From Planctomycetota bacterium (lineage in GTDB: Bacteria; Planctomycetota; PLA2; JAEUHO01), in contig JAJDEN010000026.1 in assembly GCA_029259775.1 (NCBI GenBank), forward strand, positions 60,059 through 124,058: a stretch of DNA of 64,000 bases, in the 5' to 3' direction. Position 1 is the first letter of the stretch, and each line of letters begins with the position of its first letter. This document shows positions 1 through 64,000 of the stretch, piece by piece. The notes beneath the pieces were generated by a model, which was not told where the DNA came from, ran no database searches, and saw nothing but the letters and a program-made list of their open reading frames with translations. Made by a program: the position numbers and the translations under genes.

Positions 1-1064
1 CGCGCGTGCGCGTAGGCGAATCGCCCCGGGCGGCACGCGCTCGAGGCGGAAGGCACCCTTCTCGTCGGTCTCCGTCTCAGGAGCCCGTGCGAACCAGCTG
101 TCGTCCTGCCACGTGGCCCAACGGACTTCGACGTCGGCTTCGGGCTCGGGCCGTCCGTCGCTCCATGTCACCGAGCCCTCGATCGTGGCGGGCTCCAGCA
201 GCGTGAGCGTGACGTCGCCGCCGTCGGCGATGCGGATGGCCTTGCTCCATCGTCCGACCAGTCGCTCGTGGCTGGGGGCCAGGTGCAGGTCCCTGATCAT
301 GAGCGGGAAGCAGGCCAGCGAGAACGCCCCGTCGTCGCCGGTCTGGATGAGCGGCATCCGCTGCACCCATCCCGAGACCTCGCTGCCCAGGTCGCGCATG
401 GCGCCCCACATGGGCGTCTTCACGTGTACGGCGGCACCGGCGACCGGCGCCCCCGCACCGTCGACGACCCGGCCGTTCAGCCTGGCACCTGGTGCGAGGC
501 GGAGTTCGATGTGCGCTTCCGCGTCGGCTACGTCCACGGTCCCGCCGATCTCGGTGGCCTTCGCCCAGAGGGCCCGTCCCGGCGACCTGTTCGTGAACCG
601 GCTCGGGGCGAAGAGCAGGCCGTACAGGGGATGCGTGTAGTCCTTGTGGAAGGTCAGCACCATCCAGCGTCCCGCCGGCACGCGAGCGAAGCGGAACGAG
701 CCGTCCTTCGTGCTGAAGGCGACGCGCGGTTCGGATCCATCGGGCACACCCTCGTCGGGCCGCCGCAGCGCGAACAGCCGCACGCGGGCGATGCCTTCAC
801 CCGACGCCTCGTCGATCACGCGCCCGACGATCCCGCCGGTGGCCGGGGGAGCGGGCAGCTCGACCTGCGGCGCTTCCGCCTTGGCGTGGTCGCCGCGCCC
901 CTTGAGTCCGGTGGCGTCGAGCGGATCCAGCGGCGCGTTCGTGCCGGGCGTCTCGACGTCCTCGGACGCGCGCGGCGCGACGGATGGCGCGTCGCCGGAG
1001 CACAGCAGCCAACCGAGCCCCGCCGCCAAGATGATCAGCAGGGTCCACATCCAGGCTCGCGACA
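1..1064 (-). CDS. Carboxypeptidase-regulatory-like (CarbopepD_reg/transthyretin-fold) domain lipoprotein; C-terminus runs off the window start
   Basis: Reverse-complement reading from ATG (cat at 1062-1064) gives MSRAWMWTLLIILAAGLGWLLCSGD..., a signal peptide with a lipobox-like LLC, followed by GGIVGRVIDEASGEGIARVRLFAL and repeated VxDxxGxPVAGAAVHV-type beta-sandwich motifs. It is open to position 1, so it is absent from the ORF track (no stop in window). Confidence 0.6.
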
Positions 1065-1148
1065 TGGCGTCAGCGTACTCGCAAGAAGGCGGTCCTCTCC
1101 GCTACCCTGGTCGCGCGCGGCCCGAGGCCGGGTTGCGGAGGAGATCCC

Positions 1149-1676
1149 ATGCGTTCGTACACCGTCCTTGCGACCTTGATCCTCGCTCTCTCGGTACTCG
1201 GCCTCTCCGGGGTGATCCACGCACCCTCGACCCTGGCCGACGACGGCGGATCCAGATCCGGCCCCGGTGGCGCCGTGGCAGCGAAGAAGAAGCCCAAGAC
1301 GGATCCGGCGCTCTTTGCCATCGGCGCCGTCAGCGCGAGCGACGTGTGGACGGCCTACATGTTCGTGGCCGTGACCGCGGACCACTTCGTCAAGGACGGC
1401 TACACGCGCAAGCAGGTCGAGCAGTTGTTGAAGTCACGCGTCGGCTTCAATGGGAAGGCTGTCGAGGCGCTCGAGAAGGTCGCGACCCAGGTCAAGATCA
1501 CGTCCGGGGACAAGAATCACCTGCGCGGCCTGGTCGGCGCCTATCGGGCCCTTGATGCCTACAGCAAGTCCGTCCTGACCTACGCCGCCGACAAGAGCCG
1601 GGCCAACGCGCTAGCCTCGGAGGCCAAGCGCAAGGCCGCGTGGGCCAAGGTCCGGTCCGCGCTCGGCATCAAGTAG
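1149..1676 (+). CDS. Secreted hypothetical protein (signal peptide)
   Basis: GGAGGAG RBS precedes the ATG. N-terminal MRSYTVLATLILALSVLGLSGVIHA signal. GC3 is very high throughout. Confidence 0.6.
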   Translation: MRSYTVLATLILALSVLGLSGVIHAPSTLADDGGSRSGPGGAVAAKKKPKTDPALFAIGAVSASDVWTAYMFVAVTADHFVKDGYTRKQVEQLLKSRVGFNGKAVEALEKVATQVKITSGDKNHLRGLVGAYRALDAYSKSVLTYAADKSRANALASEAKRKAAWAKVRSALGIK

Positions 1677-1754
1677 CAGGGCAAAACGACAGAAGGCCGG
1701 CTCGCGCCGGCCCTCGCCCCGCGCGCCGAACCGGCGCGCGTCATCTTCCTAGCC

Positions 1755-2348
1755 TCAGCACCCGCCGCTGCGGGGGAGCGTCCGGCGCGCCGCAGTGCGC
1801 TTGACGGGCGCGCGCTGGACGGAGGCAGGCTTGATCCGCTTCGTCGCTGCGCGGCGCGTCGTCTTTTTCGGCGCCGACGTGAGCGTCGTCAGGCCGGCGG
1901 ACTCCAGGTCGTCATCGCGGAAGCTCACGGCGGGCTTGGCCCTCTGCGGCGTGCGGCGCGGCGCCGTGCGGGAGCGTGTCGGCGCCGCCCGGCGTGTCGT
2001 GTGCGTCCTCGGGGCGACGCGGCGAGCCGGGGCGCGGTACGTGCGGTTGAGGTCACGGTGGACCTTGGCGAGACGCGAGCGCATCTTGCCGAGCGTCACA
2101 GCGTGCTTCGTGAACTTGGCCATCAAGGAGGAGGCGCTGCGGATGTCACCCCGACGGATGGCCGACTGCGCGAGCTTGCGCAGCGAGTCCACGCTGCGAG
2201 CGTAGGAGGCGACGTCGGCCTCGACCGCGCGGACCTTGGCGCGGACGTCAGCCGGGATCCGGAGGCCACCGGCCTGCGCCTCGGAGGCGAAGCCGACCCA
2301 GCTCAGCGTGATGGCGAAGAAGGCGAAGAGCGGTGCGATGCGGGCCAT
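1755..2348 (-). CDS. Secreted basic (Arg/Thr-rich C-terminus) hypothetical protein
   Basis: AAGGAG RBS 6 nt upstream of the ATG on the minus strand. Signal peptide MARIAPLFAFFAITLSWVGFASEAQA. High GC3. Confidence 0.6.
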   Translation of the reverse strand: MARIAPLFAFFAITLSWVGFASEAQAGGLRIPADVRAKVRAVEADVASYARSVDSLRKLAQSAIRRGDIRSASSLMAKFTKHAVTLGKMRSRLAKVHRDLNRTYRAPARRVAPRTHTTRRAAPTRSRTAPRRTPQRAKPAVSFRDDDLESAGLTTLTSAPKKTTRRAATKRIKPASVQRAPVKRTAARRTLPRSGGC

Positions 2349-2506
2349 GATGAACTCCTTGGTGCGGGGCCGTGCGGGCGACCGTCAGGCCGCGTTCACC
2401 GGGCATGTACGGATTCGTCCCTGCGTATCGCCCACGCCACGCCAGAAACCCTGGGAGCCGCGCGAGAGCCCCGTAGGCTGCGCCCTCAGCCCCGGAGCAT
2501 CGATCC

Positions 2507-3313
2507 ATGCCGTCCTTCGACCAGACCGACATCGTCCGCTTGTTCGTGTTCAGCCATCCGAACCACGAACTCGGCATGTTCGGGCTCCTCAGCCGCCCCC
2601 AGGCGCACCTGCTGGTGTTCTCCGATGGCGGCGGACCGCAGCGGGTTGAGCAGACGAAGCGAGGCCTGGAGCGCATCGGCATGCTCGGCCGCACCACCCT
2701 CTTGCCCCACCCCGAGACGCGCTTCTACGAGGCGCTCCTGGCTCGGGAGCGGACGTTCTTCGACGACCTCATCGCCCACGTGCGCGCGACAGTGGAGCGC
2801 GTCCAACCGACCGAGATCTACTGCGACGCGGTGGAGCTCTACAACCCGGGCCACGACATGACGCTACCCGTCGTGCGCGCGGCTCTCGGACCGAATCCGA
2901 CGCAACGTCTGTTCGAGGTGCCGCTCATCCACAAGCGAGCGGACGACGAGGGCACGGGCTACCGGCTCCAGCAGACGCCACCGTCCCTAGCGAACCGCCG
3001 GCATGTCGTGGAACTCACACAAGCGGAGGTCGCCGTGAAGACGGCCGCACGCAGCGAGGTCTACTGCGACCTGCGGGCGCAGCTGGGCGACGACGTGATG
3101 GCCGCGCGCCAGGGCCAGCTCACACGCGAAGAGGTGATGGAGGCCCGCGAGCTTCCCCTCGAGCACCTGCCCTCGGATGTTGCGCTGCGCTACGAGGCGC
3201 GCGGCGCCCTGCTCAAGTCGCAGGGCGCATGCGACGAGGTCCTGACCTTGGAAGGCCACTGGCTGCCCATGGTCGAGACGCTCATCGCCGACGCCGGTGT
3301 GGCGGCGGGCTGA
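2507..3313 (+). CDS. Hypothetical protein, possibly a divergent LmbE/PIG-L-like deacetylase (weak)
   Basis: N-terminal LFVFSHPNHELGMFGLL resembles the hhhhAHPDDE-hGxGG motif of PIG-L/LmbE deacetylases, with D->N/H substitutions. It sits immediately upstream of a GT4 glycosyltransferase (stop 3313, next start 3325). High GC3. Confidence 0.5.
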   Translation: MPSFDQTDIVRLFVFSHPNHELGMFGLLSRPQAHLLVFSDGGGPQRVEQTKRGLERIGMLGRTTLLPHPETRFYEALLARERTFFDDLIAHVRATVERVQPTEIYCDAVELYNPGHDMTLPVVRAALGPNPTQRLFEVPLIHKRADDEGTGYRLQQTPPSLANRRHVVELTQAEVAVKTAARSEVYCDLRAQLGDDVMAARQGQLTREEVMEARELPLEHLPSDVALRYEARGALLKSQGACDEVLTLEGHWLPMVETLIADAGVAAG

Positions 3314-3324
3314 GGGCGCCAGCG

Positions 3325-4578
3325 ATGCCCGACGCCGTCGCTGCGACCACACGCTTGCGCATTCTCGTGATGCCCGGTGCCTACCCGGTCGCGACGCAGC
3401 CGTGGATCTCGGGTCTGGCCGAGGGACTGCTGGAAGCCGGGCACAGGGTGGAGGTCCTCGCAACACCTAGCGACGCACCAGGGTCCAAGGCCGGACCCGA
3501 GGCGCGGCGCCTGCTCCAAGGTCTGCATCGCGTCCCGACCCGGCCCGCGAACATGCTCCGCCGGCTCCTTGCCTCCTTCGCGCTCCTGCGTGCGGCACCC
3601 CAGGGCGTCCGACCGAGGATCGTCCGGACGCTCTACCCGTGGCGTGGCGGGCTGCGCGGCACGCTCCTGCGCGACATCTTCTTGGCGGGAGCCGCGCCGC
3701 ACGACGTGTTCTACGACATCATCCATGCGCACTTGGGCGTGAACGGCGTGCGTGCGAGCGTCTTGCTCGACGCTGGCCTGCTCCGCGGGCGACTCGTCGT
3801 GTCCTTCCACGGCAGCGATGCCACGCGTCCGCTCACGAGCCGGCGCGCGAAGCGCTACCGAAGACTCTTCGCGTGCGCAGCCCTGGTGACGGCCCCGTCC
3901 CGCTTCCTTGCCGACCGGCTTGAGGAGCTTGGTTGCCCGGCGCATAAGCTGATTGTGCAGCCGTCGGGTGTCGACCTCTCGCGGTTCGTGTTCCGAGCGC
4001 GACGTGAGCCCGAGGACGGCAGCGTTCGCATCCTGAGCGTCGGACGCCTCGCCGAACAGAAGGGGCACCGTATCGCCGTGGAGGCCGTGGCCGGTCTCCG
4101 TGTCCGCCGACCCAACGTGCGCTACGACATCGTCGGAGAGGGCTCGCAGCGCGAGCCGCTCGAAGCGCTGATCCGCGAGCGCGGCCTCGAGGCCCACGTT
4201 CGCCTGCTCGGCCAGCGATCCCATGCCGACGTGCACGCACGGCTCGAGGGAGCGCATGTGTTCCTGCAGCCGAGCGTGCGTGGACGTACGGGCTCGCGTG
4301 AGGCCTTGGGCGTCGCCGTCCTCGAGGCGCAGGCGTCAGGGGTCCCGGTGTTGGCGAGCGACCTCGGCGGGCTGCCCGAGGCGGTGACCCCGGAGGCGCT
4401 CGTTCCTGCCGGCGATGTGGAGGCTCTTCGCTGTCGATTGGACGCGCTGATCGGAGCACCCGACACGTGGGAGGCACGCGGGCGCGCGGGCTGCGACCTC
4501 GTCTCGAAGACATTCGATCAGCGCGCCCTCCTCGCGCGATGGCAGGAGCATTGCGTGCGACTTGCGCGCGGGTCGTAG
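3325..4578 (+). CDS. Glycosyltransferase family 4 (GT-B, group 1)
   Basis: C-terminal half carries LSVGRLAEQKGHRIAVEAV...RYDIVGEGSQREPLEALIRERGLEAHVRLLGQRSH...LQPSVRGRTGSREALGVAVLEAQASGVPVLASDLGGLPE, the GT4 EX7E region. Start at the in-frame ATG 3325, 12 nt after the upstream stop. Confidence 0.8.
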   Translation: MPDAVAATTRLRILVMPGAYPVATQPWISGLAEGLLEAGHRVEVLATPSDAPGSKAGPEARRLLQGLHRVPTRPANMLRRLLASFALLRAAPQGVRPRIVRTLYPWRGGLRGTLLRDIFLAGAAPHDVFYDIIHAHLGVNGVRASVLLDAGLLRGRLVVSFHGSDATRPLTSRRAKRYRRLFACAALVTAPSRFLADRLEELGCPAHKLIVQPSGVDLSRFVFRARREPEDGSVRILSVGRLAEQKGHRIAVEAVAGLRVRRPNVRYDIVGEGSQREPLEALIRERGLEAHVRLLGQRSHADVHARLEGAHVFLQPSVRGRTGSREALGVAVLEAQASGVPVLASDLGGLPEAVTPEALVPAGDVEALRCRLDALIGAPDTWEARGRAGCDLVSKTFDQRALLARWQEHCVRLARGS

Positions 4579-4643
4579 GCTCCGGGCGTGCCTCATCGCG
4601 GGGAAAGCCGGTGCAGCGGGGCACCCGCGCCGTTTGGATCTCC

Positions 4644-5489
4644 ATGAGGGCATGCATCGCAGGTCTGGGCGTGACGTTGGCGCTGGGCGCGGCGTTGGCG
4701 CTGGGGGCGTGCCGCGCCCGCCTCGCGGACGTCATGCCCGACCAACTCGATGCCGGCGCCGGCAGCACGTCGGCCGCACCCAAGCCCAAGGCGGCCACCT
4801 ACGGCCCGGGTGCCCAGCCCGGAGGCGCGACCAAGCCGGGCGGCTTCGTACCGCGCGGCTCCATGCGCAACTTCTACGCCGGAGCGCGTGGTCGCCTTTG
4901 GTACTACATGAACAACTACTACTGGGTGCCGCCGAAGTCGCCGCCCCGCGGCCTCTGGATCAAGGCCGATGTCATCGAGAAGTTCAGCGACCTCCGCACG
5001 TGGCCCGATGGCAAAGCCGTCACCGGACCGGCGCCGAAGACGACCGTCGAGTATTGGGAGGTCGGCAAATCCGGTCGCACGGTGTGGGTCGACAACCACA
5101 AGGACTTCCTCCTGCTGGCCGACCACTACACGGCCGGCGCCATCTCCGTCGACGTCACGCTGACGCTCGGACGTCTGATGGTGAAGAACAAGAAGGAGCA
5201 CTGGGCCTATCCCGAGGAGCCCTACATCCTCGAGGATCGCAACTACCGCAAGGACCGCGGCATTGGCGCTGCGCGCACGCGTTTCGAGCCGCTCGCCACG
5301 GAGGCGATCACGGTGTGGTCCTACACCGTGCCGTGGAACACGCACCCCCAGCGCCTCACCCGCAGCAACTGGAAGCGCATGAAGCTGCCCTCGTGGAAGC
5401 TGGTCGCGCGCACGCCGCCGCGTCCGGCGCCGGCCCGTCCCGCGACGCCGGTGACATCGGTCTCGCCAGGGCCGAGCTCCGGGCCGTAG
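4644..5489 (+). CDS. Lipoprotein, hypothetical (Trp/Tyr-rich)
   Basis: Internal ATG at 4644 gives MRACIAGLGVTLALGAALALGACRARL (lipobox LGAC). The body shows strong GC3 with AAG/GAG codons (WYYMNNYYWVPPKSPP...). Confidence 0.6.
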   Translation: MRACIAGLGVTLALGAALALGACRARLADVMPDQLDAGAGSTSAAPKPKAATYGPGAQPGGATKPGGFVPRGSMRNFYAGARGRLWYYMNNYYWVPPKSPPRGLWIKADVIEKFSDLRTWPDGKAVTGPAPKTTVEYWEVGKSGRTVWVDNHKDFLLLADHYTAGAISVDVTLTLGRLMVKNKKEHWAYPEEPYILEDRNYRKDRGIGAARTRFEPLATEAITVWSYTVPWNTHPQRLTRSNWKRMKLPSWKLVARTPPRPAPARPATPVTSVSPGPSSGP

Positions 5490-5499
5490 GATCCACGGC

Positions 5500-6270
5500 A
5501 TGAAGCACCGATCCCTCGCTTCCCTGTCCCTCGCTCTCCTGCTCGTTCTCGTGGGGTGCGGTGACGCGCCCACGAGGGACCCGGCCGTCGCGCTCTCGCC
5601 TGAAGCCGAAGGCTGGGTCGAGACGATGCTCACGTCCGAGGACAGTGACGAACGGATTGCGGCGCACAAGAAGCTGGCCGCACTCGGTGCGGTCGTCGTG
5701 CCCCGCATGATCGCGATCCTCGACGCGGACGCGGGCAACGAGGGGACCGGTGCCTGGGCGGCCGAGGTCTTGATCCTCCTCGGGCCGGCGGCCGAGCCCG
5801 CGGCCGCGGCGCTTGCGCAGCAGCTCATGGAGACGACCGTCTGCAACGCCACGACCGCGACGGCCCTTGCGGGGATCGGCAAGCCCGCGGTGCCGCACCT
5901 CATCCGAGCGCTCTCCGCCAAGATCCCCGCGGCGCGCCAGTGGGCGGCCGACGCGCTGGGGGACGTGGCGGAGCATGCCGGCGCTGCGACGCCTGCGCTG
6001 GTGGGGCTGCTCGACGACTCCAACGAGGGCGTGCGCAGTGCCGTGCTCTACGCGCTGCGCGATCTCGGACCAGCGGCGCATCCTCGCGCGACCGCTCCGC
6101 TGCTCGCCCTGCTGTCCAGCGACGACGAGGTGGTGCGCGCTGACGTCGTTGCTGCCCTGGCGGCGGCCGCGACGGACGCAGAGGTACGCAAGCGGCTCGA
6201 GGCCCTGGCGAAGGACGATCCGGATGACTACGTGCGCGAGTCGGCCCGCGAGGCGCTCCAGGGCGACTGA
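5500..6270 (+). CDS. HEAT-repeat (PBS-lyase-like) lipoprotein
   Basis: MKHRSLASLSLALLLVLVGCGD lipoprotein signal. Repeated xxVRxxAxxALGxxG HEAT-like units (SNEGVRSAVLYALRDLG, DDEVVRADVVAALA, DYVRESAREAL). Confidence 0.7.
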   Translation: MKHRSLASLSLALLLVLVGCGDAPTRDPAVALSPEAEGWVETMLTSEDSDERIAAHKKLAALGAVVVPRMIAILDADAGNEGTGAWAAEVLILLGPAAEPAAAALAQQLMETTVCNATTATALAGIGKPAVPHLIRALSAKIPAARQWAADALGDVAEHAGAATPALVGLLDDSNEGVRSAVLYALRDLGPAAHPRATAPLLALLSSDDEVVRADVVAALAAAATDAEVRKRLEALAKDDPDDYVRESAREALQGD

Positions 6271-6284
6271 GGTAGCGTGTCCTC

Positions 6285-6719
6285 ATGACAAGCGAAGACG
6301 TCGAGCGCATCCTCGCCGAGTTGACGGCCATCCAGGACGCGCCCGCGCTCGACGCGCTCTCTCTTCGGCGAGCCCGATCGCTGGTCGGCCACGCCGACAA
6401 CGACGTCCGCTGGCAGGCCCTGATTGCCGTCGGGAATTGGATCTGGACCGACCCGGAGCCCGTCTGGGAGGTCGTGCTCGAACACGGCGAGAGCGAGGAC
6501 GAGGACATGCGCACGGGTGTCGCCACGGTCCTCCTGGAGCATCTGCTGGAGCACCACTTCGACGCCTACTTCCCCCGCGTGCGCGAGCGCATCGAGGCGG
6601 GCGCGCCCCTGATGAAGGAGACGCTCGGCATGTGCGGGAGGTTCGGGCTCAGTCAGGACCGGTGGGCGGAGCTATGCCGCATGAGCGGCCAGGCGTGGAA
6701 GTTGGACTTGGGTTCGTAG
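6285..6719 (+). CDS. Hypothetical protein
   Basis: 144-aa ORF with GC3 >90%, directly downstream of the HEAT lipoprotein. No recognisable motif. Confidence 0.5.
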   Translation: MTSEDVERILAELTAIQDAPALDALSLRRARSLVGHADNDVRWQALIAVGNWIWTDPEPVWEVVLEHGESEDEDMRTGVATVLLEHLLEHHFDAYFPRVRERIEAGAPLMKETLGMCGRFGLSQDRWAELCRMSGQAWKLDLGS

Positions 6720-6830
6720 ACGCGGTCGGTGGCCCGAGTCCCGGTGGCCCGCGTCCCGGTGATCCCAACCCGGCACCGAGAGGCACAGCTGCGGTGACCG
6801 TGAACCTGGTGTGGTACGTCGGGACGAACT

Positions 6831-8288
6831 CTACTTCTTCTTGGCGGCGGCCTTGGCCTTCAGCGCGGCGACCTCGCCCTGGCGGGCGTAGTCGGCCGCG
6901 ATGCCGAGGATGCGTGCCGCCTCCTGCGGAGCGTGGAAGCCCATCGAGTTCTCGGCGGCGATGAAGTCCAAACGCCACTGTGCCTTCCGCTGGAACTCCA
7001 GCGCCGGCTTGATCGCCTCGTCCGTGGCCCCGGCCTTGCGGGCATCGATGATGGCGTCGATCAGATCCATCAGCGCCGCGCCGCCGCGCTGCAGCAACTC
7101 GTGGTTGCGGCTCTGGATGCTGTCCACGCGAGCCTTCAGCTCCTTCTCGTCGACGTGGTGGCACACCTGGCATGCCCGATTGACGTTGAGGAGCGGGCTG
7201 CGCACCCAGTGGTCGCTGATCTTCGTGGCGCCCTCACGCATGTAGGGCATGTGGCAGTCGGCGCACGAGACGCCGCTGCGCGCGTGAATGCCCTGGCTCC
7301 ACAGCTCGTACTCGGGGTGCTGCGCCTTCAGGATCGGCGCGCCCGTCTCCTTGTGCTTGTAGTCGTAGAGGCGCGTGCCGTCCTCGAAGCGAGTCGAGTC
7401 CCAGACCTTCTCCATGTCGTCGACGTTGAGCCCCTTCGCCCAGGGGAAGGTGAGCTTGAACTTGTCGGAGCAGTAGTACTCCACGTGGCACTGGCCGCAG
7501 ACGAAGCTGCGCATCTCCTGGCGCGATGAGTCCTTGTTCGGATCGTAGGGCTTCTTGCGCGAGCCCTTGCGCCAGAGCTCGATCGAGGGGATATGCGGCA
7601 CCTTGCCGTCGCCCGCGGCCAGCGCCTGGATGCCCTGGATGAAACCCGGACGTGTTACGCGCAGCATCATGGACTTGGGCTCGTGGCAATCGACGCAGGA
7701 CACGGGATGCGCATGACCCTCGTCGTGCAGCATCTTGTTGAGGTCCTGGTACGTCATCTTGTGGGTCTTCTCGAAGCCCTTCATCGCGTCGCCGTCGCCC
7801 AGCTTGCGGTAGACGGGCATCAGCGAGGCATGGCAGTGCAGGCACGAGCCGGTCTGCTGCACCTTGTGGCGAGCCGTCTCCTCCTGGTCCTGGAGCATGT
7901 AGGCGTGACCGCGGCGGTCGCGGTAGTCGATCGAGAACGCGTAACCACGGAACATCCGCTCGAGCCACGGGTCGCGCTTGATCTTCTGGGCCGGCAGGGC
8001 CTCGCTACCGCCGTGGCCGCCGAAGCGCGTTCGGGTGCTGAGGGCCGTGCGCAGGTAGGCGTCGTATTGCTTGGGCCAGTTGACACCCCATACCGCCGGA
8101 TCCGTCGTGTCTTCGGTCACCTCGTTCACACGGACGTAGGCTGTGCGCCCCTCGACCTTGCGCTCTGCGATGTTGGCGATAAGCATCGCGCCGCCGATGC
8201 CGACGGCCATCCCGAGTGCGAGGAGCAGAAGCGCCCTCCACGCGATGCCGCCACGGCTGCTGTTCGAGGGCGTCGGGTTCGAAGTCAT
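6831..8288 (-). CDS. nrfA: Cytochrome c nitrite reductase, pentaheme catalytic subunit NrfA
   Basis: Five CXXCH motifs (CLHCH, CVDCH, CGQCH, CADCH, CQVCH). Conserved NrfA blocks: YxxxxxxHxxM, [22 protein letters not shown]. The ATG at 8288 overlaps the nrfH stop by ATGA. The ORF-track 674-aa version includes a spurious N-terminal extension across nrfH. Confidence 0.85.
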
Positions 8289-8788
8289 CGGGTCTCCTGG
8301 CGGAGCTCGGCGTCCCTCATGGGACCACCGAGACCGGCCGTCGCGCCGTGGCCGGCGGAACGGTGGCAATGGGTACAGCGCATCGCATCGCCATCGTGGG
8401 ACGATCCGCGCCGCGTGTCGTGCGTGAGCTCGTTGTGACAGCGGACACAGTTCTCCTGCAGGGTCTTCGCGTTGGCTTCCGTGATCCGGATCGGCTCGGC
8501 GAAGTTCTGCAGTGTGAAAGCGACCGAGTGGTTCCACCCGTTGCGCGCCTTCGAGATGTACTTCTCGGGGAAGGACAGCGGCAGGTGGCAATCGTTGCAC
8601 GTGGCCACACCGTGATGGCTGGACTTCTGCCACGCGTCGAACTGCGGCCGCATGATGTGGCAGTTGAGGCACGCCTTCGGGTCGTTGCTCAGGTACGAGG
8701 CGCCCTCGGCATAGACGAAGGTGAATCCGGCCGCCCCGACGAGCACGCCGAAGAGGAGCACCAGGAGGCAGACTGTGCGATTCCGCAT
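8285..8788 (-). CDS. nrfH: NrfH (NapC/NirT-family tetraheme membrane cytochrome c quinol dehydrogenase)
   Basis: [24 protein letters not shown] anchor. Four CXXCH motifs (CLNCH, CNDCH, CVRCH, CTHCH). ATG at 8788; an in-frame GTG at 8812 is the alternative start used by the ORF track. Confidence 0.85.
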
Positions 8789-8899
8789 CGCGTGGTTCTT
8801 GCCCCCGCCCACGTCGCGCCCCTACGGCGCCACGGCCCTCTAGATAGGTCCGCAAGGGTACCGCGGTACCGAACCCGGTACTGAACCGGGTGCAGGTGC

Positions 8900-8913
8900 A
8901 TCACAATTGTGAT
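8900..8913. promoter_or_regulatory. Perfect 14-bp palindrome ATCACAATTGTGAT in the nrfHA upstream region (candidate regulator-binding site)
   Basis: Read directly at 8900-8913, ~90-115 bp upstream of the nrfH start. Neighbouring palindromes GGTACCGCGGTACC (8848-8861) and ACCCGGT-actga-ACCGGGT (8866-8884). Confidence 0.3.
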
Positions 8914-9106
8914 CGATCCGTGCCAGGTGATCTCTTGGTCGAGGCGGTTCGACGCTTCGCTGGCGCGTCCGTCCAGCGTCACCATGCACGTTGGCGGCTC
9001 GCAACAGGACTCGGTTCCCACCGCGCGTGACACCGACCGGCCCGGACGCAAGCCGGCCCGGCGGACGTGCGTCCGCCGGGCCAGAGGTGCCGTAGCTGCC
9101 CGAGTG

Positions 9107-10984
9107 CTAGCGGACCGTGCGGTAGCGGACGTCGGTGTGGTCCGTGGCGGCGTTTTCCTGGAACCAGACCAGCGTGCCCAGTCCCATGGCGTCGAGATGG
9201 ACCGCGGGCGCCTCGGCAACGTCCCCGGGCGTCGTGTTCAAGAAGTCCACCGACCCGACGAGGCCGTCGGGCGCGATGTGCACGCCGGGCAGCGTGCGCG
9301 CGGCGCCACCCAAGGCGGTGTCCGGCTCGGTCCAGACGACCAGGCCGCCGCCACCGGGACCCGCCGCAACGGCGATGTCGTTGATCGTCTCCGTACCGGT
9401 GATCCTGCGCAGCAGGAGGTTGGGGACGACGGTGCCGTCGCGACGGACGAGGCCCGCCTTGAGCGTGTCCTCGGGATCCGTCGTCGTCTCCGTCCAGGTT
9501 GCGAGGAGTTCGCCACCGGGGGTGAGGGACACCTCCAGGTCGCCGCCGTCGACGCCGACGATCTGGGGCGCCGAGAGCAGGATCGGCTCGATGGCCCCGG
9601 TCGCCGGGACGTAGCGCACAGCGCGGACGTAGCCGACGTCACTGGCGTCCTCCACGAGGGAGTAGACCGCGTAGAACCGGTTGTCGGCCGTCACGTACAT
9701 GCCGTAGTCGCTCAGCTCGCCGCGATCGGCGCTGACCGGAACGGGCGCCTGCCAACCGGGGTTCGGCTCGCCGCTCGGCACGTAGGTGGCCAGGTGGGGG
9801 ACCTCCTCGTAGCTGGTAGGACCGTCGTTCTGCGCCAGCAGTGCGACAGTCGTGCCGTTCGGCGCGACCGCGAGTCCGCGCATCCAGCAGGAGCGGGCGC
9901 TGAAGGTCTCGAGCAGGTGCTGGCTCTGCCAACCCGTGCCTGCCTCGTAGTAGGCGGCGTAGGCGCTGGTCACGCCGGTTGCATCGAGTTGCTGCCAGCT
10001 TACGGCAGCATCGCCGCGGGCGTTGGCGCGCACGAACATCGTCCCCGCGCTGCCCACTTCGTCGTCGAAGTAGGCGTAGTCCTCGAGGACACCGGCGGCG
10101 GTGCGTCGGCGTGCGCCCACGCGGGTGTCGCCCGTGTTCGTGTCCATCTCCTGCCAGCCGAAGAACGCGTTGCCATCGTCGTCGATCGCCACGCGCGGCG
10201 TGCCCATCGTGCGGCCCGACCAGGACTGAAAGAGGCCGACGTTGCTCCAGTCGTCGGTGGCGCGGTCGTAGACCATGTAGTAGCCCAGGTCGCCGTTGCT
10301 GTTCGCGCGCTTCCACGCCCAGACGGCGTCACCGCGCGCATTGACGGCAACGCTCTGCTCACCGAATCTCTCGCCGTTGACCTGCACGAGGGGCTTGCGT
10401 GCCTCGAAGTCCTCGCCGGCGGGCTTGAAGCGCGCGCTGTACTCGGTGTTGCCGGTGCTACGCACCACGCCGTAGAGCGCGATGCCGTTGCCGTTGGGAT
10501 GCGCCTTCACGATGGACGTGACGGCGGTATCCGAGACGGTCTCGAGGTACTTCGCATCCTCGAACGCCGGTGCGCGCGTCTCGAAGCCGAAGGCGAAGGA
10601 CTCGGCGCTGTGGCCGCCCGCGGCCAGCGGAAGGCCAGGCATCAGATCGACCGTGTGCTCGGAGCCAATGGGAAGCCCACTCGTGGGTACGAAGGTGAGG
10701 CGCCGCGTGGCGTCGTTGTAGCTCCACGTGCCCGCGACCGGGCCGCCGGAGGTGCGGACGCCGAGGTGGCTCGCCAGGTCGGCCGCCGGATCGATGTCCA
10801 CGGAGACGTCGATCCGGATCTCTGAGGACTCCATGACGTCTTGGGCGTTGTCCGCCGGGTAGGTCGCGAGGACTTCCAGCGGGGGAACGACGGGCGCCGC
10901 TCCACCGCCGCCTCCGCCGCAGGCGGCGAGGCAGAGGGTGAGCGAGAGGAGGGCGAGCAGGTTGTAGAGGGTGCGGGAGGGCAT
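9107..10984 (-). CDS. Lipoprotein with N-terminal SbsA-type Ig-like (Big_5) domain and repeated beta-propeller-like C-terminal region
   Basis: Internal ATG at 10984 preceded by GGAGAAG RBS. MPSRTLYNLLALLSLTLCLAACGGGGGG lipobox. LEVLATYPADNAQDV...IRIDVSVDID is typical of the SbsA_Ig/Big_5 domain. Repeated G(D/N)A(A/V)xxW motifs. Confidence 0.65.
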   Translation of the reverse strand: MPSRTLYNLLALLSLTLCLAACGGGGGGAAPVVPPLEVLATYPADNAQDVMESSEIRIDVSVDIDPAADLASHLGVRTSGGPVAGTWSYNDATRRLTFVPTSGLPIGSEHTVDLMPGLPLAAGGHSAESFAFGFETRAPAFEDAKYLETVSDTAVTSIVKAHPNGNGIALYGVVRSTGNTEYSARFKPAGEDFEARKPLVQVNGERFGEQSVAVNARGDAVWAWKRANSNGDLGYYMVYDRATDDWSNVGLFQSWSGRTMGTPRVAIDDDGNAFFGWQEMDTNTGDTRVGARRRTAAGVLEDYAYFDDEVGSAGTMFVRANARGDAAVSWQQLDATGVTSAYAAYYEAGTGWQSQHLLETFSARSCWMRGLAVAPNGTTVALLAQNDGPTSYEEVPHLATYVPSGEPNPGWQAPVPVSADRGELSDYGMYVTADNRFYAVYSLVEDASDVGYVRAVRYVPATGAIEPILLSAPQIVGVDGGDLEVSLTPGGELLATWTETTTDPEDTLKAGLVRRDGTVVPNLLLRRITGTETINDIAVAAGPGGGGLVVWTEPDTALGGAARTLPGVHIAPDGLVGSVDFLNTTPGDVAEAPAVHLDAMGLGTLVWFQENAATDHTDVRYRTVR

Positions 10985-11282
10985 CGGTCTTCTCCGAAGG
11001 GGGTGTTGCCCCGTGAACTCCCGAGAAGCTGATCCTGCGGACTGGGAATCGAAGACCGTCGACCGCACGAGGATCACCAAGGGCTCGAAGCTCCCACACG
11101 ACCTGCGGTCGTGGGGGTCCCGTCATCAGCTACGAACGCGAGCGCGCGCTCGCCGGCTCGCACACTGGCTCGTGCGCCCCACACGGTGGCCCCGGATGGC
11201 AGCGGGGTTGAGAAGGACTCGCCAACTCGGGTGCTAGCTCGCACGCGCTCTACGGAGGTCGGGAGTTGGCAGGCCAAAAATG

Positions 11283-11311
11283 GAACGGGCCCCGTCCGTC
11301 AGGACGGGGCC
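11283..11311 (-). terminator. Intrinsic terminator (GGGCCCCGUCC-loop-GGACGGGGCCC followed by a U-run on the minus strand) downstream of the displaced tRNA-Pro 3' end
   Basis: Perfect 11-bp inverted repeat at 11286-11311. Plus-strand AAAAA at 11278-11282 equals a UUUUU tail for a minus-strand transcript. Confidence 0.5.
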
Positions 11312-11317
11312 CGTAAG

Positions 11318-11364
11318 TGGTCGGGGCGAGAAGATTCGAACTTCCGACCTCCTGCTCCCGAAGC
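11318..11364 (-). repeat. 47-bp exact duplicate of the 3' part of tRNA-Pro(CGG) (anticodon stem to CCA): att-type direct repeat
   Basis: 11318-11364 is identical 47/47 to 15348-15394, the 3' portion of the intact tRNA. The sequence 5' of it does not form D-arm or acceptor pairing, so this copy is not a functional tRNA. Confidence 0.7.
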
Positions 11365-11424
11365 CCGGTGGCCATGTGAAGCGGGTGCGAGGGACAGGGC
11401 TCTGGGGGCGTTGGCGGTTTCACC

Positions 11425-11490
11425 TGGCCAACTGCCTGGCCACATTGTGCGCCGTTCGATGCCGCTCGTTGCTGTACGCGGCGACCCGAT
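11425..11490. repeat. Copy A of a ~65-bp imperfect repeat (CTGGCCA-N-CTGCCTGGCCAC...CGCCGTTCGATGC...CGCTCGTTGC)
   Basis: Aligns with copies at 13363-13440 and 15188-15262 at ~75-85% identity. It generates paralogous spurious ORFs on both strands (e.g. ...RGNERH..ASNGR.GGQ...). Confidence 0.5.
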
Positions 11491-11532
11491 ACATGCACTG
11501 TCGCCACCGCCATCCGGGCGAGCATGCGACGC

Positions 11533-12687
11533 CTAGGGAAGCCGAACGGGGAGCCCCTCGCGGATCGTGCGGACGAACCGGCGCCCTGCAATCTCGTACT
11601 CGATGATCAGGTCCTTCGTGATTCCGGGGAGCGGATCGCCTGCTAGTTCGTTGGTTGCCCGCGCACGAAGGCTGCCGCCTTCGACGAGCCTCCGAAGCAC
11701 CTTCGTCACATCTACGATCTTGCCGCGTGCGCCGTAGAGGGCGCTCCGAACGACCAGCGTCGCTCCCGCGTCCGCATCCAAAGTAGCGAGCCGCCTATGC
11801 GCGGCCTCGCGCACCCAGGGATCAGCGTGGGTTTCGGCCATCTGTTCGACGAGCCGCTTCAGCCTGTCGCTCTGCCGCAGCGCGGCTTCTTCCTTCTCTA
11901 GGATGTACCGCGCAAGTCCAGACGCCACGGTTTGCGCCTCCAGTGCTGCTTCTGCGAGAGCGGCACGCCCAGCAGCGTCCGCGCCGGTCGAGAGGAGCCC
12001 GTATGTCTCGGCGGAGAGTTCCCCTCGGCGCGCTGCTGCCAGGGCGAGCGCACGTCCCTCCCCGCCAAAGCGCGGCAGGATCGCCAGTGCGGTGTGCTGC
12101 ATGAGCGGGTCGCGGGTCCGCATGAGAGCCTCAAGATCCCGGCTGATCCGAGGGCGCGCGTCGGCATCGGAGGAGAGTGCCGCCAGCGCGGCAGCCGCAT
12201 GAACCCCTCGCGTCGGATCACGGGCGAGCCTCAACAACTCGTCGATAGGTGAAGGTGCAACCCGCAGAGCCCATCCGATTCCGCGACGAACCTCAGCAAG
12301 GTCGCGTGATCCCAGCCACGCCGAAACCTCATCGGCGTCCGGCTCGGGGCCGGTGGCCGCAGCAGCACACGCCTCCAAGACAAGGCGCACGGCACTCGAC
12401 AATGACGACTGCGTGGGCAGCGCCACCAAGCGCGCCTTGCCCCGGCGAGAGGCCTCGTCAGCCGTAGTGAAGTTACCTACTGAGGGGGGGGCGACCTCCG
12501 TGGCCGCGCCGCGCGGGCTGTTGCCCGTGAGCCCAGGACTATCTGGAACGAGCGATGGGGCGTCAGATCCGCGTTCCGGCGCCCGGGCTTCCAGGGGCGG
12601 AGCAGGATTGTCGCCTCGTGACAACAGGCTGGTGAGAACTGCCCCCGCAAGAACTCCACAGCCAAACCAGATGAGACCGTACCGCAT
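11533..12687 (-). CDS. Hypothetical N-terminally membrane-anchored protein with Ala/Leu-rich helical (HEAT/ARM-like) middle and conserved C-terminal domain
   Basis: MRYGLIWFGCGVLAGAVLTSLL TM anchor. C-terminus VVRSALYGARGKIVDVTKVLRRL...GDPLPGITKDLIIEYEIAGRRF looks like a conserved globular domain. Lies inside the islet. Confidence 0.5.
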   Translation of the reverse strand: MRYGLIWFGCGVLAGAVLTSLLSRGDNPAPPLEARAPERGSDAPSLVPDSPGLTGNSPRGAATEVAPPSVGNFTTADEASRRGKARLVALPTQSSLSSAVRLVLEACAAAATGPEPDADEVSAWLGSRDLAEVRRGIGWALRVAPSPIDELLRLARDPTRGVHAAAALAALSSDADARPRISRDLEALMRTRDPLMQHTALAILPRFGGEGRALALAAARRGELSAETYGLLSTGADAAGRAALAEAALEAQTVASGLARYILEKEEAALRQSDRLKRLVEQMAETHADPWVREAAHRRLATLDADAGATLVVRSALYGARGKIVDVTKVLRRLVEGGSLRARATNELAGDPLPGITKDLIIEYEIAGRRFVRTIREGLPVRLP

Positions 12688-12944
12688 AGGAGAATGCTAC
12701 TGGGTCACATGGGGCGTGGTCTGCAACCTGTGCCTGCGAGACGCCAGCGCCGGGGCTAGGGACCTCGGACCCGCCCAGTCGGGGCGATGACCACCTCCCG
12801 CCTCCTCGCCCTCGTCGGCGCCCCCCGCGTCTTGGCTGTCGTGCAACAAGTCTCGACCGCATGGATTGCCACCGTCCTTAGGACATCGCGCTAGGATGAT
12901 CTTGATGTCGCATCGCCATCCGGCGGGGCGACGGAGGAACGAGC

Positions 12945-13220
12945 ATGGGGTGGGACCAAGTTCTCGCACAAGTCGGCGTGGCTGGAGCGGCAGTCGCCGC
13001 GTTCGCATGGGTTGCGCGATCTTGGATCACGAGCAGCTTCGAAAAGGGCATTGAAACGCACAAGGCCCAACTCCGGCGCGAGGTAGATGTCGCGATCGAG
13101 CGACTTCGCCTTCACGATCCGGCGCGAACCGAGGTGCACAAGCGCCTGTTCGTCTCCAGCGGGAGCGAGTTGACGCAGAAGATCTTGCTCGTGATATGCG
13201 AGCGGCAGCCGCGAAGGTAG
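12945..13220 (+). CDS. Small hypothetical protein (91 aa), possible membrane helix
   Basis: ORF inside the islet with a hydrophobic N-terminal segment (VLAQVGVAGAAVAAFAWVA). GC3 is moderate (~70%), so the call is weak. Confidence 0.3.
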   Translation: MGWDQVLAQVGVAGAAVAAFAWVARSWITSSFEKGIETHKAQLRREVDVAIERLRLHDPARTEVHKRLFVSSGSELTQKILLVICERQPRR

Positions 13221-13362
13221 CCTCCGTCCACGAACAAGTACTTCGTTGTCGGCGGCGATCCGCCACCGCCGGACATCAGGGCCATCGAAGCCTCCAGAAC
13301 GCGAACGGTGGAGTATCGCGCGAAACAGGGACGCCACCGTTCCCCGTGGATCGTGACGCTCC

Positions 13363-13440
13363 CTGGCCAATCTCCTGGCCACCCTTGCGCCCGTTCGATG
13401 CACCCCGATGCCGCTCGTTGCCGCGACCGGATGCGCCGTG
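13363..13440. repeat. Copy B of the ~65-bp repeat, immediately upstream of the arsR-like gene
   Basis: CCTGGCCAATCTCCTGGCCACCCTTGCGCCCGTTCGATGCACCCCGATGCCGCTCGTTGCCGCGACCGG aligns with copies A and C. It lies ~110 bp upstream of the ArsR start and may carry its promoter/operator. Confidence 0.5.
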
Positions 13441-13550
13441 TCCGCACGCTCCCAAGAAACCGGAGCGGACTCTCGGTCCATTGCCGGGCTGCCCGAAAAT
13501 GCTCAACCATATGGTTGACAGTTGCGGGCTGGGTCGAGATACTCCGCCGC

Positions 13551-13931
13551 ATGGTTTCAGCTACAGCACCGGCTCTCGATGCCACCTTCCATGCACTTGC
13601 GCACCCGACGCGACGGGCAATGCTCGCAATGCTGGCGGACGGGCAGGAGTACACAGTTGGCGAGCTGGCCGCTCCTTTCGACGTCTCGCTCGCGGCTTCT
13701 TCCAAGCACCTGGTCGTGCTGGAGAAGGCCCGCCTGGTTCGCCGCAAGAAGCGAGGTCGAACTCATGCCTGCAGGCTCAATGCGAAGCCGCTGAAGCTCG
13801 TGATGGATTGGACCGAGGGGTTCAGCGCGACGTGGAAGCGCAACTTCGCGCAACTCGATGGCGTGCTGACGGAGCTGAAGGCTGCATCGACGAGGGCCAA
13901 GCGCAAACGCAAGGAAGCGAATCGGAAATGA
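13551..13931 (+). CDS. ArsR/SmtB-family metalloregulator-type HTH transcriptional regulator
   Basis: LAHPTRRAMLAMLADGQEYTVGELAAPFDVSLAASSKHLVVLEKARLVRRKKRGR is the ArsR wHTH signature. Start chosen at ATG 13551; the ORF-track upstream extension runs through repeat B. Confidence 0.8.
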   Translation: MVSATAPALDATFHALAHPTRRAMLAMLADGQEYTVGELAAPFDVSLAASSKHLVVLEKARLVRRKKRGRTHACRLNAKPLKLVMDWTEGFSATWKRNFAQLDGVLTELKAASTRAKRKRKEANRK

Positions 13932-14425
13932 ACCACGCTGAGTCTCTGACAGTGAGCGCGCACGGCGAACGGGAGATCGTAATCATGCGGCGCTTTGACG
14001 CCGCTTGTGCCGACGTGTTCGACGCCATGACGCGCGCTGAACTCTTGAGGAGTTGGTTGACTGGCCCGCCGAGCTGGTCAGTGACCGAGTGCGAGAGTGA
14101 TCTCTGCGTCGGTGGGAGGTACCGGATGGAGTGGCAGGGGGCCGACGATGCTCAGATGGCGATGAGCGGCGCGTACCAAGAAGTCGCGCCGCCGCTGCGA
14201 CTTGTACGCACGCAGACCTTCGAGTTCGGCTGTGAGCCACAGGCGGGCCAGCAACTTGAGACGCTGGTCCTCACGCCGGTCGATGACGGCGCGGCAACGG
14301 AGTTGCGGCTTACCGTGCAGTACCCCAGCAAGGAGGCTCGTGACGGAGCGCTCGCCTCCGGGATGGAGCAGGGAGTGGCTGAGAGCTACGCGGGCCTCGA
14401 CCGCGCACTTGACGAGGCGAAGTGA
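13928..14425 (+). CDS. SRPBCC-superfamily protein (Activator of Hsp90 ATPase homolog 1-like, AHSA1)
   Basis: ATGA overlap with the arsR stop (13928-13931). A 165-aa ArsR+AHSA1 pair is a common two-gene module. High GC3. Confidence 0.75.
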   Translation: MNHAESLTVSAHGEREIVIMRRFDAACADVFDAMTRAELLRSWLTGPPSWSVTECESDLCVGGRYRMEWQGADDAQMAMSGAYQEVAPPLRLVRTQTFEFGCEPQAGQQLETLVLTPVDDGAATELRLTVQYPSKEARDGALASGMEQGVAESYAGLDRALDEAK

Positions 14426-14498
14426 GCGCGAAGCCCACGCAGGCCGGTGGTCCCGTGCCAATCCGCGAGGTGCTCGCTTGGCTTGTGACCGGAGACTC

Positions 14499-14900
14499 AT
14501 GAAGAACGACGACGAGACCAAGATTCGCGCTCTGCTGGAAAACTGGACCAGCGCGACGAAGACGGGAAGGCACCACGATGTTCTCGCCCATCATGCGAAG
14601 GACGTTGTGATTTATGACGTGTTGCCGCCGCTGCGATACACGTCGGCGGCTGAGTACAGAGCAAGCTGGGACGAGTGGCAACCCGATGGACAGGGAGAAA
14701 TGAGGTTCGAGCTTGAGGACCTGAGCGTCATCTCAGGTGGAGATACCGCGTTTGCGTATGGAGTCCTTCAGTGTGGAGGCAACCTGCCAGACGGCGTAGA
14801 GTTCCGAGATACTGTTCGGGCAACCTTCTGTTTCAAGAAGGTCAGCAATGCCTGGGTCGTCGTCCATCAGCACATATCCAAGCCCTTTATCCGAGGTTAG
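14499..14900 (+). CDS. SnoaL-like / NTF2-like (DUF4440-type) small protein
   Basis: GGAG 4 nt before ATG 14499. ...IRALLENWTSATKTG...DVVIYDVLPPLRY...GDTAFAYGVLQCGG...SNAWVVVHQHIS is a typical NTF2-fold SnoaL-like polyketide-cyclase-like sequence. Confidence 0.7.
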   Translation: MKNDDETKIRALLENWTSATKTGRHHDVLAHHAKDVVIYDVLPPLRYTSAAEYRASWDEWQPDGQGEMRFELEDLSVISGGDTAFAYGVLQCGGNLPDGVEFRDTVRATFCFKKVSNAWVVVHQHISKPFIRG

Positions 14901-15187
14901 TTATCACGACCGCCCGTGTCGCCTAACCGGTCGCTCACGCGGAGGCGCGCGGCGACAGCGTCCTGCGGCGGGGATTGTGCCGCGCCGCTGGTCGTGTTCC
15001 CCTGGTCGGGGCGCAGCAGGTAGTCACCTGCGGTTGGGCGGGACCTTCGCCGGTTCCTTGCCACCGACCGACGCGACGTGGTGCGTCACAAGACTCCGAG
15101 ATTCTCGATGAGGAGGGCGTGTGAGTCAGTTGTACGGATGGCGACCGCTTGAGAGCGGACGCGCTCCGCAATACCTGTGAGCCCCCG

Positions 15188-15262
15188 ACCAATCTGGCCA
15201 CCTGCCTGGCCACCTTCACGCCCGTTCGATGCATCCGGATGCCGTTCGTTGCCGCGTTGGCC
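15188..15262. repeat. Copy C of the ~65-bp repeat, inside the islet next to the tRNA-proximal junction
   Basis: CCAATCTGGCCACCTGCCTGGCCACCTTCACGCCCGTTCGATGCATCCGGATGCCGTTCGTTGCCGCG. Followed by hairpin GAGAGCCCGGGAGG-tacca-CCTTCCGGGCTCTC (15304-15340), which on the minus strand lies just 3' of the tRNA. Confidence 0.5.
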
Positions 15263-15347
15263 TCGGGGGCGCGGCTCGTCGAAACGGGGCAATCCGCCCA
15301 CAGACATGGAGAGAGCCCGGAAGGCTGGTACCTCCCGGGCTCTCAAG

Positions 15348-15424
15348 TGGTCGGGGCGAGAAGATTCGAACTTCCGACCTCCTGCTCCCGAAGCAGGCGC
15401 GCTACCAAGCTGCGCTACGCCCCG
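15348..15424 (-). tRNA. tRNA-Pro (anticodon CGG), CCA encoded
   Basis: Reverse complement: CGGGGCG UA GCGCAGCUUGGUAGCGC G CCUGC UUCGGGA GCAGG AGGUC GGAAG UUCGAAU CUUCU CGCCCCG A CCA. 7-bp acceptor stem, D-arm, anticodon loop UUCGGGA (anticodon CGG), T-loop GGTTCGAAT-like, discriminator A. Very similar to E. coli tRNA-Pro(CGG). Confidence 0.85.
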
Positions 15425-15544
15425 ACATGGCGTTCAATCGGGGGGTGAGTCTACCCGCCCGGGGCGCGAGACAGACCAATTGGGGACCCGCACTTTCCAT
15501 CGCCCGTAAAGGGCGGAACTTCCCGGGCTGGATGTCAGGGTGGC

Positions 15545-16012
15545 ATGACCCCGCGTGCCTCGGACGGGGTATCCTCACGCCACATGGACGACCCCAGGAC
15601 CCGCGCACGCGACTATCTCGATCGGCGTACCGCCATCGCCATGCTCGCCACTGTGGATCCGCGCGGCAATCCAGAGGTCGCCCTCCTCATCGCCGCCGGC
15701 CAGATCGATGACGATCACGTCGCCGGGGGCGAAGAGAAAGACGTCGCAGGCGACACGTTCCGCAACCTGCGCCAGAACCCGCGCGCCACCATCGTCATCC
15801 TCGATCCGATCATGGATCCCCGCGCCCGGGACGGCGTACGCCTCACCGTCGAGTTCCTCGGCGCGGAAGAAGACGGCGACGAACTCGGCGCCCTCCGCGC
15901 CTGGCTTCAGAGCTTCGCACCCGGTCGCGAAGTCGTCAGGCGCCTGCTCTTCAAGGTGCTGACTGTCGAGAACTACCGCCCGCGCGACGACGGACCCGTC
16001 TTGCTGCAGTAG
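15545..16012 (+). CDS. Pyridoxamine 5'-phosphate oxidase-family (FMN-binding split-barrel) protein
   Basis: ...AIAMLATVDPRGNPEVALLIAAG...RNLRQNPRATIVILDP... is typical of the PNPOx-like split-barrel. The true start may be the internal ATG at 15584 (MDDPRTR...). Confidence 0.6.
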   Translation: MTPRASDGVSSRHMDDPRTRARDYLDRRTAIAMLATVDPRGNPEVALLIAAGQIDDDHVAGGEEKDVAGDTFRNLRQNPRATIVILDPIMDPRARDGVRLTVEFLGAEEDGDELGALRAWLQSFAPGREVVRRLLFKVLTVENYRPRDDGPVLLQ

Positions 16013-16047
16013 CCGTCGCGCCGGAGGAGCAGCCGGCACGCCGAGGA

Positions 16048-17046
16048 CTAGGCGTCGTCGTCGCCCTTGCGCACGAAGGCCTTGCGCAAGCGGATCTCGT
16101 TGCCGGTCTCGTTCCACGAGACCTCGTCCATGTAGTGACAGATCAGCGTGATGCCGCGACCATGAAGCGCCGTCGTGGCAGCCGGCGGACGCGCCACATG
16201 TCCCTCGTGATCGAAGCCCGGGCCCTCATCACGGATGGAGTACACCGCGCAGTCCTGCTGGTACTCGACCTGCACGAAGATGTGCCGCGCCGCCAGCTTG
16301 GGATCCTTCAGGCGCTTCTTCACCAACTTCAGGATGCCCTCCGGCTCCTGCAGCACACGCGTCTTCTCGTCGTAGGAGATCTCGAGGTTGCCGTGCTCGT
16401 AGGCGTTGGCCAACGCCTCGTAGAGCGCAAGCTTGATCTCCGTGATCGGCACGTCGTAGCCGGGGTAGCCGTACTGCAGTTCACGCCCCAGGTAGGCGAC
16501 CACCTTCGACAAGATGCCCGTGCCGCTCTGGAAGCTGAGGCTCGTCGCGCGACGATCCACCAGGTCGAGCACGTCATGGATGTCAGCCTGCTCCTCGATT
16601 GCCTTGTAGATCTGGTCGAGGACGAACTGGATCTCCTCGCGGTCGAACGGCTTGCGAAGCAGGTTGACCGCGCCGAGGGAGAGCGCTCGCTCCGTCGTCT
16701 CGGGATCCGTCGTCGAGGACACGATCACGACCGGCACCGAAGGATCGTGATCGCGGATGCGCGAGAGCGCCGCGAGCCCGCCCAGCCTCGGCATGTTGAG
16801 ATCGAGGATGATCAGATCCGGCACGACCGAGCGGGCCGCGGCCACGCCTTCCTCACCGTCGACGGCCTCCACGACCTCGAAACCGCGTTGCTCGGCAAGC
16901 CGACGCAGGAGCAGACGCGTCTCCGCGTCGTCGTCCGTAATCAGCGCCCGCGGCCGGCTTCGTCGTCGCTCGGTGATGGGACCATCCTCCGTCGGGCGGG
17001 TTCTCGCAGCCTGAGATACCGCCTCAGCCGCTCCGCGTGAAGGCAT
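16048..17046 (-). CDS. Response regulator receiver domain fused to GHKL/HATPase-like (RsbW/SpoIIAB-type anti-sigma-factor-like) domain
   Basis: REC motifs: ALITDDDAETRLLLRRL...VPDLIILDLNMPRLGG...LLRKPF. C-terminal GHKL region: ...YEALANAYEHGNLE...IRDEGPGFDH...GRGITLICHYMDEV. Divergent from the Ser/Thr kinase gene (100-bp intergenic). Confidence 0.75.
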   Translation of the reverse strand: MPSRGAAEAVSQAARTRPTEDGPITERRRSRPRALITDDDAETRLLLRRLAEQRGFEVVEAVDGEEGVAAARSVVPDLIILDLNMPRLGGLAALSRIRDHDPSVPVVIVSSTTDPETTERALSLGAVNLLRKPFDREEIQFVLDQIYKAIEEQADIHDVLDLVDRRATSLSFQSGTGILSKVVAYLGRELQYGYPGYDVPITEIKLALYEALANAYEHGNLEISYDEKTRVLQEPEGILKLVKKRLKDPKLAARHIFVQVEYQQDCAVYSIRDEGPGFDHEGHVARPPAATTALHGRGITLICHYMDEVSWNETGNEIRLRKAFVRKGDDDA

Positions 17047-17146
17047 TCCATGCGCGCAGCCGTTCTCGAGGGGTACAAGCGCCCGCCGTCCCGCGTATTC
17101 TCAGCGCCCGGCGGGGCCACCGCCATCAGGCCTGGGGAGGCCCCAC

Positions 17147-20002
17147 GTGAGCGAGGAGCAGGTCCGGATCGCTTGTCCCGCATGCGGGAAGCGCTTCAGT
17201 CTGAGCCCCGGCTCCGTCCCCGAGGGGGGGCGCGGCAAGAGCAGCCGCTGCAACGGCTGCGGCACGCCCTTCGTCGTCTTGCGCGAGGCCGGTGAGGTCC
17301 GCGCGGAAGCGGCCCCGGCCGCGAGACCTCCGCCCGCCCCCGCCGCGGAGCCCCCCGCGGCGGCGAGCGCGCCCAAGCGCGCACGCCGGAAGCCGCGCGG
17401 CGAGCGCAAGCCCGCGGCCGACCGGTCGCGCCGGCGCCCGCCCTCGGGTCAGAGCAGCGGCCTCAGCACCACCGGCCCGATCGAGGCACCGCTCCCGCCC
17501 AGCGGCGATACGGGCACACCCTTCGGCATCGGGGACCGCGTCGGGCGCTACGAGATCGAAGGCGTGCTCGCGCGCGGCGGTATGGGCAGCCTCTTCAAGG
17601 CCTACGACCCCGCCGGCAATCGCCACGTCGCGCTCAAGGTGCTCGTGAGCACGGCAACCGAGCTCGACAAGCTGCGCTTCCAGCGCGAGATCCAGGTGCA
17701 GGGCAACGTCCAACACCCGCACATCATGCCCATCTTCGACTCCGGCATGATCGGCCAGACGCGCTACTACACAATGGAACTGCTCAAGGACCCCGTCGAC
17801 CTCGTCGAGCTGACCGAGCTCGCACGTTCGGGCGAAGCGACCAAGGACCCCAAGCTGCGGCCCGTCGGCACGCTCGAGGGCCTCGTGCGCGGCGTGATGG
17901 TGCCCGTTTGCCAGGCCATCCACCACGCCAACGTGAACGAAGGCGTGCTGCACCGCGACCTCAAGCCGGGCAACGTCTTGCTCGATCGAGGCGGCCTCCG
18001 GCCCTTCGTGATCGACTTCGGCGTCGCGGGCATGCTCGACAAGAAGAACGCACGGCTTGCGCATCTCGACACGGAGCTGCCCGTCCCGCTGTCCGGCAAG
18101 GGCGTCAGCATCACCGGCACCCTGGTGTTCATGCCGCCCGAGCAGGCGCGCGGGCAGGCCGATCGCCGCGGCGATGTGTGGGCGCTGGGTTCGATCCTGC
18201 ACTACCTCGTGACGGGCGAGCCGCCGCTGCTTGGCGCCATCCGGCCTGTGGTCTCCAAGCAAGAGCGCATCGACGGTCTGAAGATGCTGATCGAGCAGTC
18301 CCACGCGGAGGGCCGCCACTGGGAAGTGCAGGAGTTCAAGGCGAAGCTCGCCGACATCGAATCGGGACGTGAGCGCACGCTCGAGCAGCTGCGGCACGAC
18401 GTGCTGAAGGGGCGCTACCAGGCCCGCCCGCCCGCCATGCCGCGCGCCCTCGACGCGATCATCAGCAAGGCGATGGCGCCCGATCCCACGAAGCGCTATC
18501 GGCATGCCATGGAGCTGCACGACGACCTGCTCGCATGGCTGGAGGGCCGTACGGTCACGGCGATGGTGCGCAGCTCGGGCGCGGCCGTGGGCACCCTCTA
18601 CCGCAGCAAGGTGTTCCTGCGCCGGCAGAAGGCGATGCTGGCGATCCTCGTAGGCCTCGCGCTGATCACCTACGCCGCGGTGACGTACTGGCCGACGGAT
18701 GCGGGGGTGGATCACGCCGCTCTGGCGCAGGCGAGCATGGACGAGGCGCTGGGCCACGAGCAGGCGGATCGCCGCGGCGCCGCGCGCACGGCCGCACGGG
18801 AGGCCTTGCGGCACGACCCCGAGCGCGGTGACGCCTTCGAGCTCATGGCGCGCTTGGATGCCGCCGAGCTCTTCTGGACGAGCGTGCGCCGCGCGCGCGC
18901 GCTCCGAGACAGAGCGAACGCGGCGTTCGACGCGGGTGACGCTTCGACCGGCATCCGCCGTCAAGCGGCCCTCGCCGAGGTGCTTCAGACCCGTATCCTG
19001 CCCACCCTCGATCCCGCGAAGGAGGAACTGCAGGCGGAGATGGCCCAGCTCATGGAGTTCGCCTCCGGCGTGCAGCCCCTGCGCGCGCCTGGCGCACCGA
19101 CGGGGTCGCACTTCACGATCTTCCCGGTCGAGGGCGCCGCGGGCGTGATCCTCTGGGGCCAGGGCATCGTGCTGCCCGCGACCGAGGCCGGCCTCTCCGA
19201 GAAGGCGCGCGTCATGCCGGGTGCTTGGATCCTGCGCGTGCGCCGTGGGCCTGGCGAGGTGTTCGTACCGTTCGCGGCCGCGCCGGGCGGCGCCGGTGTC
19301 ACCGTGACCTGTCCCTACGATCCGGCCAAGCTCGACGCGCGCTCGGTCTACGTGGGCTCCGGTCCAACGCGCGGTCCGGGACGCCCGCAGGCGTCGGGCG
19401 CGCTGCTCTGGGACCGCACCGAAGTCACGATGGCGGAGTACGCGGGCTTCCTCGCCACGCTCACGCCGGAGGAGCAGCGCCGGCGCGTGCCGCGGCGCGC
19501 GGGATCGCTGGGGGCGCTGGGCGAGCCGCTGTGGGATCGCTCGGGCACGAGCTTCCAGCCGCCCTCGGGCGCGCTGCGGCGTCCCGTCGAGGGCGTCTCG
19601 CTCTACGACGCCAAGGCCTATGCCGCCTACGCGAAGAAGCGCCTGCCGAGTGCCGCCGAGTGGGCGTGGGCCGCGAGCGGGCCCGACGGCCGCGTCTCGG
19701 CGATGGGCGGGCTACGCGACCTGCTGGCCGGCGGCGCGCATGTCGACCGCCCGCTGGCCGGCGCGACGGACATCCGCTCCGTCGAGGGCGATCGGAGTCC
19801 CTTTGGCGTCTACGACATGGCCGGAAACGTGGCGGAGTTCACGTCGACGCTGGGGACGCTCCGCGGGGAGAACGGGTGGTTCGTGATGGGCGGCTCCTAC
19901 CTCGGCCCGCCTGCGGATGCGCTCGTGCAGGACGCCCGTCTGGTCGCTGGGTGGATGCCACGGCAGGGCGTCGGCATCCGCTGTGTCCGCGAGGCGCGCT
20001 AG
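17147..20002 (+). CDS. Ser/Thr protein kinase with N-terminal zinc-ribbon and C-terminal FGE-sulfatase (SUMF1/formylglycine-generating-enzyme-like) domain
   Basis: GTG start at 17147 with GGGAGG RBS 6 nt upstream. CPACGKRF...CNGCGTPF zinc ribbon. Hanks kinase motifs: GRYEIEGVLARGGMGSLFKA, ALKVL, HRDLKPGNVLL, DFGVA, PPEQ. Single TM (AILVGLALITYAAV). FGE-domain motifs: LLWDRTEVTMAEYAGFL, LPSAAEWAWAASG, GVYDMAGNVAEFT. Confidence 0.85.
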   Translation: MSEEQVRIACPACGKRFSLSPGSVPEGGRGKSSRCNGCGTPFVVLREAGEVRAEAAPAARPPPAPAAEPPAAASAPKRARRKPRGERKPAADRSRRRPPSGQSSGLSTTGPIEAPLPPSGDTGTPFGIGDRVGRYEIEGVLARGGMGSLFKAYDPAGNRHVALKVLVSTATELDKLRFQREIQVQGNVQHPHIMPIFDSGMIGQTRYYTMELLKDPVDLVELTELARSGEATKDPKLRPVGTLEGLVRGVMVPVCQAIHHANVNEGVLHRDLKPGNVLLDRGGLRPFVIDFGVAGMLDKKNARLAHLDTELPVPLSGKGVSITGTLVFMPPEQARGQADRRGDVWALGSILHYLVTGEPPLLGAIRPVVSKQERIDGLKMLIEQSHAEGRHWEVQEFKAKLADIESGRERTLEQLRHDVLKGRYQARPPAMPRALDAIISKAMAPDPTKRYRHAMELHDDLLAWLEGRTVTAMVRSSGAAVGTLYRSKVFLRRQKAMLAILVGLALITYAAVTYWPTDAGVDHAALAQASMDEALGHEQADRRGAARTAAREALRHDPERGDAFELMARLDAAELFWTSVRRARALRDRANAAFDAGDASTGIRRQAALAEVLQTRILPTLDPAKEELQAEMAQLMEFASGVQPLRAPGAPTGSHFTIFPVEGAAGVILWGQGIVLPATEAGLSEKARVMPGAWILRVRRGPGEVFVPFAAAPGGAGVTVTCPYDPAKLDARSVYVGSGPTRGPGRPQASGALLWDRTEVTMAEYAGFLATLTPEEQRRRVPRRAGSLGALGEPLWDRSGTSFQPPSGALRRPVEGVSLYDAKAYAAYAKKRLPSAAEWAWAASGPDGRVSAMGGLRDLLAGGAHVDRPLAGATDIRSVEGDRSPFGVYDMAGNVAEFTSTLGTLRGENGWFVMGGSYLGPPADALVQDARLVAGWMPRQGVGIRCVREAR

Positions 20003-20196
20003 CGCGCCTCGCGGCGTTCGGCCGTCGTCAGCACCCGCGTAGGGGCGAGGTGGATTGGAAGGAGGGGCTCGCAGCCCCTCCTTGCCGGAGCGGCGGACGC
20101 GGCAGAGCCGCGCGCCGCGACGAACAGGCCGCGCGGGAGCGCGGAACGCCAACCAGCTGCCTGCCTGCGGGATCGCGCGTCACGTGGCGGGGCCTT

Positions 20197-20256
20197 GTGT
20201 CCGTGTCCGTGTCCGAGTCCGTGTCCGTGTCCGTGTCCGTGTCCGTGTCCGTGTGC
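20197..20256. repeat. (GTGTCC)n hexanucleotide microsatellite, ~10 units with 2 variant units
   Basis: Read directly: gtgtcc gtgtcc gtgtcc gagtcc gtgtcc x5 gtgtgc. Confidence 0.9.
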
Positions 20257-20345
20257 GTGAGAGGTAGTGAGAGGTCGTGCTCGTGTTGCTCGTGCAAGTG
20301 TGGGTGCGCTAGGGGGCGTGGGAGGTGGGCTGGGAGTGGGCGTGC
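20257..20345. repeat. GT-rich ~90-bp intergenic element, copy 1 (second copy at 28948-29043)
   Basis: gtgagaggtagtgagaggtcgtgctcgtgttgctcgtgcaagtgtgggtgcgctagggggcgtgggaggtgggctgggagtgggcgtg aligns at ~85% with 28948-29043. Both copies sit between convergent genes. Confidence 0.6.
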
Positions 20346-20381
20346 AAAAAGGCGCGAGGCCGGGATTGCTCCCGGCCTCGC
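20345..20381 (-). terminator. Rho-independent terminator for the minus-strand HEAT-protein gene
   Basis: GCGAGGCCGGG-agcaat-CCCGGCCTCGC hairpin, followed on the minus strand by a UUUUU run (plus-strand AAAAA at 20346-20350). It lies 25 bp after the stop at 20409. Confidence 0.6.
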
Positions 20382-20408
20382 AAGGGTTCCGAACAGAACG
20401 GGCGCGAC

Positions 20409-22469
20409 CTAGAGGATGCTGAGCACCTCGTTGATCATGTCGCCCGAAGCGCGGTAGTTGATGTCCCGGCCGATCATCGACAAGGACGGCGTCCAGGCGA
20501 GGTCGCCCACGATGCCCAGACCCGCGCACGCCAGCGCACGCGTCAAGTCCTGCTCACGGACGTTCTTCAGAAGCTTGATGAGTGGAGCCACAGCGCGCTC
20601 GTCACCGACCTTCGCCAACGCCACGACAACCTGGCCCTTCGCGCTCTGGCTGCGGGCACGCAGGAGCTCTTCCTGAAGCACCTTCACCGCCTCGCGGTCG
20701 CTCAGCATGCCGAGCGCCGACGCCGTCGCACGACGCAGCTTCTCCGAGCGACGCTCGCGAAGCGCCTTGCGGATCGCGACGAGGACCCTCTTCTGGTTGT
20801 TGCCGATGTGGCCCAGTCCGATGGCCGCGTAGCCGCGCAGCTCGTCATCCTCGCGCGAGTCGTTCACGATCTCGATCAGATCGCTCATGCTCGTCGAGTC
20901 CCGGGCGAGGCCCAGCGACACCGCGAACGCGGCACGGGAACGAGCCGCGTTCTTCTTGGTCCGCAAGCCGTTGCGCAGCACCTCGCGTGCGCGCGCCTGG
21001 TACTCGCCGTAGAGCCGTACCGTGGTCTCCTCTCCGATCGCGCGGCAGGCTACGCCCAGCGCGAGCGCGCCGTAGGGACGCGAGCCGAACGAACCACTCT
21101 CCGTCACCTTGATGAGCCAGTCACCGATCTTGCTGCCGCCGAGCACGTCCGTTTCCTCCGCCTTCACATCAGCGGCGATCAGGTAGGCGACGCTCATCAC
21201 GGCGAAGTTGCGCGCCGTCAGGTCGCGGATCTTCTTCGAGTCCACACCCTGCTGCAACTCCTTGGCGAGTTCCAGGCGCGTGGCCGAGGTGCAACGCGCA
21301 CCGAGCTTGCCCACGGCGATTGCCGCGGAGCGCAGTACGTTCAGGCTCGTGCGACGCGACGACAGCACGCGGCGGAGCACGTGCAGGTCCACGTCCTTGT
21401 CACCCACACGCCCGAGGGCCTGGGCGGCGTAGCTCGCCACGTAGGCGGGCACCTTCTGCTTGCAGAGGGTCCCCTTGGTGACGCACGTACGCAGGATGCT
21501 GAAGTGCTCGGGCGTGATGGTGTCGCGGTGCTGGAGGCTGACCGCGTTGAGGAGCGCCACCGGGAGGTCCGGGTGCTCGTAGTTGGCCTGCATCAGCTCG
21601 AACAGACGCGCCGTCGTCGCGACCGCGTGGCTCGCCGTGCCGGTGCCCGAGGGCTGATCACCGAGCATGCCGATCGACAGCGCCGCGAAACCGCGCTCGC
21701 GGGCGCGAAGCTTGTCGTTCGAGAACATGTCGAAGAGGACCTCGCGCACCTTGTCGAGGCTCGCGCCGTCGAACTGGTCGTCGGTGACCTCGCGGCGGAG
21801 GAGACCCAGGGCCAGCGCGGCGGACTCACGTGTGATGCCGTCCTTGCTGTTCAAGCCCTTGGTGAGCAGCTCGATGTGCACGGGGTTGTCCGTGATCTTG
21901 GCCAACGCGATGTAGGCGGCGGACTCGGTGTCCTGGTGCTTGGCGTTCGCGGGATTCATCGTCCACAGCAAGGCCGGGATGATGTGCGAGTTGACCGCGG
22001 CGCGGATCGCGTGCCGGCTGGCGTTGCGCGCGCCGGCGTTGGACTTCGAGAGGGTACCGAAGATGTGGTTCGAGCCCTGGAACTTGTAGATGCCGCGCTT
22101 GACCTGCTGCAGCACGTCCTTGTTGTACTCGTACCAGAACATCCAGCTGTCGGCTGTGATGCTGGAGTTGCGCGTCGGGCGCTTCGTGTCCCCGCCCCTG
22201 AAGGGGTCGGTCGCCGGCGCCGGGGGCTGGCCGCCGTCGGGCGTGACCGGTGTCGGGGTCTTGCCGGGCCTGCCATCGGGCGTCGTCGGTGTCGTGGGCT
22301 GACCGGTCGGCGGCGGGGGGCTCGGGGGCGTGGGGTCGAGGGGTTCCTTCAGGCCCGGCGGCAGTGCGCCTCCGGGGCCGCGGTATTGACCGCCATGCGC
22401 GAAGGCCTCGGTCGCTCCGATCGGGAGCGCGAGCGCCGCGAACAGCATCCACATCGTTGTCTTACGCAT
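20409..22469 (-). CDS. Secreted HEAT-repeat protein with Pro/Thr-rich linker (paralog of 22896-24962)
   Basis: Signal peptide MRKTTMWMLFAALALPIGATEAFA. AHGGQYRGPGG, then PTPPSPPPPTGQPTTPTTP linker. Many HEAT-like units (RxxAAxALGxxG...). C-terminal ...INEVLSIL. Confidence 0.75.
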   Translation of the reverse strand: MRKTTMWMLFAALALPIGATEAFAHGGQYRGPGGALPPGLKEPLDPTPPSPPPPTGQPTTPTTPDGRPGKTPTPVTPDGGQPPAPATDPFRGGDTKRPTRNSSITADSWMFWYEYNKDVLQQVKRGIYKFQGSNHIFGTLSKSNAGARNASRHAIRAAVNSHIIPALLWTMNPANAKHQDTESAAYIALAKITDNPVHIELLTKGLNSKDGITRESAALALGLLRREVTDDQFDGASLDKVREVLFDMFSNDKLRARERGFAALSIGMLGDQPSGTGTASHAVATTARLFELMQANYEHPDLPVALLNAVSLQHRDTITPEHFSILRTCVTKGTLCKQKVPAYVASYAAQALGRVGDKDVDLHVLRRVLSSRRTSLNVLRSAAIAVGKLGARCTSATRLELAKELQQGVDSKKIRDLTARNFAVMSVAYLIAADVKAEETDVLGGSKIGDWLIKVTESGSFGSRPYGALALGVACRAIGEETTVRLYGEYQARAREVLRNGLRTKKNAARSRAAFAVSLGLARDSTSMSDLIEIVNDSREDDELRGYAAIGLGHIGNNQKRVLVAIRKALRERRSEKLRRATASALGMLSDREAVKVLQEELLRARSQSAKGQVVVALAKVGDERAVAPLIKLLKNVREQDLTRALACAGLGIVGDLAWTPSLSMIGRDINYRASGDMINEVLSIL

Positions 22470-22786
22470 CGTTCTGTACCTCGTTCATCTCCGGCCGCGG
22501 CGAGCCGGACTGGTGCCTGCCGCGACCGAGTAGAAGCACGTCCGGGGCCCTTCGCGCCGGGCGGGGCGCGCGGGAGACGGAGCGGTCCCCCCGGCGGGTC
22601 ACCTGTCCCCGGAGCGGGACGGGGGAATCGCCCAGGTGGTGTGCGTACGGCACGGAGAGGGGCGTTGGCCGAGCACCAGGGCGCTACGTGCCCGTAGCGC
22701 ATCGGCACGCGTGGAAACGGCCCGTCCACGCTGCGGGGCGCGAGCCGGCAACGCGCGGCGCAGCAGGCAGAGCCCGGAGCCGCGCG

Positions 22787-22826
22787 GCAAAACGAACGAA
22801 GGCCGGCCTCTTGCGAGGCCGGCCTT
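22787..22826 (-). terminator. Rho-independent terminator downstream of the second HEAT paralog
   Basis: AAGGCCGGCCTC-ttgc-GAGGCCGGCCTT hairpin, followed on the minus strand by CGUUCGUUUUG. Confidence 0.55.
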
Positions 22827-22855
22827 CTGATGAAGCGTGAGGCGTGAAGCGCTCT

Positions 22856-22907
22856 GCGAGATATCTCAGCTAGATATCTCTGCTAGATGTCTCTGCTAGA
22901 TAAGCGA
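22856..22907. repeat. Tandem 13-bp repeat GCTAGATRTCTCT (~3.5 units) overlapping the stop codon of the HEAT paralog
   Basis: gagatatctca gctagatatctct gctagatgtctct gctagataagcga read directly. The TAG stop of the minus-strand gene lies within the last unit. Confidence 0.7.
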
Positions 22908-24962
22908 GAGGACCTCGTTGATCGCGTCGGTCGACGCGCGGTAGTTCACGTCCAAGCTGATGCGCGAGAGCGAGGGCAGCCACTCGAGGTCGCCGATGAC
23001 GCCGAGGCCGGCGCAGGCGAGAGCACGAGTGAGGTCCTGCTCCTTGGTGCTCTTGAGCAGAGCGACGAGGGGATCTACCGCGCGAGCATCGCCAATCTTG
23101 GCGAGCGCGAGGACGACCTGGCCCTTGACGTTCTGGCTCTTGGCACGCTTCAGCTCATCGAGAAGGAGCTTCACACCATCCTTGTCCTGCAAGAGGCCAA
23201 GGGCGGTCGCGGTCTGCTGACGCAACTCCTCCGAGCGACGCTCCTTGAGCGCTTCGCGGATGGGGTTGAGCACGTCACGCGTAGCCTGGCCGATGAGGCC
23301 AAGGGCGAGCGCGGCGTAACCACGGAACTCCGTGTCTTCCTTCTTGTTGCCGATGATCTTGACGAGCGCCTTGACCGAGGACATGTCCTTGATGATGCCC
23401 AGCGATGTCGCGAACGCGGCACGGCCGCGCTTGTCGAGCTTCTTCGAGTGAAGACCGTTGCGCAGCACCTCGAGGGACTTCGAGCGGAACTCGCCGTAGA
23501 CGGGAACCGTAGTCTCGTCTGTGATGGCGGCGCCGACCAGGCCGAGCGCGAGCGCACCGAAGGGGCGCTGGATGTACTTGCCATCCTCAGCCATATCGAG
23601 CAGGAACTCACGCACCTTCGTGCCACCGACGACGTCGGTCTTGCCCTGCTTGACGTCAGCGATGATGAGATCGCTGAGGCTGATGATCGCGAAGTTCTTC
23701 GTGCTCGGGTCCTTGAGCTTGCTCATGGAGTCGAGCAAGGTCTTGGCGACGGCGACACGGTCCTCACCACTGACGAGACGACCGAGCTGACCCAGGCCGA
23801 TGGCGCAGGAGCGACGGACGTTCTTGTCCTTGATACGGCGGTTCGTCAGCGCGCGCTGCATGACCATGAGGTCCTTGGCAGTGCCGATACGACCCAACGT
23901 GAGGGCGGCGTACCCCTGGTGCAGCGACTGGACGTCGAGGCGACCGAAGCGGCCCTTCGTGACACAGTTGCGCAGGAGGTCGCGCTGACCGTCCGTGATC
24001 GACGGGGGCGGCTGCAGGCCGATGGCCATGAGCAGCGAGATCATCAGGTCCGGGTGACCGTACTTCGCCTTGGCAAGCGTGAAGAGGCGCTCGGTCGTGG
24101 CAGCGTGGCCCGAGTAGGAGCCGGAGCCGCTGGGCTGGTCGCCCAGGAGACCGATGGCCATCGCGGCGAACGCTCGCGTACGGGCCTGGTACTTGTCGTC
24201 TGCGTCCTCGAAGATACCGAAGAGGAAGTCACGAACCTTGTCGAGCTCGCCAGCATCGAACTGCTGGCTCGGCTCGGCGCGACGCAGCATGCCGAGACCG
24301 ATCGCAGCCGACTCCTGCACGATGAGGTCGTGCTTGAGCTTCGGGTCGAGACCCTTCTGGATCAGCTCGATCTGAGCGGGGTCCTTCGCCATCTTGGCGA
24401 GCGCGATGTACGAAGCGGACTCGGTATCCTGGTGCTTCGAGTTCTTCGGGTCCATGGCCCACAGGAGGGCGGGGACGACCGTGGTCTCGACCTTCGCGCG
24501 AATGTCGTGCGTCGCGTCGGAGCGGTTCGAGCGGTTCTTGCCGCCGATCTGGAATAGCGGGTTCTCCGAGGAGACGCGCGTGTAAAGCGCCTTCTTCAGG
24601 TTCTCGATGTCCGCCTTGTTGCTGTGGTACCAGAACACCCAGTTCTCGAAGCCGAGGGAGCCGCGGGCGCCCTTCGTCTTCTCACCCATGCCGGGCGTCG
24701 TGGGCGACGGAGCCGGCGTGGTCGGCATCGGCGTCGACGGCGTCGGTGCACTCGGGGGACCGTCCGGCGTCGTCGGAGGCGGCGTCACCGGAGGGCCCGA
24801 GGGGGGCGGGGGGCTGGGGGGCGTGGGATCGGTGGGCTCGCGCTGGCCGGGCGGAACTGCGCCGCCGGGGCCGCGGTACTGACCACCATGCGCCCACAGG
24901 TCGCCGGCGAAGATCATCAGCGCCACGGAAACCGCCAGGGTCCCGAATACGATTCGCTTCAT
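22896..24962 (-). CDS. Secreted HEAT-repeat protein with Pro/Thr/Ser-rich linker (tandem paralog of 20409-22469)
   Basis: MKRIVFGTLAVSVALMIFAGDLWA signal. Same AHGGQYRGPGG box and PTPPSPPPPSGPP linker. Roughly 45-50% identical (by eye) to its neighbour across the full length. C-terminal ...INEVLSLI. Confidence 0.75.
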   Translation of the reverse strand: MKRIVFGTLAVSVALMIFAGDLWAHGGQYRGPGGAVPPGQREPTDPTPPSPPPPSGPPVTPPPTTPDGPPSAPTPSTPMPTTPAPSPTTPGMGEKTKGARGSLGFENWVFWYHSNKADIENLKKALYTRVSSENPLFQIGGKNRSNRSDATHDIRAKVETTVVPALLWAMDPKNSKHQDTESASYIALAKMAKDPAQIELIQKGLDPKLKHDLIVQESAAIGLGMLRRAEPSQQFDAGELDKVRDFLFGIFEDADDKYQARTRAFAAMAIGLLGDQPSGSGSYSGHAATTERLFTLAKAKYGHPDLMISLLMAIGLQPPPSITDGQRDLLRNCVTKGRFGRLDVQSLHQGYAALTLGRIGTAKDLMVMQRALTNRRIKDKNVRRSCAIGLGQLGRLVSGEDRVAVAKTLLDSMSKLKDPSTKNFAIISLSDLIIADVKQGKTDVVGGTKVREFLLDMAEDGKYIQRPFGALALGLVGAAITDETTVPVYGEFRSKSLEVLRNGLHSKKLDKRGRAAFATSLGIIKDMSSVKALVKIIGNKKEDTEFRGYAALALGLIGQATRDVLNPIREALKERRSEELRQQTATALGLLQDKDGVKLLLDELKRAKSQNVKGQVVLALAKIGDARAVDPLVALLKSTKEQDLTRALACAGLGVIGDLEWLPSLSRISLDVNYRASTDAINEVLSLI

Positions 24963-25233
24963 CGTTCTGACTCCTCAGTGATCGCCCCGAAACAGCCTGC
25001 CGGGTCGCGTCTGCGGTCAGACGTCGCGTCTGAGGCCAGACGCAAATGGCAGGGAGCTGCGGGGCGGAACTTGTCCGTCCGAGATTCAAGCACACCGGGT
25101 GCCTCAGGGATACGGTTCCGGCACAATCTCGGACCTGGGTCCGGCCATGCGCCGAACACCATGTCTCTCCATAGGTTACGCCGATATGGGGGCGCCGCGG
25201 GCACAGCCGGGCCCGAGCCCTGGGGGCGGGCGA

Positions 25234-25255
25234 AACGCTACCCCTGGGTAGCGTT
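25234..25255. promoter_or_regulatory. 10-bp inverted repeat AACGCTACCC-ct-GGGTAGCGTT upstream of the LOG-domain gene (candidate operator)
   Basis: Read directly, ~95 bp upstream of ATG 25351 in the divergent intergenic region. Also nearby: tandem hairpins GCGTCTG-cggt-CAGACGT / CGCGTCTG-aggc-CAGACGC at ~25002-25040. Confidence 0.3.
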
Positions 25256-25350
25256 CGGCGGGACCCGTGACAAAACGCTTCGGCGCCGCCTCGGCAGGGG
25301 CGGGCGGCCGGCGGGCCCGGTACCTTCACCAGCCCCCTCCGGAGAGCCCC

Positions 25351-27336
25351 ATGCACATCGCCCCGCAGACCCCCGACGGCCGCATCACGGCCGTGCGCCC
25401 CGCCCCCGGGGGAGCGCTGGGGATCGACATCGCCTTCCCCGTCGATCCGGCCTTCCGGGCCCTGGTCACCGGTCGCGAGGCCGAGGTGATCTTCGCGGCT
25501 CGCAGCCGGATCGCCCGCCTGGGGATCGATGTGACACCCTCGGGGCCCATGACCTGGGACGGCGACCGGCTGTGCCTCGCCGCCACGGTGACGTGCAACG
25601 TCCCCGCCTACGGCGTCGAGCCCTTCCTCGAGCGCGTCCTGCTGCCGGGGATCCGCATCGGCCGCCTCGTCTTCTGCCCGGCCGAGCGCCGGCTGGGCTC
25701 GGACGAGATCGACGAGGCCGTGCGGGACAACCTGCTGCAGTTGCCCGCGGCGTACTCGATCGACTACGAAGGCCGCTTCCGCATCCGGCCTGAAGGCTGG
25801 GTCTACGACCTGTCGGAGCCGATGTCGCTGGCGTCGCTCACCACGATCCTCACGCGCGCGGACGGGAAGGACCTGCTGAACCGCATCCAGACACGCCGTG
25901 CGGTCGACCGCATCGTGCTCGAGCCCGGCAAGGGCGTGATCACGTCCTGTTCGATGTTCTTGCACAAGCACTACGTCGTGCTCGAGAGCGAAGACACCTC
26001 GCTTGGCCATCATCTGGAAGCCGTGTGCATGGACCCGATCAGCACGCGCGGCACGAACATCTTCCTCGAGTTCGCCAACCGCAGCGACCGCCGCATCGTG
26101 AACCCGACTGTTGCCGCGGCGCTCTACCACGCGGTGCCGGAGGACCTGGAGCCGCGACGATGGTACGGCTCGGTCGACCTCCAGCCCGCCGCTCCGGATC
26201 CCGTGTCCGAGGCGACCGCCGAGTACGAGCGGCTCGCGCCGGTGTTCGATCGCCTCGAGGTCGCGAGCGAGGACGAGCACTACGCCCACCGCATGATCGC
26301 CGTCGTCACCGACCTGCCGGCCCTTCTCGATGGAGGTGCCCCCGACCTGCTCTGGCGTCGACCGAGCGACGGCTGCGAGCCGACCGAAGGGGAGGACCTC
26401 TCCGCGGAGCAGATCCGCCATCGCGTGATCACCAACGCAGTCGACGCCTCGTACGGCACGTGCGTGCTCAACGACGTGCCTGCCGGAGCGGGCATCACCC
26501 TGCTGCTTGGCTACTTCCCGAACCTGATCGAGCACACCCAGATTTGCCAAGCTGCGCTCGAGCGCAAGATCGCGCGCATCATCTTCCGCCGTGCCTCGTT
26601 CGAGCACGGGAGCTTCTTCTCCGCGCGCGATCACGGTCGGCTCGCCGACTACGAGACCCTTGGCATGGAAGTGTTCTGGTGCCATGACGAGCGGCGGCAC
26701 GTGGTGAGGCACGTCTTTCGCGGCCTGCGCGGCTACTTCATGGAGCCGCACACGGTCGATCGCTTCAAGTCGGCACTCATCTTCGCGGCGTACGGCTCGG
26801 CGCGTCCCCTCGGCGACGACGAGGTCGCCAAGGTCTCGCGCTTGCTCGAGAACCTCCAGGCGTTCTTCGGCAGCGACATCGCGATCATGACGGGCGGTGG
26901 TCCCGGCGCGATGCAGCAGGCCACGGACATCGCGCAGGGCATGGGCATGCTGGTTGGCGCGAGCTTCATCGAGACCGTCGACCAACAGACCAACCAGACC
27001 GCCGAGTTCTATCAGACCTTCCAAGGCCGCAGCCGTCAGGCGCGCCAGCGCTGGTTCGAGGTGGCCGCCTTCCACTGGTTCTTCATGGGCGGTGTCGGCA
27101 CGCTCGAGGAGGTCGGCCTCACGCTGACCGACATGAAGCTGGGCGTCATCGAGCGCTCGCCGCTCGTGTTCTTCGGTCGCCACGACGGCCAGACGTACTG
27201 GGACAGCCTCCAGCGCCAATTCGCGACGATGGTCGAGGTTGGCCGCGCCCCGGCCTGGCTCACGGAAAACGTCCTCGTCACCGACGATCCCGATGAGGTG
27301 CCTCGGTTCTACAAGCGCATCCTCGAGCTCGGTTGA
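25351..27336 (+). CDS. Large (661 aa) protein with C-terminal LOG-family (TIGR00730/lysine-decarboxylase-like, PpnN/SLOG-type Rossmann) domain; N-terminal ~440 aa uncharacterised
   Basis: C-terminal motifs IAIMTGGGPGAMQQATDIAQGMG (GGGxGxM) and FMGGVGTLEEVGLTLTD (PGGxGTxEE) match LOG-family signatures. GGAGAG RBS before ATG 25351. The longer antisense ORF 24682-27351 has no motifs. Confidence 0.75.
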   Translation: MHIAPQTPDGRITAVRPAPGGALGIDIAFPVDPAFRALVTGREAEVIFAARSRIARLGIDVTPSGPMTWDGDRLCLAATVTCNVPAYGVEPFLERVLLPGIRIGRLVFCPAERRLGSDEIDEAVRDNLLQLPAAYSIDYEGRFRIRPEGWVYDLSEPMSLASLTTILTRADGKDLLNRIQTRRAVDRIVLEPGKGVITSCSMFLHKHYVVLESEDTSLGHHLEAVCMDPISTRGTNIFLEFANRSDRRIVNPTVAAALYHAVPEDLEPRRWYGSVDLQPAAPDPVSEATAEYERLAPVFDRLEVASEDEHYAHRMIAVVTDLPALLDGGAPDLLWRRPSDGCEPTEGEDLSAEQIRHRVITNAVDASYGTCVLNDVPAGAGITLLLGYFPNLIEHTQICQAALERKIARIIFRRASFEHGSFFSARDHGRLADYETLGMEVFWCHDERRHVVRHVFRGLRGYFMEPHTVDRFKSALIFAAYGSARPLGDDEVAKVSRLLENLQAFFGSDIAIMTGGGPGAMQQATDIAQGMGMLVGASFIETVDQQTNQTAEFYQTFQGRSRQARQRWFEVAAFHWFFMGGVGTLEEVGLTLTDMKLGVIERSPLVFFGRHDGQTYWDSLQRQFATMVEVGRAPAWLTENVLVTDDPDEVPRFYKRILELG

Positions 27337-27535
27337 GGCCGACGATGCCATCGCGAATCCGGGCCCCGGCTCGGCGTCGCGTCCTCAACGTGCAGGAAGC
27401 ACGCCTGCGGCGCGACGCCTCGCCGTGACGCCGGCTCGCTTCGGCCTCCTCGGCCTCAACAGCCAACCGACGATGCCATCGCAGTGCGGCCGACGATGCC
27501 ATCGCGATTCCGGGCCCCGGCTCGCTTCGGCCTCC
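27333..27535. repeat. Tandem direct repeats (CGACGATGCCATCGCG x3; GATTCCGGGCCCCGGCTCGCTTCGGCCTC x2) upstream of the NHL lipoprotein gene
   Basis: ggccgacgatgccatcgcgaatccgggccccggctcg at 27333-27369 is repeated as ggccgacgatgccatcgcgattccgggccccggctcgcttcggcctc at 27488-27534. A third cgacgatgccatcgc lies at 27467-27481. Confidence 0.55.
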
Positions 27536-27652
27536 CGGAATGGTGGAGCCAGGAGAGGCTCGGATGCAGGGCTGGCCGAGTTGGACGACTCGGGCGTTGG
27601 CGTCGATATGGGCTTCGGGCTACCGTCTTGCATGCGGTGGTGGAGGCCCTGG

Positions 27653-28879
27653 ATGCGAGCGAGAACGTGGACGGCTGCTGCCCTGCTGTGCGTCTTCGCC
27701 TGCGGTGCGTGCCTCGCGGCCTGCGGCGGAGCAGGCGGGGGCCCGCCGTCGGTCGACACCTCGTTCGTGGACCTCTCGACGTTCAGCCCGGCCGCGCTCG
27801 TCCTCGGGCAGCCCATCTTCGCGCTGGGCGACGCCAACCAGGGTCAGCTCGTCCCCGGCCCCAGCACGATGGCGCGGCCCGGCATGCCGGCCGTCGGGCC
27901 GTTCTACCTGCCCGACATCAGCAACCACCGCGTGCTCGGCTACAACCAGCCGCCGGTCTTCAGCAACATCGCCGCCAACTTCGCCCTGGGCCAGCCGGGT
28001 CTCGCCTTCAACATCCAGGGGGTGGGGCCGACGGCGCTCAGACGCCCGACGTGCGCCGCCGTCTCCGGCGGCCGCCTCTTCGTCAGCGACAGCGGCAACC
28101 ACCGCGTGCTCATCTGGCGCACGCTCCCGGACCGCAACGCCGCACCGGCCGACATCGCGCTCGGCCAGCCCGACCTCGTGACGGCAGGGGTCGGTGCGGG
28201 CGCGGCCGACATGCAGGAGCCGGCCGGTCTGTGCGTTGCCGGGGACAAGCTGCTCGTGTGCGATCGCCTCAACCACCGCGTGCTGATCTGGACGACCGCA
28301 CCCAGCGCCAGCGGCGCGCCGGCCGATCTCGTGCTCGGGCAGGCGGACTTCGACGTCAACCTGCGCAATGCGGGTGGGCGCGCCGGCGCCTCGACCTTGG
28401 CCGATCCGACGTCGGTATGGACCGACGGCGCGCGCGTCCTCGTGGCCGACCGCGGCAACCACCGCGTGCTCGTGTGGACGAGCTTCCCGACGCAGAGCGG
28501 GCAGCCGGCGGATCTGGTGCTGGGCCAGCAGTCCTTCGACCGCGCAGCACCCGGGGTGGGGCCGACGCGCTTGTTCTTGCCGAGCGACGTCACGTCCAAC
28601 GGCCGGCAGGTCTTCGTGGCCGATGCCGGCAACCACCGCGTGCTGGCATGGCACGAGTTCCCCGAAGTGGATGGGGCGCCTGCGCGCGCCGTCCTGGGGC
28701 AGGCGACCTTCGAGCACAGCGTCCCCAACGACGAAGACCAGGACGGCACACCGGACGCCGGGCCGGGGCCACGCACGTTCCGGAGCGTGGACGCGATGCT
28801 CACCGTGAGGGTGTTCGAGAACCTGCTCTACGTCGGTGATACCGGCAACCACCGCCTGCTCGTCTTCCGCGGAGAGTAG
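27653..28879 (+). CDS. NHL-repeat (six-bladed beta-propeller) lipoprotein
   Basis: MRARTWTAAALLCVFACGACLAACGG lipobox (alternative ATG 27632). Six repeats of (S/D)xGNHRVLxW...LGQ. The 546-aa ORF-track version has an unlikely N-terminal extension across the tandem repeats. Confidence 0.75.
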   Translation: MRARTWTAAALLCVFACGACLAACGGAGGGPPSVDTSFVDLSTFSPAALVLGQPIFALGDANQGQLVPGPSTMARPGMPAVGPFYLPDISNHRVLGYNQPPVFSNIAANFALGQPGLAFNIQGVGPTALRRPTCAAVSGGRLFVSDSGNHRVLIWRTLPDRNAAPADIALGQPDLVTAGVGAGAADMQEPAGLCVAGDKLLVCDRLNHRVLIWTTAPSASGAPADLVLGQADFDVNLRNAGGRAGASTLADPTSVWTDGARVLVADRGNHRVLVWTSFPTQSGQPADLVLGQQSFDRAAPGVGPTRLFLPSDVTSNGRQVFVADAGNHRVLAWHEFPEVDGAPARAVLGQATFEHSVPNDEDQDGTPDAGPGPRTFRSVDAMLTVRVFENLLYVGDTGNHRLLVFRGE

Positions 28880-28947
28880 TTCGCCCTAGCCCATCCCCAG
28901 CCGCCGCCCCTGACGCACGCAGGTGCGAGGTTGTGCGAGGTGCCAGG

Positions 28948-29043
28948 TGAGAGGTGGTGAGAGGTGGTGCGAGGTCGTGCTCGTGTGTCTCGTGCGAGTG
29001 TGCGTGCGCTCGTGGGTGTGGGAGTTGGGGTGGGTGTGAGAGG
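28948..29043. repeat. GT-rich ~90-bp intergenic element, copy 2
   Basis: gtgagaggtggtgagaggtggtgcgaggtcgtgctcgtgtgtctcgtgcgagtgtgcgtgcgctcgtgggtgtgggagttggggtgggtgtgagagg lies between the NHL gene (stop 28879) and the convergent histidine kinase (stop 29055). Confidence 0.6.
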
Positions 29044-29054
29044 GCTCAGAGCAC

Positions 29055-29873
29055 CTACCCCGGCACGGTCGCCGGGATGTCGAAGCGGATCGTCGTCCCC
29101 GCCGGTGACGTGATCACGCGGATCACGCCGCCCAACCTGCGTATCGTCTGACGCACGAGGAAGAGCCCCAGGCCGTTGCCGCCCTTCGCGGCGCGACCCG
29201 TCACGAACGGGCGCCAGAGGCGCGGCCTCAGGTACTCGGGGATGCCCAAACCATCGTCCTGCACCTCGACGCGGCACGTGCTGCCGTCCACGATGGACGC
29301 GCGCATGGCGACGTTGCCGGGTCCGCCATCGCACGCCGTGACCGCGTTCGTACCGAGGTTCACAAGCGCTTGGACGAGCAAACGTTGTTCGCCCATGAGT
29401 ACGGCGTCCTGCTCGACCTGATGGACCAGCGAGATGTCCTCACTCGCTGCGAGCGGACGCACGAGGCGCGCTGCCTCGCGCAACACCTCCGACACGCGGA
29501 AGGACTCGAGCTCGGACTCTTCCTGACGGCCTGCGAATGCGAGCACGGTCCGGATCGTCTCGGAGATCTCCTCGCACCGCGAGGGGACCTCCTTCAGCGC
29601 GTCGCGCCAGACCGTCGGATCGCTGCTGCGCGACGCCATGTAGGCGTCGCCGCTGATGAGCATCGAGTAGTTGGCGACCTCGTGCACGAGGCCAGCCGTG
29701 ATGAGCCCGGTGTGGGCGAGGCGCTGCTGCTGCGCGAGCATGACGAGCAGGCGCTCACGCTCCTTGCGCCAGGCGGCTCGCTCGAGCTCGATGTCCGAGA
29801 GCGCGTCGCGGGGGCCGGTCTGTGCCGCGCCACCGCCGCTCGGACCCATGTTGTTCAGGAAGGGCTGGGTCAT
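29055..29873 (-). CDS. Cytoplasmic sensor histidine kinase (HisKA + HATPase_c; no TM segment)
   Basis: Start at ATG 29873 (MTQPFLNNMG...), overlapping the upstream stop by ATGA. H-box LITAGLVHEVANYSM. G-boxes QALVNLGTNAV, DDGLGIP, GGNGLGLFLVRQ. The 356-aa ORF-track version adds an Arg-rich spurious extension. Confidence 0.8.
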   Translation of the reverse strand: MTQPFLNNMGPSGGGAAQTGPRDALSDIELERAAWRKERERLLVMLAQQQRLAHTGLITAGLVHEVANYSMLISGDAYMASRSSDPTVWRDALKEVPSRCEEISETIRTVLAFAGRQEESELESFRVSEVLREAARLVRPLAASEDISLVHQVEQDAVLMGEQRLLVQALVNLGTNAVTACDGGPGNVAMRASIVDGSTCRVEVQDDGLGIPEYLRPRLWRPFVTGRAAKGGNGLGLFLVRQTIRRLGGVIRVITSPAGTTIRFDIPATVPG

Positions 29874-30235
29874 CGGGTGCCCCCTTCGTTGGGTACGCTG
29901 CAGACGAGCGCGAGAGGACCGGAGCCGACGTGCAAGGTCTGCGCGCCGTCGACGTGCAGCGCACTGACGGAGAACTGGCCGAAGGCGTCGGTCTCGACGG
30001 GGTCCGCGTCGCCGCCCAGCCGCACGGTCGCGCCCGGGACGCCGCGTTCGCACGCCTCCTCGATCACCTGGCCGTGGGCCACCTGCAGGCCGCCGGAGGG
30101 CGGCAGCACGAGCATGTCGACGCACAGGCCATCCGCGCGGAACAGCAGGCTGCGCTCCGCCGCCGCAACCGAGCGGAAGCCCGGTAGGGCGCCGACGCGC
30201 GCCGAATCAAACACGAGCTTGGCTTGAAGCGACAT
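29870..30235 (-). CDS. Small (121 aa) CarbopepD_reg-like/transthyretin-like beta-sandwich protein
   Basis: ...VRLGGDADPVETDAFGQFSVSAL... matches the VxTDxxGxFxL motif of carboxypeptidase-regulatory-like domains. The stop overlaps the HK start (ATGA). Start at 30235 overlaps the upstream gene by 29 nt. Confidence 0.55.
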   Translation of the reverse strand: MSLQAKLVFDSARVGALPGFRSVAAAERSLLFRADGLCVDMLVLPPSGGLQVAHGQVIEEACERGVPGATVRLGGDADPVETDAFGQFSVSALHVDGAQTLHVGSGPLALVCSVPNEGGTR

Positions 30236-30632
30236 GGGCGCCTCCTTCGTAGATCAAGAGGCAGGGCGCCGCGCGGCTCGCACCGAGCGCGAGCACGTAG
30301 CGGCCCGAGGCCTTGCCATGCAACTGAAACTCGCCGAACGCATCCGTCTCGGCACGGGCGACGCACGTGAGGCCGCCTGTCTCGTAGAGCGCGAGCGGAA
30401 GCTGTGCGATCGCCTCCTGGATGCGTTCCGCGCCCGTTACCTGGCCGACGATCTCGATCCGTCCCTCACCCAGCATGCGGATGAGGACATCGATCTCGTA
30501 GGGCCCGACGCCGGCGATGAGCTGCAGATCGGGGATCGATCCGGAGCGCAGGTCCGTGCGCCGGGGCGCCGGCCGCGGCCGTGTTGGGTGGTCGAGGTGC
30601 AAGGGCCGCGTGGTGATGGCGAGGTGGTTCAT
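30207..30632 (-). CDS. Small (141 aa) CarbopepD_reg-like/transthyretin-like beta-sandwich protein
   Basis: ATG 30632 overlaps the S8 peptidase stop (ATGA). ...CVARAETDAFGEFQLHGKASGRYVLAL... motif. No signal peptide. Confidence 0.6.
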   Translation of the reverse strand: MNHLAITTRPLHLDHPTRPRPAPRRTDLRSGSIPDLQLIAGVGPYEIDVLIRMLGEGRIEIVGQVTGAERIQEAIAQLPLALYETGGLTCVARAETDAFGEFQLHGKASGRYVLALGASRAAPCLLIYEGGAHVASSQARV

Positions 30633-31771
30633 CGCGTCACCGCCTTCCACAGGTTGAGGGAGCCATGCCAGAGGTAGCGTCCGTCCGCGCCGCGCACAGG
30701 GTCCGCAGCATGGCGCAGGCGCCACATCAGCTCGGTGGAGGACTTGTCCGGGTGCAGCGAGCGCAGCAGCGCCGCCGCCCCGCTGACGAGACCGGCGGAG
30801 AACGAAGTGCCGCTCCAGTAGCCGCTGCTGTGGTCCCAGCCGAGGCCGAGCGGGCCATAGAGATCGACGCCAGGCGCGTAGATCACGATGCGCGACGGGT
30901 CCTTCGAGGCATTGGAGAACTCGGCGACGCGGTTGTGGCGATCCACCGAGCCGACCGTGATCGTGTCGTTCCAGTCACCCAACTGGGAGACTTCCTCCAC
31001 CCCGTCGTTGCCGGCCGAGTTCACGATGACGACGCCGGAAGCGCGCATGTCCGCGATGAGGCGCGCGATCCTCTGCTTGCGGCCGGTCGTGGGCATGGCG
31101 GAGACGTTCACGATCTGGGCGCCCATGGCCCACGCGAAGCGCAGCCCGTACTCCAGTTCCTTGTCCGTGCCCCAGCCCTCGTCGTCCCGCACGCGGATCG
31201 GAAGGATCGTCGCGTCGGGCGCGGCCAAGAGGACCATGCCCGCAACGAACGTGCCGTGGCCGACACCGCTGTCCGTGATCCCGTCCCGGTCGTCGTCGTA
31301 GCCGTCACCGAGGTCATGCGGGTCGAAGTCCAGGTCCACCGCGTCGAAGCCCCACGGCAAGACCCGGCCCGCGATCTCGGGGTGATCCAGGTTGAAGCCG
31401 CCGTCGAGCACCGCCACGAGGACGCCGCCGCCGCGCGTCAGGCGGTGGGCGTCGCGGCTGCGTAGCTGCTCTTGGGTCGTGTGCACGCTGAACAGCAGGT
31501 CGCCGTCGAGGATCGGGGTCGTCGTCGGGTCGCTGTCCGAGCGATGCTCGAGCAAGCGCGCCGGCAGCGTGCCCGGATGCGTCGATCCGGGCTTGGCGTA
31601 ACGCGCTTCGTAGGCACGGCGGAGGCGGTCGAACTGCTGGAGCTTGCGCACCCAGCCGGGTGTGGCATCACCCTCAGCGGAGACAGTAGGCGCCGTACCA
31701 AGGAAGAACAGCAGGGCCGCGAGCAGCGCGGCGACCCAGCGCCCAGGCTGGTGGCGTGTGGCAATCATCAT
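30629..31771 (-). CDS. Secreted S8-family (subtilisin-like) serine peptidase
   Basis: Signal peptide MMIATRHQPGRWVAALLAALLFFLGTAPTVSA. Catalytic Asp (VAVLDGG), His (GVGHGTFVAG) and Ser (GTSFSAG) in canonical order, with N oxyanion (NSAGN). Start 3 nt after the CHAT gene stop. Confidence 0.85.
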   Translation of the reverse strand: MMIATRHQPGRWVAALLAALLFFLGTAPTVSAEGDATPGWVRKLQQFDRLRRAYEARYAKPGSTHPGTLPARLLEHRSDSDPTTTPILDGDLLFSVHTTQEQLRSRDAHRLTRGGGVLVAVLDGGFNLDHPEIAGRVLPWGFDAVDLDFDPHDLGDGYDDDRDGITDSGVGHGTFVAGMVLLAAPDATILPIRVRDDEGWGTDKELEYGLRFAWAMGAQIVNVSAMPTTGRKQRIARLIADMRASGVVIVNSAGNDGVEEVSQLGDWNDTITVGSVDRHNRVAEFSNASKDPSRIVIYAPGVDLYGPLGLGWDHSSGYWSGTSFSAGLVSGAAALLRSLHPDKSSTELMWRLRHAADPVRGADGRYLWHGSLNLWKAVTR

Positions 31772-31774
31772 CGG

Positions 31775-34714
31775 TCAATTTCCTTCGAGGGTCGTGGGGA
31801 GCACGGACTTCGCCGTGGCCTGGTGGGATGCCGCGCCTGTGCTGGCGTGCAAGGAACGCGCGGCGGTGCGGGGAGTCGTGGCGCCCATCAGGAAGAAGGG
31901 CGCCCAGTAGTACGGGTGCGGGTAGTCGGCGCGGACGACGGCCATCGCGTCGCGTTGGGCGGCGGCCGCGTCCCGGCCATCGCGCAGCGCCTCGTAGAAG
32001 GCCTGCATGAACGTCGCCGCGGCGCCGTCGTGCACGCGCCACTGGCTGCAGAGCAGGGCGGGCGCGCCCGCGGAGAGGAAGCCGCGTGCGAGGCCCTGGA
32101 TTTCGTTGCCGGCATTCCAACCGGCCACACCGCTCTCGCAGGAGGAGACGACGACCAGCTCGCCCGTCACGCAGAGGGAGCCCAGGTCGTAGGGCGTCAC
32201 CCAGCCGTCGCCCAGCCGGATCGCGGAGAGTCGCGGGTTCGAGCGCCGGAACATGCCGTGGGTGGCGATGTGCAGGATGCGCGCTCGGCCTGCTGCCTCG
32301 CGCAGCTTCGCGAAGCTCGCGTCGGCGCCGAGCTTGAGGTCGCGCGTGCCGAGGAGGGCGGCGACGGCGCGCGACTCGCTCTCGACCTGCGGTACGCCCT
32401 CGTCCGGCACGCCGAAGACCGCCGCGTCCCCCGTGGCCTGCGGCACCCGGCTCTTGCAGTGGTGGTAGACCGCTGCGCTCGGCGTATAGAGCACCTCGAA
32501 GCGATCGCAGAGCCAGCCGTCGCCCCACGGCAGGGCGTGGAAGGGAAGACCATGCAGCGGGCCGTGGGGCGAAATCACCAGGCGCTTGCCGCGCAGCGTG
32601 TCCGCGATCGGGTCCAGCACCATCTCGGCCAGGCGAGACAGGTTGTCGCGCGTTGCGCGTAGCACCAGGTCTTCTGCTACGACCGAGGGGCGCTCGTGCT
32701 TGGCGAGATGGAATCGGAAGCGTCCGAGCCGCTCCTCGATCTCCCCCGCCCCGACGGCGATGCACTGGGCGCGAACTTCCTCGCGCGTCACGACGAAGGC
32801 CACGAGGCCCGTCTTGGTGACCAGGTAGTCGATCAGTACCGTGTCCGCCGCGAGGTGCCGGCGCAGCGTCCGGGGTGACGGTACCGCGACCGCGCCCGCC
32901 GTCGTGCCGCCCCGGCCTTGGGCACGCAGCAGGGACTGCAACTCGCCCTCGAGTTCACCCGCGCGCGTGTTCACGGTCGCGGCGGTCTCGACGGCGTCCT
33001 GCTCCGCGCCGCCGCCGCTACGGAGCAGTTTCCAGTACAGCGCGTTCAGCGCTTCGCGCACCACGCGGATCCGGGTCGCGTGCAGACCGTCCGTCGGCGC
33101 TTCGACGCTCTCGCCGGCAAGCATGTCGAGCAGCGCGCGTGACTTGGCGCGCTCGGTGTAGGCGAACGCCTGCTCGACGTCGCCCGCATCGCACAGCAGC
33201 TGCACGAGCGCCTCGTACATCTCGGCGCGCGCACCAAGGAAGGCGGTCATGTACTCGTCCGGCGGGACGCCTGCGCGCTGACGCTCCAGCACGTCGATCG
33301 CGATCTGGTAGGAGGCGATGGCCAGCTTGGCGTTGCCGCCGGATGCGTAGGCACGGGCCTCGACGCGCCGGGCTTCGATCACCATCCAGGGTGCGTGCAC
33401 CCGTCGGCAGCGCACCAGCACCATGCGGGCGTGGCTCAGGGCGTCCGTGTACTGCTTGGCGGCCAGGGCGAGGTTCGCCCGGAGAAGGCTGACCGTGGCG
33501 TTCTCGAGTGGGTTCGTGCTGCCCTCGACCAACGCACGCGCCTCGAGGGTGAACCGCCGCGCAGCGGAGCGCAGGCCCAGGCGCTGCGCCGTGTAGGCCT
33601 GCTGCACGGCGCACCCGACTTCGCGCGCCGCGAGACCCAGGCCGGCGAAGAGCTCGCGCGCCAGCGCGTACCCGGATGCGGCGGCCTGCAGCTCACCCGT
33701 CATGGCGGCGGCGCGGGCCGCGAAGTAGGCGGCTTGCGCACGGTCCTTGTCGAGACCCAGCTCCTCGAAGGCGGCCGAGGCGCGCTCGGCGAAGCCGCGG
33801 GCGTCCTCGGGCAGGTTGAGGAAGAGATGCACCTCCGCCCGGTCGAGGTCGATGTGGGCCAGACGCATGCCGTCGCCCAGCTCCGTCAAGCGCTCTTCGA
33901 TGGCAGCGTAGCGGTCCAGCGCCTCGTCGTAACGACCGCGCAGGACCGCGGAGTAGGCGAGGTTGTAGTCCATGCTCGCCGTCGTGTGGTCGCAGCCCTC
34001 CGCCTCGAACATGTCGCGTGCGATCTGGAACCAGCGCGCGGCCGCCCGGAAGCGGTTGCACGCCTGGAGCGCGGCGGCACGGTTGGCCGCGACGGTTGCC
34101 CGCAGGCGCACGGGGCTGTCGTGGGGGAGCAGCCACTCGACCTGACGGAACTGGCGCAGGGCGTCGCGCGGCTTGTCGAGCTGCTTCGCCAGGTTGGCCA
34201 AGGCGAGCCGGATGCGGATGACGCCGCGAACATCGTTTCGTTCCTCGAACGTGCGCAGGACCTGCCGGCCGACCTCCTCGGCCTCGGCGAAGCGCTCGAG
34301 CTGGGTGAGCGCCTGCACACGGAGCGCGCGAAGCTCGGCGCGCTCCTGGGCACCGCCGGCGGGACGCAGCAGGGCGAGAGCGTCGTCGATCGCGCGGAGC
34401 GACTCGGGGAAGCGACCGATGAGAAGCGCTGCCTGGGAAAGCGTGCGGAGGGCGCGTCCCTCCATCGCGACGTCTTCGAGGCGGCGGGCGACGTGCAGGG
34501 CGAGCCGTGCGCGCTGGCGTGCCTCCGCGGGGTCCGTGCGCATGCAGGCGGTCGCTGCGCCGAGCAGGCCTTCACCCAACGACGCCGAGAAGAACGGCCG
34601 CCCTGCCCTCAGATCCCGGGCGCGCGACGCGTACGTCGGCCGCTCGAGCACGGACGTGAGCAGCTGCTCTGCCTGCAAGGAACCCCACCGCACCGCGACG
34701 CGAGAGCGGCCCAA
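31775..34714 (-). CDS. TPR-repeat protein with C-terminal CHAT (caspase-like) peptidase domain
   Basis: N-terminal ~650 aa are Ala/Leu-rich TPR-like repeats. The C-terminal domain carries the CHAT catalytic dyad context: ARILHIATHGMF (His) and GELVVVSSCESG (Cys), plus FLSAGAPALLCSQW. The true start may be downstream of 34714. Confidence 0.8.
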   Translation of the reverse strand: MGRSRVAVRWGSLQAEQLLTSVLERPTYASRARDLRAGRPFFSASLGEGLLGAATACMRTDPAEARQRARLALHVARRLEDVAMEGRALRTLSQAALLIGRFPESLRAIDDALALLRPAGGAQERAELRALRVQALTQLERFAEAEEVGRQVLRTFEERNDVRGVIRIRLALANLAKQLDKPRDALRQFRQVEWLLPHDSPVRLRATVAANRAAALQACNRFRAAARWFQIARDMFEAEGCDHTTASMDYNLAYSAVLRGRYDEALDRYAAIEERLTELGDGMRLAHIDLDRAEVHLFLNLPEDARGFAERASAAFEELGLDKDRAQAAYFAARAAAMTGELQAAASGYALARELFAGLGLAAREVGCAVQQAYTAQRLGLRSAARRFTLEARALVEGSTNPLENATVSLLRANLALAAKQYTDALSHARMVLVRCRRVHAPWMVIEARRVEARAYASGGNAKLAIASYQIAIDVLERQRAGVPPDEYMTAFLGARAEMYEALVQLLCDAGDVEQAFAYTERAKSRALLDMLAGESVEAPTDGLHATRIRVVREALNALYWKLLRSGGGAEQDAVETAATVNTRAGELEGELQSLLRAQGRGGTTAGAVAVPSPRTLRRHLAADTVLIDYLVTKTGLVAFVVTREEVRAQCIAVGAGEIEERLGRFRFHLAKHERPSVVAEDLVLRATRDNLSRLAEMVLDPIADTLRGKRLVISPHGPLHGLPFHALPWGDGWLCDRFEVLYTPSAAVYHHCKSRVPQATGDAAVFGVPDEGVPQVESESRAVAALLGTRDLKLGADASFAKLREAAGRARILHIATHGMFRRSNPRLSAIRLGDGWVTPYDLGSLCVTGELVVVSSCESGVAGWNAGNEIQGLARGFLSAGAPALLCSQWRVHDGAAATFMQAFYEALRDGRDAAAAQRDAMAVVRADYPHPYYWAPFFLMGATTPRTAARSLHASTGAASHQATAKSVLPTTLEGN

Positions 34715-35014
34715 TCCGCTGCGTCACCCATGCCCTGCCCGGACGCTAGGAACCCCCCGGAATGCGCACAAGGGGGGAAAGTCGTCCTCCCGGACGCCTC
34801 ACGGCGCAATCGGCCCAAAGCGCCCGAAAGTGCGTGCCAATGTGACAATTCGACCCCCCTCGATCCGTACAGCTACCTCACAAAGTGTGTGGATCTCTTA
34901 ACGACTCGAGACCTGGAGTTGGGTGTGCGACGAGCGCGTCTCACCGATGCCCTCAAGAGACCACATCGCCCACGCGATGTCGGTTCGCAGCGTGAGGGGA
35001 GCTAGCATCTGCGC

Positions 35015-36217
35015 ATGCGCACCCTCACATTGATCTTCGCTCTCCTCTTCGCGGTCGGCTGCGGCTCCAGCATCGGGGCCCTCCTCAGCAACCAGGTACT
35101 GCTCTTCGCGACGTTCCAACCCATGACGTATCAGCTCGGCCAGCCGAGCTTCACGTCGGGCACCGCGAACCAAGGCAACGCGAATCCGTCCGCGACGTCG
35201 CTTCGGTTCCCGGGCGCGGGCATGGCAGGCGGTACCAACTTCTACGTACCCGACGCGGGCAACAACCGCGTGCTGGGCTACACGAGCGTGCCCAATGTCT
35301 CGATGCGGGCCGCCGACTTCCCGATCGGTCAGGCCACCCTCGCCACCGCCGCGACGGGGACGTCCTCGGGCGCGATGAACAACCCCCTCGCCCTATGGGC
35401 CACGAGCTCGCACCTGTTCGTGAGCGACACGGGCAACAACCGCGTCCTCATCTTCGCGGGTGCGCCCGTGAGCTCGGGCTCGACGGCCAGCTTCGTGCTG
35501 GGCCAGACGGGCTTCGGGCTGAACGGCACGGGTGGGACCGCCACGACGATGGACAGCCCGGTCGGGATCTGCAGCGCGAACGGCAAGCTGCTCGTCTGCG
35601 ATCGCGACAACAACCGCGTGCTGATCTGGAACTCGATCCCGAGCGCCAACGGCGTGGCGGCGGACCTCGTCTTGGGGCAGGCGAATCTCTCGAGTGTGCT
35701 GCCCAACCGTGGGGCTACCCCCGCGGCGAACACGCTGAACTGGCCGTGGGGCGTCTGGACCGACGGCACGATCGTGGCGGTCGCCGACGCGGCAAACCAT
35801 CGCGTGCTGATCTGGAACTCGTTCCCCACGACGAACGGCCAGCCGGCGGACGTGGTGTTGGGTCAAGCCGGCTTCACGACGTCAGGGGCCGGTCTCACGG
35901 CGACGTCCTTCAACGTGCCGACGGACGTGACGTCGAACGGGATCCAGCTCTTCGTGGGCGACTGCGAGAACAACCGCGTCCTCCTCTGGGACACGTTCCC
36001 GACCGTCAACCAGGCCGCGCCGAACAAGGTGCTTGGTCAGGGTGACTTCACGCACGGCCGCCAGAATGACGACGACCAGAACACGGTGGACGACGGGCAG
36101 CCCTCGCAGCGGACGCTCAACAGCGCAGGTGGCTTCCTGTTCGTCCGTCTGGACCAGAGCAATCTGTTCGTCGGCGACCACCGCAACCACCGCGTGGGCA
36201 TCTGGCGCGGCAACTGA
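35015..36217 (+). CDS. NHL-repeat beta-propeller lipoprotein (paralog of 27653-28879)
   Basis: MRTLTLIFALLFAVGCGSS lipobox. Repeated DxGNNRVLIW...LGQ blades. Divergent from the CHAT gene. Confidence 0.75.
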   Translation: MRTLTLIFALLFAVGCGSSIGALLSNQVLLFATFQPMTYQLGQPSFTSGTANQGNANPSATSLRFPGAGMAGGTNFYVPDAGNNRVLGYTSVPNVSMRAADFPIGQATLATAATGTSSGAMNNPLALWATSSHLFVSDTGNNRVLIFAGAPVSSGSTASFVLGQTGFGLNGTGGTATTMDSPVGICSANGKLLVCDRDNNRVLIWNSIPSANGVAADLVLGQANLSSVLPNRGATPAANTLNWPWGVWTDGTIVAVADAANHRVLIWNSFPTTNGQPADVVLGQAGFTTSGAGLTATSFNVPTDVTSNGIQLFVGDCENNRVLLWDTFPTVNQAAPNKVLGQGDFTHGRQNDDDQNTVDDGQPSQRTLNSAGGFLFVRLDQSNLFVGDHRNHRVGIWRGN

Positions 36218-36227
36218 GCCGCTGACT

Positions 36228-36475
36228 CTTCAAGAAGAGAAGAAGACCAACCACAGAGGCACAGAGGACACGGAGGGCCGCAGGCGACCATGCGCGGTGT
36301 TTCACGTGCGCTCGTCGTTGGCTCTCAAGAAGCAAGGAACCGCAGAGGCGCAGAGGGCCAACCCGTCGCTCGGGGGCCGCGCACGAGGCTTCTGCTCCTC
36401 AGACTCAGCCGATCGCACTTCGAGCGCCAAGCCTGATCAGAGGCACACCTCTGTGTCCTCTGCGCCTCTGTGGTT
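36228..36475. mobile_element. MITE-like element: ~40-bp terminal inverted repeats flanking a ~170-bp non-coding core
   Basis: Left end caagaagagaagaagaccaaccacagaggcacagaggacac (36231-36270) is the near-perfect reverse complement of the right end gtgtcctctgcgcctctgtggttcaattctcttctcttgg (36447-36486 region). It lies between the convergent NHL and typA genes. No ORF. Confidence 0.45.
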
Positions 36476-36520
36476 CAATTCTCTTCTCTTGGGGCCTGCA
36501 GCGTGCGCGCGTAGCTCGAG

Positions 36521-38353
36521 CTACTTCTTGCCCGACTCGGCGTTGCGGCGGCGGCGGATCTCCTTGCGGCGCAGGACCTCCTTGAGCACGCGCTTGCGCA
36601 TGCGCAGGAAGTTCGGCGTCACCTCGAGCAGCTCGTCATCCGCCAGGAACTCGAGCGACTCCTCGATGCCCTTGCGGATCGGCGGCGGGAACGACGCCTT
36701 CTCGTCCGTGCCGGACGAGCGGACGTTCGTGAGGTTCTTGCGGCGGCACACGTTGACGAGGCACTCCTCGTCACGGCGATGCTCGCCCGTCACCTGGCCT
36801 TCGTAGACCTGCTCGCCGGCGTCGACGAAGAACGGGCCACGGTCCGTGAGACCGTTCAGCGCGTACGCCGTGACCATGCCGGCCTCGCTCGACACCTGGC
36901 TTCCCGTGCGGCGGTGGGGGAGCTCGCCTCGGTGCTTGCCGTAGCGCTTGAAGACCGAGCTCAGGACCGCTTCGCCCTTCGTCGCCGAGAGCAGGCGCGT
37001 GCGCAAGCCGATCAGGCCGCGCGACGGCGCCTCGAACTCGAGGAGCGTGAGGTCGCTCTTCGTCTCCATGTTGAGCATCTCGCCCTTGCGGCGGCCCATC
37101 ATCTCGATGACCGTGCCGGCGTCGACCGCGGGCACTTCGACGTGCACCGTCTCGAACGGCTCTTCGAGGCCCTCGTCCGTCTCGTGAAACAGCACGCGCG
37201 GGCGGCCGACCGCGAACTCGAAGCCTTCGCGCCGGAGCGTCTCGATGAGGATGCCCAGGTGCAGGATGCCGCGGCCGCGGACCTCGAAGGCATCCGTCGC
37301 CTCGCCGAAGAGCACGTGCAGGGCCACGTCTTCCTGGTGCGCGCGCTCGAGGCGCTCGCGCAGGCGGCGGGACGTGACGTGCTTGCCGTCCTCGCCGGCG
37401 CGCGGTGAGTCGTTGACGCGGAACTCCATGGCGAGGGTCGGCTCTTCGACCTTCATCTCCCAGGGCTCGACGGGGTCTTCGATCGACGTGATCGTGTCGC
37501 CGATCTCGACACCCTCCATGCCACCAATGGCGACGCAGTCGCCCGCCGTGACGTGCTCCGTCTCCGTACGGCCCATGCCCGAGAAGACGAACGGCGTCGC
37601 CGGTACCTTCGCGCGCACCGTGCCGTCGGGCGCGAGGATGAGCAGACGATCGCCGCGGGCGATCTTGCCCTGCTCGAGGCGGCCGATGGCGATGCGACCC
37701 ACGAAGCGATCCACCTCGACATCGCAGACCGGCAGCGCGAGCGGGAGCTCCGGGTCGCCCCGGGGCGGCGGGACGTGCTCGAGGATGCCGTCGAGGATCG
37801 GCAGCAGGTTGGGCTGCAGGGCGTCGGGCTCGAAGCCGGAGATGCCCTGGCGGCCCGAGGCGTAGAAGACGGGGAAGTCGAGGTCCTCGTCCTCGGCACC
37901 GAGATCGATGAAGAGGTCGTAGACGAGGTCGAGGACTTCCTTCGGACGCGCGTCACGGCGATCGCACTTGTTGATCACGACGATGGGCTTCAGCTTGCCC
38001 TCGAGCGACTTGCGCAGCACGAAGCGCGTCTGCGGCAGCGGGCCTTCGTAGGCGTCGACGAGCAAGAGCACGCCGTCCGCCATGCGCAACACGCGCTCGA
38101 CCTGGCCGCCGAAGTCGGCGTGGCCGGGCGTGTCGATGATGTTGATCTTCTTGTCCCGGTACTGGATGGCGCAGGACTTGGAGAAGATGGTGATACCGCG
38201 CTCGCGCTCGAGGTCGAAGCTGTCCATGACGAGGGCTTCGTCGTCGGGCAGGGAGCCCAGGACACCTGCGGTCACGAGGAGCTTGTCCACGAGGGTGGTC
38301 TTCCCGTGGTCCACGTGGGCGATGACGGCGACATTTCGTACGTTTTCGTTCAT
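36521..38353 (-). CDS. typA: Translational GTPase TypA/BipA
   Basis: [12 protein letters not shown] (G1), DTPGHADF (G3), NKCD (G4), then EF-G-like domains. Start at ATG 38353 ([13 protein letters not shown]...). The ORF-track 671-aa version has an N-terminal extension. Confidence 0.9.
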
Positions 38354-38429
38354 GAAGCCCGCGAGGTTACGTCCGCCCTGGGCCGCACCACCGCAATTTG
38401 CGCGCCTCCTGGGCGTATCTTGTCGGGCC

Positions 38430-39863
38430 ATGGAACCCTCCCGAACCTCGATCACAGCCACCGTGGGACCCGCCTGCGCCTCCGCCGCCGAACTCACGGC
38501 CATGGCCCACGCCGGAGCCGACGTCTTTCGCGTCAATGGCGCCCACGCCGGGCCCGAGAGCTACGCCACCTGGAACCGCAAGATCCGGGCGGCCGGCCGA
38601 GCCGCGAGGCGCAACGTCGCCCTGATGGTGGACCTGCCTGGCATCAAGCTACGGACCGGCACCATGCATGGCGGCCATCCGGTCACGCTCGCTGCCGGTG
38701 CCCGGCTCACCCTGACCGCGGGCAAGCGAGGGGGCACCGCAACCCGGGTCTTCGTCGACCCGTGGCCGGACATCACGGGCGTTCGGAAGGGCGCCCTCGT
38801 CCTGCTGGACGACGGGCGCCTTCGCCTGCGCGTCGTCCGACGCCGGGGGGCGGAGATCGAGGCGGTGGTCGAGGACGGCGGCGTGCTGGCCTCAGGCAAG
38901 GGCGTGGCCTTTCCCGGGGTGCCGCTCGCACTCGAGGTGCCGACGGCGCGCGATCGCCGACTCGCCCGCGCGGCGATCGAGGCCGGCGCGGACTGGCTGA
39001 GCCTCTCGTTCGTGGGCTGCGCGGACGACGTGCGGCGCTTGCGGCGCCTCACGAAGCGCGCGGGCCGTCCCGACATCCCGATCGTCTCGAAGATCGAGCG
39101 GGCCGATGCGATCCCGCACCTGGCCTCGATCCTGGCAGCGTCGGACGCCGTCATCGTCGCGCGCGGCGATCTCGGTGTGGATGTCGGCGGCGAGAATGTG
39201 CCTGCGCTGCAGAAGATCATCGTCGAACACGCGCAGCGCGCGGGCGTGCCCGCGATCATCGCCACCGAGATGCTCGACTCGATGACGCGCCGCGCCCGGC
39301 CGACGCGCGCCGAGGTCAGCGACGTCGCGGGCGCCGTGTTCGAGGGCGCCGACGGCGTGTTGCTCTCCAGCGAGACGGCGGTCGGCGTCCACCCGGCGCA
39401 CGCCGTCGCCACGCTGGACCGGATCCTCGCCTCCGCCGAGGCCGACGCCCATGCTCCCTACGCCGGCGCGAGCGGCCGGGCCGTGCTCGATTCGTTGCCT
39501 GGACGGCCGGACCAGCACGTCGTGCACGCAGCCGTACTGCTCGCTGAGGAAACCGGCGCAGAGGCGATCGTCGTGTTCACACGTGGCGGCGCCTCGGCGA
39601 TCCGCTTGTCGAAGGAGCGGCCGCGCGCGCGCATCCACGCCTTCAGCCCGGATGCGGCCGTTTGCCGGCAGCTCGCCTTGGCGTGGGGGGTGTGCGCGGA
39701 GAACCTGCCTGCGGGGCGTGGCACCGACGCCGTCGTGGAGCGCGCCCGCCGGCGGTTGTGCGAGCACACCGAGCTGGTGCCCGGCGACCGCGCCGTACTC
39801 GTCATGGGCAGTGCGCAGGACCCCGAAGGGGCCACGACGCTGATCAAACTGCTCACCATCTGA
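38430..39863 (+). CDS. pyk: Pyruvate kinase
   Basis: ...TVGPA..., MVDLPGIKLRTG, IVSKIERADA, VARGDLGVD, ATEMLDSM, SSETAVG are conserved PK blocks. Start at ATG 38430. Confidence 0.85.
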   Translation: MEPSRTSITATVGPACASAAELTAMAHAGADVFRVNGAHAGPESYATWNRKIRAAGRAARRNVALMVDLPGIKLRTGTMHGGHPVTLAAGARLTLTAGKRGGTATRVFVDPWPDITGVRKGALVLLDDGRLRLRVVRRRGAEIEAVVEDGGVLASGKGVAFPGVPLALEVPTARDRRLARAAIEAGADWLSLSFVGCADDVRRLRRLTKRAGRPDIPIVSKIERADAIPHLASILAASDAVIVARGDLGVDVGGENVPALQKIIVEHAQRAGVPAIIATEMLDSMTRRARPTRAEVSDVAGAVFEGADGVLLSSETAVGVHPAHAVATLDRILASAEADAHAPYAGASGRAVLDSLPGRPDQHVVHAAVLLAEETGAEAIVVFTRGGASAIRLSKERPRARIHAFSPDAAVCRQLALAWGVCAENLPAGRGTDAVVERARRRLCEHTELVPGDRAVLVMGSAQDPEGATTLIKLLTI

Positions 39864-40424
39864 CCTGGGCAAGCTCGGCAGAGGCCCATTTCGCGGCGTT
39901 TCAGGCAAAGGCCCGGCCAATTGTCAGCCAGATGCTAAGGACCGGCTCCTGGGGCGACAGGTCGCGCCGCCGCCCCGTCGATGGGGTCTCCGGACTGGTG
40001 AAAGGAGCAGGCACAGGGACCAAGACCAGACACCGACAGGACCTGCTGGCTTCAAGGGATTTTGGCCGGCAGCTGTCAAGGGTGTGACAACGGAGCGAGC
40101 CCGTCTTGTGAGAGCGGATGGCGAGCTTCGGACATGGGTACGACGAGCACCTGGGGGGGACGACTCCGCGGGAAGCTTCCTGCACGAGTCGCCTGAGTGT
40201 GCCTTGTCGATGTCCACTAGCATTGTCCATCCGTTTGGCGGGAGGGTGTCGCCGCGTGCGGCGCACACCAGGACAGGAACCGCGCGACACGACGAGCGAT
40301 CGGGCTGGGGAGTCCGAATGCTGGGGAGCAGCTCGTCGCATGTCGTCGCGGTCGGAGGGGCTGGGTCCCTTCGCTCTGAATCAGGCATGGCCGTGAGGTC
40401 GCGCTACCACGCTCCGACCTGTTT

Positions 40425-40458
40425 CGCGGGACGCGCAAGCGTCCCGCCTCCTTTTTTG
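40425..40458 (+). terminator. Strong rho-independent terminator (GCGGGACGC-gcaa-GCGUCCCGC + CUCCUUUUUUGG)
   Basis: Read directly. It ends a ~560-bp ORF-poor, lower-GC stretch (39864-40424) downstream of pyk. Confidence 0.6.
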
Positions 40459-40463
40459 GACCG

Positions 40464-40679
40464 CTAGGGGAGGACGCCGAGCATCCAGCATCCGAGCGCG
40501 GCGAGGCCCAGCCCGACGGCCAGCCCGCTGCCGCCGCGCTTCGCGGCGCCCTCGGTCATCGCGATCAGGCCCATGAACGCCGTGGCCAGCCCGGCGAGGC
40601 CGAGCAGCACACCGCCAATCGAGCCGAGCGTGTCCGAGAACGCGCCGGCGGCAAGCCACGAGAGGCAGGCGGTCGTCAT
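40464..40679 (-). CDS. Small hydrophobic membrane protein (71 aa)
   Basis: MTTACLSWLAAGAFSDTLGSIGGVLLGLAGLATAFMGLIAMTEGAAKRGGSGLAVGLGLAALGCWMLGVLP gives two predicted TM helices. The start overlaps the AI-2E gene stop (ATGA). Confidence 0.5.
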   Translation of the reverse strand: MTTACLSWLAAGAFSDTLGSIGGVLLGLAGLATAFMGLIAMTEGAAKRGGSGLAVGLGLAALGCWMLGVLP

Positions 40680-42292
40680 GAGGCGATTCCTTCGGAGGGT
40701 GCGGCCTTCCCCTCGGCGGGCGCGGCGCGCTTCGAGAAGCGGGACGTGACCTTCTGCCACAGCACGGTGAACATCCCGCCGTGTCCGTCGTCGTCCTCAT
40801 CCTTCGGGTGTCCCTCGATCTCGTGCAGGTAGAAGCGGAAGCAGCTCTGCACGATGCTCATCGTCGGCACGGCGAGCAGGGCACCCCAGATCCCGAACGT
40901 GTGCTCGCCCGCGAGCAGCGAGAAGATGATGATCACCGGATGCATGCGTGCGTGCGTCCCCATGATCATGGGGTTGAAGATGTTGGCCTCCAGCACGTGG
41001 ATCAGGACGATCCAGCCCAGCGCGAAGAGCGCGGTGTCGAGCCCCTCCGTAGCGCCCACCAGCACGATCGGGATGGACGACACGATCGTGCCGAACACGG
41101 GGATGAGGCTCAGCACGGCGGCGACGCAGGCCAGCACCAGGGCATAGGGCACGCCAAAGACGAGCAGGCCGATGTACGTCAGGAGGCCGTTGACGCCGCA
41201 GATCACCAACTGGCCGCGAATCACACCGGCGAGGCCGTCGTCCACGTACTTCACCAGTGCGTGATAGGCCGACTCGTGGCGGGGCGGCGGCAGGCTCGCG
41301 AAGAAGCCGGCGATCACGCGGCGGTCCATCACGATGAAGGCCGTGAGCATCAGGATCAGGAAGAACTCGTAGATCGAGAACACGAGCTTGCCGGCCAGCG
41401 CCACGGCGCCCTTGCCGACTTTCTCGGGCAGGTCTTCCTTGAGCGTCTCACCTTGGATCGCAACGAAGTCGCGGACGAGCGTCGGCTCGACCTCGAAGCC
41501 GACGTCGGCGAGGTTCTCGACGATGGGGCTGATGAAGCGCCGCTCAACGAAGTACTCGAGGCCGGTCGCGGCCGCGCCGGCCGTGAGCTCGAGTCGCTCC
41601 GCGTCAGCGAACGTGACCTTCGTACCGTCCGCGTACGTGAGCCCCATCACGTCGGTGAACTCGGCCACGAGAACTTCCGGTGGCTTGCCATCCTTGGCGT
41701 GCTTGTGCTCGGGGCCGCTCTCGTGCTCGAGCAGCACCGTGACACGGCGCTCTTCGGGCGAGACCTTGATCTGGTAGAGCGTCGAGTACTTGCCGCCCTG
41801 CACGTCGAGGATCGTGCCCTTGGGGATCACGATCGTGCGCTCCACGGGGAGCACCTTCGGCGCGCCCTTGCTCTCGGCGCCCTTCGGTGCCTCGAGCTCC
41901 GGCAGGTAGAAGGTCGCCTTGTGGCCCTCCTCCTGGAGCGCCCGGCTGACGGATTGGGACGTCGATGTGATCGTCTTCGCGAGCTTCGTGATGCCGACCC
42001 AGCCGAGGACGGCGAGGCCGCCGAGCACGAGGACGTAGAGCGTCACGATCGTGGGGCCGCGCGTCCACTTGAGGCCAAGCAGTCGGCTGCGCACCACGCG
42101 CTGGACGATGGGCTCCACCAGGTAGGCGATGTAGATCGCCATCAGGAAGGGGAACAGCACCTTGTTGAAGACGACCAGCAGCAGCACGAAGACCACGGCG
42201 AAGGCCAGCAGGATGCGCACCCGCGGCTTGCGCAGCGAGGTCGGGGCCGCGTCGGGGCCCGCGGCCTCCTGCTCCGGTTTGTCTTCTGCCAT
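40676..42292 (-). CDS. AI-2E family transporter (PerM/UPF0118) with inserted soluble domain
   Basis: Multiple TM helices and the characteristic C-terminal block GVIRGQLVICGVNGLLTYIGLLVFGVPYALVLACVAAVLSLIPVFG...LLAVP of the AI-2E family. Confidence 0.85.
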   Translation of the reverse strand: MAEDKPEQEAAGPDAAPTSLRKPRVRILLAFAVVFVLLLVVFNKVLFPFLMAIYIAYLVEPIVQRVVRSRLLGLKWTRGPTIVTLYVLVLGGLAVLGWVGITKLAKTITSTSQSVSRALQEEGHKATFYLPELEAPKGAESKGAPKVLPVERTIVIPKGTILDVQGGKYSTLYQIKVSPEERRVTVLLEHESGPEHKHAKDGKPPEVLVAEFTDVMGLTYADGTKVTFADAERLELTAGAAATGLEYFVERRFISPIVENLADVGFEVEPTLVRDFVAIQGETLKEDLPEKVGKGAVALAGKLVFSIYEFFLILMLTAFIVMDRRVIAGFFASLPPPRHESAYHALVKYVDDGLAGVIRGQLVICGVNGLLTYIGLLVFGVPYALVLACVAAVLSLIPVFGTIVSSIPIVLVGATEGLDTALFALGWIVLIHVLEANIFNPMIMGTHARMHPVIIIFSLLAGEHTFGIWGALLAVPTMSIVQSCFRFYLHEIEGHPKDEDDDGHGGMFTVLWQKVTSRFSKRAAPAEGKAAPSEGIAS

Positions 42293-42363
42293 GAGCGGTA
42301 CGATACGGAGCAGCCCCGGGGGGCGAAAGGCGGCAACGGCATTCCCGCGGCGTTTGGAATCTT

Positions 42364-43779
42364 GTGCACCGCATGCGAACCCCGCCCCGGACGCTCCTGG
42401 CCGTCCTGCTGGCCGCGACCCTCACGGCGTCGCTGGGCGCCGGGGCCCCGGTGTGGGCCGAGCCGCCTGCCGGCAAGGTCAGCCCGGAGGCCTTGCGCGA
42501 CACCCTCGCGGGCCTGACGGCGCGCGGAGCGCCGGCGCGCATGGAGGCGCTCGGCCACCTGGACAGCCTGCTCTCGGTGGATCCGGCGGTGGGGCTCCAA
42601 GCGCTCTCGAGGCTCCGGGGCATCCTGCGGCTACGACGACCCGCCGAGGTCGCCCGCGTGCTCGGACTCCTCGTGCGGATCCCCGACAAGGAGGCGCGGG
42701 CGCTCTGGCTGGCACGGCTGGACCCGGCTGAGGAGCCCGATGACCGCGTTCTCGCCGCGGCCGTGGCCTCGACGAGGCAGGTCCGGAACGACGCAGCCGT
42801 CCTGCGTCTGCTGCTCGCGGCCGTGCGCGAGAAGGCCGTCCGCGACGGTCGCCTGACGCCGGCCCGTCGCGCGGTGCTGCTCGAGGCCCTGGGCCACCTC
42901 GAGAGCCCGGCGGTCGATCTGCTGCTGCTCCGTCCGCGGGCCGGCGAGCATTGGGTCGAGGCCAGCGCACGTGCCTTGGCGCTGGGCCACCGCGCTGCGC
43001 CGAGCTCCGTGCCGGCGTTGCTCGCGATCCTCGACCACAAGGAACTGGCCCCCCGGGTCCATGCCTGGGAGTCGCTCGTGCGCCTGACCCATCGGAACTT
43101 CCCGGCCAAGCTGGCGCCATGGAAGGCCTGGTGGGCCAAGCAGGACAACACGAAGCTCCCCGCGCGGCCGGCGCCCCCCCAAGCGGGCAAGCGCTATGCG
43201 ACGAAGAAGCCCGTCCACGTCCCACACTACTACGACATCCCGATTCCGCGCCCGGGCAGCCATGTGGTCTTCTGCCTCGACGCGAGCCAGAGCATGTACG
43301 GCCCGGGCATCGAGCAAGCGCGGCGCGAGTTGACGAAGACGATCATGGACCTGCCCTCGGCGCACGCGTTCGAGATCGTGGTGTTCAACGAGAAGGTGCT
43401 GCCCTGGGCCAAGCGCCTCGTGCGCGCCCATCCCGTCCAGAAGCACCTGGCGATCGAGCACCTGAAGCGGGTCGAGCCGACGAGCTACACCAACCTCTAC
43501 GGCGCCGTCGAGATGGCCTTCCGCCACGCGGGGCGGGGGATCCGCGAAATGCCCGCGACCGTCGAACTGGATGCGATCTTCCTCTTGTCGGACGGCGCGC
43601 CGAACCGCGGCCAGTTCCGCAGTCCCGAGCGCGTGGTCAAGCACATCGCCCGCATGGCCAAGCGCGGCACGGACCGCGAGATCCCGGTGCACACCATCGG
43701 CGCCGGCGAGGAGGTCTTCCCGCTGCTGCGCGCCATCGCGCGCGAGACGGGCGGCACCTTCGTGGACGCCTTCGATTGA
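42364..43779 (+). CDS. Secreted HEAT-repeat protein with C-terminal von Willebrand factor A (vWA) domain
   Basis: Signal peptide. vWA MIDAS-like HVVFCLDASQSMYG...LSDGAPN...TIGAG. Antisense ORF 42631-45012 rejected. Confidence 0.75.
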   Translation: MHRMRTPPRTLLAVLLAATLTASLGAGAPVWAEPPAGKVSPEALRDTLAGLTARGAPARMEALGHLDSLLSVDPAVGLQALSRLRGILRLRRPAEVARVLGLLVRIPDKEARALWLARLDPAEEPDDRVLAAAVASTRQVRNDAAVLRLLLAAVREKAVRDGRLTPARRAVLLEALGHLESPAVDLLLLRPRAGEHWVEASARALALGHRAAPSSVPALLAILDHKELAPRVHAWESLVRLTHRNFPAKLAPWKAWWAKQDNTKLPARPAPPQAGKRYATKKPVHVPHYYDIPIPRPGSHVVFCLDASQSMYGPGIEQARRELTKTIMDLPSAHAFEIVVFNEKVLPWAKRLVRAHPVQKHLAIEHLKRVEPTSYTNLYGAVEMAFRHAGRGIREMPATVELDAIFLLSDGAPNRGQFRSPERVVKHIARMAKRGTDREIPVHTIGAGEEVFPLLRAIARETGGTFVDAFD

Positions 43780-43840
43780 CCCGCAGGCGAGACGGGGGCC
43801 GCCATGCTTGCGCCAGCCGCGCGCGCGCGTAGCTTGCATC

Positions 43841-44949
43841 CATGAGCACCGATGCTGCCGAGATCCGCAAGCGCCTGAAGGCCCTCCGAGACCGCTTCGA
43901 GCGGCTCCGGGGGCGGCTTTGACCTCGATACCAAGCGCGAAGAACGATCCGATCTCGAGAAGCTCATGCTCGCGTCCGACTTCTGGGGCAACCAGGAGAA
44001 GGCGCAGCAGGTCGTCGCGCAGCTGAAGATCGTCAAGGCGGCCGTCGAGCCCTTCGACGACTTCCTGGCCAAGCTCGACGACGCGGACATCCTGTTCGGT
44101 CTCGGCGAAGAAGCCAGCGATGAGGAGACCCTGGTCGAGGCGGAAGCCGAGGCTGCGACGCTCGATGGCGAGATGGAGAGCCTCGAGTTCCGCACGCTCC
44201 TCTCGGGGCCCAACGACCAACTCGGGGCGTTCCTGCAAGTGAACGCGGGCGCCGGCGGCACCGAGTCGTGCGACTGGGCCGAGATGCTGCTGCGCATGTA
44301 CCGGCGCTGGGCCGAGCGCATGGACTTCAAGGCCGCGGACATCGAGATCCAAGCCAACGACGAGGCGGGCATCCGCTCGGCGCTGATCGAGATCCGGGGG
44401 CCGTACGTCTACGGGTACCTGAAGCACGAGGCGGGCGTGCACCGTCTCGTGCGCATCAGCCCGTTCGACGCCCAGAGCCGTCGCCAGACGACCTTTGCCT
44501 CGCTCGACGTGACGCCGCTGGTCGACGACTCGGTCGTCATCGACATCAAGGACGCGGACATCGAGATCGAGACCTTCAAGGCCGGTGGGGCGGGTGGCCA
44601 GCACGTCAACAAGACCGAGTCGGCCGTGCGCATCCGCCACCTCCCGACGGGCGCCGTCGTCTCCTGCCAGAACGAGCGTTCCCAGCACCGCAACCGCAAG
44701 GTCGCGATGCAGATGCTCAAGGCCAAGCTGATGCGTCTCGAGGAAGAGAAGCGCTCGGCTGCGGCGTCGAGCCGCTACGACGAGAAGGGCGAGATCGCCT
44801 GGGGCAACCAGATCCGCTCCTACGTCCTGAACCCGTACCAGCTCGTGAAGGACCACCGCACGGCGCACGAGACGGGCAACATCATCGCTGTCCTCGACGG
44901 CGACCTCACCCCGTTCATGGAGGCCGCCCTGCGCGAGCTGGAGACCTAG
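43841..44949 (+). CDS. prfB: Peptide chain release factor 2 with programmed +1 ribosomal frameshift (join 43841..43918, 43920..44949)
   Basis: Frame 0 [26 protein letters not shown] ends at CTT TGA C (43916-43922), preceded by an SD-like GGGGG. The +1 frame continues [22 protein letters not shown]... into the RF2 body ([17 protein letters not shown] with the GGQ motif). This is the canonical RF2 autoregulatory frameshift site. Confidence 0.9.
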
Positions 44950-45821
44950 CCCTTCGCGACCATCCGCTCGAACGCTGCCCAGCCGGCCAGCTGGGCGTCG
45001 GTCAGCGAGCACGTGCCCGTCGTCGCCTTCTTGTGGCGAACGGCGCGCAGCCAGCGGCGCGTCGCACGCGGCAGCTGCAGCTTGTCGTTCACGACGAGGC
45101 CCGTCACGCGCTGGAGGCGGTGGCGGTAGAGGATCTTCAGCTTCGTGTTGCGGTGCGCCACGTAGTCGTGCGCCTTCAGGATGCGCGCGGCCTTTTGCAC
45201 CGTGCCGCGCACGCGCCGCCCTTGCAACTCGCCGTAGGGGTGGCGGTCGAAGCTGATGGTGATGTCGTCGGCATAGCGCGTGTAGAAGCCATCGCGCTTC
45301 GTGATCATCTGCAGCAACATCGCGTCGAGCCCGACGTTGACCAGGTTGCTGAGCCGGGGGCTCGTGGGCGCGCCCTGGGGCAGGGCACCGTCGTGGGTCG
45401 TCATGCGGGTGAGCAGCGCCGCCGCCTTCTTGCTCCAGCCGATGCGCCGGAAGTAGCTCTCGACGCGCGACGAAGGCGTCGCCGGGAAGAACTCGATCAC
45501 GTCCATCTTGATGACGACGTCACGGCCCACGTGCGGCCGCGCGTTGTCGACGATGGAGCGACCCTTTTCGAAGCCCGTGGCGGCGGGGTGGGCGCGCAGC
45601 TTGGCCAGCACGCGGCGCAGGATCCGGCGCTGGATCTCCTTGGTCTCGTCGTTGGGGATCAGCAGCGTGCGGGTCCCGCCGCGCCGCTTGGGGATCCGCA
45701 CCTCCGCGTAGCGGATGCGCGCGCCATGCAGGACTTCGATGGGCATGCCCAGCCGCACGGCGAGCGTCTTGAGCCCCAGGCCCCAGCCGAGCGACGCGCG
45801 CAAGCGATGCCACATCCCCAT
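44946..45821 (-). CDS. Reverse transcriptase, compact (291 aa), retron-type (YADD + VTG motifs)
   Basis: RT domains: [14 protein letters not shown] (1), FFPATPSS (2), [15 protein letters not shown] (4), [12 protein letters not shown] (5, YADD), then [11 protein letters not shown] (the VTG motif typical of retron RTs). No RNase H, maturase or endonuclease domains. Confidence 0.85.
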
Positions 45822-46123
45822 GCGCCTACGCCTCCCTGTTCGCGTGAAGAAACGCGGGCGGAGACCCGGAGGTCTCCACCCGCGCCGGCCTTGCTACGGC
45901 AGCGCGGCTGCGTTGAGCTAGCCGTCCGGCCGCTCAACGCAGCCGGACTGCCGATCGAGTGAGTCTCAGGGACGCCCTTGCGGCCCGGACGACGAAGCAT
46001 CGCCCTGCATGGCTTCACACACCGCCAAGGCACGGCGGACGCATTCTGCCGCCCGGGGACCCCAGCCATCGGCCGGGCTGATGGCCGCATTCCGTGGGCG
46101 CCGTCGGTGGGCGCGGCTAGATC
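45822..46123 (-). ncRNA. Candidate retron msr-msd-like structured non-coding region upstream of the RT
   Basis: The 300-bp RT-proximal region contains a 14-bp perfect hairpin CGGCTGCGTTGAGC-N13-GCTCAACGCAGCCG (45905-45945), a ~13-bp bulged hairpin CGCGGGCGGAGACC-cgga-GGTCTCCACCCGCG (45853-45884) and a flanking inverted repeat GTGAAG/CTTCAC (45843-45849 / 46012-46019, a1/a2-like). Boundaries are not determined. Confidence 0.35.
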
Positions 46124-47719
46124 ATGGCCATGAACGACCTCGTCCGCGTCCAGCGCGCCTTGCTCTCCGTCTTCGACAAGACCGGCCTCGCCGAACTGGG
46201 CCAGGCCCTGGCCGCGCGCGGCGTCGAGCTCCTCTCCACCGGCGGCTCCGCGAGGACCCTGCGCGCAGCGGGCCTCGAGGTGAAGGACGTCGCCGAAGAG
46301 ACGGGCTTCCCCGAGATGATGGACGGCCGCGTCAAGACGCTGCACCCGCGCGTCCACGGTGCGCTGCTCGGACGCCGGGACGTCGATGCGGACGTCATGG
46401 CCGAGCACGGCATCCGTGGCATCGACCTCGTCGTCTGCAATCTCTATCCGTTCGAGGCCACGATCCAGCGTGAGGGCGTCACCTTCGCGGAGGTCATCGA
46501 ACAGATCGACATCGGTGGCCCCTCGATGGTGCGCAGCGCGGCGAAGAACCACCGCTGGGTCTCGATCGTCACCGACCCCGCGCAGTACGCCGATCTGCTC
46601 GCCGACCTCGACGCTCACGACGGCGCCACGACCATGGGCCTGCGTCGCAAGCTCGCCGCCGCCGCCTACGCGCGCACCGGCGCCTACGACGGCTCGATCG
46701 GTCGCTGGTTCGCCGCGCAGGAAGGCGAGACGCTGCCGCTCACCATGGGCCCGGCCGTCCGGACCGACACCCTCCGCTACGGCGAGAACCCGCACCAGGA
46801 AGCCGCCATCTACGTCGACCCGATGGCGCCGGCAGGCTCGCTGGCCGCGTCGAAGCTGCTCGGCGGCAAGGCCATTTCCTTCAACAACTACGGTGACGTC
46901 GACGCGGCGTGGGCGCTCGTGCGCGAGTTCGATCAGCCGGCATGCGTCGTCATCAAGCACGCCAATCCCTGCGGCGCAGCCCTCGGAGCGACGCAGGCCG
47001 AGGCCTACGAACGGGCCGTCGCCTGCGATCCGCGCAGCGCCTTCGGCGGCGTCGTCGCGTTCAACCGTCCGCTCGAGGCCGGCGTCGCCCGGGCGATGGC
47101 GGTGAAGGAGCGCTTCTTCGAGGTGGCGATCGCACCGGGCGTCGAGGACGGCGTGCCAGAGGTCTTCACCGGCGAGGGCGCGCCGAAGTGGGGCAAGAGC
47201 CTGCGACTGCTCGACGCGGGCACGGCCGGGACGCCGCCGCATGGCTTCGACATCCGCAGCATCGACGGCGGCCTGCTCGTGCAGACGCGCGACCGCGCCC
47301 CGTTCGGCGAGGGCGCGCCCACGAGCGTCAGCGCACGCGCGCCCACGGAGCAGGAGGCGGTCGACCTCGACTTCGCGTGGCGCGTCTGCAAGCACACGCG
47401 CAGCAACGCCATCGTCCTGGCGAAGGGCGGCCGCGCCGTCGGTGTGGGCGCCGGCCAGATGAGCCGGGTCGAAGCGACCGAAATCGCCGTCACCCGCGCG
47501 CGCCGCTGGGCCGAAGAGACCGGCGAGAGCCTCGAGGGCTGCGTCGTGGCGAGCGACGCCTTCTACCCCTTCAACGATGCCATTGAGACCGCCTTGGAGG
47601 CGGGCGCGAAGGCGATCGTGCAGCCTGGTGGGTCGCGCAACGACGAGCGGGCCATCACGCTCTGCGATGAACGCGGCATCGCCATGTGGTTCGCGGGCCA
47701 CCGACACTTCCGGCACTAG
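46124..47719 (+). CDS. purH: Bifunctional AICAR transformylase / IMP cyclohydrolase
   Basis: MGS-like N-terminal domain (ALLSVFDKTGL...LLSTGGSA...GRVKTLHP) and AICARFT domain (KHANPCG, ...GGTA...). 531 aa. Confidence 0.9.
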   Translation: MAMNDLVRVQRALLSVFDKTGLAELGQALAARGVELLSTGGSARTLRAAGLEVKDVAEETGFPEMMDGRVKTLHPRVHGALLGRRDVDADVMAEHGIRGIDLVVCNLYPFEATIQREGVTFAEVIEQIDIGGPSMVRSAAKNHRWVSIVTDPAQYADLLADLDAHDGATTMGLRRKLAAAAYARTGAYDGSIGRWFAAQEGETLPLTMGPAVRTDTLRYGENPHQEAAIYVDPMAPAGSLAASKLLGGKAISFNNYGDVDAAWALVREFDQPACVVIKHANPCGAALGATQAEAYERAVACDPRSAFGGVVAFNRPLEAGVARAMAVKERFFEVAIAPGVEDGVPEVFTGEGAPKWGKSLRLLDAGTAGTPPHGFDIRSIDGGLLVQTRDRAPFGEGAPTSVSARAPTEQEAVDLDFAWRVCKHTRSNAIVLAKGGRAVGVGAGQMSRVEATEIAVTRARRWAEETGESLEGCVVASDAFYPFNDAIETALEAGAKAIVQPGGSRNDERAITLCDERGIAMWFAGHRHFRH

Positions 47720-47904
47720 CTGCCTCATTTGGGGCGTGGATGCCCCGCATCGCTTGGGCGTCCCGCGCCCTGTGCTAGCCTGAAACCCCGATACGGCTGT
47801 CATCGACGTGGCCTGCTGCTCCGAGCAAGGTGCCTTCCCAGGCCGGGCCCCGCCGACGGTCGCCGTCTCTTCGAACCGCGCAGACACGCTGCTGTGTCGC
47901 GCTT

Positions 47905-49680
47905 ATGCATTCGACGGAAGACGACATCTTGAAATCCACGGACCGCCGGCTGGCCGAGTGCCAGCGTGTGATTGGCTACTACTTCTCCAACCCGAAGCTC
48001 ATCGAGACGGCGCTCACGCACTCCTCGCTGCGCACGCCGGACCGCGAGTGCAACGAGCGGCTCGAGTTCCTCGGGGACTCGGTGCTCGGCCTCGTGATCA
48101 CCGAGGACCTCTACCACCTGCTGCCCGACCAGAGCGAAGGCGAGCTGACGCGGATCAAGTCCGCGGTCGTCTCGCGCAGCGCCCTGCTCGTCACGTCCCA
48201 GGCGCTCGACCTGCAGCGCTTCGCAGAGTTCGCACGCGGCGTGGGCAAGCGTGACACGCTGCCTGCCAGCGTCGTCGCCAACCTGGTCGAGGCCGTCATC
48301 GGCGCGATCTACCTCGATGCCGGCTACTACCCCGCCCGCGAGTTCGTACTCCGGCACATGGGTGCGGCCATCGACGACGAGCTCAACGACCGCGGCGCCA
48401 AGAACTACAAGAGCCTGCTTCAGCACGAGGCGCAGCAGTCGGTCGGCGTCACGCCGACCTACCGCACCGTCGATGCCGACGGCCCCGACCACGCCAAGGA
48501 GTTCGTCGTCGCGGCGATCATCCGTGGCCAGGAGTGGGGCCGTGCCAGCGGCACGACCAAGAAGGATGCCGAGCAGGACGCCGCACGTCTCGCGCTCGAG
48601 GCCTGGGGCCGCCGGGGGCGTGGTCGTCGCCGGCGCCGCAAGCGCAAGGGCGAGACCGTCGCCGACCTTGGGGGATCGACACCCGACATCGAGATCGACC
48701 TGGAAGTCGACAGCGACGACCGCGACGTCACCGTCGACACGCGTCCGCCGGACGCCAAGCCCGCGGCGATCGACGCGGCCTCCGAGCGCAGCGTTGCTCC
48801 CCGAGAGGCTGCTCCCCGAGAGGCTGGCCCCCGGAAGGCCGCCCCCCGGAAGGCCGCCCCCCGAAAGGCTGCTCCCGCACCTGTAGATCCCGTCGCCGAA
48901 GCGCCGCGTGGCGGCTTCGGCGCCGGCATCGACGAGGCTGTGGCCGTCACGCCCGAGGCCAGCACGCCCGAAGCGAAGACGTCCGAGGCGGCACCCTCCG
49001 ACGCCGCATCCTCAGATCCGGCTTCGCCCGAGACCGAGAAGCGACCGCGTCGGCGCAAGCGCGCCCGTCGTCGTCGCCGTTCGGACGTCAAGGTCGAAGG
49101 TGCTGACGCCGCGGCCGGCGATGCCGCGCCGACAAAGGAGCCCGTCGACAAACCTTCCGTGGAGCCCGCTGTCCCCGAGCGCGCGCCGAAGATCGCACGG
49201 ACCCCCGCACCGCCGCCCGCCCCGGCGCCGGATCCGGCCCCCGTCCCCGAAGGGGAGAAGGCGCCTCGCCGTTCACGTCGCCGTTCGCGACGTCGCCCCG
49301 ACGCCGCCGCCGAGGCGCCCGCGCCGGCCGCCAGCGCGCGCAAGGTGCCTGTCGCCCGCCACGACGAGCCGCCGACGCAGGCAGCGCCTGCGCCGAAGGC
49401 AGGTGCGCCCGAGGCGGATGCTCCGAAGGCAGCCACGCCGAAGGCAGCCACGCCGAAGGCAGCCCCTCGAAAGGCATCGCCCCCGAAGACGCCTACGCCC
49501 AAGCCCGACCATGCCGGGTTCGGTGTGGGCATCGACGTCCCTGCCTCGAAGGGGCGCGCACCGAAACGGCCCGCGCCCGTGAAGGTCAAGAAGCTCGAAG
49601 CTCCCGGCCGCAAGCGCGCTCCCTCCACTGCCGCCCGCAAGCCGAAGAGCGACAAGGGCGGCTTCGGCAGCGGGATCTGA
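47905..49680 (+). CDS. rnc: Ribonuclease III with ~370-aa Ala/Pro/Lys/Arg-rich low-complexity C-terminal extension
   Basis: RNase III signature ERLEFLGDSVLGLVITEDLY and dsRBD (PTYRTVDADGPDHAKEFVVAAIIRG...DAEQDAARLALEAW). A long tail follows with repeats (KAAPRKAAPRKAAP; KAATPKAATPKAAPRKASPPKTPTPKP). Start at ATG 47905. Confidence 0.85.
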   Translation: MHSTEDDILKSTDRRLAECQRVIGYYFSNPKLIETALTHSSLRTPDRECNERLEFLGDSVLGLVITEDLYHLLPDQSEGELTRIKSAVVSRSALLVTSQALDLQRFAEFARGVGKRDTLPASVVANLVEAVIGAIYLDAGYYPAREFVLRHMGAAIDDELNDRGAKNYKSLLQHEAQQSVGVTPTYRTVDADGPDHAKEFVVAAIIRGQEWGRASGTTKKDAEQDAARLALEAWGRRGRGRRRRRKRKGETVADLGGSTPDIEIDLEVDSDDRDVTVDTRPPDAKPAAIDAASERSVAPREAAPREAGPRKAAPRKAAPRKAAPAPVDPVAEAPRGGFGAGIDEAVAVTPEASTPEAKTSEAAPSDAASSDPASPETEKRPRRRKRARRRRRSDVKVEGADAAAGDAAPTKEPVDKPSVEPAVPERAPKIARTPAPPPAPAPDPAPVPEGEKAPRRSRRRSRRRPDAAAEAPAPAASARKVPVARHDEPPTQAAPAPKAGAPEADAPKAATPKAATPKAAPRKASPPKTPTPKPDHAGFGVGIDVPASKGRAPKRPAPVKVKKLEAPGRKRAPSTAARKPKSDKGGFGSGI

Positions 49681-49813
49681 CCCGGATCCCGTTCATCGCG
49701 TAGTCTTGCGGCGCTCAGCCGTCGGGCGCCGGCCCGTTCTCGGGCCGCGGTCCGACCGCTGAGCAGGCTCACCGCTGAAGCAAGCCGCCGACTCCCTTCC
49801 GCCGATCGGAAGC

Positions 49814-52800
49814 GTGGCGGGCCGTATCCAGGCCCTCCTCGGTGGAGAGAGGTCTGCCCACGTCGCCGGGCTGCATGGCGCGTCGCTCGGCCTCGTGCTG
49901 GCCCACGTCGCCGCCGCCGGCACGCCGCTGCTCGTCGTGGCCAGCGACCCCAAGTCCGTCGACGTGATCCGCCTGGACGTCGAGACGCTGCTGGGCACAC
50001 CGGCGCTGGCGCTGCCGATCTGGCCGCGGGAGGAGCGTGGTGGCCCGCCCGACAGCGAGGTCTTACAGGGCCGGGCCGCCGTGCTCGAACGCCTGCACCG
50101 CGCGCGTGGCGCAACCACACGCGAGGGCCCCGCGCCAGTCGTCGTCACGACCCTCGCGGCGCTGGCCCAGCGCGTGCCGGGTCCTGAGGTGCTCGAGGCG
50201 GCGACGCTCGCCCTCGCGCGCGGCGCGCAGCATCCCCTGCCCGTGCTGCTCGAGCATCTTGCCTCCGCAGGCTATGGCCGCGTCGGCGCCGTCGAAGCGC
50301 CCGGCGAGTTCGCCAGCCGCGGCGGCCTGCTCGACGTCTGGCCGTGGGGGTCGCCGGACCCGTCCCGTCTGGACTTCTTCGGCGACGAGCTCGAGAGCGT
50401 GCGTGCGCTCGATCCGGCCACGCAGCGCAGCGGCGAGGAGCGTGAGGAGATGCAGGTACTCGCCCTTGGGGCCGAGCGCTTTCGCGACCCGCACGGCGAC
50501 GAGGGTGCCACCTTCCTCACGGCCCACCTGCCGGACCACGCGCGCGTCGCGCTCGTCGAACAGGAAGCGCTGGTCGGCGCGGCGACATCGCTGCGCACGG
50601 GCGGCGCGGCCTCCGAGCGTGACGACGTCGCCCGCTTGGAGCGTGAGTTGGGCGCGCGCCCGGTGCTCGTCCTCTCGGAGCTGGCCCACGGCGGCGACGC
50701 GCTCGACGTCAAGGTCGGCGGCGTGGACCTGCTGCGCGGCATCGCCATGCGCAAGCGCACCGAGAAGGAGGCGCCGCGCGAGCGCGCCGAACGGATCGCC
50801 GCGGCCTTCGCCGAGCTCGGCCAGCGCGTGGAGCGCCTGGTGATCTACCGCCGCGCGGTGGGCGAGGAGGAGCGCATGCGCGAGGTGTTCGAGGAGCACC
50901 CACCTGGGCTGCCCATCGCCTGGCATACGGGTTCGCTCTCCCGCTCCTTCGTCTGGCACGCGACGAAGACGGCGCACGTCGCCTACGACGATCTGCTCGA
51001 TCTGCCGCTGCGGGAGCGACGCGGACCGCGCCAGGCCACGCCGAGCCGTCCGATCCAGGACTTCCTCGAGCTGGTCGAGGGTGGCCCGGTCGTGCACCTG
51101 CATCACGGCATCGGGCTCTACCGTGGGCTCGTCGAGCTCGAGGGCAACGAGGGCACGGGCGAGTACCTGAAGGTCGAGTTCGCCGAGGGCACGATCGTCT
51201 ACGTGCCCGTCGCGCGCATCGACCTCGTGCAGCGCTACATCGGCACGGGTCGCCGTCCGAAGCTCAGCAAGCTGGGCGGGCAGGACTGGACCAAGCGCAA
51301 GAAGAAGGTCTCAGCTGCGGTCGAGGAGCTGGCCGACCAACTGCTCGCGACACAGGCCTTGCGTGCGAAACGCCGCGGCGCCGCTCTGCCCGCCGACAGC
51401 GAGTGGCAGCTCGAGTTCGAGCACGCGTTTCCGCACCCGGCGACGCCCGACCAGACGTCGGCCGTGCGGTCGATCAAGGACGATCTCGAGGGCGACCAGC
51501 CCATGGACCGGCTGCTGTGCGGCGACGTGGGCTACGGCAAGACCGAGGTCGCGCTGCGTGCCGTGTTCAAGGTGGTCACCAACGGCCGGCAGGCCGCGAT
51601 CCTGGTGCCCACCAAGGTGCTCGCTGAGCAGCATGTGCGCGTCTTCACGCAGCGCTTGGCGCCCTATCCCCTGACCGTGCGGGCGCTCTCGGGCCTGCAC
51701 TCCGCGGCGGACAACCGCGCGACGATCGAGGGGCTCAAGGACGGCACGGTCGACCTCGTCGTCGGCACGCACCGGCTGCTCAGCAAGGACGTGGGCTTCC
51801 ACAACCTGGGCCTTGTCTGCATCGACGAGGAGCAGCGCTTCGGCGTCCAGCACAAGGAACGCCTCAAGGAGCTGCGCAGCCAGATCGACATCCTGGCACT
51901 CAGCGCGACGCCCATCCCGCGCACGCTGCACATGGCCTTGCTCGGCATTCGCGACATCAGCAACCTCACGACACCGCCCCTGGGTCGGCATCCGATCGAG
52001 ACGAAGGTGGCGCGCGAGAGCGACGAACTCGTCCAGCATGCCATTCGGCGTGAGCTCGGACGCGGCGGTCAGGTGTTCATGGTGAGCAGTCGCATCCGCG
52101 AGCTGCCGATGATCGCGAGCAACCTGATGCAGCTCGTGCCGGAGCTGCGCGTCGTCGTCATCCACGGCCAGATGGACAAGGACCTCATCGAGCAGCGCAT
52201 GCTGCGGTTCGTACGCGGCGAGGCCGACCTGATGCTCGCGACGACGATCATCGAGAGCGGGCTCGACATCCCGAACGCCAACACGATCATCCTGCGCGAC
52301 GCGGATCGCTACGGCCTGTCTGAGCTGCACCAGCTGCGCGGACGCGTCGGGCGCGAGCGCCGGCATGCGCACGCGCTAGTGCTCCTGCCCAAGGGGCGTC
52401 CGCTGCGCGACGAGGCCGCCGAGCGCCTGCGCGCCATCGAGGAGTACAGCGAGCTGGGGGCGGGCTTCCGCATCGCCATGCGGGATCTCGAGATCCGCGG
52501 CGCGGGCAATCTCCTCGGGCCGCAGCAGTCGGGGCACATCGCGGCCGTCGGCTACGACCTCTACTGCAAGTTGCTGGGCGAGGCCGTCGAGGTGGCGCGT
52601 GGCCGCTCCCAGGATGAACGCTACGAGCCCGCGTTCCTCGCCATCGACGTGCCGGGGGCCGTGCCCGACGACTACGTCGGCGACGTGCGCGAGAAGTTCC
52701 GCATCTTCCGCCGTGTTGCGGCCGCCTCGACGCGCGAGGACTTCGAGGATCTGCGCGAGGAACTCACCGACCGCTTCGGCAAGCCGCCCAAGCAGGTGCG

Positions 52801-53047
52801 CCGGTTGTTGCTCTGCCAGCGCACGCGCATCGAAGCGGGCGCGGTCGGCATCGAACGCATTGCTCCGGCGCCGAGCGATCAGCCGGGCGTCGTGTTGCAC
52901 GGTCCCGAGCCGTCCCTCGCCAAGCTACGCCGCGACGGGATCAAGCTGCGCGCGATCCAGCCGGGTCAGGCGTTCCTGCCCGTGCCGCAGGCCAAGACCG
53001 AGGAAGAAGCGCTGCAGTTCCTGGTGCGGGTGTTGCGCGCGACGTAG
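49814..53047 (+). CDS. mfd: Transcription-repair coupling factor Mfd
   Basis: GTG start. UvrB-homology N-terminal region, RNAP-interacting domain, and superfamily-2 translocase motifs: CGDVGYGKTEVALRA (Walker A), DEEQRFGV (DExx), TATPIPRTL, HGQM, ATTIIESGLDIPNANT, QLRGRVGR. TRG region present. Confidence 0.9.
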   Translation: MAGRIQALLGGERSAHVAGLHGASLGLVLAHVAAAGTPLLVVASDPKSVDVIRLDVETLLGTPALALPIWPREERGGPPDSEVLQGRAAVLERLHRARGATTREGPAPVVVTTLAALAQRVPGPEVLEAATLALARGAQHPLPVLLEHLASAGYGRVGAVEAPGEFASRGGLLDVWPWGSPDPSRLDFFGDELESVRALDPATQRSGEEREEMQVLALGAERFRDPHGDEGATFLTAHLPDHARVALVEQEALVGAATSLRTGGAASERDDVARLERELGARPVLVLSELAHGGDALDVKVGGVDLLRGIAMRKRTEKEAPRERAERIAAAFAELGQRVERLVIYRRAVGEEERMREVFEEHPPGLPIAWHTGSLSRSFVWHATKTAHVAYDDLLDLPLRERRGPRQATPSRPIQDFLELVEGGPVVHLHHGIGLYRGLVELEGNEGTGEYLKVEFAEGTIVYVPVARIDLVQRYIGTGRRPKLSKLGGQDWTKRKKKVSAAVEELADQLLATQALRAKRRGAALPADSEWQLEFEHAFPHPATPDQTSAVRSIKDDLEGDQPMDRLLCGDVGYGKTEVALRAVFKVVTNGRQAAILVPTKVLAEQHVRVFTQRLAPYPLTVRALSGLHSAADNRATIEGLKDGTVDLVVGTHRLLSKDVGFHNLGLVCIDEEQRFGVQHKERLKELRSQIDILALSATPIPRTLHMALLGIRDISNLTTPPLGRHPIETKVARESDELVQHAIRRELGRGGQVFMVSSRIRELPMIASNLMQLVPELRVVVIHGQMDKDLIEQRMLRFVRGEADLMLATTIIESGLDIPNANTIILRDADRYGLSELHQLRGRVGRERRHAHALVLLPKGRPLRDEAAERLRAIEEYSELGAGFRIAMRDLEIRGAGNLLGPQQSGHIAAVGYDLYCKLLGEAVEVARGRSQDERYEPAFLAIDVPGAVPDDYVGDVREKFRIFRRVAAASTREDFEDLREELTDRFGKPPKQVRRLLLCQRTRIEAGAVGIERIAPAPSDQPGVVLHGPEPSLAKLRRDGIKLRAIQPGQAFLPVPQAKTEEEALQFLVRVLRAT

Positions 53048-53069
53048 GGGCGGACGCCTCGCGGCCGCA

Positions 53070-53256
53070 CCGTGGTAGGGGCGACCCTTGTGGTCGCCCG
53101 GTACGCCATCTCCGTCGTGTGCCATTACGGGTAGGGGCGACCCTTGTGGTCGCCCGCGTACCGCCTGACTCGTTGGGCGGGGACAAGCCCCGCCCCTACG
53201 TGGTACGTCCCGATGTCGCTGCACGCGCTCGGGCGGGGACAAGCGCCGCCCCTACG
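53070..53256. repeat. Cluster of four REP-like palindromic hairpin repeats (GTAGGGGCGACCCTTGTGGTCGCCC family) in alternating orientation
   Basis: gtaggggcgacccttgtggtcgcccg at 53078-53103 and 53132-53157. Inverted-orientation relatives gggcggggacaagccccgcccctacg at 53174-53200 and gggcggggacaagcgccgcccctacg at 53229-53255. Located between convergent mfd and the 53252 (-) gene. A related copy is at 62053-62075. Confidence 0.65.
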
Positions 53257-54424
53257 GCACCTCCAGCACGCGGTCGGTCGCCGGACTCGCGAGCGTGTGC
53301 TCGAAGTCGAGGTCCGCGTAGCCCTTCAGGCGCACCTGCACCTGGATCGGGATGTCGCGGAAGCCGGGCTCGCGGCCGTTCTGCGGCACCAGCACCGGCG
53401 TGCACGTCGCGGTCAGCGTGGCGCCGGCGTCGACCGCACGTCGACCGTCCGGCAGGCGCACCGTGTCGTGCAGGTCGTTCAGCGGAGGCACCACCGCGAC
53501 GTAGGTGAGGTCGCGCGTCGTGTCGCGGCCCGCATGGATCGAGAACTTCGTGCCGTGGGCGTGTACGTACCACGTCGAGGAGCGGCTGTTGTAGCGCTCA
53601 GGCTCGCGCGCCCTCAGCACGTGGAAGGTTCCGTTCACTGCCGTGATGTCCTTCTTCGCACCGAGGCCGGGACCACAGCCGCACCCGATCCAGCTGCTGT
53701 AGTCGCGGTCCAGGAGGCCCTTGCGCAGGGCGCGCTCCTTCACCCAGTCTGGCGTGTCCGGCTGGGTCGACGAGCTGCCGCCACCACCGGACTGCTTCTG
53801 GGCGCGCTCGACGAGCCGTCCGGCCACGTCGTAGATGCGTAGCCGGACGTCGAAGCGGCGGGGCACGGGGAGTACGAGGCGCACCTCGGTACGATCGCCG
53901 CCGACCTCGAACGCAGCCGGGTCCTCGGAACCCTTGCGCTGCCGATGGGCGTGGATCCGGTAGCGGCCGGGCGCAAGACGCGGCACGTCCACGCGGCCCT
54001 TCGTGGCCTCGACGTTCTCGATCTTGCGGTCGCCGGCCAGCCAGCCGGCGTTGCCCGGCTCCCCGATGCGGTAGAGGTCCAACTGCGTGTCGAACGGCGT
54101 CTCGTCGGTGTCGGACACGAGTTCGAGCGCCAGGACGCAGGTGCCGCGCTGGACGGGATCCGGCGGCGCGGCGTCCAGCGTGATGAGTTCGTCGTCCTCG
54201 ATCTCTTCCATCTCCGGGCTCGGGACGAGGGGGCCGTCCTCGGCCGTCTCCTTGCTCGGTTCGACGGGCCGGATGCCGCGCAGCAGCGGCGGCGGCGTGG
54301 CGGTGGGGGCCCCGGACTCCGCGGTGCGGAGCAGGGGGACACCGGCGTCCGACGGCTGAAGGACGACGGCCAGCACACCGGCGAGGCTGAGCAGGGCGGC
54401 GAGCGCGATGAACATGCGACTCAT
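53252..54424 (-). CDS. Secreted hypothetical protein
   Basis: Signal peptide MSRMFIALAALLSLAGVLAVVLQPSDA. High GC3, no recognisable domain. The C-terminal codons overlap the last REP-like hairpin. Confidence 0.6.
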   Translation of the reverse strand: MSRMFIALAALLSLAGVLAVVLQPSDAGVPLLRTAESGAPTATPPPLLRGIRPVEPSKETAEDGPLVPSPEMEEIEDDELITLDAAPPDPVQRGTCVLALELVSDTDETPFDTQLDLYRIGEPGNAGWLAGDRKIENVEATKGRVDVPRLAPGRYRIHAHRQRKGSEDPAAFEVGGDRTEVRLVLPVPRRFDVRLRIYDVAGRLVERAQKQSGGGGSSSTQPDTPDWVKERALRKGLLDRDYSSWIGCGCGPGLGAKKDITAVNGTFHVLRAREPERYNSRSSTWYVHAHGTKFSIHAGRDTTRDLTYVAVVPPLNDLHDTVRLPDGRRAVDAGATLTATCTPVLVPQNGREPGFRDIPIQVQVRLKGYADLDFEHTLASPATDRVLEVP

Positions 54425-54493
54425 GACCCCGTCAACGCGGAACCGCTCCGGAGGTTCACGGGCGTTGTCGCGCGCGGGAACCGCTGCGCCTGC

Positions 54494-55525
54494 CTACTGC
54501 ACATGCTCCTTGTGCGTCAGAGCGGCCACGTTGTTCCTGTAGAGCCACACGTACTGAGGGCCGGCGTACGAGGCGAGCATGGTCAAGGCCGTGGTCAGCG
54601 GGACGTCCTTCAGCTCTAGAACGCTGATGGGGTTGCGCTCGACCTCTGCAACGCTCCGAGGGTCGATCATGAGGTTGAAGCCCGTCTGGATCTGCAGCGT
54701 GCGGATCACGTCGCGAAGCGATTGGCCCCGGACCGACAGGTTCACGTTGGTCTTGGCGAACTTGGCCTGCAGCGCCTTGCCGGCGTCATTCACGGCCCGC
54801 CGCTCGCGTTCGGACGCGAGCCAGCGATCGATCGCGTCGTGCACGGCCTTGGAGCCGCGCACGATCAGGATGCCGTTGCGGACCTCGATCGTGACGTCCT
54901 CGCGATCCCAGTACGTGGGGTGGACTGCCTTGCGGATGTCATCGGCCAGGTCTCGAGCCGGCGGGCCACTGGGGGCCTTGACGGGTTCGTCGATGAATTT
55001 GTTGTAGCTGAAGTTCTGGATGTTCACCGACAGGTCCTTCACATCGAAGTAGCGCAGCCGGATGTCCCCGTCGATCTCCTCGTTCGTGAGGATCCAGATC
55101 ACGCCCTTGCGCACCTCCCAGCGCATCTCGAAGGGCTCGGTCACCACGGATTCCAGGATCGTCTTGACCGACACGTCATCCAGTTGCGCACTGATGATGA
55201 CGTCTTCGAACATCTCCTCGCGCACCTTGGGCGATATGTGGAACTTGTGGCCCGTGATCGCCTGCAAGTACGTGACGGCTGCGTCGAGGTTCACCTCTTC
55301 CCAGTCCAGCCCCTTCACGCGCTTCTTCGACAGCGCGACCACGATGCGGTCATCAGGCGTGAGGTAGGACGCCGCATCCCGCTTCGCGCGGGCGGGCGGC
55401 GCTAGCTCGACCGCCGTGGGCCCGCGATCCTGGGCGCACGGGTTGGAGTCGGGCGGCGGACAGCAGCACCCGGCCGTATTGGAGAGCAGGAGGCATACGA
55501 GCACGCAGCACGACAGGGTCTTCAT
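54494..55525 (-). CDS. Lipoprotein with two STN-like (secretin/TonB N-terminal short) domains
   Basis: Start at ATG 55525 (MKTLSCCVLVCLLLSNTAGCC). AVTYLQAITGHKFHISPKV and VNLSVRGQSLRDVIRTLQIQTGFNLMIDP resemble STN-domain motifs. The 566-aa ORF-track version has a long improbable N-terminal extension. Confidence 0.6.
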   Translation of the reverse strand: MKTLSCCVLVCLLLSNTAGCCCPPPDSNPCAQDRGPTAVELAPPARAKRDAASYLTPDDRIVVALSKKRVKGLDWEEVNLDAAVTYLQAITGHKFHISPKVREEMFEDVIISAQLDDVSVKTILESVVTEPFEMRWEVRKGVIWILTNEEIDGDIRLRYFDVKDLSVNIQNFSYNKFIDEPVKAPSGPPARDLADDIRKAVHPTYWDREDVTIEVRNGILIVRGSKAVHDAIDRWLASERERRAVNDAGKALQAKFAKTNVNLSVRGQSLRDVIRTLQIQTGFNLMIDPRSVAEVERNPISVLELKDVPLTTALTMLASYAGPQYVWLYRNNVAALTHKEHVQ

Positions 55526-55672
55526 GGGGCCAGCGTGCTCCGCGGGCGTAATCCTCGCATCACGCGGCCAGGCGAGGCGCCCCGGGCCACCGACTCGGGG
55601 CCTGGTCACCTCGCGGTCACCCCCCGTAGAGCGGTTCGTGAGGACGGCCCCCGGCGCAGCTATTCTGCTCGG

Positions 55673-56878
55673 ATGGTCATCCGGTGGGTCGTCGTTCTCG
55701 GGTTCGTCTGCACGCTCTGCCTTCCGGGCTGCAGCTCCGACGACGAGGTGCGTCCGTCGCCCATCCCTGCGGACTACGCCCAGCGCCTCCGGGCACGTGG
55801 CCAGCAGCCGACGGCCCGCACGACGGGCGGTCGCACGGTAGATGCCGTGCTCGCTGTGGTCGACGGTGAGGTCCTGACCCGCCGCAAGGTGCTGCGCCGC
55901 CTGCGCCTGACCGAAGCCGATGTGGCCAAGGGGGACGTCGAAGAGGAGATCAAGGGCGCGCGCAAGGACTGGGCGCGCCAGCGCTTGATCATGGCCGCCG
56001 CCCGCCGGCGCGGTCTGAACATCCCGCCGCAGGCCGTCGACGACATCGCCGAGGAGCAGCTCGAGGGCGAGATGAAGAAGAACGTCGAGGCGACCGGCGA
56101 GGTCCTCGACCGGGACAGTTACCTCAAGGCGCGCAATCTCTCGTGGCGCGAGTACCGCGAGCAGATCAAGGGGCTCGTCATCGACGAGTACCACCTGCGC
56201 ATGATCACGCGCGGCATCGGCGGCGCCCGACCCGAGCTGGACTACGCCGTCTCACCGGCCGAGGTGCGGCGCATCTACTACGACAACCGCGCGGGCTTCG
56301 ATCAGCCGCACGGCGTGCGCATGGCGATCCTGCGTTTCCCGCTGGAGCGCTTCGAGCGGGAGGGTTTGGACCTGATCGAGGTCGAGACGATGGCGATGCG
56401 CGCGGCCGAGGCCGCGCGGGCCGACCTGCAGCGCGGCGTGGCGGTCGAGGACGTGATCCAACGCCACGGCCTGCGCGAGGCCGACCACCAGGTCTCGCCC
56501 AAGGACGCCTTCATCCCCAAGCCGGAGGCCCAGCCGGGCCGTCCCCCGGGCGACGACGTGAAGTTCCTCTTCGATCCCCGCCGCCGCCCCGGCGACGCGC
56601 AGGTCTTCCCGCTGGGGGACGGACCTCACGTCATCGGCGTCGTCGAGATCCAGGACGCCCGCCGACGCGAGCTGTCTGAGGTCTACGACCAGATCGTCGG
56701 TTTCGTGCAGCAGGGCAAGATGCTCCGGGCGCGCTCACAGCTCGTCATCCACCAGCTCAGTCGCGGCGAGAGCGTCGTCTGGCCGCAGGACCTTGCGGAC
56801 GAACTGCTGGCCGACGCCCGCGACAAGATGGCGCAGATGGCGAAGGACCCCGTACTCGGCAAGGCCCGCCTGCGGTGA
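55673..56878 (+). CDS. SurA-N-terminal-domain-like periplasmic chaperone-type lipoprotein
   Basis: MVIRWVVVLGFVCTLCLPGCSS lipobox. ...VDAVLAVVDGEVLTRRKV... is typical of the SurA_N chaperone domain. No clear PPIase signature. Confidence 0.6.
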   Translation: MVIRWVVVLGFVCTLCLPGCSSDDEVRPSPIPADYAQRLRARGQQPTARTTGGRTVDAVLAVVDGEVLTRRKVLRRLRLTEADVAKGDVEEEIKGARKDWARQRLIMAAARRRGLNIPPQAVDDIAEEQLEGEMKKNVEATGEVLDRDSYLKARNLSWREYREQIKGLVIDEYHLRMITRGIGGARPELDYAVSPAEVRRIYYDNRAGFDQPHGVRMAILRFPLERFEREGLDLIEVETMAMRAAEAARADLQRGVAVEDVIQRHGLREADHQVSPKDAFIPKPEAQPGRPPGDDVKFLFDPRRRPGDAQVFPLGDGPHVIGVVEIQDARRRELSEVYDQIVGFVQQGKMLRARSQLVIHQLSRGESVVWPQDLADELLADARDKMAQMAKDPVLGKARLR

Positions 56879-57948
56879 GGGGTGTCGCGCTCACGACGGC
56901 GCTGGCCTTGCTGCTTGCGCTGGCGAGCGCCTTCTTCGCCGTCCGCTCGCTGGATGTCGAGACCGGACCGCGCGTGCTGCAGGGGGTGTACACGTCCGGC
57001 GACGCGGGAGAGGCCCGTGCGTTGATCGTGAAGCTCGCCCAGGGCCTCATGGGCATGCAGGCGAGCGACGGCGGCTACACCCTCCGGGATGGCGAGCACT
57101 TCAACGCCAACATCGAGCGTGTGGCGGCCGCGTCGTTCGCCACGATGGCGCTCGGGCGCGTGCGCAACCTGGCTCCCGACGTGACGGTCGACGGCATCGA
57201 TGCGGCGATCGCGCGCGGGCTCGACTTCATCAAGAAGCAGCAGACGTCCGCCGGCGCGATCGGCATCGAGGAACCGCACGACCGCTGGTCGCAGGTCGAT
57301 GCCACGTCAGCCGCCGTGCTCGCGCTGACGCTCGGCGGTCGACCTGACGACGAGACGGCGCTGCTCGCGGCGGGCAAGGCGCTCAAGCGCTTTGCCCGCG
57401 CGGGCTTGCGCAACGGCTGGACACGCGCACTGGGCACGATGGCCGTCGAGCGCATCGCCGCCCTCGGTCGGGACGACGTCTTCGACGGCAACCCGCGCGG
57501 CCTCGCGGACCTCCGCGATCTCAAGAAGGTGCGCGACGGCCCGCTGCAGACGAGCGACTGGAACATCGCCGAGGGCATTTCGCGGGTGGTGCTGGGACTG
57601 CGCAAGGGCGCGGACCCGTTCCCGGCCCGCCTGGTGCTCGCGATCCTGGACGATCCGCCTGTCTGGGACGCCCAGAGCGGCGACTGCCAGAGCCTCTGGA
57701 TGCAGTCCTGGCTCGTCGCTCGGTCCGGCGCGGGACGCTCCCGAGGGTGGTTCGCCGACCTCCTCGAGGCCTTCCAGAAGGAGGCCGTGGAGGCCGACGG
57801 GACCATCCACGGGGGCTACTATGCGAACGGGATCAGCCAGACGGCCGGCGCCATCCTGGCGCTCACCGAGGGCCTGATGACGCAAGTCGTTGCCCTGGAT
57901 GGGGTTGGGGCGATCCCGGGGAAGAGCGAGAAATCTGCGGAGCGGTGA
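56875..57948 (+). CDS. Prenyltransferase/squalene-oxidase-repeat (alpha/alpha-toroid, terpene-cyclase-like) secreted protein
   Basis: GTG start overlapping the upstream stop (GTGA). Signal peptide. QxxxGGY/QxxxGxW-type repeats (MQASDGGYT, QQTSAGAIG). Confidence 0.6.
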   Translation: MRGVALTTALALLLALASAFFAVRSLDVETGPRVLQGVYTSGDAGEARALIVKLAQGLMGMQASDGGYTLRDGEHFNANIERVAAASFATMALGRVRNLAPDVTVDGIDAAIARGLDFIKKQQTSAGAIGIEEPHDRWSQVDATSAAVLALTLGGRPDDETALLAAGKALKRFARAGLRNGWTRALGTMAVERIAALGRDDVFDGNPRGLADLRDLKKVRDGPLQTSDWNIAEGISRVVLGLRKGADPFPARLVLAILDDPPVWDAQSGDCQSLWMQSWLVARSGAGRSRGWFADLLEAFQKEAVEADGTIHGGYYANGISQTAGAILALTEGLMTQVVALDGVGAIPGKSEKSAER

Positions 57949-57969
57949 ACCGCTCCGGCCCGTCCCCGT

Positions 57970-57997
57970 TTGATTGGACGTAGGCAAACCCTACAAT
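57970..57997 (+). promoter_or_regulatory. Sigma70-like promoter TTGATT-N16-TACAAT
   Basis: Read directly. Located 140 bp upstream of the 58139 gene start. Confidence 0.3.
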
Positions 57998-58138
57998 GCG
58001 GCGCGGCTGCCGCATGCCGTGTGGCCCGTTCGCTTGCGAGCGGTCCACCGGAGCGATCCCGATCCACGGCAGTCCAGATAGACCCGGCATGCAGCTACGA
58101 CCTGCCATGCCGCCAGACCTTGCGAAGCGGAGAGACCG

Positions 58139-59743
58139 ATGTCCAGGAACGAGCGCTACCAGCACGACTACGCCTTCGCCCAGCAAGGGGACTTCAACGA
58201 GCAGCTCTACCTCGCGCTCAAGCAGAGCCCTTGGTGGATGATCTCGATCGCGATCCACGTGCTCATCTTCTTCATCATGACCCTGTTCGATACGTCGGAC
58301 GGCTCCGGCAAGAAGAAGAAGGTCATCCAGACCAACATGGCCGCCGAGACGGTCGAAGAGGATCTGGAGGACACCGAAGAGGACACCGAAGAGGTCCACG
58401 AGCAGGAGATCGTCGCCGAGGAGCCCGTCATCAAGGACGAGGAGATCGCCGACCACGTCGAGACCGACAACGACCTCCCGTACGAGGAGAGCTTCGGTCA
58501 GAGCGAGGGTCTCAGCGACGCGCCCTTCGAGGGTCCGGCCAACAACGGCACGATCGGCATCGGCGGCGGCGCCGGTGGTGCGTTCAAGGGCCGCGGTGGC
58601 GGACGTGACCTCGGCACAGGTGGCGGTGGTCGCAAGAAGTTCGACGACGCCGTCGATGACGCCCTGCGCTGGCTGGCTGCGCACCAGTCGTCCAACGGTG
58701 GCTGGGAAGCCGCCGGCTTCAACCAGTGGTGTGACGGCAAGCCCGTCGGCGACGCCAGCAAGCGCCCCGACGGTCTCGGCAAGGCGCTTTATGATCCGGG
58801 CGTCACCGGGCTCGCGCTCTGCGCGTTCCTGGGCGCCGGCTACACGAACCGCGGCAAGCACCCCTTCGCCAAGGTCGTCTCGCGCGGTCTCCGCTACCTG
58901 AAGAACATCCAGGACCCGGAGGGCTGCTTCGGCCCGCGTTCGACGCAGCAGTACATCTACAACCACGCGACGGCCGCCCTGGCCATGGTCGAGGCGTACG
59001 GCATGACCGGCAGCCCGATCTTCAAGGGCTCGGCCCAGCGTTGCCTGGACTTCATCGCCCTGGCTCGCAACCCGTACTTCGCTTGGCGCTACGGCATCAA
59101 GCCGGGTGACAACGACACGTCGGTGTCGGGCTGGATGATGATGGCGCTCAAGAGCGCGCAGCTGATCAACGGGGACTCGGTCAAGCGCGGCAAGCCTGCG
59201 CCGCTGACGATCGACGAGTCCGCGTTCGACGGCCTCAAGGCCTGGCTCGACAAGGTCACAGACCCGGACTACGGCCGCGTCGGCTACGTCCAGCGCGGTA
59301 CGGGCCCGGCTCGCCCGCAGGAGCTGGTCGACCGCTTCCCCGGTGAGAAGTCGGAGTCGATGACGGCTGCCGCGATGCTGGCCCGCACCTTCATGGGGGA
59401 GGATCCCCGCAAGAGCAAGATGATCAAGCTGGGTGCAGATCTCTGCGCCAAGCTGGCCCCGACCTGGAACAAGGCCGACGGCTCGATCGACATGTACTAC
59501 TGGTACTACGCCACGCTCGCGATGTTCCAGGTCGGCGGCAAGCACTGGGACATCTGGAAGAAGGGCATGGAGAAGGCCATGGTCGAGACCCAGCGGAAGG
59601 ACTCGGACTACTGCCAGTACAAGGGCAGTTGGGATCCGGTCGGCCCGTGGGGTCCGGACGGCGGTCGCGTGTACAGCACGGCGATCCTCGCTCTCTGCCT
59701 CGAGGTGTTCTACCGCTATGACCGGGTGTTCGGAGCCAAGTAG
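58139..59743 (+). CDS. Membrane-anchored terpene-cyclase/prenyltransferase-like (alpha/alpha-toroid) protein with acidic and Gly-rich linker
   Basis: TM helix WWMISIAIHVLIFFIMTLF. Acidic EEDLEDTEEDTEE and GGGAGGAFKGRGGG linkers. Then QW-type repeats QSSNGGWE, QDPEGCF, plus NPYFAWRYG and DYGRVGYVQ. Confidence 0.65.
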   Translation: MSRNERYQHDYAFAQQGDFNEQLYLALKQSPWWMISIAIHVLIFFIMTLFDTSDGSGKKKKVIQTNMAAETVEEDLEDTEEDTEEVHEQEIVAEEPVIKDEEIADHVETDNDLPYEESFGQSEGLSDAPFEGPANNGTIGIGGGAGGAFKGRGGGRDLGTGGGGRKKFDDAVDDALRWLAAHQSSNGGWEAAGFNQWCDGKPVGDASKRPDGLGKALYDPGVTGLALCAFLGAGYTNRGKHPFAKVVSRGLRYLKNIQDPEGCFGPRSTQQYIYNHATAALAMVEAYGMTGSPIFKGSAQRCLDFIALARNPYFAWRYGIKPGDNDTSVSGWMMMALKSAQLINGDSVKRGKPAPLTIDESAFDGLKAWLDKVTDPDYGRVGYVQRGTGPARPQELVDRFPGEKSESMTAAAMLARTFMGEDPRKSKMIKLGADLCAKLAPTWNKADGSIDMYYWYYATLAMFQVGGKHWDIWKKGMEKAMVETQRKDSDYCQYKGSWDPVGPWGPDGGRVYSTAILALCLEVFYRYDRVFGAK

Positions 59744-59840
59744 CGAAGCGGAGCTTCGCTACTTGCAGGTTCGCGCAGCGAACCTGTCCGCTCCGAACAA
59801 TCATTGCTAGGGGGCTGACGCCCCCTGCGGCGATGCGCTT

Positions 59841-60229
59841 CGCGCCGCCGCACCCCCGCTGGGGCGTCCTGATGTTCGGGACGCCCCGGTGTCGTTTTGG
59901 GGTTGGGTCGGCGGTCGCTGTGCGAGGGTACGCGGTGGCGTGACGCTACGCGCGAGCGGGAGCTCGCGCATATCGCGTTCGCCGGACACGTGCATCGGAG
60001 CGGGACCCGCCGGGCAGGCGCCGGCGAAGCCGGCGCTCTGTCTGGCGGGGCGCGCCGGGCGCCGCCGCACCCCCCGCTGGGGCGTCCTGATGTTCGGGAC
60101 GCCCCGGTGTCGTTTTGGGGTTGGGTCGGCGGTCGCCGTGCCAGGGTGCGCGGTGGCGTGACGCTACGCGCGAGCGGGAGCTCGCGCATATCGCGTTCGC
60201 CGGACACGTGCATCGGAGCGGGACCCGCC
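59841..60229. repeat. Tandem duplication (2 x ~172 bp, ~95% identical, 45-bp spacer), each unit containing a terminator-like hairpin plus U-run
   Basis: Unit: cgccgccgcaccccc(c)gctggggcgtcctgatgttcgggacgccccggtgtcgttttggggttgggtcggcggtcgc...cgcgagcgggagctcgcgcatatcgcgttcgccggacacgtgcatcggagcgggacccgccggg at 59841-60012 and 60058-60229. Hairpin GGGGCGUCC-ugauguucg-GGACGCCCC followed by GUCGUUUUGGGG. Confidence 0.7.
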
Positions 60230-60391
60230 GGGGTCGCCTCGCGTACTGGAATCGTAGGGGCAGCCTGAGCGACGGCTTGGCCGGAGCGGTTGGCTGCCCA
60301 CCCGGCTGACAGGGGCCGTTCCCGGTACCACCGTTGGGGGGACTCCCAGCCCCCAATTGCCGCCCGGGCCGCACGGCGGTACACCGGATGC

Positions 60392-61585
60392 ATGACGATC
60401 AGCCGTGCTGTTGAAGAGGCCATGACCGGCGCCTCGTGGATCCGCAAGATGTTCACGCAGGGCCTGCGTCTCAAGGCCGAGCACGGGCCCGAGAACGTCG
60501 CCGACCTGAGCCTGGGCAACCCCGTGATCGAGCCGCCCGCCGCGGTCCAGGCGCGCCTGCTGGAACTCGCCTCGCAGCCGCCCATCGGTTCGCACCGCTA
60601 CATGCCCAACGCCGGCTTCCGCACGACGCGCGAGGCCGTCGCCCAGCACCTGAGCCGCAAGACAGGCATCCCCTACACCTACGACCGTGCCGTCATGACC
60701 GTCGGGGCCGGCGGTGCGCTGAACGTCGTCTTCAAAGGCCTGCTCGACGCGGGCGACGAGGTCATCTGCCTCACGCCCTTCTTCGTCGAGTACCGCTACT
60801 ACATCACCAACCATGGCGGCCGCATGGTGCTCGTGCCGACCGACGAGCAGTTCCGGCCCGACCCGGTCGCGATTGCCGCCGCGATCACCCCCCGCACGCG
60901 CGCCGTGATCGTCAACTCGCCGAACAACCCCTCCGGCGTCGTCTACTCGGCCGAGGACTACGACAAGCTGGCTGCCGTCCTCGAGCAGGCCTCCAAGGAC
61001 CAGGGCCGGCCGGTCTACCTCGTCACCGACGAGCCCTACCGCGCCATCTCCTACGACGGTGTCCACGTGCCGTGGGTGCAGAAGCACTACCGCGACACGA
61101 TCCACGTGACGTCCTTCTCGAAGGATCTCGCCATGCCCGGCGAACGCATTGGCTACATCGCGGTGAATCCGGCCTCGGAAGGCTCGGACCAGATGACGGC
61201 CGCTTTCACCTTCGCGAACCGGGTCCTCGGCTTCGTCAACGCACCCGCCCTCCAACAGCTCCTCGTGCAGGAGCTGTTGGACGTCACGGTCGACATGGCC
61301 GGCTACGAGGCCAAGCGCGCCGTGCTGCTGGGCACGCTCGAGGAGGCCGGCTACGAGCTTGTGAAGCCCGAGGGCGCCTTCTACATGTTTCCCCGCGTCC
61401 CCGGCGGCATGGACGACATCGAGTTCGTGGGCGTCTGCTTGGAGGAGCGCCTGCTGGTCGTTCCGGGCTCCGGCTTCGGCACCCCGGGCCATTTCCGCAT
61501 GTCCTACGCCGTCACGGATCGGGACGTAGAGTTGGCTGTGGGGGCCCTGAAGCGGGTGGCGGAGCGTCTCGGCGCTCCCCAGTAG
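60392..61585 (+). CDS. PLP-dependent aminotransferase, class I/II (aspartate-aminotransferase-like)
   Basis: ...LSLGNP..., NSPNNPSGVVY, TSFSKDLAMPGERIGY (PLP-binding Lys in SFSK) and the C-terminal R...GxxxxRxS are typical fold-type-I AAT blocks. Start at ATG 60392. Confidence 0.85.
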   Translation: MTISRAVEEAMTGASWIRKMFTQGLRLKAEHGPENVADLSLGNPVIEPPAAVQARLLELASQPPIGSHRYMPNAGFRTTREAVAQHLSRKTGIPYTYDRAVMTVGAGGALNVVFKGLLDAGDEVICLTPFFVEYRYYITNHGGRMVLVPTDEQFRPDPVAIAAAITPRTRAVIVNSPNNPSGVVYSAEDYDKLAAVLEQASKDQGRPVYLVTDEPYRAISYDGVHVPWVQKHYRDTIHVTSFSKDLAMPGERIGYIAVNPASEGSDQMTAAFTFANRVLGFVNAPALQQLLVQELLDVTVDMAGYEAKRAVLLGTLEEAGYELVKPEGAFYMFPRVPGGMDDIEFVGVCLEERLLVVPGSGFGTPGHFRMSYAVTDRDVELAVGALKRVAERLGAPQ

Positions 61586-61689
61586 GCATTCGTTGTCCCG
61601 GCGACGCCGGGAATTCGCTCGACGGATCCCCGCAGTCCGAGACCATAGGCGGCTTCCCGATCACCGGGACCCCTCGCGAGAGAGACACG

Positions 61690-61953
61690 ATGCCGAACAC
61701 CGCCTCCACCAAGAAGCGCGTCCGCCAGACCGAGACCCGCACCGAGCGCAACAAGTTCCGTCGCTCGACCATGCGCGGCTGGATCCGCAAGGTCCGTGAG
61801 AGCGTCGAGGCCGGCGACAAGGCCGCTGCCGAGGCCGCCCTCGTGAAGGCCTACAAGCACATCGACAAGTGCGCCATGAAGCACATCATGCATGAGAACA
61901 AGGCCGCCAACATGAAGCGCAAGCTGACGGCCCAGGTCAACGCGATCGGGTAG
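61690..61953 (+). CDS. rpsT: 30S ribosomal protein S20
   Basis: MPNTASTKKRVRQTETRTERNKFRRSTMRGWIRKV...KAANMKRKLTAQVNAIG is a typical S20. The ORF track shows only a long out-of-context 505-aa fusion artefact. Confidence 0.9.
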   Translation: MPNTASTKKRVRQTETRTERNKFRRSTMRGWIRKVRESVEAGDKAAAEAALVKAYKHIDKCAMKHIMHENKAANMKRKLTAQVNAIG

Positions 61954-62039
61954 ACGCGTCTCACTGACGCGCGCGAGAGATGAAGGCCGGGGTAACCCGG
62001 CCTTCGTTCGTTTTGGGGGGCAGCGCGCTCGCCCACGCC

Positions 62040-62130
62040 AGCGGCGTGGACGGGCGACCCTTGTAGTCGCCCGCACGCTTCGTGGGCGCGTGTCCGTATC
62101 GGTGTCCGCCGACGGCTGCGAAGGCAGCCC
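62040..62130. repeat. REP-like hairpin (GGGCGACCCTTGTAGTCGCCC) related to the 53070-53256 cluster
   Basis: acgggcgacccttgtagtcgcccgcacg at ~62050-62077, ending gcagcccctacg at ~62119-62130. Lies between convergent rpsT and the TPR gene. Confidence 0.45.
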
Positions 62131-63468
62131 CTACGAACTCAGCGCGCTCAGGCGGTTGAGGACGTCCTTGTAGGCCGCGTCCTCCTCCACGATGCGCTCG
62201 AAGATCCCACGCGCCTTCTCGGTCTCACCGGCGCGCTCGAGCAGGTTGGCGTAGTCGTAGTAGACGGCCTTGGCCTTGGGGCTCGTGAGCGTCGGGAACT
62301 CCGCGACAGCCTCCTCAAGCTTCTTGGCCGCGAGCGTCGTGATGTTCTTCTTCTCGAAGCACTTGGCCTGGAGAAGGAGGCTGTCGACCTTGCGGGACGG
62401 ATCGCGCACGGTCTGCTGGAACTCGGCCAGCGCCTCGTCGACCTTGCCCGACTGGAACAGCCACTGCCCCAGACGGAAGCGCTCGATGAGGTCCATCGGG
62501 TGCTCCTGCACACGGCGGCCGTACTCCTCGAGGCTCGCGCCGATCAGTTCCTGGTAGGCCGCGTCGTGCTGGGCCTTGAGGCCGGCATCGTCCGGCGCGG
62601 TGGCGAGCAGGTCCTTCACCTTCTTGTAGGAGCGCTTGACCATGGTCAGCTCCATGTCGCCGATGCGGACGGAGAGTTCGTAGTTGGCCGGGTCGAGCGC
62701 GAGCGCCTCGCGCAGCGTGGCCATCGCACTCACCTCATCGCCCTGCTGCAGCTGCAGATCGGCCATGCGCACACGGAGCCTGGAGTCGTCCGGTGCCGCT
62801 TCGACCTGTCCCTTGACGAGGCCGAGCTCCGTCGCCGCGTGCTCCGCGGTGAGCTGGAGGCGCGTCTCGGTCTCCAGCCTCTGGGCAACGTCCTTGTCCT
62901 TGATCAGGTCGCGGCTCGACTCCGCCGTCTCGAAGCCGGAGATCTTGAGGGCGCCTTCGGCTGCCAGGTTCTTGCGCAGCTTCTGCGCCTCCTGATCACG
63001 CGGCATGATGCGCACGGCCTCGCGCAGCGCGTCGAGCGCCTCCGGGATCCTGCCCTGCTTGCCGAGTGCCTCGCCCAAGCGCTTCCACGGCTCGTTGTCC
63101 TCCGGGTCGATCTCGGCCGCGCGCTTGTAGGCGACGCTGCCGCTGCCGAATGCGTTGGCCTGCAAGGCCGCGTCGCCGAGTTGCATGCACACGCCCTTGT
63201 CGTCGGGCTTCTTGGCCAGGGCACGCAGGCAGGCGGCCATGCGCTTGGCCGGGTCCTTGCCGCTGATGGACGCCTTGGAGAGCATGCCGCCGAAGAGGCT
63301 CTTGCCGCGCGACTCGCGCAGCTTGATCGCCGCCTGGAAGAAGCCCTCGACGGCTTCCGCGTCGTCCAGCTGGAACTTCAAGTACTCCTGGTAGGCCTCG
63401 ATCGCGAGCTCGTAGCGCTTGCGCTTGAGGGACTCCTTGGCCTTGGTCTTCAGGTCGGCGACGGCCAT
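62131..63468 (-). CDS. TPR-repeat protein
   Basis: Start at internal ATG 63468 (MAVADLKTKAKESLKRKRYELAIEAYQEYL...). Multiple 34-aa TPR-like units (AxxxYxxAxxxxP...). Confidence 0.7.
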   Translation of the reverse strand: MAVADLKTKAKESLKRKRYELAIEAYQEYLKFQLDDAEAVEGFFQAAIKLRESRGKSLFGGMLSKASISGKDPAKRMAACLRALAKKPDDKGVCMQLGDAALQANAFGSGSVAYKRAAEIDPEDNEPWKRLGEALGKQGRIPEALDALREAVRIMPRDQEAQKLRKNLAAEGALKISGFETAESSRDLIKDKDVAQRLETETRLQLTAEHAATELGLVKGQVEAAPDDSRLRVRMADLQLQQGDEVSAMATLREALALDPANYELSVRIGDMELTMVKRSYKKVKDLLATAPDDAGLKAQHDAAYQELIGASLEEYGRRVQEHPMDLIERFRLGQWLFQSGKVDEALAEFQQTVRDPSRKVDSLLLQAKCFEKKNITTLAAKKLEEAVAEFPTLTSPKAKAVYYDYANLLERAGETEKARGIFERIVEEDAAYKDVLNRLSALSS

Positions 63469-63584
63469 GCGTGCTCTCCGGTCCGGGCGGTGTGGGGGCA
63501 TGATCCTAAACCCGCGTGGGCATGCGGTCTACGCGCCCTCCGGACCCAAGGGGAAGGGCCGCCGCGGAGTGCTAAACTGGGGGA

Positions 63585-64000
63585 ATGGCCTTGGACATCG
63601 TTCTCTACCCCGCTCCCGTCCTCCTCGAAGGCACCGCGCCGATCGTCGAGGTGACGGACGACCTGCGGCAGATCGTTGGAGAGATGCGGCGCATTCTCTT
63701 CGAGGAGCGCGGTGTGGGCCTCGCGGCGCCCCAGGTCGGCATCGCCCAGCGCCTGATGCTGGTCTGCCCCACGGGCGAGCCAGGCGATGAGATCGTCGTG
63801 ATCAACCCCGAGATCCTCACGGCCGAAGGCGAGGAGATCGGCGAGGAGGGCTGCCTTTCCTTCCCGAGCATTTTCGGCAAGGTGCCCCGCGCCGTCGCCA
63901 TCAAGGTCCGGTACCAGGACCTCGAGCTGCGCGAGCGCGAGTTCGAGCTCTCGGGATGGGTCGCGCGGATCTTCCAGCACGAGCTCGATCACCTGAACGG
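63585..64000 (+). CDS. def: Peptide deformylase (3' end beyond window)
   Basis: MALDIVLYPAPVLL...GVGLAAPQVG (motif I), EGCLSFP (motif II), QHELDHLNG (motif III). Open to the window end, so absent from the ORF track. Confidence 0.85.
   Translation, partial: MALDIVLYPAPVLLEGTAPIVEVTDDLRQIVGEMRRILFEERGVGLAAPQVGIAQRLMLVCPTGEPGDEIVVINPEILTAEGEEIGEEGCLSFPSIFGKVPRAVAIKVRYQDLELREREFELSGWVARIFQHELDHLN

Follow-up and report, generated by a model that had tools for sequence, protein, structure and literature searches.

Two copies of a GT-rich sequence of 89 nt lie in spacers between convergent genes in the stretch of DNA analysed here (64,000 nucleotides, referred to below as the window). The two are homologous and non-coding, lack structure, share this kind of location, and are absent from the relatives and the sequence collections that were searched. 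We favour, with moderate confidence, the interpretation that they are lineage-specific repeat DNA that was born by slippage, was duplicated once, and is tolerated where convergent genes leave a dead zone between them, and that they are not a dedicated genetic device. We infer both the slippage-and-copy origin and the neutrality of the element, the latter from an absence of signals.

A repeat search aligned positions 20257-20345 of the window (copy 1) with positions 28957-29045 (copy 2) over 89 nt without a gap and with 83% identity. The 74/89 ungapped matches and the E value of 4e-20 obtained when copy 1 was compared with copy 2 by blastn rule out a chance or low-complexity likeness, with the biased composition allowed for. 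A nhmmer profile built from both copies matched the two copies and their identical images in public read-set assemblies (E 2e-20 to 3e-21), and a 23-nt core pattern had two matches in the window, again the two copies, against 0.00 expected in shuffles. The longest exact run common to both is 16 nt. Nowhere else in the 64 kb does the G+T content reach 75% over 80 nt: on the plus strand, copy 1 contains 47 G, 20 T, 12 C, and 10 A, with GTGAGAGGTN as its first two units, and copy 2 contains 47 G, 23 T, 12 C, and 7 A. Both have the same orientation, with the G-rich strand on the plus strand. The copy 1 core is base-for-base identical in the Logan assemblies SRR15505515, SRR15505518, and SRR15505519, and the copy 2 core is identical in SRR15505516 down to position 28959, where that contig ends. 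Since the cores are reproduced in Logan assemblies of four sequencing runs, an assembly artefact is excluded. The first-pass annotation of this DNA, which had described a GT-rich element in two homologous intergenic copies, was therefore correct on this point. It also placed copy 1 correctly; its start for copy 2, 28948, was off by one 10-mer unit, because the left edge of that copy is a tandem GTGMGAGGTN array whose register is ambiguous.

The gene map and Pfam assignments confirmed the annotated placement of both copies between convergent gene pairs. Copy 1 lies in a 406-nt spacer between a plus-strand gene for a Ser/Thr protein kinase with an FGE-sulfatase domain (17147-20002; Pfam Pkinase 1.4e-27, FGE-sulfatase 5.7e-21) and a minus-strand gene for a HEAT-repeat protein (20409-22469; HEAT_2 2.4e-21). 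Copy 2 fills a 175-nt spacer between a plus-strand gene for an NHL-repeat protein (27239-28879, start codon uncertain; NHL 4.3e-26) and a minus-strand gene for a HATPase_c histidine-kinase-like protein (29055-30125, start uncertain, 272 aa in the public gene call on L136; HATPase_c 8.7e-19), and its core ends about 10 nt from the stop codon of the latter. The statement that the element follows right after the stop of a plus-strand gene holds for copy 2 but not for copy 1, whose core begins 255 nt past the kinase stop. The G+C content of the window is 65-73%.

The surroundings of the two copies contain several structured sequences. An intrinsic terminator of the HEAT gene (20353-20382, minus strand), with a 13-bp stem and a 4-nt loop followed by CCTTTTTGCA (T5), is located outside the repeat, between the HEAT stop codon and copy 1, and the relative L133 has a hairpin at the equivalent position. 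A GC-rich hairpin without a T run, GGAAGGAGGGGCTCGCAGCCCCTCCTTGCC (20058-20087, plus strand), lies 56 nt past the kinase stop and appears in the computed fold. These two structures bracket the copy 1 core together with the microsatellite described below, and little transcription may reach the stretch between them. At copy 2, a C-rich left flank (28883-28912, plus strand; C 22 and G 8 in 40 nt) is able to base-pair with the right part of the core, which is G-rich, and the whole spacer folds with -81.9 kcal/mol (z -2.2). In the next spacer beyond the HEAT gene, between the tandem HEAT paralogues at 20409-22469 and 22896-24962 (both on the minus strand), we observed an AT-rich 13-mer tandem, (CTCTGCTAGATAT)x3.9, at 22852-22902; so AT-rich a tract stands out in a genome of 69% GC and may indicate a promoter region.

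Tandem repeats form the edges of the element and pervade its interior. A GTGTCC hexanucleotide microsatellite adjoins the left edge of copy 1 (20197-20259, plus strand), as had been noticed at first reading; TRF assigned to it a period of 6, 10.5 units, 94% matches, and a score of 112, with one GAGTCC variant unit. No hexamer array is present at copy 2. The left part of copy 2 overlaps a tandem GTGMGAGGTN 10-mer array of about five units (28920-28980, plus strand), which TRF reported as 28923-28980 (5.4 copies) and 28946-28979 (3.4 copies, 91% matches). Units of the 10-mer GTGAGAGGTN thus occur at both left edges, 2.3 in copy 1 and up to 5.4 in copy 2, and TRF found periods of 6, 10, and 12 within both copies. 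The trinucleotide GTG occurs 22 times in 152 nt at copy 1 and 21 times in 129 nt at copy 2, compared with 0.0175 per nt in the window, which is about nine times the window density; its spacings are mainly 6 and 10 nt. The tract reads as decayed tandem-repeat DNA whose edges are still slipping. All three Logan contigs of copy 1 stop inside the GTGTCC array, at the k-mer limit, and the contig from the other side (L134) ends at 20064, in the hairpin after the kinase gene; the end of the copy 2 contig at 28959 (L136) falls in the 10-mer array. No 31-mer is repeated within the window at positions 28959 and 20064, and these two ends may stem from variation in unit number within the population or simply from low coverage.

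The microsatellite had been suggested to be phase-variable in length. The array starts 195 nt past the kinase stop and lies beyond the HEAT gene terminator, and hence downstream of both genes; it is part of no promoter and of no reading frame. A change in its length would therefore have nothing of this kind to switch, and phase variation is unlikely.

Searches with blastn (word size 7) and the nhmmer profile found no third copy in the 64-kb window, in 7.5 kb of additional source DNA to its left (L130), or in the loci of the relatives; the copy count covers about 71 kb of the source genome. An exact-pattern scan of 185,579 species genomes with GAGGTCGTGCTCGTGTNNCTC returned 39 matches, all unrelated and without GT-rich flanks. 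These matches are unrelated coding sequence, and many of them represent one conserved stretch common to Gaiellaceae and related actinobacterial MAGs. A scan of JGI metagenomes with an exact double 10-mer pattern returned 85 matches, all of them unrelated GTGAGAGGTN-type minisatellites from many sources and none with the core. Both scans required exact matches and were run on collections from which the source genome is absent (evidently so for the species genomes). Viral contigs, plasmids, and phages gave no match to the element. In the Logan k-mer contigs recovered for both copies, the cores are not interrupted; hence near-identical copies do not exist elsewhere, and the element has not spread recently. 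The copy count that had been proposed as a check accordingly stands at two in about 71 kb of source DNA, with the element absent from four relatives. Of the intergenic repeat family that had been postulated, the homologous, non-coding intergenic repeat is upheld; the term family is not, since two copies are all that was found in the 71 kb, the relatives, and the collections searched.

The homologues of the HEAT protein are labelled Planctomycetota MAGs by NCBI, and four relatives with 63-69% amino acid identity (L133, L004, L132, and L005) were used for comparison; the comparison set thus comprises the two copies and relatives of which the nearest has 69% amino acid identity. The order of the HEAT and kinase genes is kept in L004, L005, and L133, those three of the relatives in which the contig extends to the neighbouring gene. 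By blastn and nhmmer, the GT-rich element is absent from the spacer downstream of the HEAT gene in all four relatives, and this spacer has a different state in each of them. In L133 it measures 57 nt and holds one hairpin. In L004 it measures 636 nt and contains three tandem GTAG-tagged palindromic units beginning GTAGGGGC. The L132 spacer contains at least three tandem GTAG-tagged palindromic units of a kind related to the GTAGGGGC units of L004, and the 369-nt spacer of L005 contains two copies of another palindromic repeat. We also considered whether the two GT-rich copies could be the att sites that delimit an island from 20.2 to 29.0 kb. This candidate was rejected on the grounds that the genes between the copies keep their order in relatives; Pfam searches covering most of these genes found no integrase domain.

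Repeats of other kinds, namely REP-like hairpins and an element with inverted repeats, occupy further spacers between convergent genes of the window. The REP-like hairpins are found at 53079-53099, 53135-53155, and 62052-62072, and also at 53176-53200 and 53231-53251. The sequence GTAGGGGCGACCCTTGTGGTCGCCCG occurs three times in the window, the third copy without the GTAG tag, compared with 0.01 expected for the 21-nt hairpin core, and another hairpin, GGGCGGGGACAAGC(C/G)CCGCCCC, is present in two copies. The GTAG at the start of the window hairpins fits the GTAG-tagged REP superfamily (PMC3733652). GTGTCC recurs beside REP-like units, as GCGTGTCCGTATCGGTGTCCGCC at 62086-62110 of the window and as CCCTACGTGTCCCTACGTGTCCCTACG at 4760-4790 of L004, which may hint at the source of the hexamer unit or may be a coincidence. 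The inverted-repeat element, of about 260 bp (36230-36490), is bounded by inverted repeats of 40 nt (CAAGAAGAGAAGAAGACCAACCACAGAGGCACAGAGGACAC / GTGTCCTCTGCGCCTCTGTGGTTCAATTCTCTTCTCTTG), contains part of the left arm once more in its interior, and looks MITE-like; it lies between a second NHL paralogue (35015-36217, plus strand) and a TypA/BipA GTPase gene (36521-38536, minus strand).

Three other kinds of repeats were observed in the window. A 58-nt duplication with 95% identity (11307-11364 and 15337-15394), 4 kb apart, overlaps the 3' part of a tRNA-Pro(cgg) gene (15348-15424, minus strand) and brackets a segment of lower GC content (65%) with three 63-nt repeats (at 11424, 13363, and 15194). 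The 58-nt pair looks like attL/attR of an integrated island; in the ORFs that were tested, Pfam found AHSA1 and SnoaL domains only and no integrase. A 162-nt direct repeat, 98% identical, is present at 59853-60014 and 60071-60232, spaced 218 nt. Tandem repeats of 15 nt (five codons), with at least five copies each, occur at 48795-48876 and 49388-49503 in a predicted plus-strand gene (47830-49680), where they are a repetitive protein segment.

The history that we favour for the GT-rich element would begin with an ancestral degenerate, GTG-punctuated tract composed of hexamer GTGNNN units, 10-mer GTGAGAGGTN units, and G-runs, which would have grown through replication slippage. Ectopic recombination or repair would then have placed a single copy of an 89-nt stretch of it in another spacer, at a distance of 8.7 kb, after which the copies would have drifted to 83% identity. 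The tandem edges presumably slipped independently, giving rise to (GTGTCC)10 at copy 1 and to five 10-mers at copy 2 versus two at copy 1. Both copies would persist because they are located in a transcriptional dead zone between convergent gene ends, and in the relatives the same spacer would have been filled independently with other repeats. The shared orientation, the same kind of site, and the confinement of changes in the G-quadruplex motif to its loops are weak hints of constraint (by chance, the loop pattern would be seen with a probability of about 0.06 and the orientation with one of 0.5). A multi-copy family with consistent orientation would weaken the view that the element is a passenger.

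If the tract has any activity, the most plausible one would be polar loading of Rho. The RNA predicted from the minus strand of the core has a C content of 53%, a G content of 13%, and 21-23 YC dimers, and its folding energy reaches only -6.4 and -9.6 kcal/mol for the 89 nt. The maximum minus-strand C/G ratio over 78 nt is 4.05 and 3.61 in the two copies, while the median of the window is 1.0 and its 99.9th percentile 3.24. No other non-coding site in the window has a ratio of at least 3, and the two copies rank highest among 36 gene ends, the other 34 all having values of at most 2.2. A third C-rich tract (10922-11010) was set aside as the coding sequence of a lipoprotein signal peptide. C-rich, G-poor RNA is the compositional hallmark used by rut predictors (PMC6144790, PMC6407284), and the element offers about 70-80 nt of RNA with C>G and little secondary structure. 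The copy 2 core is located about 10 nt past the HATPase_c stop, and copy 1 behind the hairpin-plus-T5 intrinsic terminator. Given this rut-like composition, minus-strand read-through could load Rho at the element, which would help stop antisense read-through. We consider such a polar effect possible but doubtful: an intrinsic terminator precedes copy 1, and the tract is present at only 2 of the 36 gene ends of the window and therefore is not this genome's general way to end genes.

A more demanding version of this idea holds that the element is a selected Rho-dependent terminator module, in which a minus-strand rut would end the HATPase_c transcript, back up a leaky HEAT terminator, and shield the convergent plus-strand genes. 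The C content, YC dimers, extreme C/G ratios, and weak folding listed above, their agreement with the published rut predictors, and the start of the copy 2 core so close to the stop codon would all be expected of such a module. However, a rut requires a composition and not a sequence, which leaves the 83% identity between the copies unexplained. The canonical terminator ahead of copy 1, the lack of such a tract at the other 34 gene ends, and the lack of the element at the orthologous site in relatives also argue against it, and we regard a selected module as unlikely. The original suggestion of a bidirectional terminator did not survive. The element has no hairpin; a terminator scan reported nothing inside the element or in the spacer of copy 2, and the single terminator adjoining copy 1 (20382-20353, minus strand) is the actual intrinsic terminator of the HEAT gene.

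The plus strand offers a different possibility. Its G-runs had been proposed to be able to form G-quadruplexes, and canonical motifs (at least four G3+ runs with loops of 1-7 nt) are indeed predicted at 20302-20340 in copy 1 and 29014-29044 in copy 2. They represent two of the three non-coding plus-strand G-quadruplex motifs of the window. Each includes a 21-nt short-loop motif, GGGCGTGGGAGGTGGGCTGGG in copy 1 (20314-20334, plus strand) and GGGTGTGGGAGTTGGGGTGGG in copy 2 (29014-29034, plus strand), and the pattern GGGYGTGGGAGKTGGGSTGGG has no match outside the two copies; where the 21-nt motifs differ, at three positions, the change always lies in a loop. On this basis the conserved GGGNGTGGGAGNTGGGNTGGG, in the 3' UTR of kinase and NHL transcripts or in displaced non-template DNA, might act as a G-quadruplex or R-loop element that stalls polymerase or blocks 3' exonucleases. 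The plus strand of the core is 53% G, in line with this idea, yet 38% of composition-preserving shuffles of either core also hold a G-quadruplex motif, which suggests that the motif is largely a by-product of G-richness. In addition, the loop-only pattern of differences is compatible with chance at the probability given above, plus-strand transcripts may not reach the element, given the hairpin 56 nt past the kinase stop, and the motif is not conserved in relatives. We therefore judge a G-quadruplex or R-loop function to be improbable.

We hold it to be just as improbable that the element is a non-autonomous mobile element of the REP or MITE kind that was spread by a transposase and has more copies elsewhere in the genome. 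Its dispersed, intergenic, lineage-specific occurrence between convergent genes resembles that of REPs (PMC3733652), and REP-like palindromes do occupy such spacers in the same genome and in relatives. On the other hand, the core contains no inverted repeat, in particular no imperfect palindrome of 20-40 bp as is characteristic of REPs, and its edges carry no GTAG or CGTC tag. Alignment of both loci with their flanks revealed neither the terminal inverted repeats nor the target-site duplication of a MITE. The edges are tandem arrays and not defined termini, the longest shared exact run is short and the contigs are unbroken in the cores, which speaks against recent transposition, and two copies are all that about 71 kb contain.

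We attach little credence to a broader hypothesis that would join the activities of the two strands. It posits an undescribed class of non-palindromic, strand-asymmetric intergenic elements of uncultured high-GC Planctomycetota-like bacteria, which would lie in one orientation between convergent genes and serve as polar insulators, loading Rho on one strand and providing a G-quadruplex/R-loop roadblock or mRNA 3'-end protector on the other.

A gene for a small RNA or for a small Cys-rich or His-rich protein is highly improbable and largely refuted. The skewed composition leaves all six frames largely open, and one plus-strand frame reads RSCSC.SC.C.CARG in both copies. However, the GC3 of the frames open in both copies is 0.62-0.66 versus 0.85-0.95 in genes, most differences between the copies would be non-synonymous, and the upstream 10-mer units break the reading frame. 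We rejected the coding reading on these three grounds, and public gene calls on the fetched contigs placed no ORF over either copy, even at contig edges; the element is non-coding. As for the small RNA that had been among the functions first suggested, Rfam at the gathering threshold reported only the tRNA in the window and no family match for the element, permissive Rfam scans of both spacers gave chance-level matches only, the folds of the core on both strands of both copies were not significant (z 0.62, 0.15, -0.11, and -1.88), and no promoter-like site was found at either copy.

Passenger DNA thus remains the most likely reading of the element, which would then be of local importance only and would mark convergent spacers as landing pads in this lineage; the element also causes assembly breaks. 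If many copies were present in the same orientation at gene ends, it would represent a sequence-defined, strand-polar termination or insulation element. To our knowledge, transcription termination in the phylum is essentially unstudied.

The element shares features with four known systems. Like rut sites, it would give rise to a minus-strand RNA of 80-90 nt that is C-rich, G-poor, YC-rich, and unstructured, directly past a stop codon in the case of copy 2. Unlike it, known rut sites are not sequence-conserved repeats; moreover, copy 1 is positioned behind an intrinsic terminator and such tracts are not general at the gene ends of this genome. REP/BIME sequences are short, non-coding, and lineage-specific and occupy spacers after gene ends, often between convergent genes (PMC3733652), all of which applies to the element; members of the REP superfamily carry a GTAG or CGTC tag at one end, and the GTAG-tagged REPs are mobilised by RAYT transposases (PMC3733652). 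The spacer of the relatives holds GTAG-tagged palindromes, the window itself has such hairpins elsewhere (53079, 53135, and 62052), and the proposed block of 3' exonucleases by a G-quadruplex would be akin to the action of REP stem-loops. In contrast to REPs, the element is non-palindromic, has no stem-loop, GTAG tag, or defined ends, is strand-asymmetric (at least 75% G+T), and is represented by two diverged copies.

The microsatellite invites comparison with phase-variable SSR contingency loci. It is a long, near-perfect hexanucleotide array of 10.5 units that is expected to slip in length; unlike those loci, it lies downstream of both neighbouring genes, where a change in length has no obvious target to switch. 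The remaining parallel is with G-rich minisatellites and R-loop-prone G-rich repeats, such as those of the immunoglobulin switch-region type. Compared with these, the element is very short (about 90-150 nt) and bacterial, and any R-loop formation or recombination in it would be hypothetical. Like them, it is composed of degenerate short tandem units, is G-rich on one strand, and contains G-quadruplex motifs, and the metagenome scan showed that unrelated minisatellites of the GTGAGAGGTN type are numerous.

Follow-up and report, generated by a model that had tools for sequence, protein, structure and literature searches.

A LOG-domain protein of Planctomycetota and Chromatiaceae that carries two further nucleotide-enzyme folds

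In routine annotation, LOG proteins receive names such as 'LOG family protein', 'AMP nucleosidase' or 'lysine decarboxylase-like' from their C-terminal domain alone, and LOG enzymes are known for their action on ribonucleotide monophosphates, mostly purine ones. Type-II LOGs, which include CgLOGII/Cg1261 (5wq3), T. thermophilus TT1465 (1wek) and Neisseria YgdH (9us2), are single-domain hexamers of 200-260 amino acids, in which an N-terminal alpha-1 helix makes up the hexamer core. Their hallmark is an Asp immediately preceding the catalytic Glu (PMC5379747), and the roles of the catalytic Arg and Glu in LOGs have been described (PMC5379747; bioRxiv 10.1101/2025.04.13.648610). PpnN (E. coli YgdH), a (p)ppGpp-regulated pyrimidine/purine nucleotide 5'-monophosphate nucleosidase, likewise holds a LOG core within a multidomain protein, in which the core is flanked by two domains, DUF4478 (PAG1) and DUF3412 (PAG2), that bind regulatory nucleotides. 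A second group of relevance here comprises dCTP deaminase (Dcd; E. coli 1xs1) and the bifunctional Dcd-dUTPases (M. tuberculosis 2qlp/2qxx, M. jannaschii 1ogh), together with the long-form DCD (PF06559-type; A. tumefaciens 2r9q and its S. meliloti orthologue), a stand-alone protein of ~365 aa with a C-terminal lid and without fused deaminase-fold or LOG domains, whose activity is, to our knowledge, known from annotation only.

Here we describe a gene in a 64,000-nucleotide stretch of a Planctomycetota genome (hereafter the window, to which all coordinates refer) whose product is a cytoplasmic protein of three domains: a Dcd-like barrel pair, a zinc-less deaminase fold and a LOG domain. The gene and its putative ribosome-binding site are as follows.

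25351..27336, + strand: gene for the three-domain protein, 661 aa (translation; stop codon 27334-27336)
25341..25346, + strand: Shine-Dalgarno-like GGAGAG, 4 nt before the ATG (read off the sequence)

Translation confirmed the 661-aa open reading frame that a preliminary description of this DNA had reported. A homologue search returned more than 200 full-length relatives of 650-665 aa, from Planctomycetota, Chromatiaceae and a few Verrucomicrobiota, and the full three-domain architecture is always present across the family. The codon-position GC of the gene (GC3 0.90 at 25351-27336) supports the + strand, and an 889-aa antisense reading frame was dismissed as a high-GC artefact. Two observations support the ATG at 25351 as the start: the N-termini of the homologues all begin at an equivalent M(Y/H)xxPxTxDG, and a GGAGAG is found 4 nt before it. 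The homologue N-termini also ruled out a longer GTG-start frame from 25267. Counts of residue conservation given below are among 138 aligned family members.

The C-terminal domain carries the features that had led to its earlier assignment to the LOG family.

26776..27333, + strand: LOG domain, residues 476-661, closest to type-II LOGs
26890..26907, + strand: nucleotide-binding glycine loop TGGGPG, residues 514-519 (T514, G515 and G516 each 138/138)
27043..27045, + strand: R565, counterpart of the catalytic LOG Arg (CgLOGII R155, PaLOG R92, PpnN R241; alignment)
27085..27111, + strand: MGGVGTLEE, residues 579-587, the PGGxGTxxE motif with another residue for its leading Pro; E587 corresponds to the catalytic Glu

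In the whole protein, Pfam recognises PF03641 alone (residues 570-651, E 4e-9, 37.1 bits against a cutoff of 27), and both LOG motifs lie where the preliminary description had placed them, TGGGPGAMQQATDIAQGMG at residues 513-531 and FMGGVGTLEEVG at residues 578-589. Residues 476-661 have a LOG-type Rossmann-like fold, preceded in the AF2 model by a helix at residues 466-474. Their best sequence and structure matches are the type-II LOGs, with which they have in common the GGGxG loop, the GGxGTxxE motif and the catalytic Arg and Glu, although here ~475 residues are added N-terminally. The two catalytic residues, flagged for checking in the earlier account, are each retained in 137/138 members; in 9us2 and 5zi9 the residue aligned to R565 is the Arg of the (E/V)RK motif. 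Within the second motif G580, G581 and G583 are invariant (138/138) and T584 nearly so (137/138), whereas V, M, I or L stands in place of the initial Pro of type-II LOGs. Two further positions are notable. Asp544 (129/138), with Glu541 (135/138) three residues before it and Gln545 (135/138) directly after, aligns with the ribose-binding Glu (PaLOG E74, PpnN E223), and the Asp before the catalytic Glu (CgLOGII D177) is absent, its position being held by Glu586 (137/138), as in type I LOGs and PpnN (PMC5379747). From the retained Arg and Glu we predict that residues 476-661 form a LOG nucleoside-5'-monophosphate N-ribohydrolase domain.

The database names of the family, 'LOG family protein' or 'AMP nucleosidase', together with these catalytic residues, would suit an ordinary cytokinin-activating LOG or a PpnN-type nucleosidase with an uninformative N-terminal extension. 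That reading is, in our view, barely credible, and is already contradicted by the domain analysis. The protein scores 38.7 bits against TIGR00730, far below the cutoff of 96.35; DUF4478 and DUF3412 gave no Pfam match at E<=1 or E<=10; and PpnN structures align over ~200 residues only, with a TM-score on the target of 0.33-0.34. While PpnN shares the catalytic Arg and Glu, it is flanked by regulatory domains on both sides of its core, whereas the added domains here are both N-terminal and have enzyme-derived folds, which sets the gene apart from an ordinary ppnN. Moreover, residues 1-475 are as strongly conserved as the LOG domain in the 138-member alignment and include invariant polar residues.

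These N-terminal two-thirds had been described as motif-less. By structure and profile-profile comparison, the only means by which the folds could be detected, they instead comprise a pair of barrels and a zinc-less deaminase fold. Residues 1-265 form a tandem of two dUTPase-superfamily barrels akin to Dcd, with the jelly-roll beta-barrel fold of the dCTP deaminase/dUTPase superfamily.

25351..25725, + strand: Dcd-like barrel repeat 1, residues 1-125 (hhalign; pLDDT ~85-92)
25492..25524, + strand: FAARSRIARLG, residues 48-58, counterpart of dUTPase motif II (hhalign and conservation)
25726..26145, + strand: Dcd-like barrel repeat 2, residues 126-265 (H221, D228-P229, E240, N243; RSS loop deleted)
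26011..26079, + strand: HHLEAVCMDPISTRGTNIFLEFAN, residues 221-243, putative dUTPase motif III region (aligned to Dcd; conservation)
26146..26196, + strand: variable low-confidence linker, residues 266-282 (pLDDT <50 at 273-281; alignment gaps)

Repeat 1 contains the motifs RSxxxRLG (R51, S52, R56, G58) and PGxxxGRLVF (G104, R105), and matched residues 108-162 of the E. coli and M. tuberculosis Dcd enzymes in hhalign (E 1e-5). In this alignment (E 1e-5) the FAARSRIARLG segment falls on Dcd G-R110-S111-S-L-A-R115-L-G117, with ARSRIARLG (residues 49-57) set against GRSSLARLG, and its key residues are almost without exception kept: R51, S52, G58 and G104 are each found in 138/138 members and R56 in 137/138. 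Repeat 2 would supply the counterpart of Dcd H121...D128-P-G...L-E138-F-x-N141 in HHLEAVCMDPISTRGTNIFLEFAN. Here the match of H221, D228 and E240 to H121, D128 and E138 is weak (hhalign E 2e-3 to 4e-3, probability 9-14%); the three residues are themselves invariant or nearly so, with E240 and H221 in 138/138 members. Putative counterparts of Dcd R110, S111, R115, H121, D128, E138 and N141, all invariant or nearly so, are distributed over two fused repeats, which would imply one site per chain rather than the three of a homotrimeric Dcd. The position of the aromatic W131 of Dcd is a variable Ser/Thr, and alignment identified no counterparts of the Dcd lid residues Y171, K178 and Q182; the sequence after repeat 2 offers only a semi-conserved R-x-W-(Y/H)-G.

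Sequence libraries were of little help in this region. Pfam found nothing in residues 1-270 even at E<=10, and a search of the N-domain profile against PDB sequences did not find Dcd, returning instead short matches to designed 'Pizza' NHL-like repeats, which we rejected as spurious, the product of chance repeat-summed scores. Because repeat 1 and repeat 2 did not align significantly with one another in hhalign, the internal duplication is argued from structure and motif logic and not from sequence. Likewise, comparison with the S. meliloti long-form DCD profile was not significant (E 0.02-0.7), and we accordingly make no claim of sequence-level membership in that family.

Between the barrels and the LOG domain lies a third fold.

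26197..26775, + strand: cytidine-deaminase-like fold, residues 283-475 (without zinc-binding HxE/PCxxC; disordered insert ~342-366)

The middle domain has the helix-sheet-helix arrangement and 2-1-3-4(-5) sheet of the deaminase fold, but the zinc motifs, (H/C)xE in helix 2 and PCxxC in helix 3, are absent. Where the two helices begin, the sequence is NLIEHTQIC and SARDHGRL, with no Cys pair, and the polar residues found there are missing in the distant members P0146, P0192 and P0206. Pfam gave no match for residues 294-480, even at E<=10, and the NCBIfam and PADLOC models were likewise without a match in either the N-terminal or the middle region. Metal-free or inactive members of the deaminase fold are known (FdhD, ADAT3/Tad3, TM1506), but these have no detectable sequence relationship to the middle domain and occur in a different domain context. 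Given the lost zinc site, the two added domains cannot both be catalysts of the classical kind.

How the three domains might work together can be proposed from the residues they retain. It is quite possible, though we hold the view tentatively, that the composite Dcd-like site acts on a cytosine nucleoside triphosphate and that the LOG domain then cleaves the resulting monophosphate. The two barrels would act like neighbouring subunits of the Dcd/dUTPase trimer, with one active site between them. Its phosphate side would be formed by R51, S52, R56 and R105 of repeat 1, its base and sugar side by H221, D228 and E240 of repeat 2. Such a site would deaminate the cytosine nucleoside triphosphate and might also release pyrophosphate; bifunctional Dcd-dUTPases do both. 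The LOG domain, for which we would guess dUMP or UMP as the substrate, would then cut the base off the monophosphate to yield uracil and a sugar 5-phosphate, while the zinc-less deaminase fold would serve as a scaffold or as a nucleotide-binding regulatory module. By way of analogy only, the same logic is seen in the monomeric herpesvirus dUTPases (EBV 2bsy), where the trimer subunit has been duplicated and complementary motif loss has left one site between two barrels (PMC12524310). The order is opposite, however, with motif III in the first domain of the herpesvirus enzymes and in the second here; and the former are viral/eukaryote-associated and are dUTPases, whereas the barrels of the LOG-fusion protein are Dcd-like.

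A different arrangement, in which the LOG domain is the sole catalytic centre and the barrels and deaminase-like fold are pseudo-enzyme sensors that bind a (deoxy)nucleoside triphosphate and thereby switch the nucleosidase, is a serious possibility, if a somewhat doubtful one. It would have parallels in the action of (p)ppGpp on the flanking domains of PpnN and of dTTP on Dcd, and it sits well with a middle domain that is clearly without a zinc site, with Dcd lid residues that were not found by alignment, and with an N-domain that no sequence profile in Pfam or the PDB recognises. PpnN itself provides a precedent for a LOG core regulated by added nucleotide-binding domains (bioRxiv 10.1101/2025.04.13.648610). 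Against this, E240 aligns with the general base of Dcd, which serves chemistry and not binding, and is kept in every one of the 138 members, as are H221, S52 and R51. Pseudo-enzymes usually lose the residues needed for chemistry.

Upstream of the gene we looked for signs of how it is regulated.

25234..25255, no strand: perfect palindrome AACGCTACCC-CT-GGGTAGCGTT (exact; unique in the window)
22683..22698, no strand: second palindrome copy GCTACG-TGCC-CGTAGC, ~215 bp upstream of the first HEAT paralogue
22896..24962, - strand: divergent HEAT-repeat gene (PF13646), candidate co-regulated neighbour

The perfect palindrome, which had been picked out as a candidate operator, did not occur in 100 shuffles of the window. 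Its core, GCTACC-N4-GGTAGC (99-114 bp before the ATG), falls within the promoter region that the gene has in common with the divergent HEAT gene. Among Planctomycetota relatives this core is kept at 14 loci (10 distinct contigs), 88-168 bp upstream, amid intergenic sequence that otherwise diverges. The looser pattern GCTAC-N6-GTAGC has two occurrences in the window where 0.01 would be expected, and an equivalent of the second copy is present at the relatives' loci L007, L011 and L012. An Rfam scan of the upstream region matched no known RNA family, so that no riboswitch explains the palindrome; promoter and terminator scans yielded nothing informative. Judged from these sequence features, expression in this Planctomycetota clade is probably controlled via GCTACC-N4-GGTAGC, in common with the divergent HEAT gene. 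The latter is one of two HEAT-repeat paralogues on the - strand (20409-22469 and 22896-24962), and has this upstream, divergent placement in 16/43 Planctomycetota loci and at no Chromatiaceae locus; as a candidate neighbour only, it is possibly co-regulated with the LOG-fusion gene. On the other side, the gene is flanked by that for an NHL-repeat protein (27239-28879, + strand); at a cursory look, the N-terminal AALLC of this protein, earlier called a lipoprotein, is not a typical lipobox.

The surroundings also bear on whether the protein serves in defence, either as an anti-phage nucleotide-depleting effector or as a SLOG-type part of a nucleotide-signal conflict system, a role that the preliminary description had entertained in what it took to be an accessory-looking stretch. 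Deaminases and nucleosidases that deplete nucleotides are established means of defence (see bioRxiv 10.1101/2023.01.24.525353), and a CHAT-TPR/subtilase module lies ~3 kb downstream. The genomic context, however, makes such a role very unlikely. PADLOC-DB 2.0 contained 0 families that match the protein, no neighbouring gene family is common across phyla in 89 loci, and there is no adjacent partner sensor or signal-generating gene. In Chromatiaceae the position is fixed among cell-division and recombination genes, between yebC-ruvC-ruvA and zapD-yacG, a housekeeping setting. The gene's composition is native and, far from being accessory, the block of Ser/Thr kinase-FGE, HEAT, LOG-fusion gene and BipA recurs in relatives down to 61% identity. 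We infer a role in chromosomal nucleotide-pool housekeeping or catabolism rather than in defence.

Taken together, three nucleotide-processing folds are united in one conserved chromosomal protein, 70% of which escapes sequence libraries even though it is made up of two more nucleotide-enzyme folds. One of these, the Dcd-like one, appears to keep the residues to which mutagenesis and structural studies of E. coli Dcd have pointed. In its most complete form the Dcd-based proposal would make one polypeptide a short pathway from cytosine nucleoside triphosphate to free uracil and sugar 5-phosphate, with a monomerised Dcd-type site coupled to a LOG domain and gated by the zinc-less module, and hence an unrecognised route of pyrimidine-nucleotide turnover specific to Chromatiaceae and the Planctomycetota-Verrucomicrobiota group; this extended version we regard as rather unlikely. 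If both ends are catalytic, the protein would be a compact example of substrate channelling in pyrimidine-nucleotide breakdown and a bacterial parallel to the herpesvirus solution of a monomeric dUTPase. Should the front half prove to be a sensor, it would represent a new way of placing a nucleosidase under nucleotide control, beside that of PpnN and (p)ppGpp. Genetics is feasible, as cultured Chromatiaceae strains carry the gene. Either outcome would assign a function to a gene that is conserved in purple sulfur bacteria and in many Planctomycetota.

A gene of 661 residues by translation, carrying the two LOG (phosphoribohydrolase family) signatures noted in the preliminary description, is delimited as follows.

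25351-27336, forward strand: LOG-fusion gene, 661 residues
4 nt before ATG 25351, forward strand: GGAGAG, read from the sequence

The start at ATG 25351 is supported, since all homologues begin at an equivalent M-x-x-x-P-x-T-x-D-G and GGAGAG lies just upstream. Codon-position G+C favours the forward strand (GC3 of 0.90). An antisense ORF covering the entire gene (24682-27351, reverse strand, 889 residues) was rejected as a composition artefact of the 69% G+C of the window, being unsupported by codon-position G+C or by homologues.

Sequence libraries match only the C-terminus of the protein (PF03641 at residues 570-651, with a TIGR00730 score below cutoff), and the type-II LOG structures 9us2, 5zi9, 5wq3 and 1wek match residues 479-653 of the LOG domain (residues 476-661). 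The catalytic Arg and Glu of this domain are intact. It differs from the canonical LOG motif at three points: M, V, I or L stands in place of the first Pro, the catalytic Glu is preceded by Glu where type-II LOGs have Asp, and Asp544 occupies the position of the ribose-binding Glu. It had been proposed that the protein might be a nucleosidase resembling PpnN (YgdH). PpnN identity was ruled out because a domain-library scan matched neither DUF4478, the N-terminal architecture of PpnN, nor DUF3412, and because PpnN structures overlap the protein over a core of only ~200 residues. Neither of the two findings named in the preliminary description as speaking against its reading, a DUF4478 architecture and loss of the catalytic Arg/Glu, was observed. 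We consider an ordinary LOG or PpnN very unlikely.

The remainder of the protein gave no library match over residues 1-270 and 294-480, even at E<=10. An AlphaFold2 model built from 37 homologues was confident over residues 1-265 (pLDDT about 85-92), and Foldseek searches with this model independently retrieved the dCTP deaminases (Dcd) of M. tuberculosis and E. coli. In profile-profile comparisons, for which the E. coli Dcd sequence was identical to PDB 1xs1, residues 49-110 aligned with residues 108-162 of these two enzymes (E 1e-5), pairing ARSRIARLG with GRSSLARLG and PGIRIGRLVF with PGMLIGALSF. A second, weaker alignment (E 2e-3 to 4e-3) placed residues ~186-250 on Dcd 79-147, pairing H221, D228-P229, E240 and N243 with Dcd H121, D128-P129, E138 and N141; in this repeat the RSS loop is deleted. 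PDB entries exist for the Dcd mutants E138A, E138D and H121A. R51, S52, G58, G104, H221 and E240 are invariant in 138/138 full-length members, and R56 and D228 are each conserved in 137/138. Taken together, the structural matches, the alignments of both repeats and this invariance indicate that residues 1-265 are two fused Dcd-like barrels, each predicted to retain the part of the catalytic motif set that the other lacks. A similar motif split, read from the S. meliloti orthologue, is present in the 2r9q-type protein (KSSTGRL in barrel 1, H..FDPGFG..VLEV in barrel 2), and monomeric herpesvirus dUTPases, which originated by duplication, keep a single site (PMC12524310). By analogy, we infer that the repeats form a single composite site between them. 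The place of the deleted loop in repeat 2 is taken by a strongly conserved T-S-C-S-M-F-L-H-x-H segment (residues 198-207, 25942-25971; C200 in 135/138, H207 in 137/138), which together with H221 could form a metal or ligand site without counterpart in Dcd.

The middle domain (residues ~283-475) has a deaminase fold. Catalytic deaminases are defined by the zinc-binding motifs (H/C)xE and PCxxC (PMC3239186). Both are absent here, the helix starts in question reading NLIEHTQIC and SARDHGRL, and the polar residues at these positions are missing in the most distant family members. We therefore treat this domain as a putative zinc-less scaffold or ligand-binding module.

A single chain thus combines three nucleotide-enzyme folds, in which the catalytic residues of the LOG domain are preserved and the Dcd residue set shows little or no variation. 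We tentatively propose that the composite site would deaminate a cytosine nucleoside triphosphate, possibly with pyrophosphate release as in bifunctional Dcd-dUTPases, and that the LOG domain would then remove the base from the resulting monophosphate. LOGs prefer ribonucleotides, and the family has no conserved aromatic residue matching Dcd W131; for these reasons we speculate that CTP is at least as plausible a substrate as dCTP. The main rival, to which we give somewhat less credence, is that the front half acts as an allosteric nucleotide sensor of the LOG domain, as in the case of PpnN and (p)ppGpp; the invariance of E240, the counterpart of E138, argues instead for chemistry, although it falls short of proof.

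The genomic context was analysed by clustering flanking ORFs into families at 89 loci. The neighbouring features in the window are these.

16048-20002: response regulator-HATPase_c_2 (RsbW-like) fusion adjoining a 951-aa zinc ribbon/Ser/Thr kinase/FGE-sulfatase protein
20409-22469, reverse strand: first of two tandem HEAT-repeat paralogues (685-687 aa)
22683-22698: perfect palindrome GCTACG-TGCC-CGTAGC, between the paralogues, ~215 bp upstream of the first
22896-24962, reverse strand: second HEAT-repeat paralogue
25234-25255: palindrome AACGCTACCC-CT-GGGTAGCGTT, upstream of the LOG-fusion gene
30629-34714, reverse strand: 978-aa CHAT (caspase-like) TPR protein adjoining a subtilase S8 gene

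The Chromatiaceae copies are flanked by yebC-ruvC-ruvA on one side and by zapD-yacG on the other. A divergent HEAT-repeat gene stands upstream in one subclade of the Planctomycetota (16/43 loci), where the LOG-fusion gene also belongs to a recurring block together with BipA, a response regulator-HATPase fusion and a Ser/Thr kinase-FGE fusion. These contexts are typical of a chromosomal gene passed on vertically, and they do not resemble a defence island. The suggestion of a nucleotide-centred defence component did not hold up, as PADLOC returned no match for the protein and no gene family was common to neighbourhoods of different phyla among the 89 loci; we judge a defence role very unlikely.

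Synteny between the gene and the response regulator-HATPase_c_2/kinase-FGE pair extends to relatives at only 61% identity (L007, L008). The second HEAT paralogue weakly matches HEAT-ARM models of PADLOC (E 1.6e-6), probably through repeat similarity alone, and a HEAT homologue at locus L011 has a signal-peptide-like N-terminal segment and a long Pro/Thr-rich linker. At locus L006 (5151-10404) a CHAT gene is followed by three S8 peptidase genes, and the CHAT/S8 set may be a protease-based module. A few kb downstream of its homologue, Thermochromatium tepidum (L004) carries a DDE transposase gene and an IS605 OrfB/Cas12f-like TnpB gene (13234-14478 and 17985-19220); the rest of that neighbourhood is housekeeping.

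The palindrome upstream of the LOG-fusion gene, previously flagged as a candidate operator, is exact and occurs once in the window. Its core, GCTACC-N4-GGTAGC, is kept in 14 loci (10 distinct contigs after merging duplicate copies), at 88-168 bp before the start; these include relatives at only 61-62% protein identity in which the intergenic remainder is barely alignable; the central 4 nt vary between loci. The palindrome between the HEAT paralogues has the same half-site apart from a symmetric C/G swap and recurs at the same place in L007 (3477-3492), L011 and L012. GCTAC-N6-GTAGC occurs twice in the window against 0.01 expected. The exact form was not found upstream in L015-L018, Planctomycetota relatives at 60-61% identity, which retain the divergent HEAT gene. 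The shared half-site suggests one regulator for both HEAT genes and the LOG-fusion gene, and the simplest reading is a putative symmetric site for a dimeric protein. The palindrome may instead act as a hairpin; no Rfam family matches the region upstream of the LOG-fusion gene.

More than 200 homologues (650-665 aa) align over their full length, and every complete member found has all three domains. When residues 1-475 were the sole query against 1.84 billion representative proteins, only 96 clusters were recovered, all of the same architecture or its fragments, implying that, as far as similarity can be detected, the N-terminal region does not occur as an independent domain. A relative is encoded in 110/185,579 species genomes: Planctomycetota MAGs, many Chromatiaceae, including cultured type strains of Thiocystis, Allochromatium, Thiocapsa, Marichromatium, Thermochromatium and others, and a few Verrucomicrobiota. 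Databases name the protein only 'LOG family protein', 'AMP nucleosidase' or 'Rossmann-fold nucleotide-binding protein', and no description of the architecture was found in the literature covered, which excludes the main SLOG survey (Burroughs et al. 2015). From sequence and model, this therefore appears to be a previously unrecognised LOG enzyme carrying a Dcd-like plus deaminase-fold front end. Its chemistry is hypothetical; the architecture was not anticipated, and cultured Chromatiaceae allow it to be tested directly.

Follow-up and report, generated by a model that had tools for sequence, protein, structure and literature searches.

Five genes in a 64,000-nucleotide stretch of Planctomycetota DNA (the window) encode a caspase-like protease and a subtilase together with two small proteins and a histidine kinase (HK), which raises the question of whether they form one unit and how proteases could be connected to a kinase. 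All five open reading frames were confirmed on the minus strand between 29055 and 34714, in the order TPR-CHAT protease, exported S8 protease, small-1, small-2 and sensor-less HK (Table 1). An independent gene caller gave the same genes on the public contigs, with lengths of 972, 380, 141, 121 and 272 aa. The CHAT protein has 979 aa when read from a TTG; the gene caller favoured a GTG at 34693, which yields 972 aa. In the window sequence the CHAT stop codon TGA (31775–31777) is followed after a 3-nt gap by the S8 ATG at 31771. The tetranucleotide ATGA at 30629–30632 contains the S8 stop and the small-1 start, a second ATGA at 29870–29873 contains the small-2 stop and the HK start, and 29 nt (30207–30235) are shared by small-1 and small-2. 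A GAAGG-type Shine-Dalgarno-like motif was present 6–15 nt 5′ of all four internal starts. A previous sequence-only reading had described five co-directional, coupled genes with these junctions, which was borne out by the sequence and the gene caller.

Table 1. Positions of the cassette genes and of selected sites within the window
Feature	Position	Strand	Evidence or remark
TPR-CHAT caspase-fold protease	31775..34714	(-)	Pfam, dyad conservation, Csx29 alignment
CHAT catalytic His819 (HIATHG), codon	32258-32260	(-)	
CHAT catalytic Cys859 (SSCESG), codon	32138-32140	(-)	
Exported subtilisin/thermitase-type S8 serine protease, 380 aa	30629..31771	(-)	Pfam Peptidase_S8, 122.2 bits
S8 predicted signal peptide, ~residues 1-32, MMIATRHQPGRWVAALLAALLFFLGTAPTVSA/EG	31676..31771	(-)	Hydropathy and homologs
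S8 D123, codon	31403-31405	(-)	Catalytic triad
S8 H172, codon	31256-31258	(-)	Catalytic triad
S8 S323, codon	30803-30805	(-)	Catalytic triad
small-1, 141 aa	30207..30632	(-)	AlphaFold2, paralogy with small-2, homologs
small-1 invariant Arg29, codon	30546-30548	(-)	Within disordered tail
small-2, 121 aa	29870..30235	(-)	
small-2 invariant Arg21, codon	30173-30175	(-)	In disordered loop
Sensor-less soluble histidine kinase, 272 aa	29055..29873	(-)	Pfam HATPase_c, 69.2 bits
HK phospho-accepting His64, codon	29682-29684	(-)	DHp domain

The order CHAT-S8-small-small-HK was found on 10 independent contigs whose flanks are unrelated, recurring together with the overlaps of 4 nt and 29 nt in L003, L004, L005, L007, L008, L092, L093, L094 and L095. 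The named relatives were mostly Planctomycetota MAGs. The flanking genes were of housekeeping type and varied by locus (BipA, pyruvate kinase, AsmA-like, His-tRNA synthetase, cytochromes). Because order and overlaps are shared amid differing flanks, the arrangement is not due to chance, and the cassette is a real, conserved five-gene operon. Conservation of the gene neighbourhood, which had been proposed as a check with Myxococcota in mind, supports a single translationally coupled operon. The NHL lipoproteins on either side (27653–28879 and 35015–36217) had been suggested as partners, but they were absent beside the cassette at every other locus; since the flanks are unrelated in the 10 contigs, these lipoproteins lie outside it. 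A fortuitous cluster, or small ORFs mis-called from non-coding DNA, would be compatible with the blank Pfam result for small-1, the sub-threshold one for small-2 and the large number of spurious ORFs in high-GC genomes. However, both small ORFs were kept in nine other contigs at 37–60% protein identity with order and overlaps preserved, were called independently and have confidently predicted folds. About 35 of their best 150 matches, counted as 50%-identity cluster representatives, were full-length single-stretch proteins of 120–141 aa. The non-coding reading named earlier as a check therefore fails, and a fortuitous origin, refuted by synteny and conservation, has a negligible probability.

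The catalytic residues of the two proteases are intact. The CHAT protein scored 191.8 bits for Pfam CHAT and 54.5 bits for TPR_12 (cut-offs 24 and 30.1 bits). Its His819 and Cys859 were invariant in 10 homologs, and the surrounding motifs aligned with the HG and C-E motifs of Csx29, in line with the dyad recognised previously. The NCBIfam model of Csx29 itself gave 34 bits against a cut-off of 300 bits. Hydropathy analysis of the CHAT protein showed no signal peptide, TM segment or N-terminal hydrophobic segment. The S8 protease, well above the Peptidase_S8 cut-off of 21.8 bits, had AK.1 protease and thermitase as closest PDB relatives, and scored 141 bits with the mycosin model, below the 278.75-bit cut-off. 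It has neither a classical prodomain nor a C-terminal extension, and carries a conserved N-terminal spacer of ~70 residues with a conserved PTT-P-V-D-D-D motif. Its N-terminus resembles a signal peptide, with an h-region followed by VSA/E and a hydropathy maximum of 1.99 at residue 13. An equivalent hydrophobic segment was present in 31 of 31 aligned homologs, one of them with a lipobox, and D123, H172 and S323 were invariant in 31 homologs, so that the triad and signal peptide noted earlier are both conserved features. Because the export signal was found on S8 only, and was absent from CHAT, small-1, small-2 and HK, CHAT and S8 are expected in different compartments.

The two small proteins were found to be paralogs, both confidently predicted as beta-sandwiches, as anticipated, with the invariant Arg in low-pLDDT segments. 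In small-1 (AlphaFold2 pLDDT 77.5; no Pfam match) a disordered N-terminal tail (residues 1–31) precedes the predicted beta-sandwich (residues 36–129). In small-2 an N-terminal strand, KLVFD, corresponds to the ‘FDS’ motif of the anti-sigma linker, and the loop with Arg21 leads into a beta-sandwich of the CarboxypepD_reg/MG-domain type. In the Pfam check that had been proposed, CHAT, Peptidase_S8 and HATPase_c (cut-off 26.4 bits) exceeded their cut-offs, and CarboxypepD_reg gave a sub-threshold match to small-2 only (23.2 bits; cut-off 32.3 bits). Of the shared motif VETDAFGxF reported before, ETDAFGxF was confirmed but the leading V was not (AETDAFGEF and VETDAFGQF).

The HK comprises a conserved N-terminal helix, a DHp domain and a HATPase_c domain with N, G1, F and G2 boxes. 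NCBIfam HK models covered residues ~30 to 266, and HKs in the PDB aligned across its H-box. H64, N172/N176, D206-G208-G210 and G232-G234-G236 were invariant in 26 homologs. Hydropathy analysis showed no hydrophobic segment; the operon contains no response regulator, and the sole one in the 64-kb window lies at 16048–17100, which agrees with the soluble HK without cognate regulator described earlier. The family is small, with 28 homologs of 221–348 aa at E ≤ 1e-20, and is tied to the cassette; many of its members lie on contigs equal in length to those of S8 hits, and all are sensor-less. Like orphan or sensor-less HKs that are run by partner proteins, the HK has the DHp His and a complete ATP-binding domain, and is devoid of a sensor domain, a TM segment and an adjacent response regulator. 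A literature search returned no described sensor-less kinase within a CHAT/S8/anti-sigma-remnant operon, and we know of none.

The origin of the cassette was indicated by a survey of species-representative genomes that covered 80 related S8 loci. A CHAT gene was located within 8 kb of S8 in 44 of the 80, directly upstream on the same strand in 19 of these 44, and an ECF sigma ORF was also present in 25 of the 44; 13 of the 80 loci had a small-protein-like ORF. The order sigma, anti-sigma-like, TPR-CHAT, S8 was observed in eight loci (L014, L017, L018, L020, L021, L023, L031 and L034), and for L023 Pfam confirmed Sigma70_r2/r4, CarboxypepD_reg-like, TPR-CHAT and S8. This four-gene form occurred in MAGs labelled Blastocatellia, Anaerolineae/Anaerolineales, Planctomycetota, Chthonomonadaceae, Ignavibacteria and Heliobacteriaceae, and an S8-sigma-CHAT form in Actinomycetota. 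The sigma-linked anti-sigma-like proteins contain H-x3-C-x2-C, have no TM segment, and align with small-1 and small-2 over the FDS strand, the invariant Arg and the beta-sandwich. Judged from these alignments, small-1 and small-2 are homologous to the C-terminal linker and beta-sandwich of soluble zinc-type anti-sigma factors. At the N-terminus, the small-1 homologs of L007, L008 and L092 retain a segment of the H-x3-C-x2-C type, which can be aligned with the sigma-linked anti-sigmas; this domain is kept in Planctomycetota-type small-1 and gone in the window's lineage. By sequence comparison, small-1 is thus an anti-sigma factor remnant without the sigma-binding domain. No ECF sigma was found within the 64-kb window. 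The cassette, which lacks the sigma, carries two copies of the anti-sigma remnant and has gained an orphan kinase, is a rare derivative of a far more widespread module of ECF sigma, soluble zinc-type anti-sigma, cytoplasmic TPR-CHAT and exported S8. We regard this homology and ancestry as highly probable. The anti-sigma ancestry had been missed in the sequence-only reading.

The earlier statement that no named system matches was too strong, since the cassette derives from this module. A conserved subtilase/CHAT/carboxypeptidase gene context of ECF54, with putative proteolytic regulation, is described for Actinobacteria by Huang et al. 2015 and Casas-Pastor et al. 2021, according to the review PMC8999054. 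The window shares with it the TPR-CHAT, an S8 of the same clade and a protein with a CarboxypepD_reg-like (‘carboxypeptidase’) domain, but has no ECF sigma, ends with a sensor-less HK, and has its anti-sigma remnant doubled, devoid of the zinc-binding sigma-binding domain and placed after S8. ECF54 is described as lacking an anti-sigma (PMC8999054), whereas the non-actinobacterial modules found here, whose sigmas would be only candidate ECF54 members, have a clear soluble ZAS-type one. Type III-E Craspase consists of Cas7-11, Csx29 (TPR-CHAT), Csx30, Csx31 and CASP-sigma; Csx29 cuts Csx30 at a flexible loop of its C-terminal domain, and this relieves inhibition of the ECF-like sigma (PMC10028731). 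There too a cytoplasmic TPR-CHAT is linked to a two-part regulator: the N-terminal part of Csx30 holds the ECF-like sigma, and the CHAT domain recognises and cuts the C-terminal domain of Csx30. In contrast, the cassette has no Cas7-11, crRNA or CRISPR array, and has a kinase output and a constant exported S8 partner. No similarity between the small proteins and a PDB chain named Csx30 was detected. DdvA likewise combines a zinc-type anti-sigma domain with a TPR-CHAT module in one ECF signalling unit, and CHAT cleavage was proposed as the releasing step (PMC11506125). But DdvA is a single membrane protein in which the anti-sigma, a TM helix and TPR-CHAT are combined, its CHAT is periplasmic and has an incomplete active site, and no S8 or HK partner is described; the window has separate cytoplasmic proteins, a complete CHAT dyad and no TM segment.

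The cassette joins a caspase-like protease, a subtilase and anti-sigma-derived proteins to a kinase in place of the usual sigma factor, and so looks like a putative proteolytic route of kinase control; the proteolytic signalling module suggested earlier was rated plausible. In the ancestral module, CHAT cleavage would free the sigma factor. In the cassette, the TPR array may sense an intracellular, probably protein, cue and switch on the protease, which would recognise the beta-sandwich of small-1 and small-2 and possibly cut them in the disordered segment at the invariant Arg (a hydrophobic-Arg-small motif). Intact small proteins would bind the HK, cleavage would change its activity, and the HK would signal to a response regulator encoded elsewhere. 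Such gating of the kinase, the most likely of the readings, would resemble the action of Csx29 on Csx30. Conservation and disorder point to the Arg as a possible cleavage site. Against Arg cleavage, known CHAT proteases cut after other residues: Csx30 is cut around residues 427–429 (PMC10028731), and the Runella gasdermin after Leu247. S8 would be a co-produced extracytoplasmic effector and not a cytoplasmic cascade link. Against this, CHAT and S8 are very tightly coupled, with 4-nt overlaps at seven loci and linkage in many phyla, which suggests that they are closer partners than mere co-expression of an effector would imply. The gating mechanism is put forward tentatively, as a possibility, and the whole, a sigma-less, kinase-coupled derivative with proteolytic gating, is the best explanation at somewhat less than even chances.

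In the cascade proposed earlier, CHAT cleaves and so activates an S8 zymogen, which acts as the executioner, and the outcome is reported by the kinase. The nearly constant adjacency and translational coupling of the CHAT and S8 genes, and a type III-B CRISPR CHAT protease that reportedly activates a second protease (10.1101/2023.06.23.546230), are in its favour, as are the lack of a recognisable prodomain in the window S8 and its conserved spacer. Nevertheless, all 31 S8 homologs have an export signal or lipobox and no CHAT of the clade has one; the window CHAT ORF cannot be extended upstream beyond 34723; sigma-linked S8s, like self-activating subtilases, come with a Fervidolysin-type prodomain of their own; and the two small proteins would be left without a role. 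A direct cascade is therefore improbable. An anti-phage or abortive-infection role, with CHAT sensing infection and S8 and/or the kinase causing growth arrest or envelope damage, would be in keeping with the CHAT proteases that accompany bacterial gasdermins and occur in Craspase, with the control of a defence island by the TPR-CHAT anti-sigma DdvA (PMC11506125), and with weak domain-level PADLOC matches (BovA 26.8 bits, subtilase 69.2 bits). But these matches were partial-domain ones for CHAT and S8, with none for the small proteins or HK; Pfam revealed no gasdermin, nuclease or other toxic effector in the cassette, which was not found on viral contigs and has differing housekeeping flanks; and some copies have decayed (an IS66 element interrupts the CHAT gene in L008, and that in L005 is fragmented). 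Such a role is quite unlikely, and a defence cue would be compatible with the preferred gating, the two being not strictly exclusive.

Separase, a caspase-fold protease with a TPR-like part, is restrained by its pseudosubstrate securin. The small proteins could similarly be pseudosubstrate inhibitors or adaptors of CHAT, with the HK or an unlinked protein as substrate; the kinase would then be the CHAT target, or an input that phosphorylates or regulates CHAT. TPR-CHAT has been noted in the literature to share the architecture of separase, and small proteins always accompany CHAT, even in L089, which has CHAT, S8 and one small protein with no kinase or sigma nearby; on this account they fit a CHAT partner better than a regulator partner. 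However, the sigma-linked module fuses the same domain to a sigma-binding domain, which argues for a substrate or anti-sigma role as in Csx30, and a cursory look at the HK gave no hint of a conserved cleavable loop. This arrangement is unlikely. Since L089 has neither output gene nearby, it also indicates that an output regulator is not obligatory, which counts against the preferred gating.

The cassette was read from the sequence as five open reading frames on the minus strand, encoding a TPR-CHAT protease, an S8 subtilase, two small proteins (small-1 and small-2) and a histidine kinase (HK); their coordinates, and those of other features mentioned below, are collected in the table. Matching calls were obtained by an independent gene caller for public contigs with the same DNA (972, 380, 141, 121 and 272 aa). 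The CHAT and S8 genes were separated by a gap of 3 nt, the S8/small-1 and small-2/HK junctions each had an ATGA in common, and small-1 and small-2 overlapped by 29 nt. A GAAGG-type Shine-Dalgarno-like motif was found 6–15 nt 5' of every internal start. These reading frames and junctions bore out the co-directional five-gene operon proposed in the sequence-only reading. The GC content of the window was ∼65–73% in 2-kb windows, and a scan for promoters and terminators gave nothing exceeding the shuffled expectation. The intergenic DNA 3' of the HK gene was C/A-rich and of low complexity (cacccac... and ctcgcac... repeats), and no terminator-like hairpin was found there by the scan.

Coordinates of the cassette genes and of other features in the window and in related loci (handles beginning with L denote other contig loci carrying related genes)
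Locus	Feature	Position	Strand	Length (aa)
Window	TPR-CHAT	31775-34714	minus	979
Window	S8	30629-31771	minus	380
Window	small-1	30207-30632	minus	141
Window	small-2	29870-30235	minus	121
Window	HK	29055-29873	minus	272
Window	S8 spacer with PTT-P-V-D-D-D motif (residues ∼70–125)	31400-31560		
Window	Low-complexity DNA 3' of HK gene	28880-29054		
Window	NHL-repeat protein	27653-28879	plus	
Window	NHL-repeat protein	35015-36217	plus	
Window	Response-regulator-like ORF	16048-17100	minus	
Window	ORF near cassette	25267-27336	plus	∼690
L003	N6_N4 DNA methyltransferase	11750-12559		
L004	N6_N4 DNA methyltransferase	15838-16644		
L093	N6_N4 DNA methyltransferase	11761-12585		
L005	Decayed cassette copy	6059-9004		
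L008	Decayed cassette copy	7192-10017		
L006	TPR-CHAT and tandem S8 paralogs	7758-11765		
L006	Lysine_decarbox (LOG-like) gene	2102-4084		660
L089	CHAT, S8, small-2-like protein, putative lipoprotein	5131-10157		

Both proteases appeared catalytically intact. The TPR-CHAT protein matched Pfam CHAT (PF12770) with 191.8 bits (cut-off 24) over profile positions 3–289 of 289, and TPR_12 with 54.5 bits. Its dyad, His819 and Cys859, was invariant in 10 homologs of 28–59% identity and aligned with the HG and C-E motifs of solved Csx29 protease structures, which confirmed that the dyad recognized earlier is retained. The S8 protein matched Peptidase_S8 with 122.2 bits (cut-off 21.8), and its closest solved structures were ordinary thermitase/subtilisin enzymes. 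In 31 homologs the triad D123/H172/S323 was invariant and N255 nearly so, and all 31 possessed an equivalent N-terminal export segment (with a lipobox in one), so that the triad and the signal peptide noted from the sequence both held. S8 was the only one of the five products to have a hydrophobic export signal at its N-terminus, together with a VSA|E cleavage-type site; no signal peptide or transmembrane segment was found in CHAT, small-1, small-2 or HK, and upstream extension of the CHAT reading frame was impossible. Because the export signal is found on S8 alone, the other four products are predicted to be cytoplasmic and S8 to be extracytoplasmic. The export signal argues against a direct CHAT-to-S8 cascade, which had been envisaged earlier and was not borne out. 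Assignment of S8 as a type VII secretion mycosin was rejected (TIGR03921 scored 141 bits, below its cut-off of 278.75); its sole hydrophobic segment was N-terminal, with none at the C-terminus, and no ESX-type genes were present among the called neighbours of the cassette. In the alignment of the S8 clade (A2), the spacer preceding the catalytic domain had a conserved PTT-P-V-D-D-D motif, and an acidic insert (GN-G-x-DDD-x-DG) was conserved in the stretch from the catalytic Asp to the catalytic His; these could possibly be a mini-prodomain or a calcium site.

The HK matched Pfam HATPase_c with 69.2 bits, and no match to Pfam HisKA was obtained at E ≤ 0.01. HK models and PDB histidine kinases aligned with it from about residue 30, spanning the H-box. 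The H-box His, H64, was invariant in 26 homologs, as were N172/N176, D206/G208/G210 and G232/G234/G236; all four of the boxes N, G1, F and G2 were present. As had been described, the protein was soluble, with no transmembrane segment, and no receiver-domain ORF occurred in the operon; none adjoined the cassette in the other loci with gene calls examined. Only 28 relatives reached E ≤ 1e-20, and a metagenome scan with the HK alignment gave mostly generic kinases, the only cassette copies among the matches listed being L094 and L095. The protein lacks a sensor domain, like the other kinases of the small clade, specific to the cassette, to which it belongs. With an NtrC receiver as query, a single response-regulator-like ORF was detected in the 64-kb window (E 1.1e-17), 12 kb away from the orphan HK.

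Small-1 and small-2 were found to be paralogs with invariant R, D, G-Q, L, T-D, G and F positions in common. Small-1 had no match in Pfam, and small-2 gave a sub-threshold match to CarboxypepD_reg (PF13620; 23.2 bits, cut-off 32.3). In the AlphaFold2 model of small-2 (pLDDT 86.3, pTM 0.80), the N-terminal strand KLVFD and a short helix were followed by a loop of low confidence, which contains the invariant Arg21, and then by a seven-strand sandwich. In the model of small-1 (pLDDT 77.5), residues 1–31, including the invariant Arg29, were disordered and the sandwich occupied residues 36–129. The beta-sandwich character assigned to both proteins from sequence was therefore supported by confident models, and a role in RiPP or peptide maturation was rejected because both fold as domains, unlike leader-core peptides. 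Only 10 proteins were recovered when the small-protein alignment was used in a word-indexed homolog search; in an exhaustive profile search, which confirmed the fold class, giant CarboxypepD_reg-like proteins with multiple repeats predominated, and ∼35 full-length small relatives were among the best 150 matches. In the Planctomycetota-type cassettes L007, L008 and L092, small-1 was ∼180 aa long, with an N-terminal extension bearing an H-x3-C-x2-C-type motif in L008 and L092 and a variant form of it in L007. This segment was absent from small-1 and small-2 of the window.

The S8 search gave 292 relatives at E ≤ 1e-10, many of them from Planctomycetota MAGs, the best non-self match being 56% identical. 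When the neighbourhoods around S8 and HK matches were compared, the order CHAT-S8-small-small-HK was found to be kept in nine further loci (L003, L004, L005, L007, L008, L092, L093, L094 and L095), which answered positively the question of synteny; the flanks changed between loci. The overlaps were also kept elsewhere (CHAT/S8 4 nt, S8/small-1 4 nt and small-1/small-2 29 nt in five contigs). These conservation data excluded non-coding small ORFs and chance clustering of the genes. The two NHL-repeat proteins bracketing the cassette in the window, which have lipobox-like N-termini and 45% mutual identity, had been suggested as substrates or partners. Such genes adjoined the cassette in no other locus, and with zero co-occurrence they were ruled out as partners and are not part of the cassette, which may have been inserted between tandem NHL paralogs. 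Several variants were observed. In L006, at least four S8 paralogs stood in tandem after the TPR-CHAT gene, with a signal-peptide-like start in the three N-termini inspected, and several other contigs had two or three S8 matches. L089 contained CHAT, S8, one small-2-like protein of 120 aa and a 237-aa putative lipoprotein, with no kinase or sigma factor nearby. Two copies were decayed: in L005 the CHAT gene was in fragments, and in L008 an IS66-family transposase gene lay directly 5' of a truncated CHAT gene (444 aa).

The cassette is best seen as a rare derivative of a known, uncharacterised module of ECF sigma factor, anti-sigma factor, TPR-CHAT and S8. Scanning with the S8 alignment, using one genome per species, gave 80 loci that were searched. 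A CHAT gene was located within 8 kb in 44 of them, directly 5' and on the same strand in 19 of these 44, and an ECF sigma ORF was also present in 25 of the 44. The kinase-type cassette occurred in one of the 80 (L009, on the same contig as L007), and a match to the small-protein profile in 13. The order ECF sigma, ∼200-aa protein, TPR-CHAT, S8 was found in L014, L017, L018, L020, L021, L023, L031 and L034, labelled as Chthonomonadaceae, Planctomycetales, Phycisphaerales, Heliobacteriaceae, Anaerolineales and Blastocatellia; in Actinomycetota loci the order was S8-sigma-CHAT. S8 was the most faithful neighbour of CHAT, in Actinomycetota, Acidobacteriota, Chloroflexota, Planctomycetota, Armatimonadota and others. 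In L023, Pfam recognized Sigma70_r2/r4, CarboxypepD_reg-like and TPR-CHAT domains, together with an S8 whose prodomain was of the Fervidolysin type. The CHAT proteins of the sigma-linked modules were 28–30% identical to that of the window over >930 residues.

Most of the ∼200-aa proteins carried the zinc anti-sigma motif H-x3-C-x2-C (missing in L017 and L018), and no transmembrane segment was found in any of them. After the zinc motif came an FDS strand, an invariant Arg and a beta-sandwich as in small-1 and small-2, and the small-protein profile matched these anti-sigma-like ORFs with E values from 3.6e-21 to 1e-4. Small-1 and small-2 are thus very probably remnants of anti-sigma factors, by homology and ancestry. 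The window cassette and the sigma module have in common the FDS-strand/invariant-Arg/beta-sandwich domain, an adjacent TPR-CHAT and an exported S8 of one clade. In contrast to the sigma module, phmmer with RpoE detected no sigma ORF anywhere in the 64 kb, the anti-sigma gene had been duplicated, stood behind S8 and had lost its sigma-binding domain, and a sensor-less kinase had been added. A review described a conserved ECF54 context of 'carboxypeptidase, subtilase and CHAT' proteins, in which proteolytic control is a proposal only (PMC8999054). From that one review sentence, we infer that the modules seen here correspond to ECF54. The reading of the cassette as a proteolytic signalling module was in part upheld, by the conserved cassette and the intact catalytic residues; the direct cascade is unlikely, and the NHL partners had to be given up.

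TPR-CHAT, S8 and the Arg-loop beta-sandwich persist in every variant, so the sandwich domain is most likely a partner or substrate of CHAT, with the sigma factor or kinase as an exchangeable output. In the mechanism proposed by analogy with the precedents below, the disordered stretch surrounding the invariant Arg of small-1 and of small-2 would be the place where the CHAT protease cuts, and this cleavage would alter kinase activity. Such proteolytic gating of HK through the small proteins is put forward tentatively, and the analysis leaves it somewhat improbable. The closest mechanistic precedent is Craspase, a type III-E CRISPR complex in which the TPR-CHAT protease Csx29 recognises the C-terminal domain of its substrate Csx30 and cuts a flexible loop; the N-terminal domain of Csx30 contains an ECF-like sigma (PMC10028731). 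In the Myxococcus protein DdvA, a zinc anti-sigma domain is fused to a periplasmic TPR-CHAT domain (PMC11506125). A CRISPR-independent, Craspase-like switch, in which a free-standing TPR-CHAT would cut anti-sigma-derived adaptors at a conserved-Arg disordered segment and toggle a sensor-less HK, is considered unlikely; if true, it would be the first caspase-like proteolytic gating of two-component signalling, and a natural anti-sigma module rewired from sigma factor to kinase, with the exported subtilase as constant partner or effector. The simplest reading of S8 would be a co-expressed extracytoplasmic effector produced once the module is activated; autoregulation is common among ECF operons. 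A closer functional tie between S8 and CHAT is possible, and it is worth resolving why, in many phyla, an exported subtilase is so strictly paired with a caspase-like protease of the cytoplasm.

Free-standing TPR-CHAT proteins are common in bacteria; to our knowledge, the substrates described come from CRISPR-linked Csx29 and a gasdermin-associated enzyme. The small conserved beta-sandwich, whose disordered segment contains a single invariant Arg, provides a candidate substrate for a free-standing member. There are two outputs that could be read, the ECF sigma factor of most lineages and the HK of the window lineage, and what these proteases sense and cut thereby becomes directly testable. The swap of sigma factor for kinase would show how one unit for proteolytic sensing can be connected to differing signalling outputs.

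Other roles were weighed against this partner-or-substrate reading. A role of the small proteins as securin-like inhibitors of CHAT would be compatible with the variant L089. The cue sensed by the module might be one related to defence; against such a role stand the housekeeping flanks around the cassette, its decayed copies, the lack of any PADLOC system match, and a viral-contig scan that gave only two distant S8 genes (25–29% identity) and no cassette copy. At the level of single PADLOC models, BovA (Borvo) matched with 26.8 bits over CHAT residues 813–930 only and a subtilase model with 69 bits, and neither the small proteins nor HK had a match. PADLOC, NCBIfam and Pfam gave domain-level names only, with no system-level match and no family assigned to small-1. 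Identification of the TPR-CHAT protein as Csx29 was rejected (NF041237, 34.4 bits against a cut-off of 300), and no Cas-like genes were found among the cassette genes or called neighbours. A bacterial gasdermin-protease system, a setting in which CHAT proteases are known, was likewise rejected, with no gasdermin-like family in the five genes or flanks.

An N6_N4 DNA methyltransferase gene was located 1–4 genes 3' of the cassette in L003, L004 and L093, which is probably lineage synteny of three related contigs and not a part of the module. In L006, a Lysine_decarbox (LOG-like) gene lay directly 5' of the CHAT gene, and this gene and the ∼690-aa ORF near the cassette in the window might represent residual synteny between related genomes.

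Follow-up and report, generated by a model that had tools for sequence, protein, structure and literature searches.

A gene-less palindromic element between an NHL-repeat protein gene and typA is probably a member of a cassette family whose arms bracket GxxExxY nuclease genes

The window analysed here, a stretch of DNA of 64,000 nucleotides, carries a gene for an NHL-repeat protein and the typA/bipA gene in convergent orientation, separated by a gap of 303 nt that is mostly filled by a palindromic element of 261 bp (about 36231-36491). The stop codon of the NHL gene lies 13 nt before the element, and that of typA lies 29 nt past it. Homologues of TypA place the DNA in an uncultured Planctomycetota lineage, the best full-length match being 87% identical, and a tRNA-Pro (CGG) at 15348-15424 (-) was the sole RNA gene detected in the 64 kb. 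The features of the locus, with E values from a profile of arms that flank GxxExxY genes (described below), are as follows.

35015-36217, + strand: gene for an NHL-repeat protein with a lipoprotein-like N-terminus (Pfam PF01436, E=9e-16)
36231-36248, + strand: outer tail of the left arm, purine-rich, CAAGAAGAGAAGAAGACC, mirroring 36476-36491
36249-36276, + strand: left arm, AACC + ACAGAGGC + ACAGAGGA + CACGGAGG; exact core match, profile E=4e-3 over 64 kb
36277-36324, no strand: interior segment 1, non-coding, containing TGTTTCACGTG; no likeness to other copies
36325-36337, + strand: copy of the arm tail before the internal arm (direct repeat D6)
36338-36358, + strand: internal third arm, AACC + GCAGAGGC + GCAGAGGG, two units; profile E=0.04
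36359-36437, no strand: interior segment 2, non-coding and unique by blastn and six-frame hmmsearch
36438-36447, + strand: fragment of a fourth arm, CAGAGGCACA, adjoining the right arm (inverted repeat I15)
36448-36475, - strand: right arm, the reverse complement of AACC + ACAGAGGC + GCAGAGGA + CACAGAGG; best profile match in the window, E=2e-4
36476-36491, - strand: outer tail of the right arm, pyrimidine-rich on the + strand (caattctcttctcttg), mirroring the left tail
36521-38353, - strand: typA/bipA gene (Pfam GTP_EFTU and BipA_C)

The two inverted arms (36249-36276 on the plus strand and 36448-36475 on the minus strand) are 28 nt long and identical at 26 of 28 positions. Each consists of AACC followed by three 8-nt units of the form CRCNGAGG, namely ACAGAGGC, [A/G]CAGAGGA and CAC[G/A]GAGG, the two mismatched positions being R in unit 2 and N in unit 3. 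A 23-nt core, AACCACAGAGGC[A/G]CAGAGGACAC, was found at 36249-36271 (+) and 36453-36475 (-), with no further copy in the 64 kb and none in 100 shuffles, confirming that the terminal inverted repeats described in an earlier note on this DNA are real. That note had placed the left repeat at 36231-36270; its sequence is as described, and its real end lies one base further on, the string caagaagagaagaagaccaaccacagaggcacagaggacac spanning 36231-36271. The element itself was correctly recognized as an inverted repeat between the NHL gene and typA, but its right end, given as 36475, lies at about 36491, because the purine-rich tails prolong the symmetry. A long hairpin is predicted for both strands, with energies of -149.2 and -146.8 kcal/mol (z = -4.7 and -3.6, respectively).

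The related motif that had been noticed in the interior proved to be a third arm (36338-36358) in the same orientation as the left one, with the string AACCGCAGAGGCGCAGAGG at 36338-36356 and 95% complementarity to the right arm (inverted repeat I2). A copy of the arm tail (TCAAGAAGCAAGG, as compared with TCAAGAAGAGAAG) comes before it. With the fragment that adjoins the right arm, the window thus holds three and a half arms, which would be the record of a duplication or of nesting. The interior also contains, at 36289-36300, the string GTGTTTCACGTG, which matches one half together with the middle of parS, a widely conserved site (TGTTTCACGTGAAACA); since the second half is absent, this likeness is probably a coincidence.

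The closest TypA relatives (87-94% identity) showed no synteny with the window locus downstream of typA, and therefore provide no empty site for the window copy. In the nearest of them (L121, 2218-2300; L122, 3284-3394; and L120) the gene downstream of typA is not the NHL-repeat gene, and the corresponding spacer of L122 contains a short tandem repeat, cggcccacgg x3. The differing downstream gene and this repeat therefore indicate that the typA junction has been rearranged within the lineage. The typA reading frame of L120 is truncated at 499 aa. No arms were present in 19 kb from the nearest relatives, and the 64-kb window itself holds a single locus.

Copies of the arms were sought in one genome per species (596 Gb) with the 19-mer AACCRCAGAGGCRCAGAGG, which was matched exactly on more than 119 contigs from more than 10 phyla (at least 119 contigs listed), as compared with about 17 matches expected by chance, by our own arithmetic, for a 19-mer with two R positions. 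The matches came from Cyanobacteria, Planctomycetota, Acidobacteriota, Myxococcota, Chloroflexota, Alpha-, Beta- and Gammaproteobacteria, Verrucomicrobiota, Bacteroidota, Spirochaetota and others, those listed for Myxococcota being five loci in four Sorangium genomes plus one in a Chondromyces MAG. Conservation extended beyond the searched 19-mer to a third unit, an A/G-rich continuation and a (t/a)TTG or ACG just before AACC, and AG-rich tails precede the arms in the Sorangium and Planctomycetia copies as they do in the window. Arms lie at hundreds of intergenic sites in many phyla, so that the earlier note's fallback of a unique long hairpin, to be adopted if no other copies existed, no longer applies.

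Among the loci listed, an inverted partner was found 20-220 nt away in 58 cases, with a shared layout of [t/g][a/c]ACC-(RCAGAGGN)x2-4, a variable interior and (NCCTCTGY)x2-4-GGT[t/g][c/a]. The interiors were unrelated between taxa by blastn, and that of the window matched the other loci solely through its internal arm. Two copies on a Sulfuricella contig (L022) have a partly common interior, and some genomes carry several copies within 6-8 kb, or arrays of them (L064 and L098). The copies listed are tightly packed between genes, the spacers being convergent in 13 cases, tandem in 20 and divergent in 12, and no preference for terminator contexts was seen among them. All-against-all blastp of the 712 ORFs beside the listed arms, called heuristically, returned generic families only, and the intervals between distant arm pairs contained ordinary genes or an unrelated IS5 fragment and no transposase. 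Searches of Rfam 15 gave nothing for the element at gathering or permissive thresholds.

Two observations concern other repeats found at these loci. In four Nostocales loci (L005, L020, L044 and L045), a single arm lies inside an inverted-repeat element of approximately 95 bp with the ends AGGACTTACGCA ... TGCGTAAGTCCT, which looks like a separate Nostoc MITE, captured or inserted beside an arm. In a Rhodocyclales MAG (L026), the interiors of two gene-less hairpins (4938-5009 and 6312-6413) hold REP-like palindromes, e.g. GTAGGTCGGG...CCCGAC, which suggests nesting of different repeat families.

In one of the loci retrieved through the arms, from a Planctomycetia MAG (L021), the arms lie 413 nt apart around a 118-aa ORF that encodes a GxxExxY protein (TIGR04256, E=6e-44; PF13366, PDDEXK_3, E=2e-41). 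Homologues of this protein are 70-75% identical across phyla, and the family comprises 22,392 representatives at 50% identity. We took 80 metagenomic GxxExxY loci with their flanks, 73 of them with enough flanking sequence, and in 55 of these 73 the inverted repeat bracketing the gene exceeded that of all 20 shuffles, with an arm-to-arm gap of 380-460 nt. The full cassettes (417-600 bp, mostly 430-455 bp) end in TTCACC...GGTGAA, or the variant TGAACC, and consist of a 5' arm, a PD-(D/E)XK gene of the GxxExxY family coding for about 118 aa, and an inverted 3' arm, each arm being made of the terminal TTCACC/TGAACC followed by approximately three 8-nt direct repeats, CRCNGAGN. Cultured Sphingomonas, Gemmatirosa and Bernardetia show the plan as well, and variants of it were observed: the cassette of Sphingomonas parapaucimobilis, between fabD and fabG, has the unit variant CGCGAAG; Bernardetia has an AT-rich version of the arms; in Gemmatirosa a complete gene-less hairpin comes after the GxxExxY gene; and in three loci (L125, L158 and L215) the gene lies between two complete hairpins, not two single arms. 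Four other loci (L164, L168, L172 and L183) have a second, inner inverted repeat of another kind between the ORF and the outer arms, e.g. ...TTGAGAGGACGGAAAGCAAAAAA....

The arms have also left their mark on predicted proteins. Around a quarter of these start with MN[HR]R[GD][TA]E[AT]QR, which is the arm AACCACAGAGGCACAGAGGCACAGAGA translated in frame, and some end in ...SASPRLCGE, the translated 3' arm. Examples are the proteins P0121-P0240 and P0361-P0373, in which gene callers often ran the GxxExxY frame through the arms and produced spurious N- and C-termini (MNHRGTEAQR... and ...SASPRLCGE). In addition, two GxxExxY matches occur in some proteins of around 270-295 aa, perhaps from tandem cassettes called as one ORF.

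In the GxxExxY proteins the D..ExK and QxxxY motifs are invariant and the RecB/Cas4-type active site is intact; together with a confident AF2 model (pLDDT 92.8), this makes the predicted nuclease look functional. No solved structure matching it by sequence was found. The nuclease gene shares the orientation of its upstream neighbour in 46 of 56 loci and that of its downstream neighbour in 40 of 51. Its start codon can overlap the stop codon of the host gene (ATGA), and a few bases separate the end of the 3' arm from the start codon that follows. Because of this co-orientation and the overlap of start and stop codons, the gene appears to be expressed by read-through, and so to ride on host transcription. 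No obvious carrier emerged from phage and plasmid records: no GxxExxY gene was found in phages, and only eight plasmid records contained one, most of them large replicons that reach 1.6 Mb.

The same arms also enclose a gene of another kind. In Nodularia sp. UHCC 0506 (L025, 3540-4520) they flank a 248-aa Uma2/DUF820 gene (PF05685, E=9e-16) and read cgAACC-GCAGAGG-CGCAGAGG-ACGCGGAG ... CTCTTTGTG-TACTTTGCG-TACTTGGCG-GTTcg. Uma2 is a PD-(D/E)XK nuclease family distinct from GxxExxY, and because of this locus the arms may carry nuclease genes of different kinds and may represent a platform independent of GxxExxY.

To place the window copy in relation to these cassettes, we built a profile exclusively from 119 arms flanking GxxExxY genes and searched it over the 64-kb window. 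The profile found exactly the three window arms (E values of 2e-4, 4e-3 and 0.04) and nothing else below E=3; since it was made from gene-flanking arms and is independent of the original retrieval, this result places the window arms in the family. We defined the family by inverted arms made of a terminal (T)TCACC or (T)GAACC and at least two CRCNGAGN units, with a GxxExxY gene between them. The window has such arms and no such gene: six-frame profile searches of the element and the rest of the 64 kb detected neither a GxxExxY gene nor a remnant of one, in keeping with the earlier description of the interior as non-coding, and the nuclease link of the window copy is therefore drawn entirely from its arms.

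Because these arms match those that bracket GxxExxY genes in more than 10 phyla, the window element probably belongs to a widespread palindromic cassette family, as a copy without the gene. We class the feature as a small selfish palindromic element, and the family as a whole would be selfish, travelling with its nuclease from genome to genome and across phyla. The copy in the window would either have lost its gene in place or have been copied as a gene-less hairpin. It is most likely passive now. As its arms are nearly undamaged and it lies where two convergent genes end, it may plausibly serve in a secondary way as a hairpin for the 3' ends of both transcripts.

Gene-less hairpins are the majority form of the family, since the 119 arm-selected loci listed (835 kb) contained 111 profile-level arms and one GxxExxY gene, that of L021. 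Comparisons of the same site in different genomes showed how such forms are distributed. In Sulfotelmatobacter-like Acidobacteria, a single spacer between a carboxyltransferase gene and an HMG-CoA lyase gene exists in three states: a full cassette (L213 and L177), a hairpin of 82 nt whose units have decayed (L203-L212) and a 36-nt remnant, TTCACCACGGA-N14-TGGTGAA (L214). At the conserved operon junction of fabD and fabG, S. parapaucimobilis (L216; YK209, 880-kb plasmid) carries a cassette and S. paeninsulae (L218) has a plain 33-nt spacer, the pair being approximately 71% identical. To judge from these sequences, fixed sites gain or lose cassettes, and gene-less hairpins can be the remains of cassettes, the same-site comparisons not giving the direction of change in every case. 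The empty spacer of S. paeninsulae contains cattcTGAActttt, a TTC..GAA motif like the joined ends TTCAC/GTGAA, which in this single sequence pair is a possible hint at the target.

The variation of the arms was then considered at the level of their units. The two arms of one element agreed at 6.57 of 8 variable positions, as compared with 4.61 when partners were permuted (10 sd), an agreement that could come from shared descent, not selection. Successive units within one arm agreed as well (AA 65, GG 44, AG 9, GA 12; p=1e-13), with a similar outcome in a second set (70/58/4/5; p=2e-23), and this is not explained by hairpin pairing alone. The free fourth base of the unit often differed between the two arms of an element, and mismatches between arms were of the G.U type in 68 cases on the sense strand and 77 on the antisense strand, showing no strand bias. 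Since all units evolve in concert, with C.C.GAG invariant and one base unconstrained, selection for RNA pairing alone would account for the pattern less well than iterated protein-recognition sites or homogenization of repeats.

No strand-transfer enzyme was found. Strand transfer is beyond a lone nuclease, which cannot transpose by itself, so that a homing-like route would be the most economical one for the cassettes, and we regard nuclease-driven, homing-like spread as possible, though on the doubtful side. By this route the nuclease would recognize the iterated units, or a hairpin or cruciform formed by them, and would cut at or near the arms or the hairpin; host repair would then copy the cassette with the arms serving as homology, and the spread of the cassette would resemble that of a free-standing homing endonuclease gene. 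On a broader scale, we tentatively propose, with a confidence somewhat short of even, that the arms and the GxxExxY nuclease constitute an unrecognized class of mobile element: a palindromic cassette of approximately 440 bp without transposase, integrase or reverse transcriptase, which occupies intergenic positions within operons, including the essential fabD-fabG, is expressed by read-through, has reached more than 10 bacterial phyla and is copied, when triggered by its nuclease, into sites or hairpins defined by the units, leaving gene-less hairpins behind.

The relation between arms and gene could also be the reverse, the hairpin being the primary repeat, the nuclease genes secondary homing invaders and the window copy a landing pad that was never occupied. 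The great excess of gene-less hairpins (111 arms and one GxxExxY gene in 835 kb) agrees with this, as do the Uma2 gene between the same arms and the three loci in which the gene lies between two complete hairpins. However, Uma2 is a single case, the acidobacterial same-site series gives no direction of change, and the empty fabD-fabG site is without any hairpin, so that arms and gene came together, or a hairpin came first and left no trace. We consider this explanation rather unlikely, and a gene-less copy of the cassette remains our preferred reading of the window element.

A more clearly unlikely explanation is that the window element is an RNA hairpin that functions for the host, as a bidirectional terminator, a 3'-end stabilizer or an RNase III site, and has been kept for that function. 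Its position between the convergent NHL and typA genes, the folding of both strands (z = -4.7 and -3.6), the U/C-rich tails that follow the hairpin on both strands and the near-intact state of its arms (26/28), as compared with the decayed L203 hairpin, would all suit such a role, and the 23S intervening sequence of Coxiella is alike in size, with a 28-bp stem and an RNase III cut (PMC4990558). However, a terminator scan found no site at the element, copies occur alike in convergent, tandem and divergent spacers among those listed, and the typA genes of the relatives have no hairpin. Moreover, there is no excess of G.U mismatches on the sense strand (68 vs 77), the units within an arm co-vary in a way not required by pairing, and no Rfam family corresponds to it. 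A role at the RNA level, whether in RNase III processing, termination or stabilization, is possible within the selfish cassette that we prefer, the two being compatible.

The earlier note had called the element MITE-like, which holds for its shape alone. As a classical MITE, it would be an internally deleted insertion sequence mobilized in trans by a DDE or other transposase, and its terminal inverted repeats, small size, non-coding interior and membership of an intergenic multi-copy family, like the interior partly shared by the two Sulfuricella copies, are what would be expected of one. However, no target-site duplication, the check proposed at the time, was found in the window (where the flanks are inverted, not direct), at 58 gene-less pairs or at 53 full cassettes. 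No transposase was present in the element, as already noted, or between or beside the arms of the loci examined, no protein family recurs in the neighbourhood, the interiors of different copies are unrelated, and the only recurrent enclosed gene, carried by the full relatives, is that of a nuclease. These results make a MITE very improbable. More improbable still is a REP/REPIN-type repeat kept by a RAYT (IS200-like Y1) transposase, for although the copies are extragenic palindromic doublets without duplication, tightly packed between genes and sometimes clustered or in tandem arrays (L064 and L098), their heads are AACC/CACC and not GTAG/GTGG, no Y1-like family recurs among the 712 neighbouring ORFs of the listed loci, the arms bracket a nuclease gene and their sequence is common to more than 10 phyla, REPs being lineage-specific.

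Several other identities were rejected: an intrinsic (Rho-independent) terminator (negative scan at the element; mixed U/C tails with no U tract), an integron attC site (the ends TTGAACC...GGTTCAA have C where RYYYAAC ... GTTRRRY needs R, and the neighbours are housekeeping genes), a tRNA T-loop (GGTTCRAAT; the stem is unpaired, and GGTGAA or GGTTAG also occurs as the end), a sigma-54 or ECF promoter (unsuitable spacing), the 16S rRNA 3' end (only 8 nt in common), a 23S rRNA intervening sequence (the window copy lies between protein-coding genes, and there is no rRNA in the window), and a DGR, a CRISPR repeat or IS ends (no match known).

A cassette family of this kind is apparently undescribed. 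The literature that could be searched, which is incomplete, so that earlier knowledge is possible, contained no description of the arms or of a link between them and GxxExxY; GxxExxY, PDDEXK_3 and PF13366 received passing mentions only, and the arm strings returned nothing related. We know of no role for GxxExxY/PDDEXK_3, annotated as it is in thousands of genomes. A 2012 survey lists the GxxExxY family as of unknown function, with 'multiple transfers' (PMC3424549). The fixed, repeat-built arms give this family a testable substrate and a likely selfish lifestyle. They also account for an intergenic repeat that is near letter-identical in cyanobacteria, planctomycetes, myxobacteria, acidobacteria, Chloroflexi and others, and for the recurrent false N-terminal extensions (MNHRGTEAQR...) in predicted proteins. 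If spread driven by a nuclease without a recombinase were true, it would perhaps be a new way for DNA to move, and the cassettes would offer a compact, sequence-specific pair of nuclease and site of possible practical use. The window copy taken alone is most likely a passive relic of modest importance, and it exposes a large cross-phylum family.

When the cassettes were compared with known systems, the closest described analogue was found in the 23S intervening sequences of Coxiella and Leptospira (PF05635). That of Coxiella is a selfish element of 428 nt with one small ORF; its terminal stem measures 28 bp, and RNase III cuts it (PMC4990558). Like these, the cassettes are selfish elements of about 430 nt with complementary termini of approximately 28 bp and one ORF of about 120 aa, sporadic in occurrence, horizontally spread and tolerated inside essential transcription units. 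Unlike them, the cassettes lie between protein-coding genes (0 of 40 cassette loci overlapped rRNA), encode a PD-(D/E)XK protein in place of a four-helix bundle and have arms of iterated 8-nt units, and the window copy lacks the ORF.

With MITEs such as Correia/NEMIS and Nezha, the gene-less copies share their shortness, the lack of coding sequence, terminal inverted repeats, intergenic location and a number exceeding that of the gene-bearing form; they differ in having no target-site duplication, a parent without transposase, termini common to many phyla and unrelated interiors. Similarly, they resemble REP, BIME and REPIN sequences in being palindromic and extragenic, packed between genes without duplication and sometimes arranged in arrays of alternating orientation, and are unlike them in having no RAYT and no GTAG head, in not being lineage-specific and in their association with a nuclease. 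Finally, the cassettes resemble free-standing homing endonuclease genes, including that of the PD-(D/E)XK enzyme I-Ssp6803I, in consisting of a lone small nuclease gene that is present or absent at fixed sites, with signs of a cycle of invasion, decay and loss and rampant transfer between distant taxa. They are unlike these in that no intron or intein is involved and the gene, for a predicted nuclease, is bounded by inverted repeats of its own.
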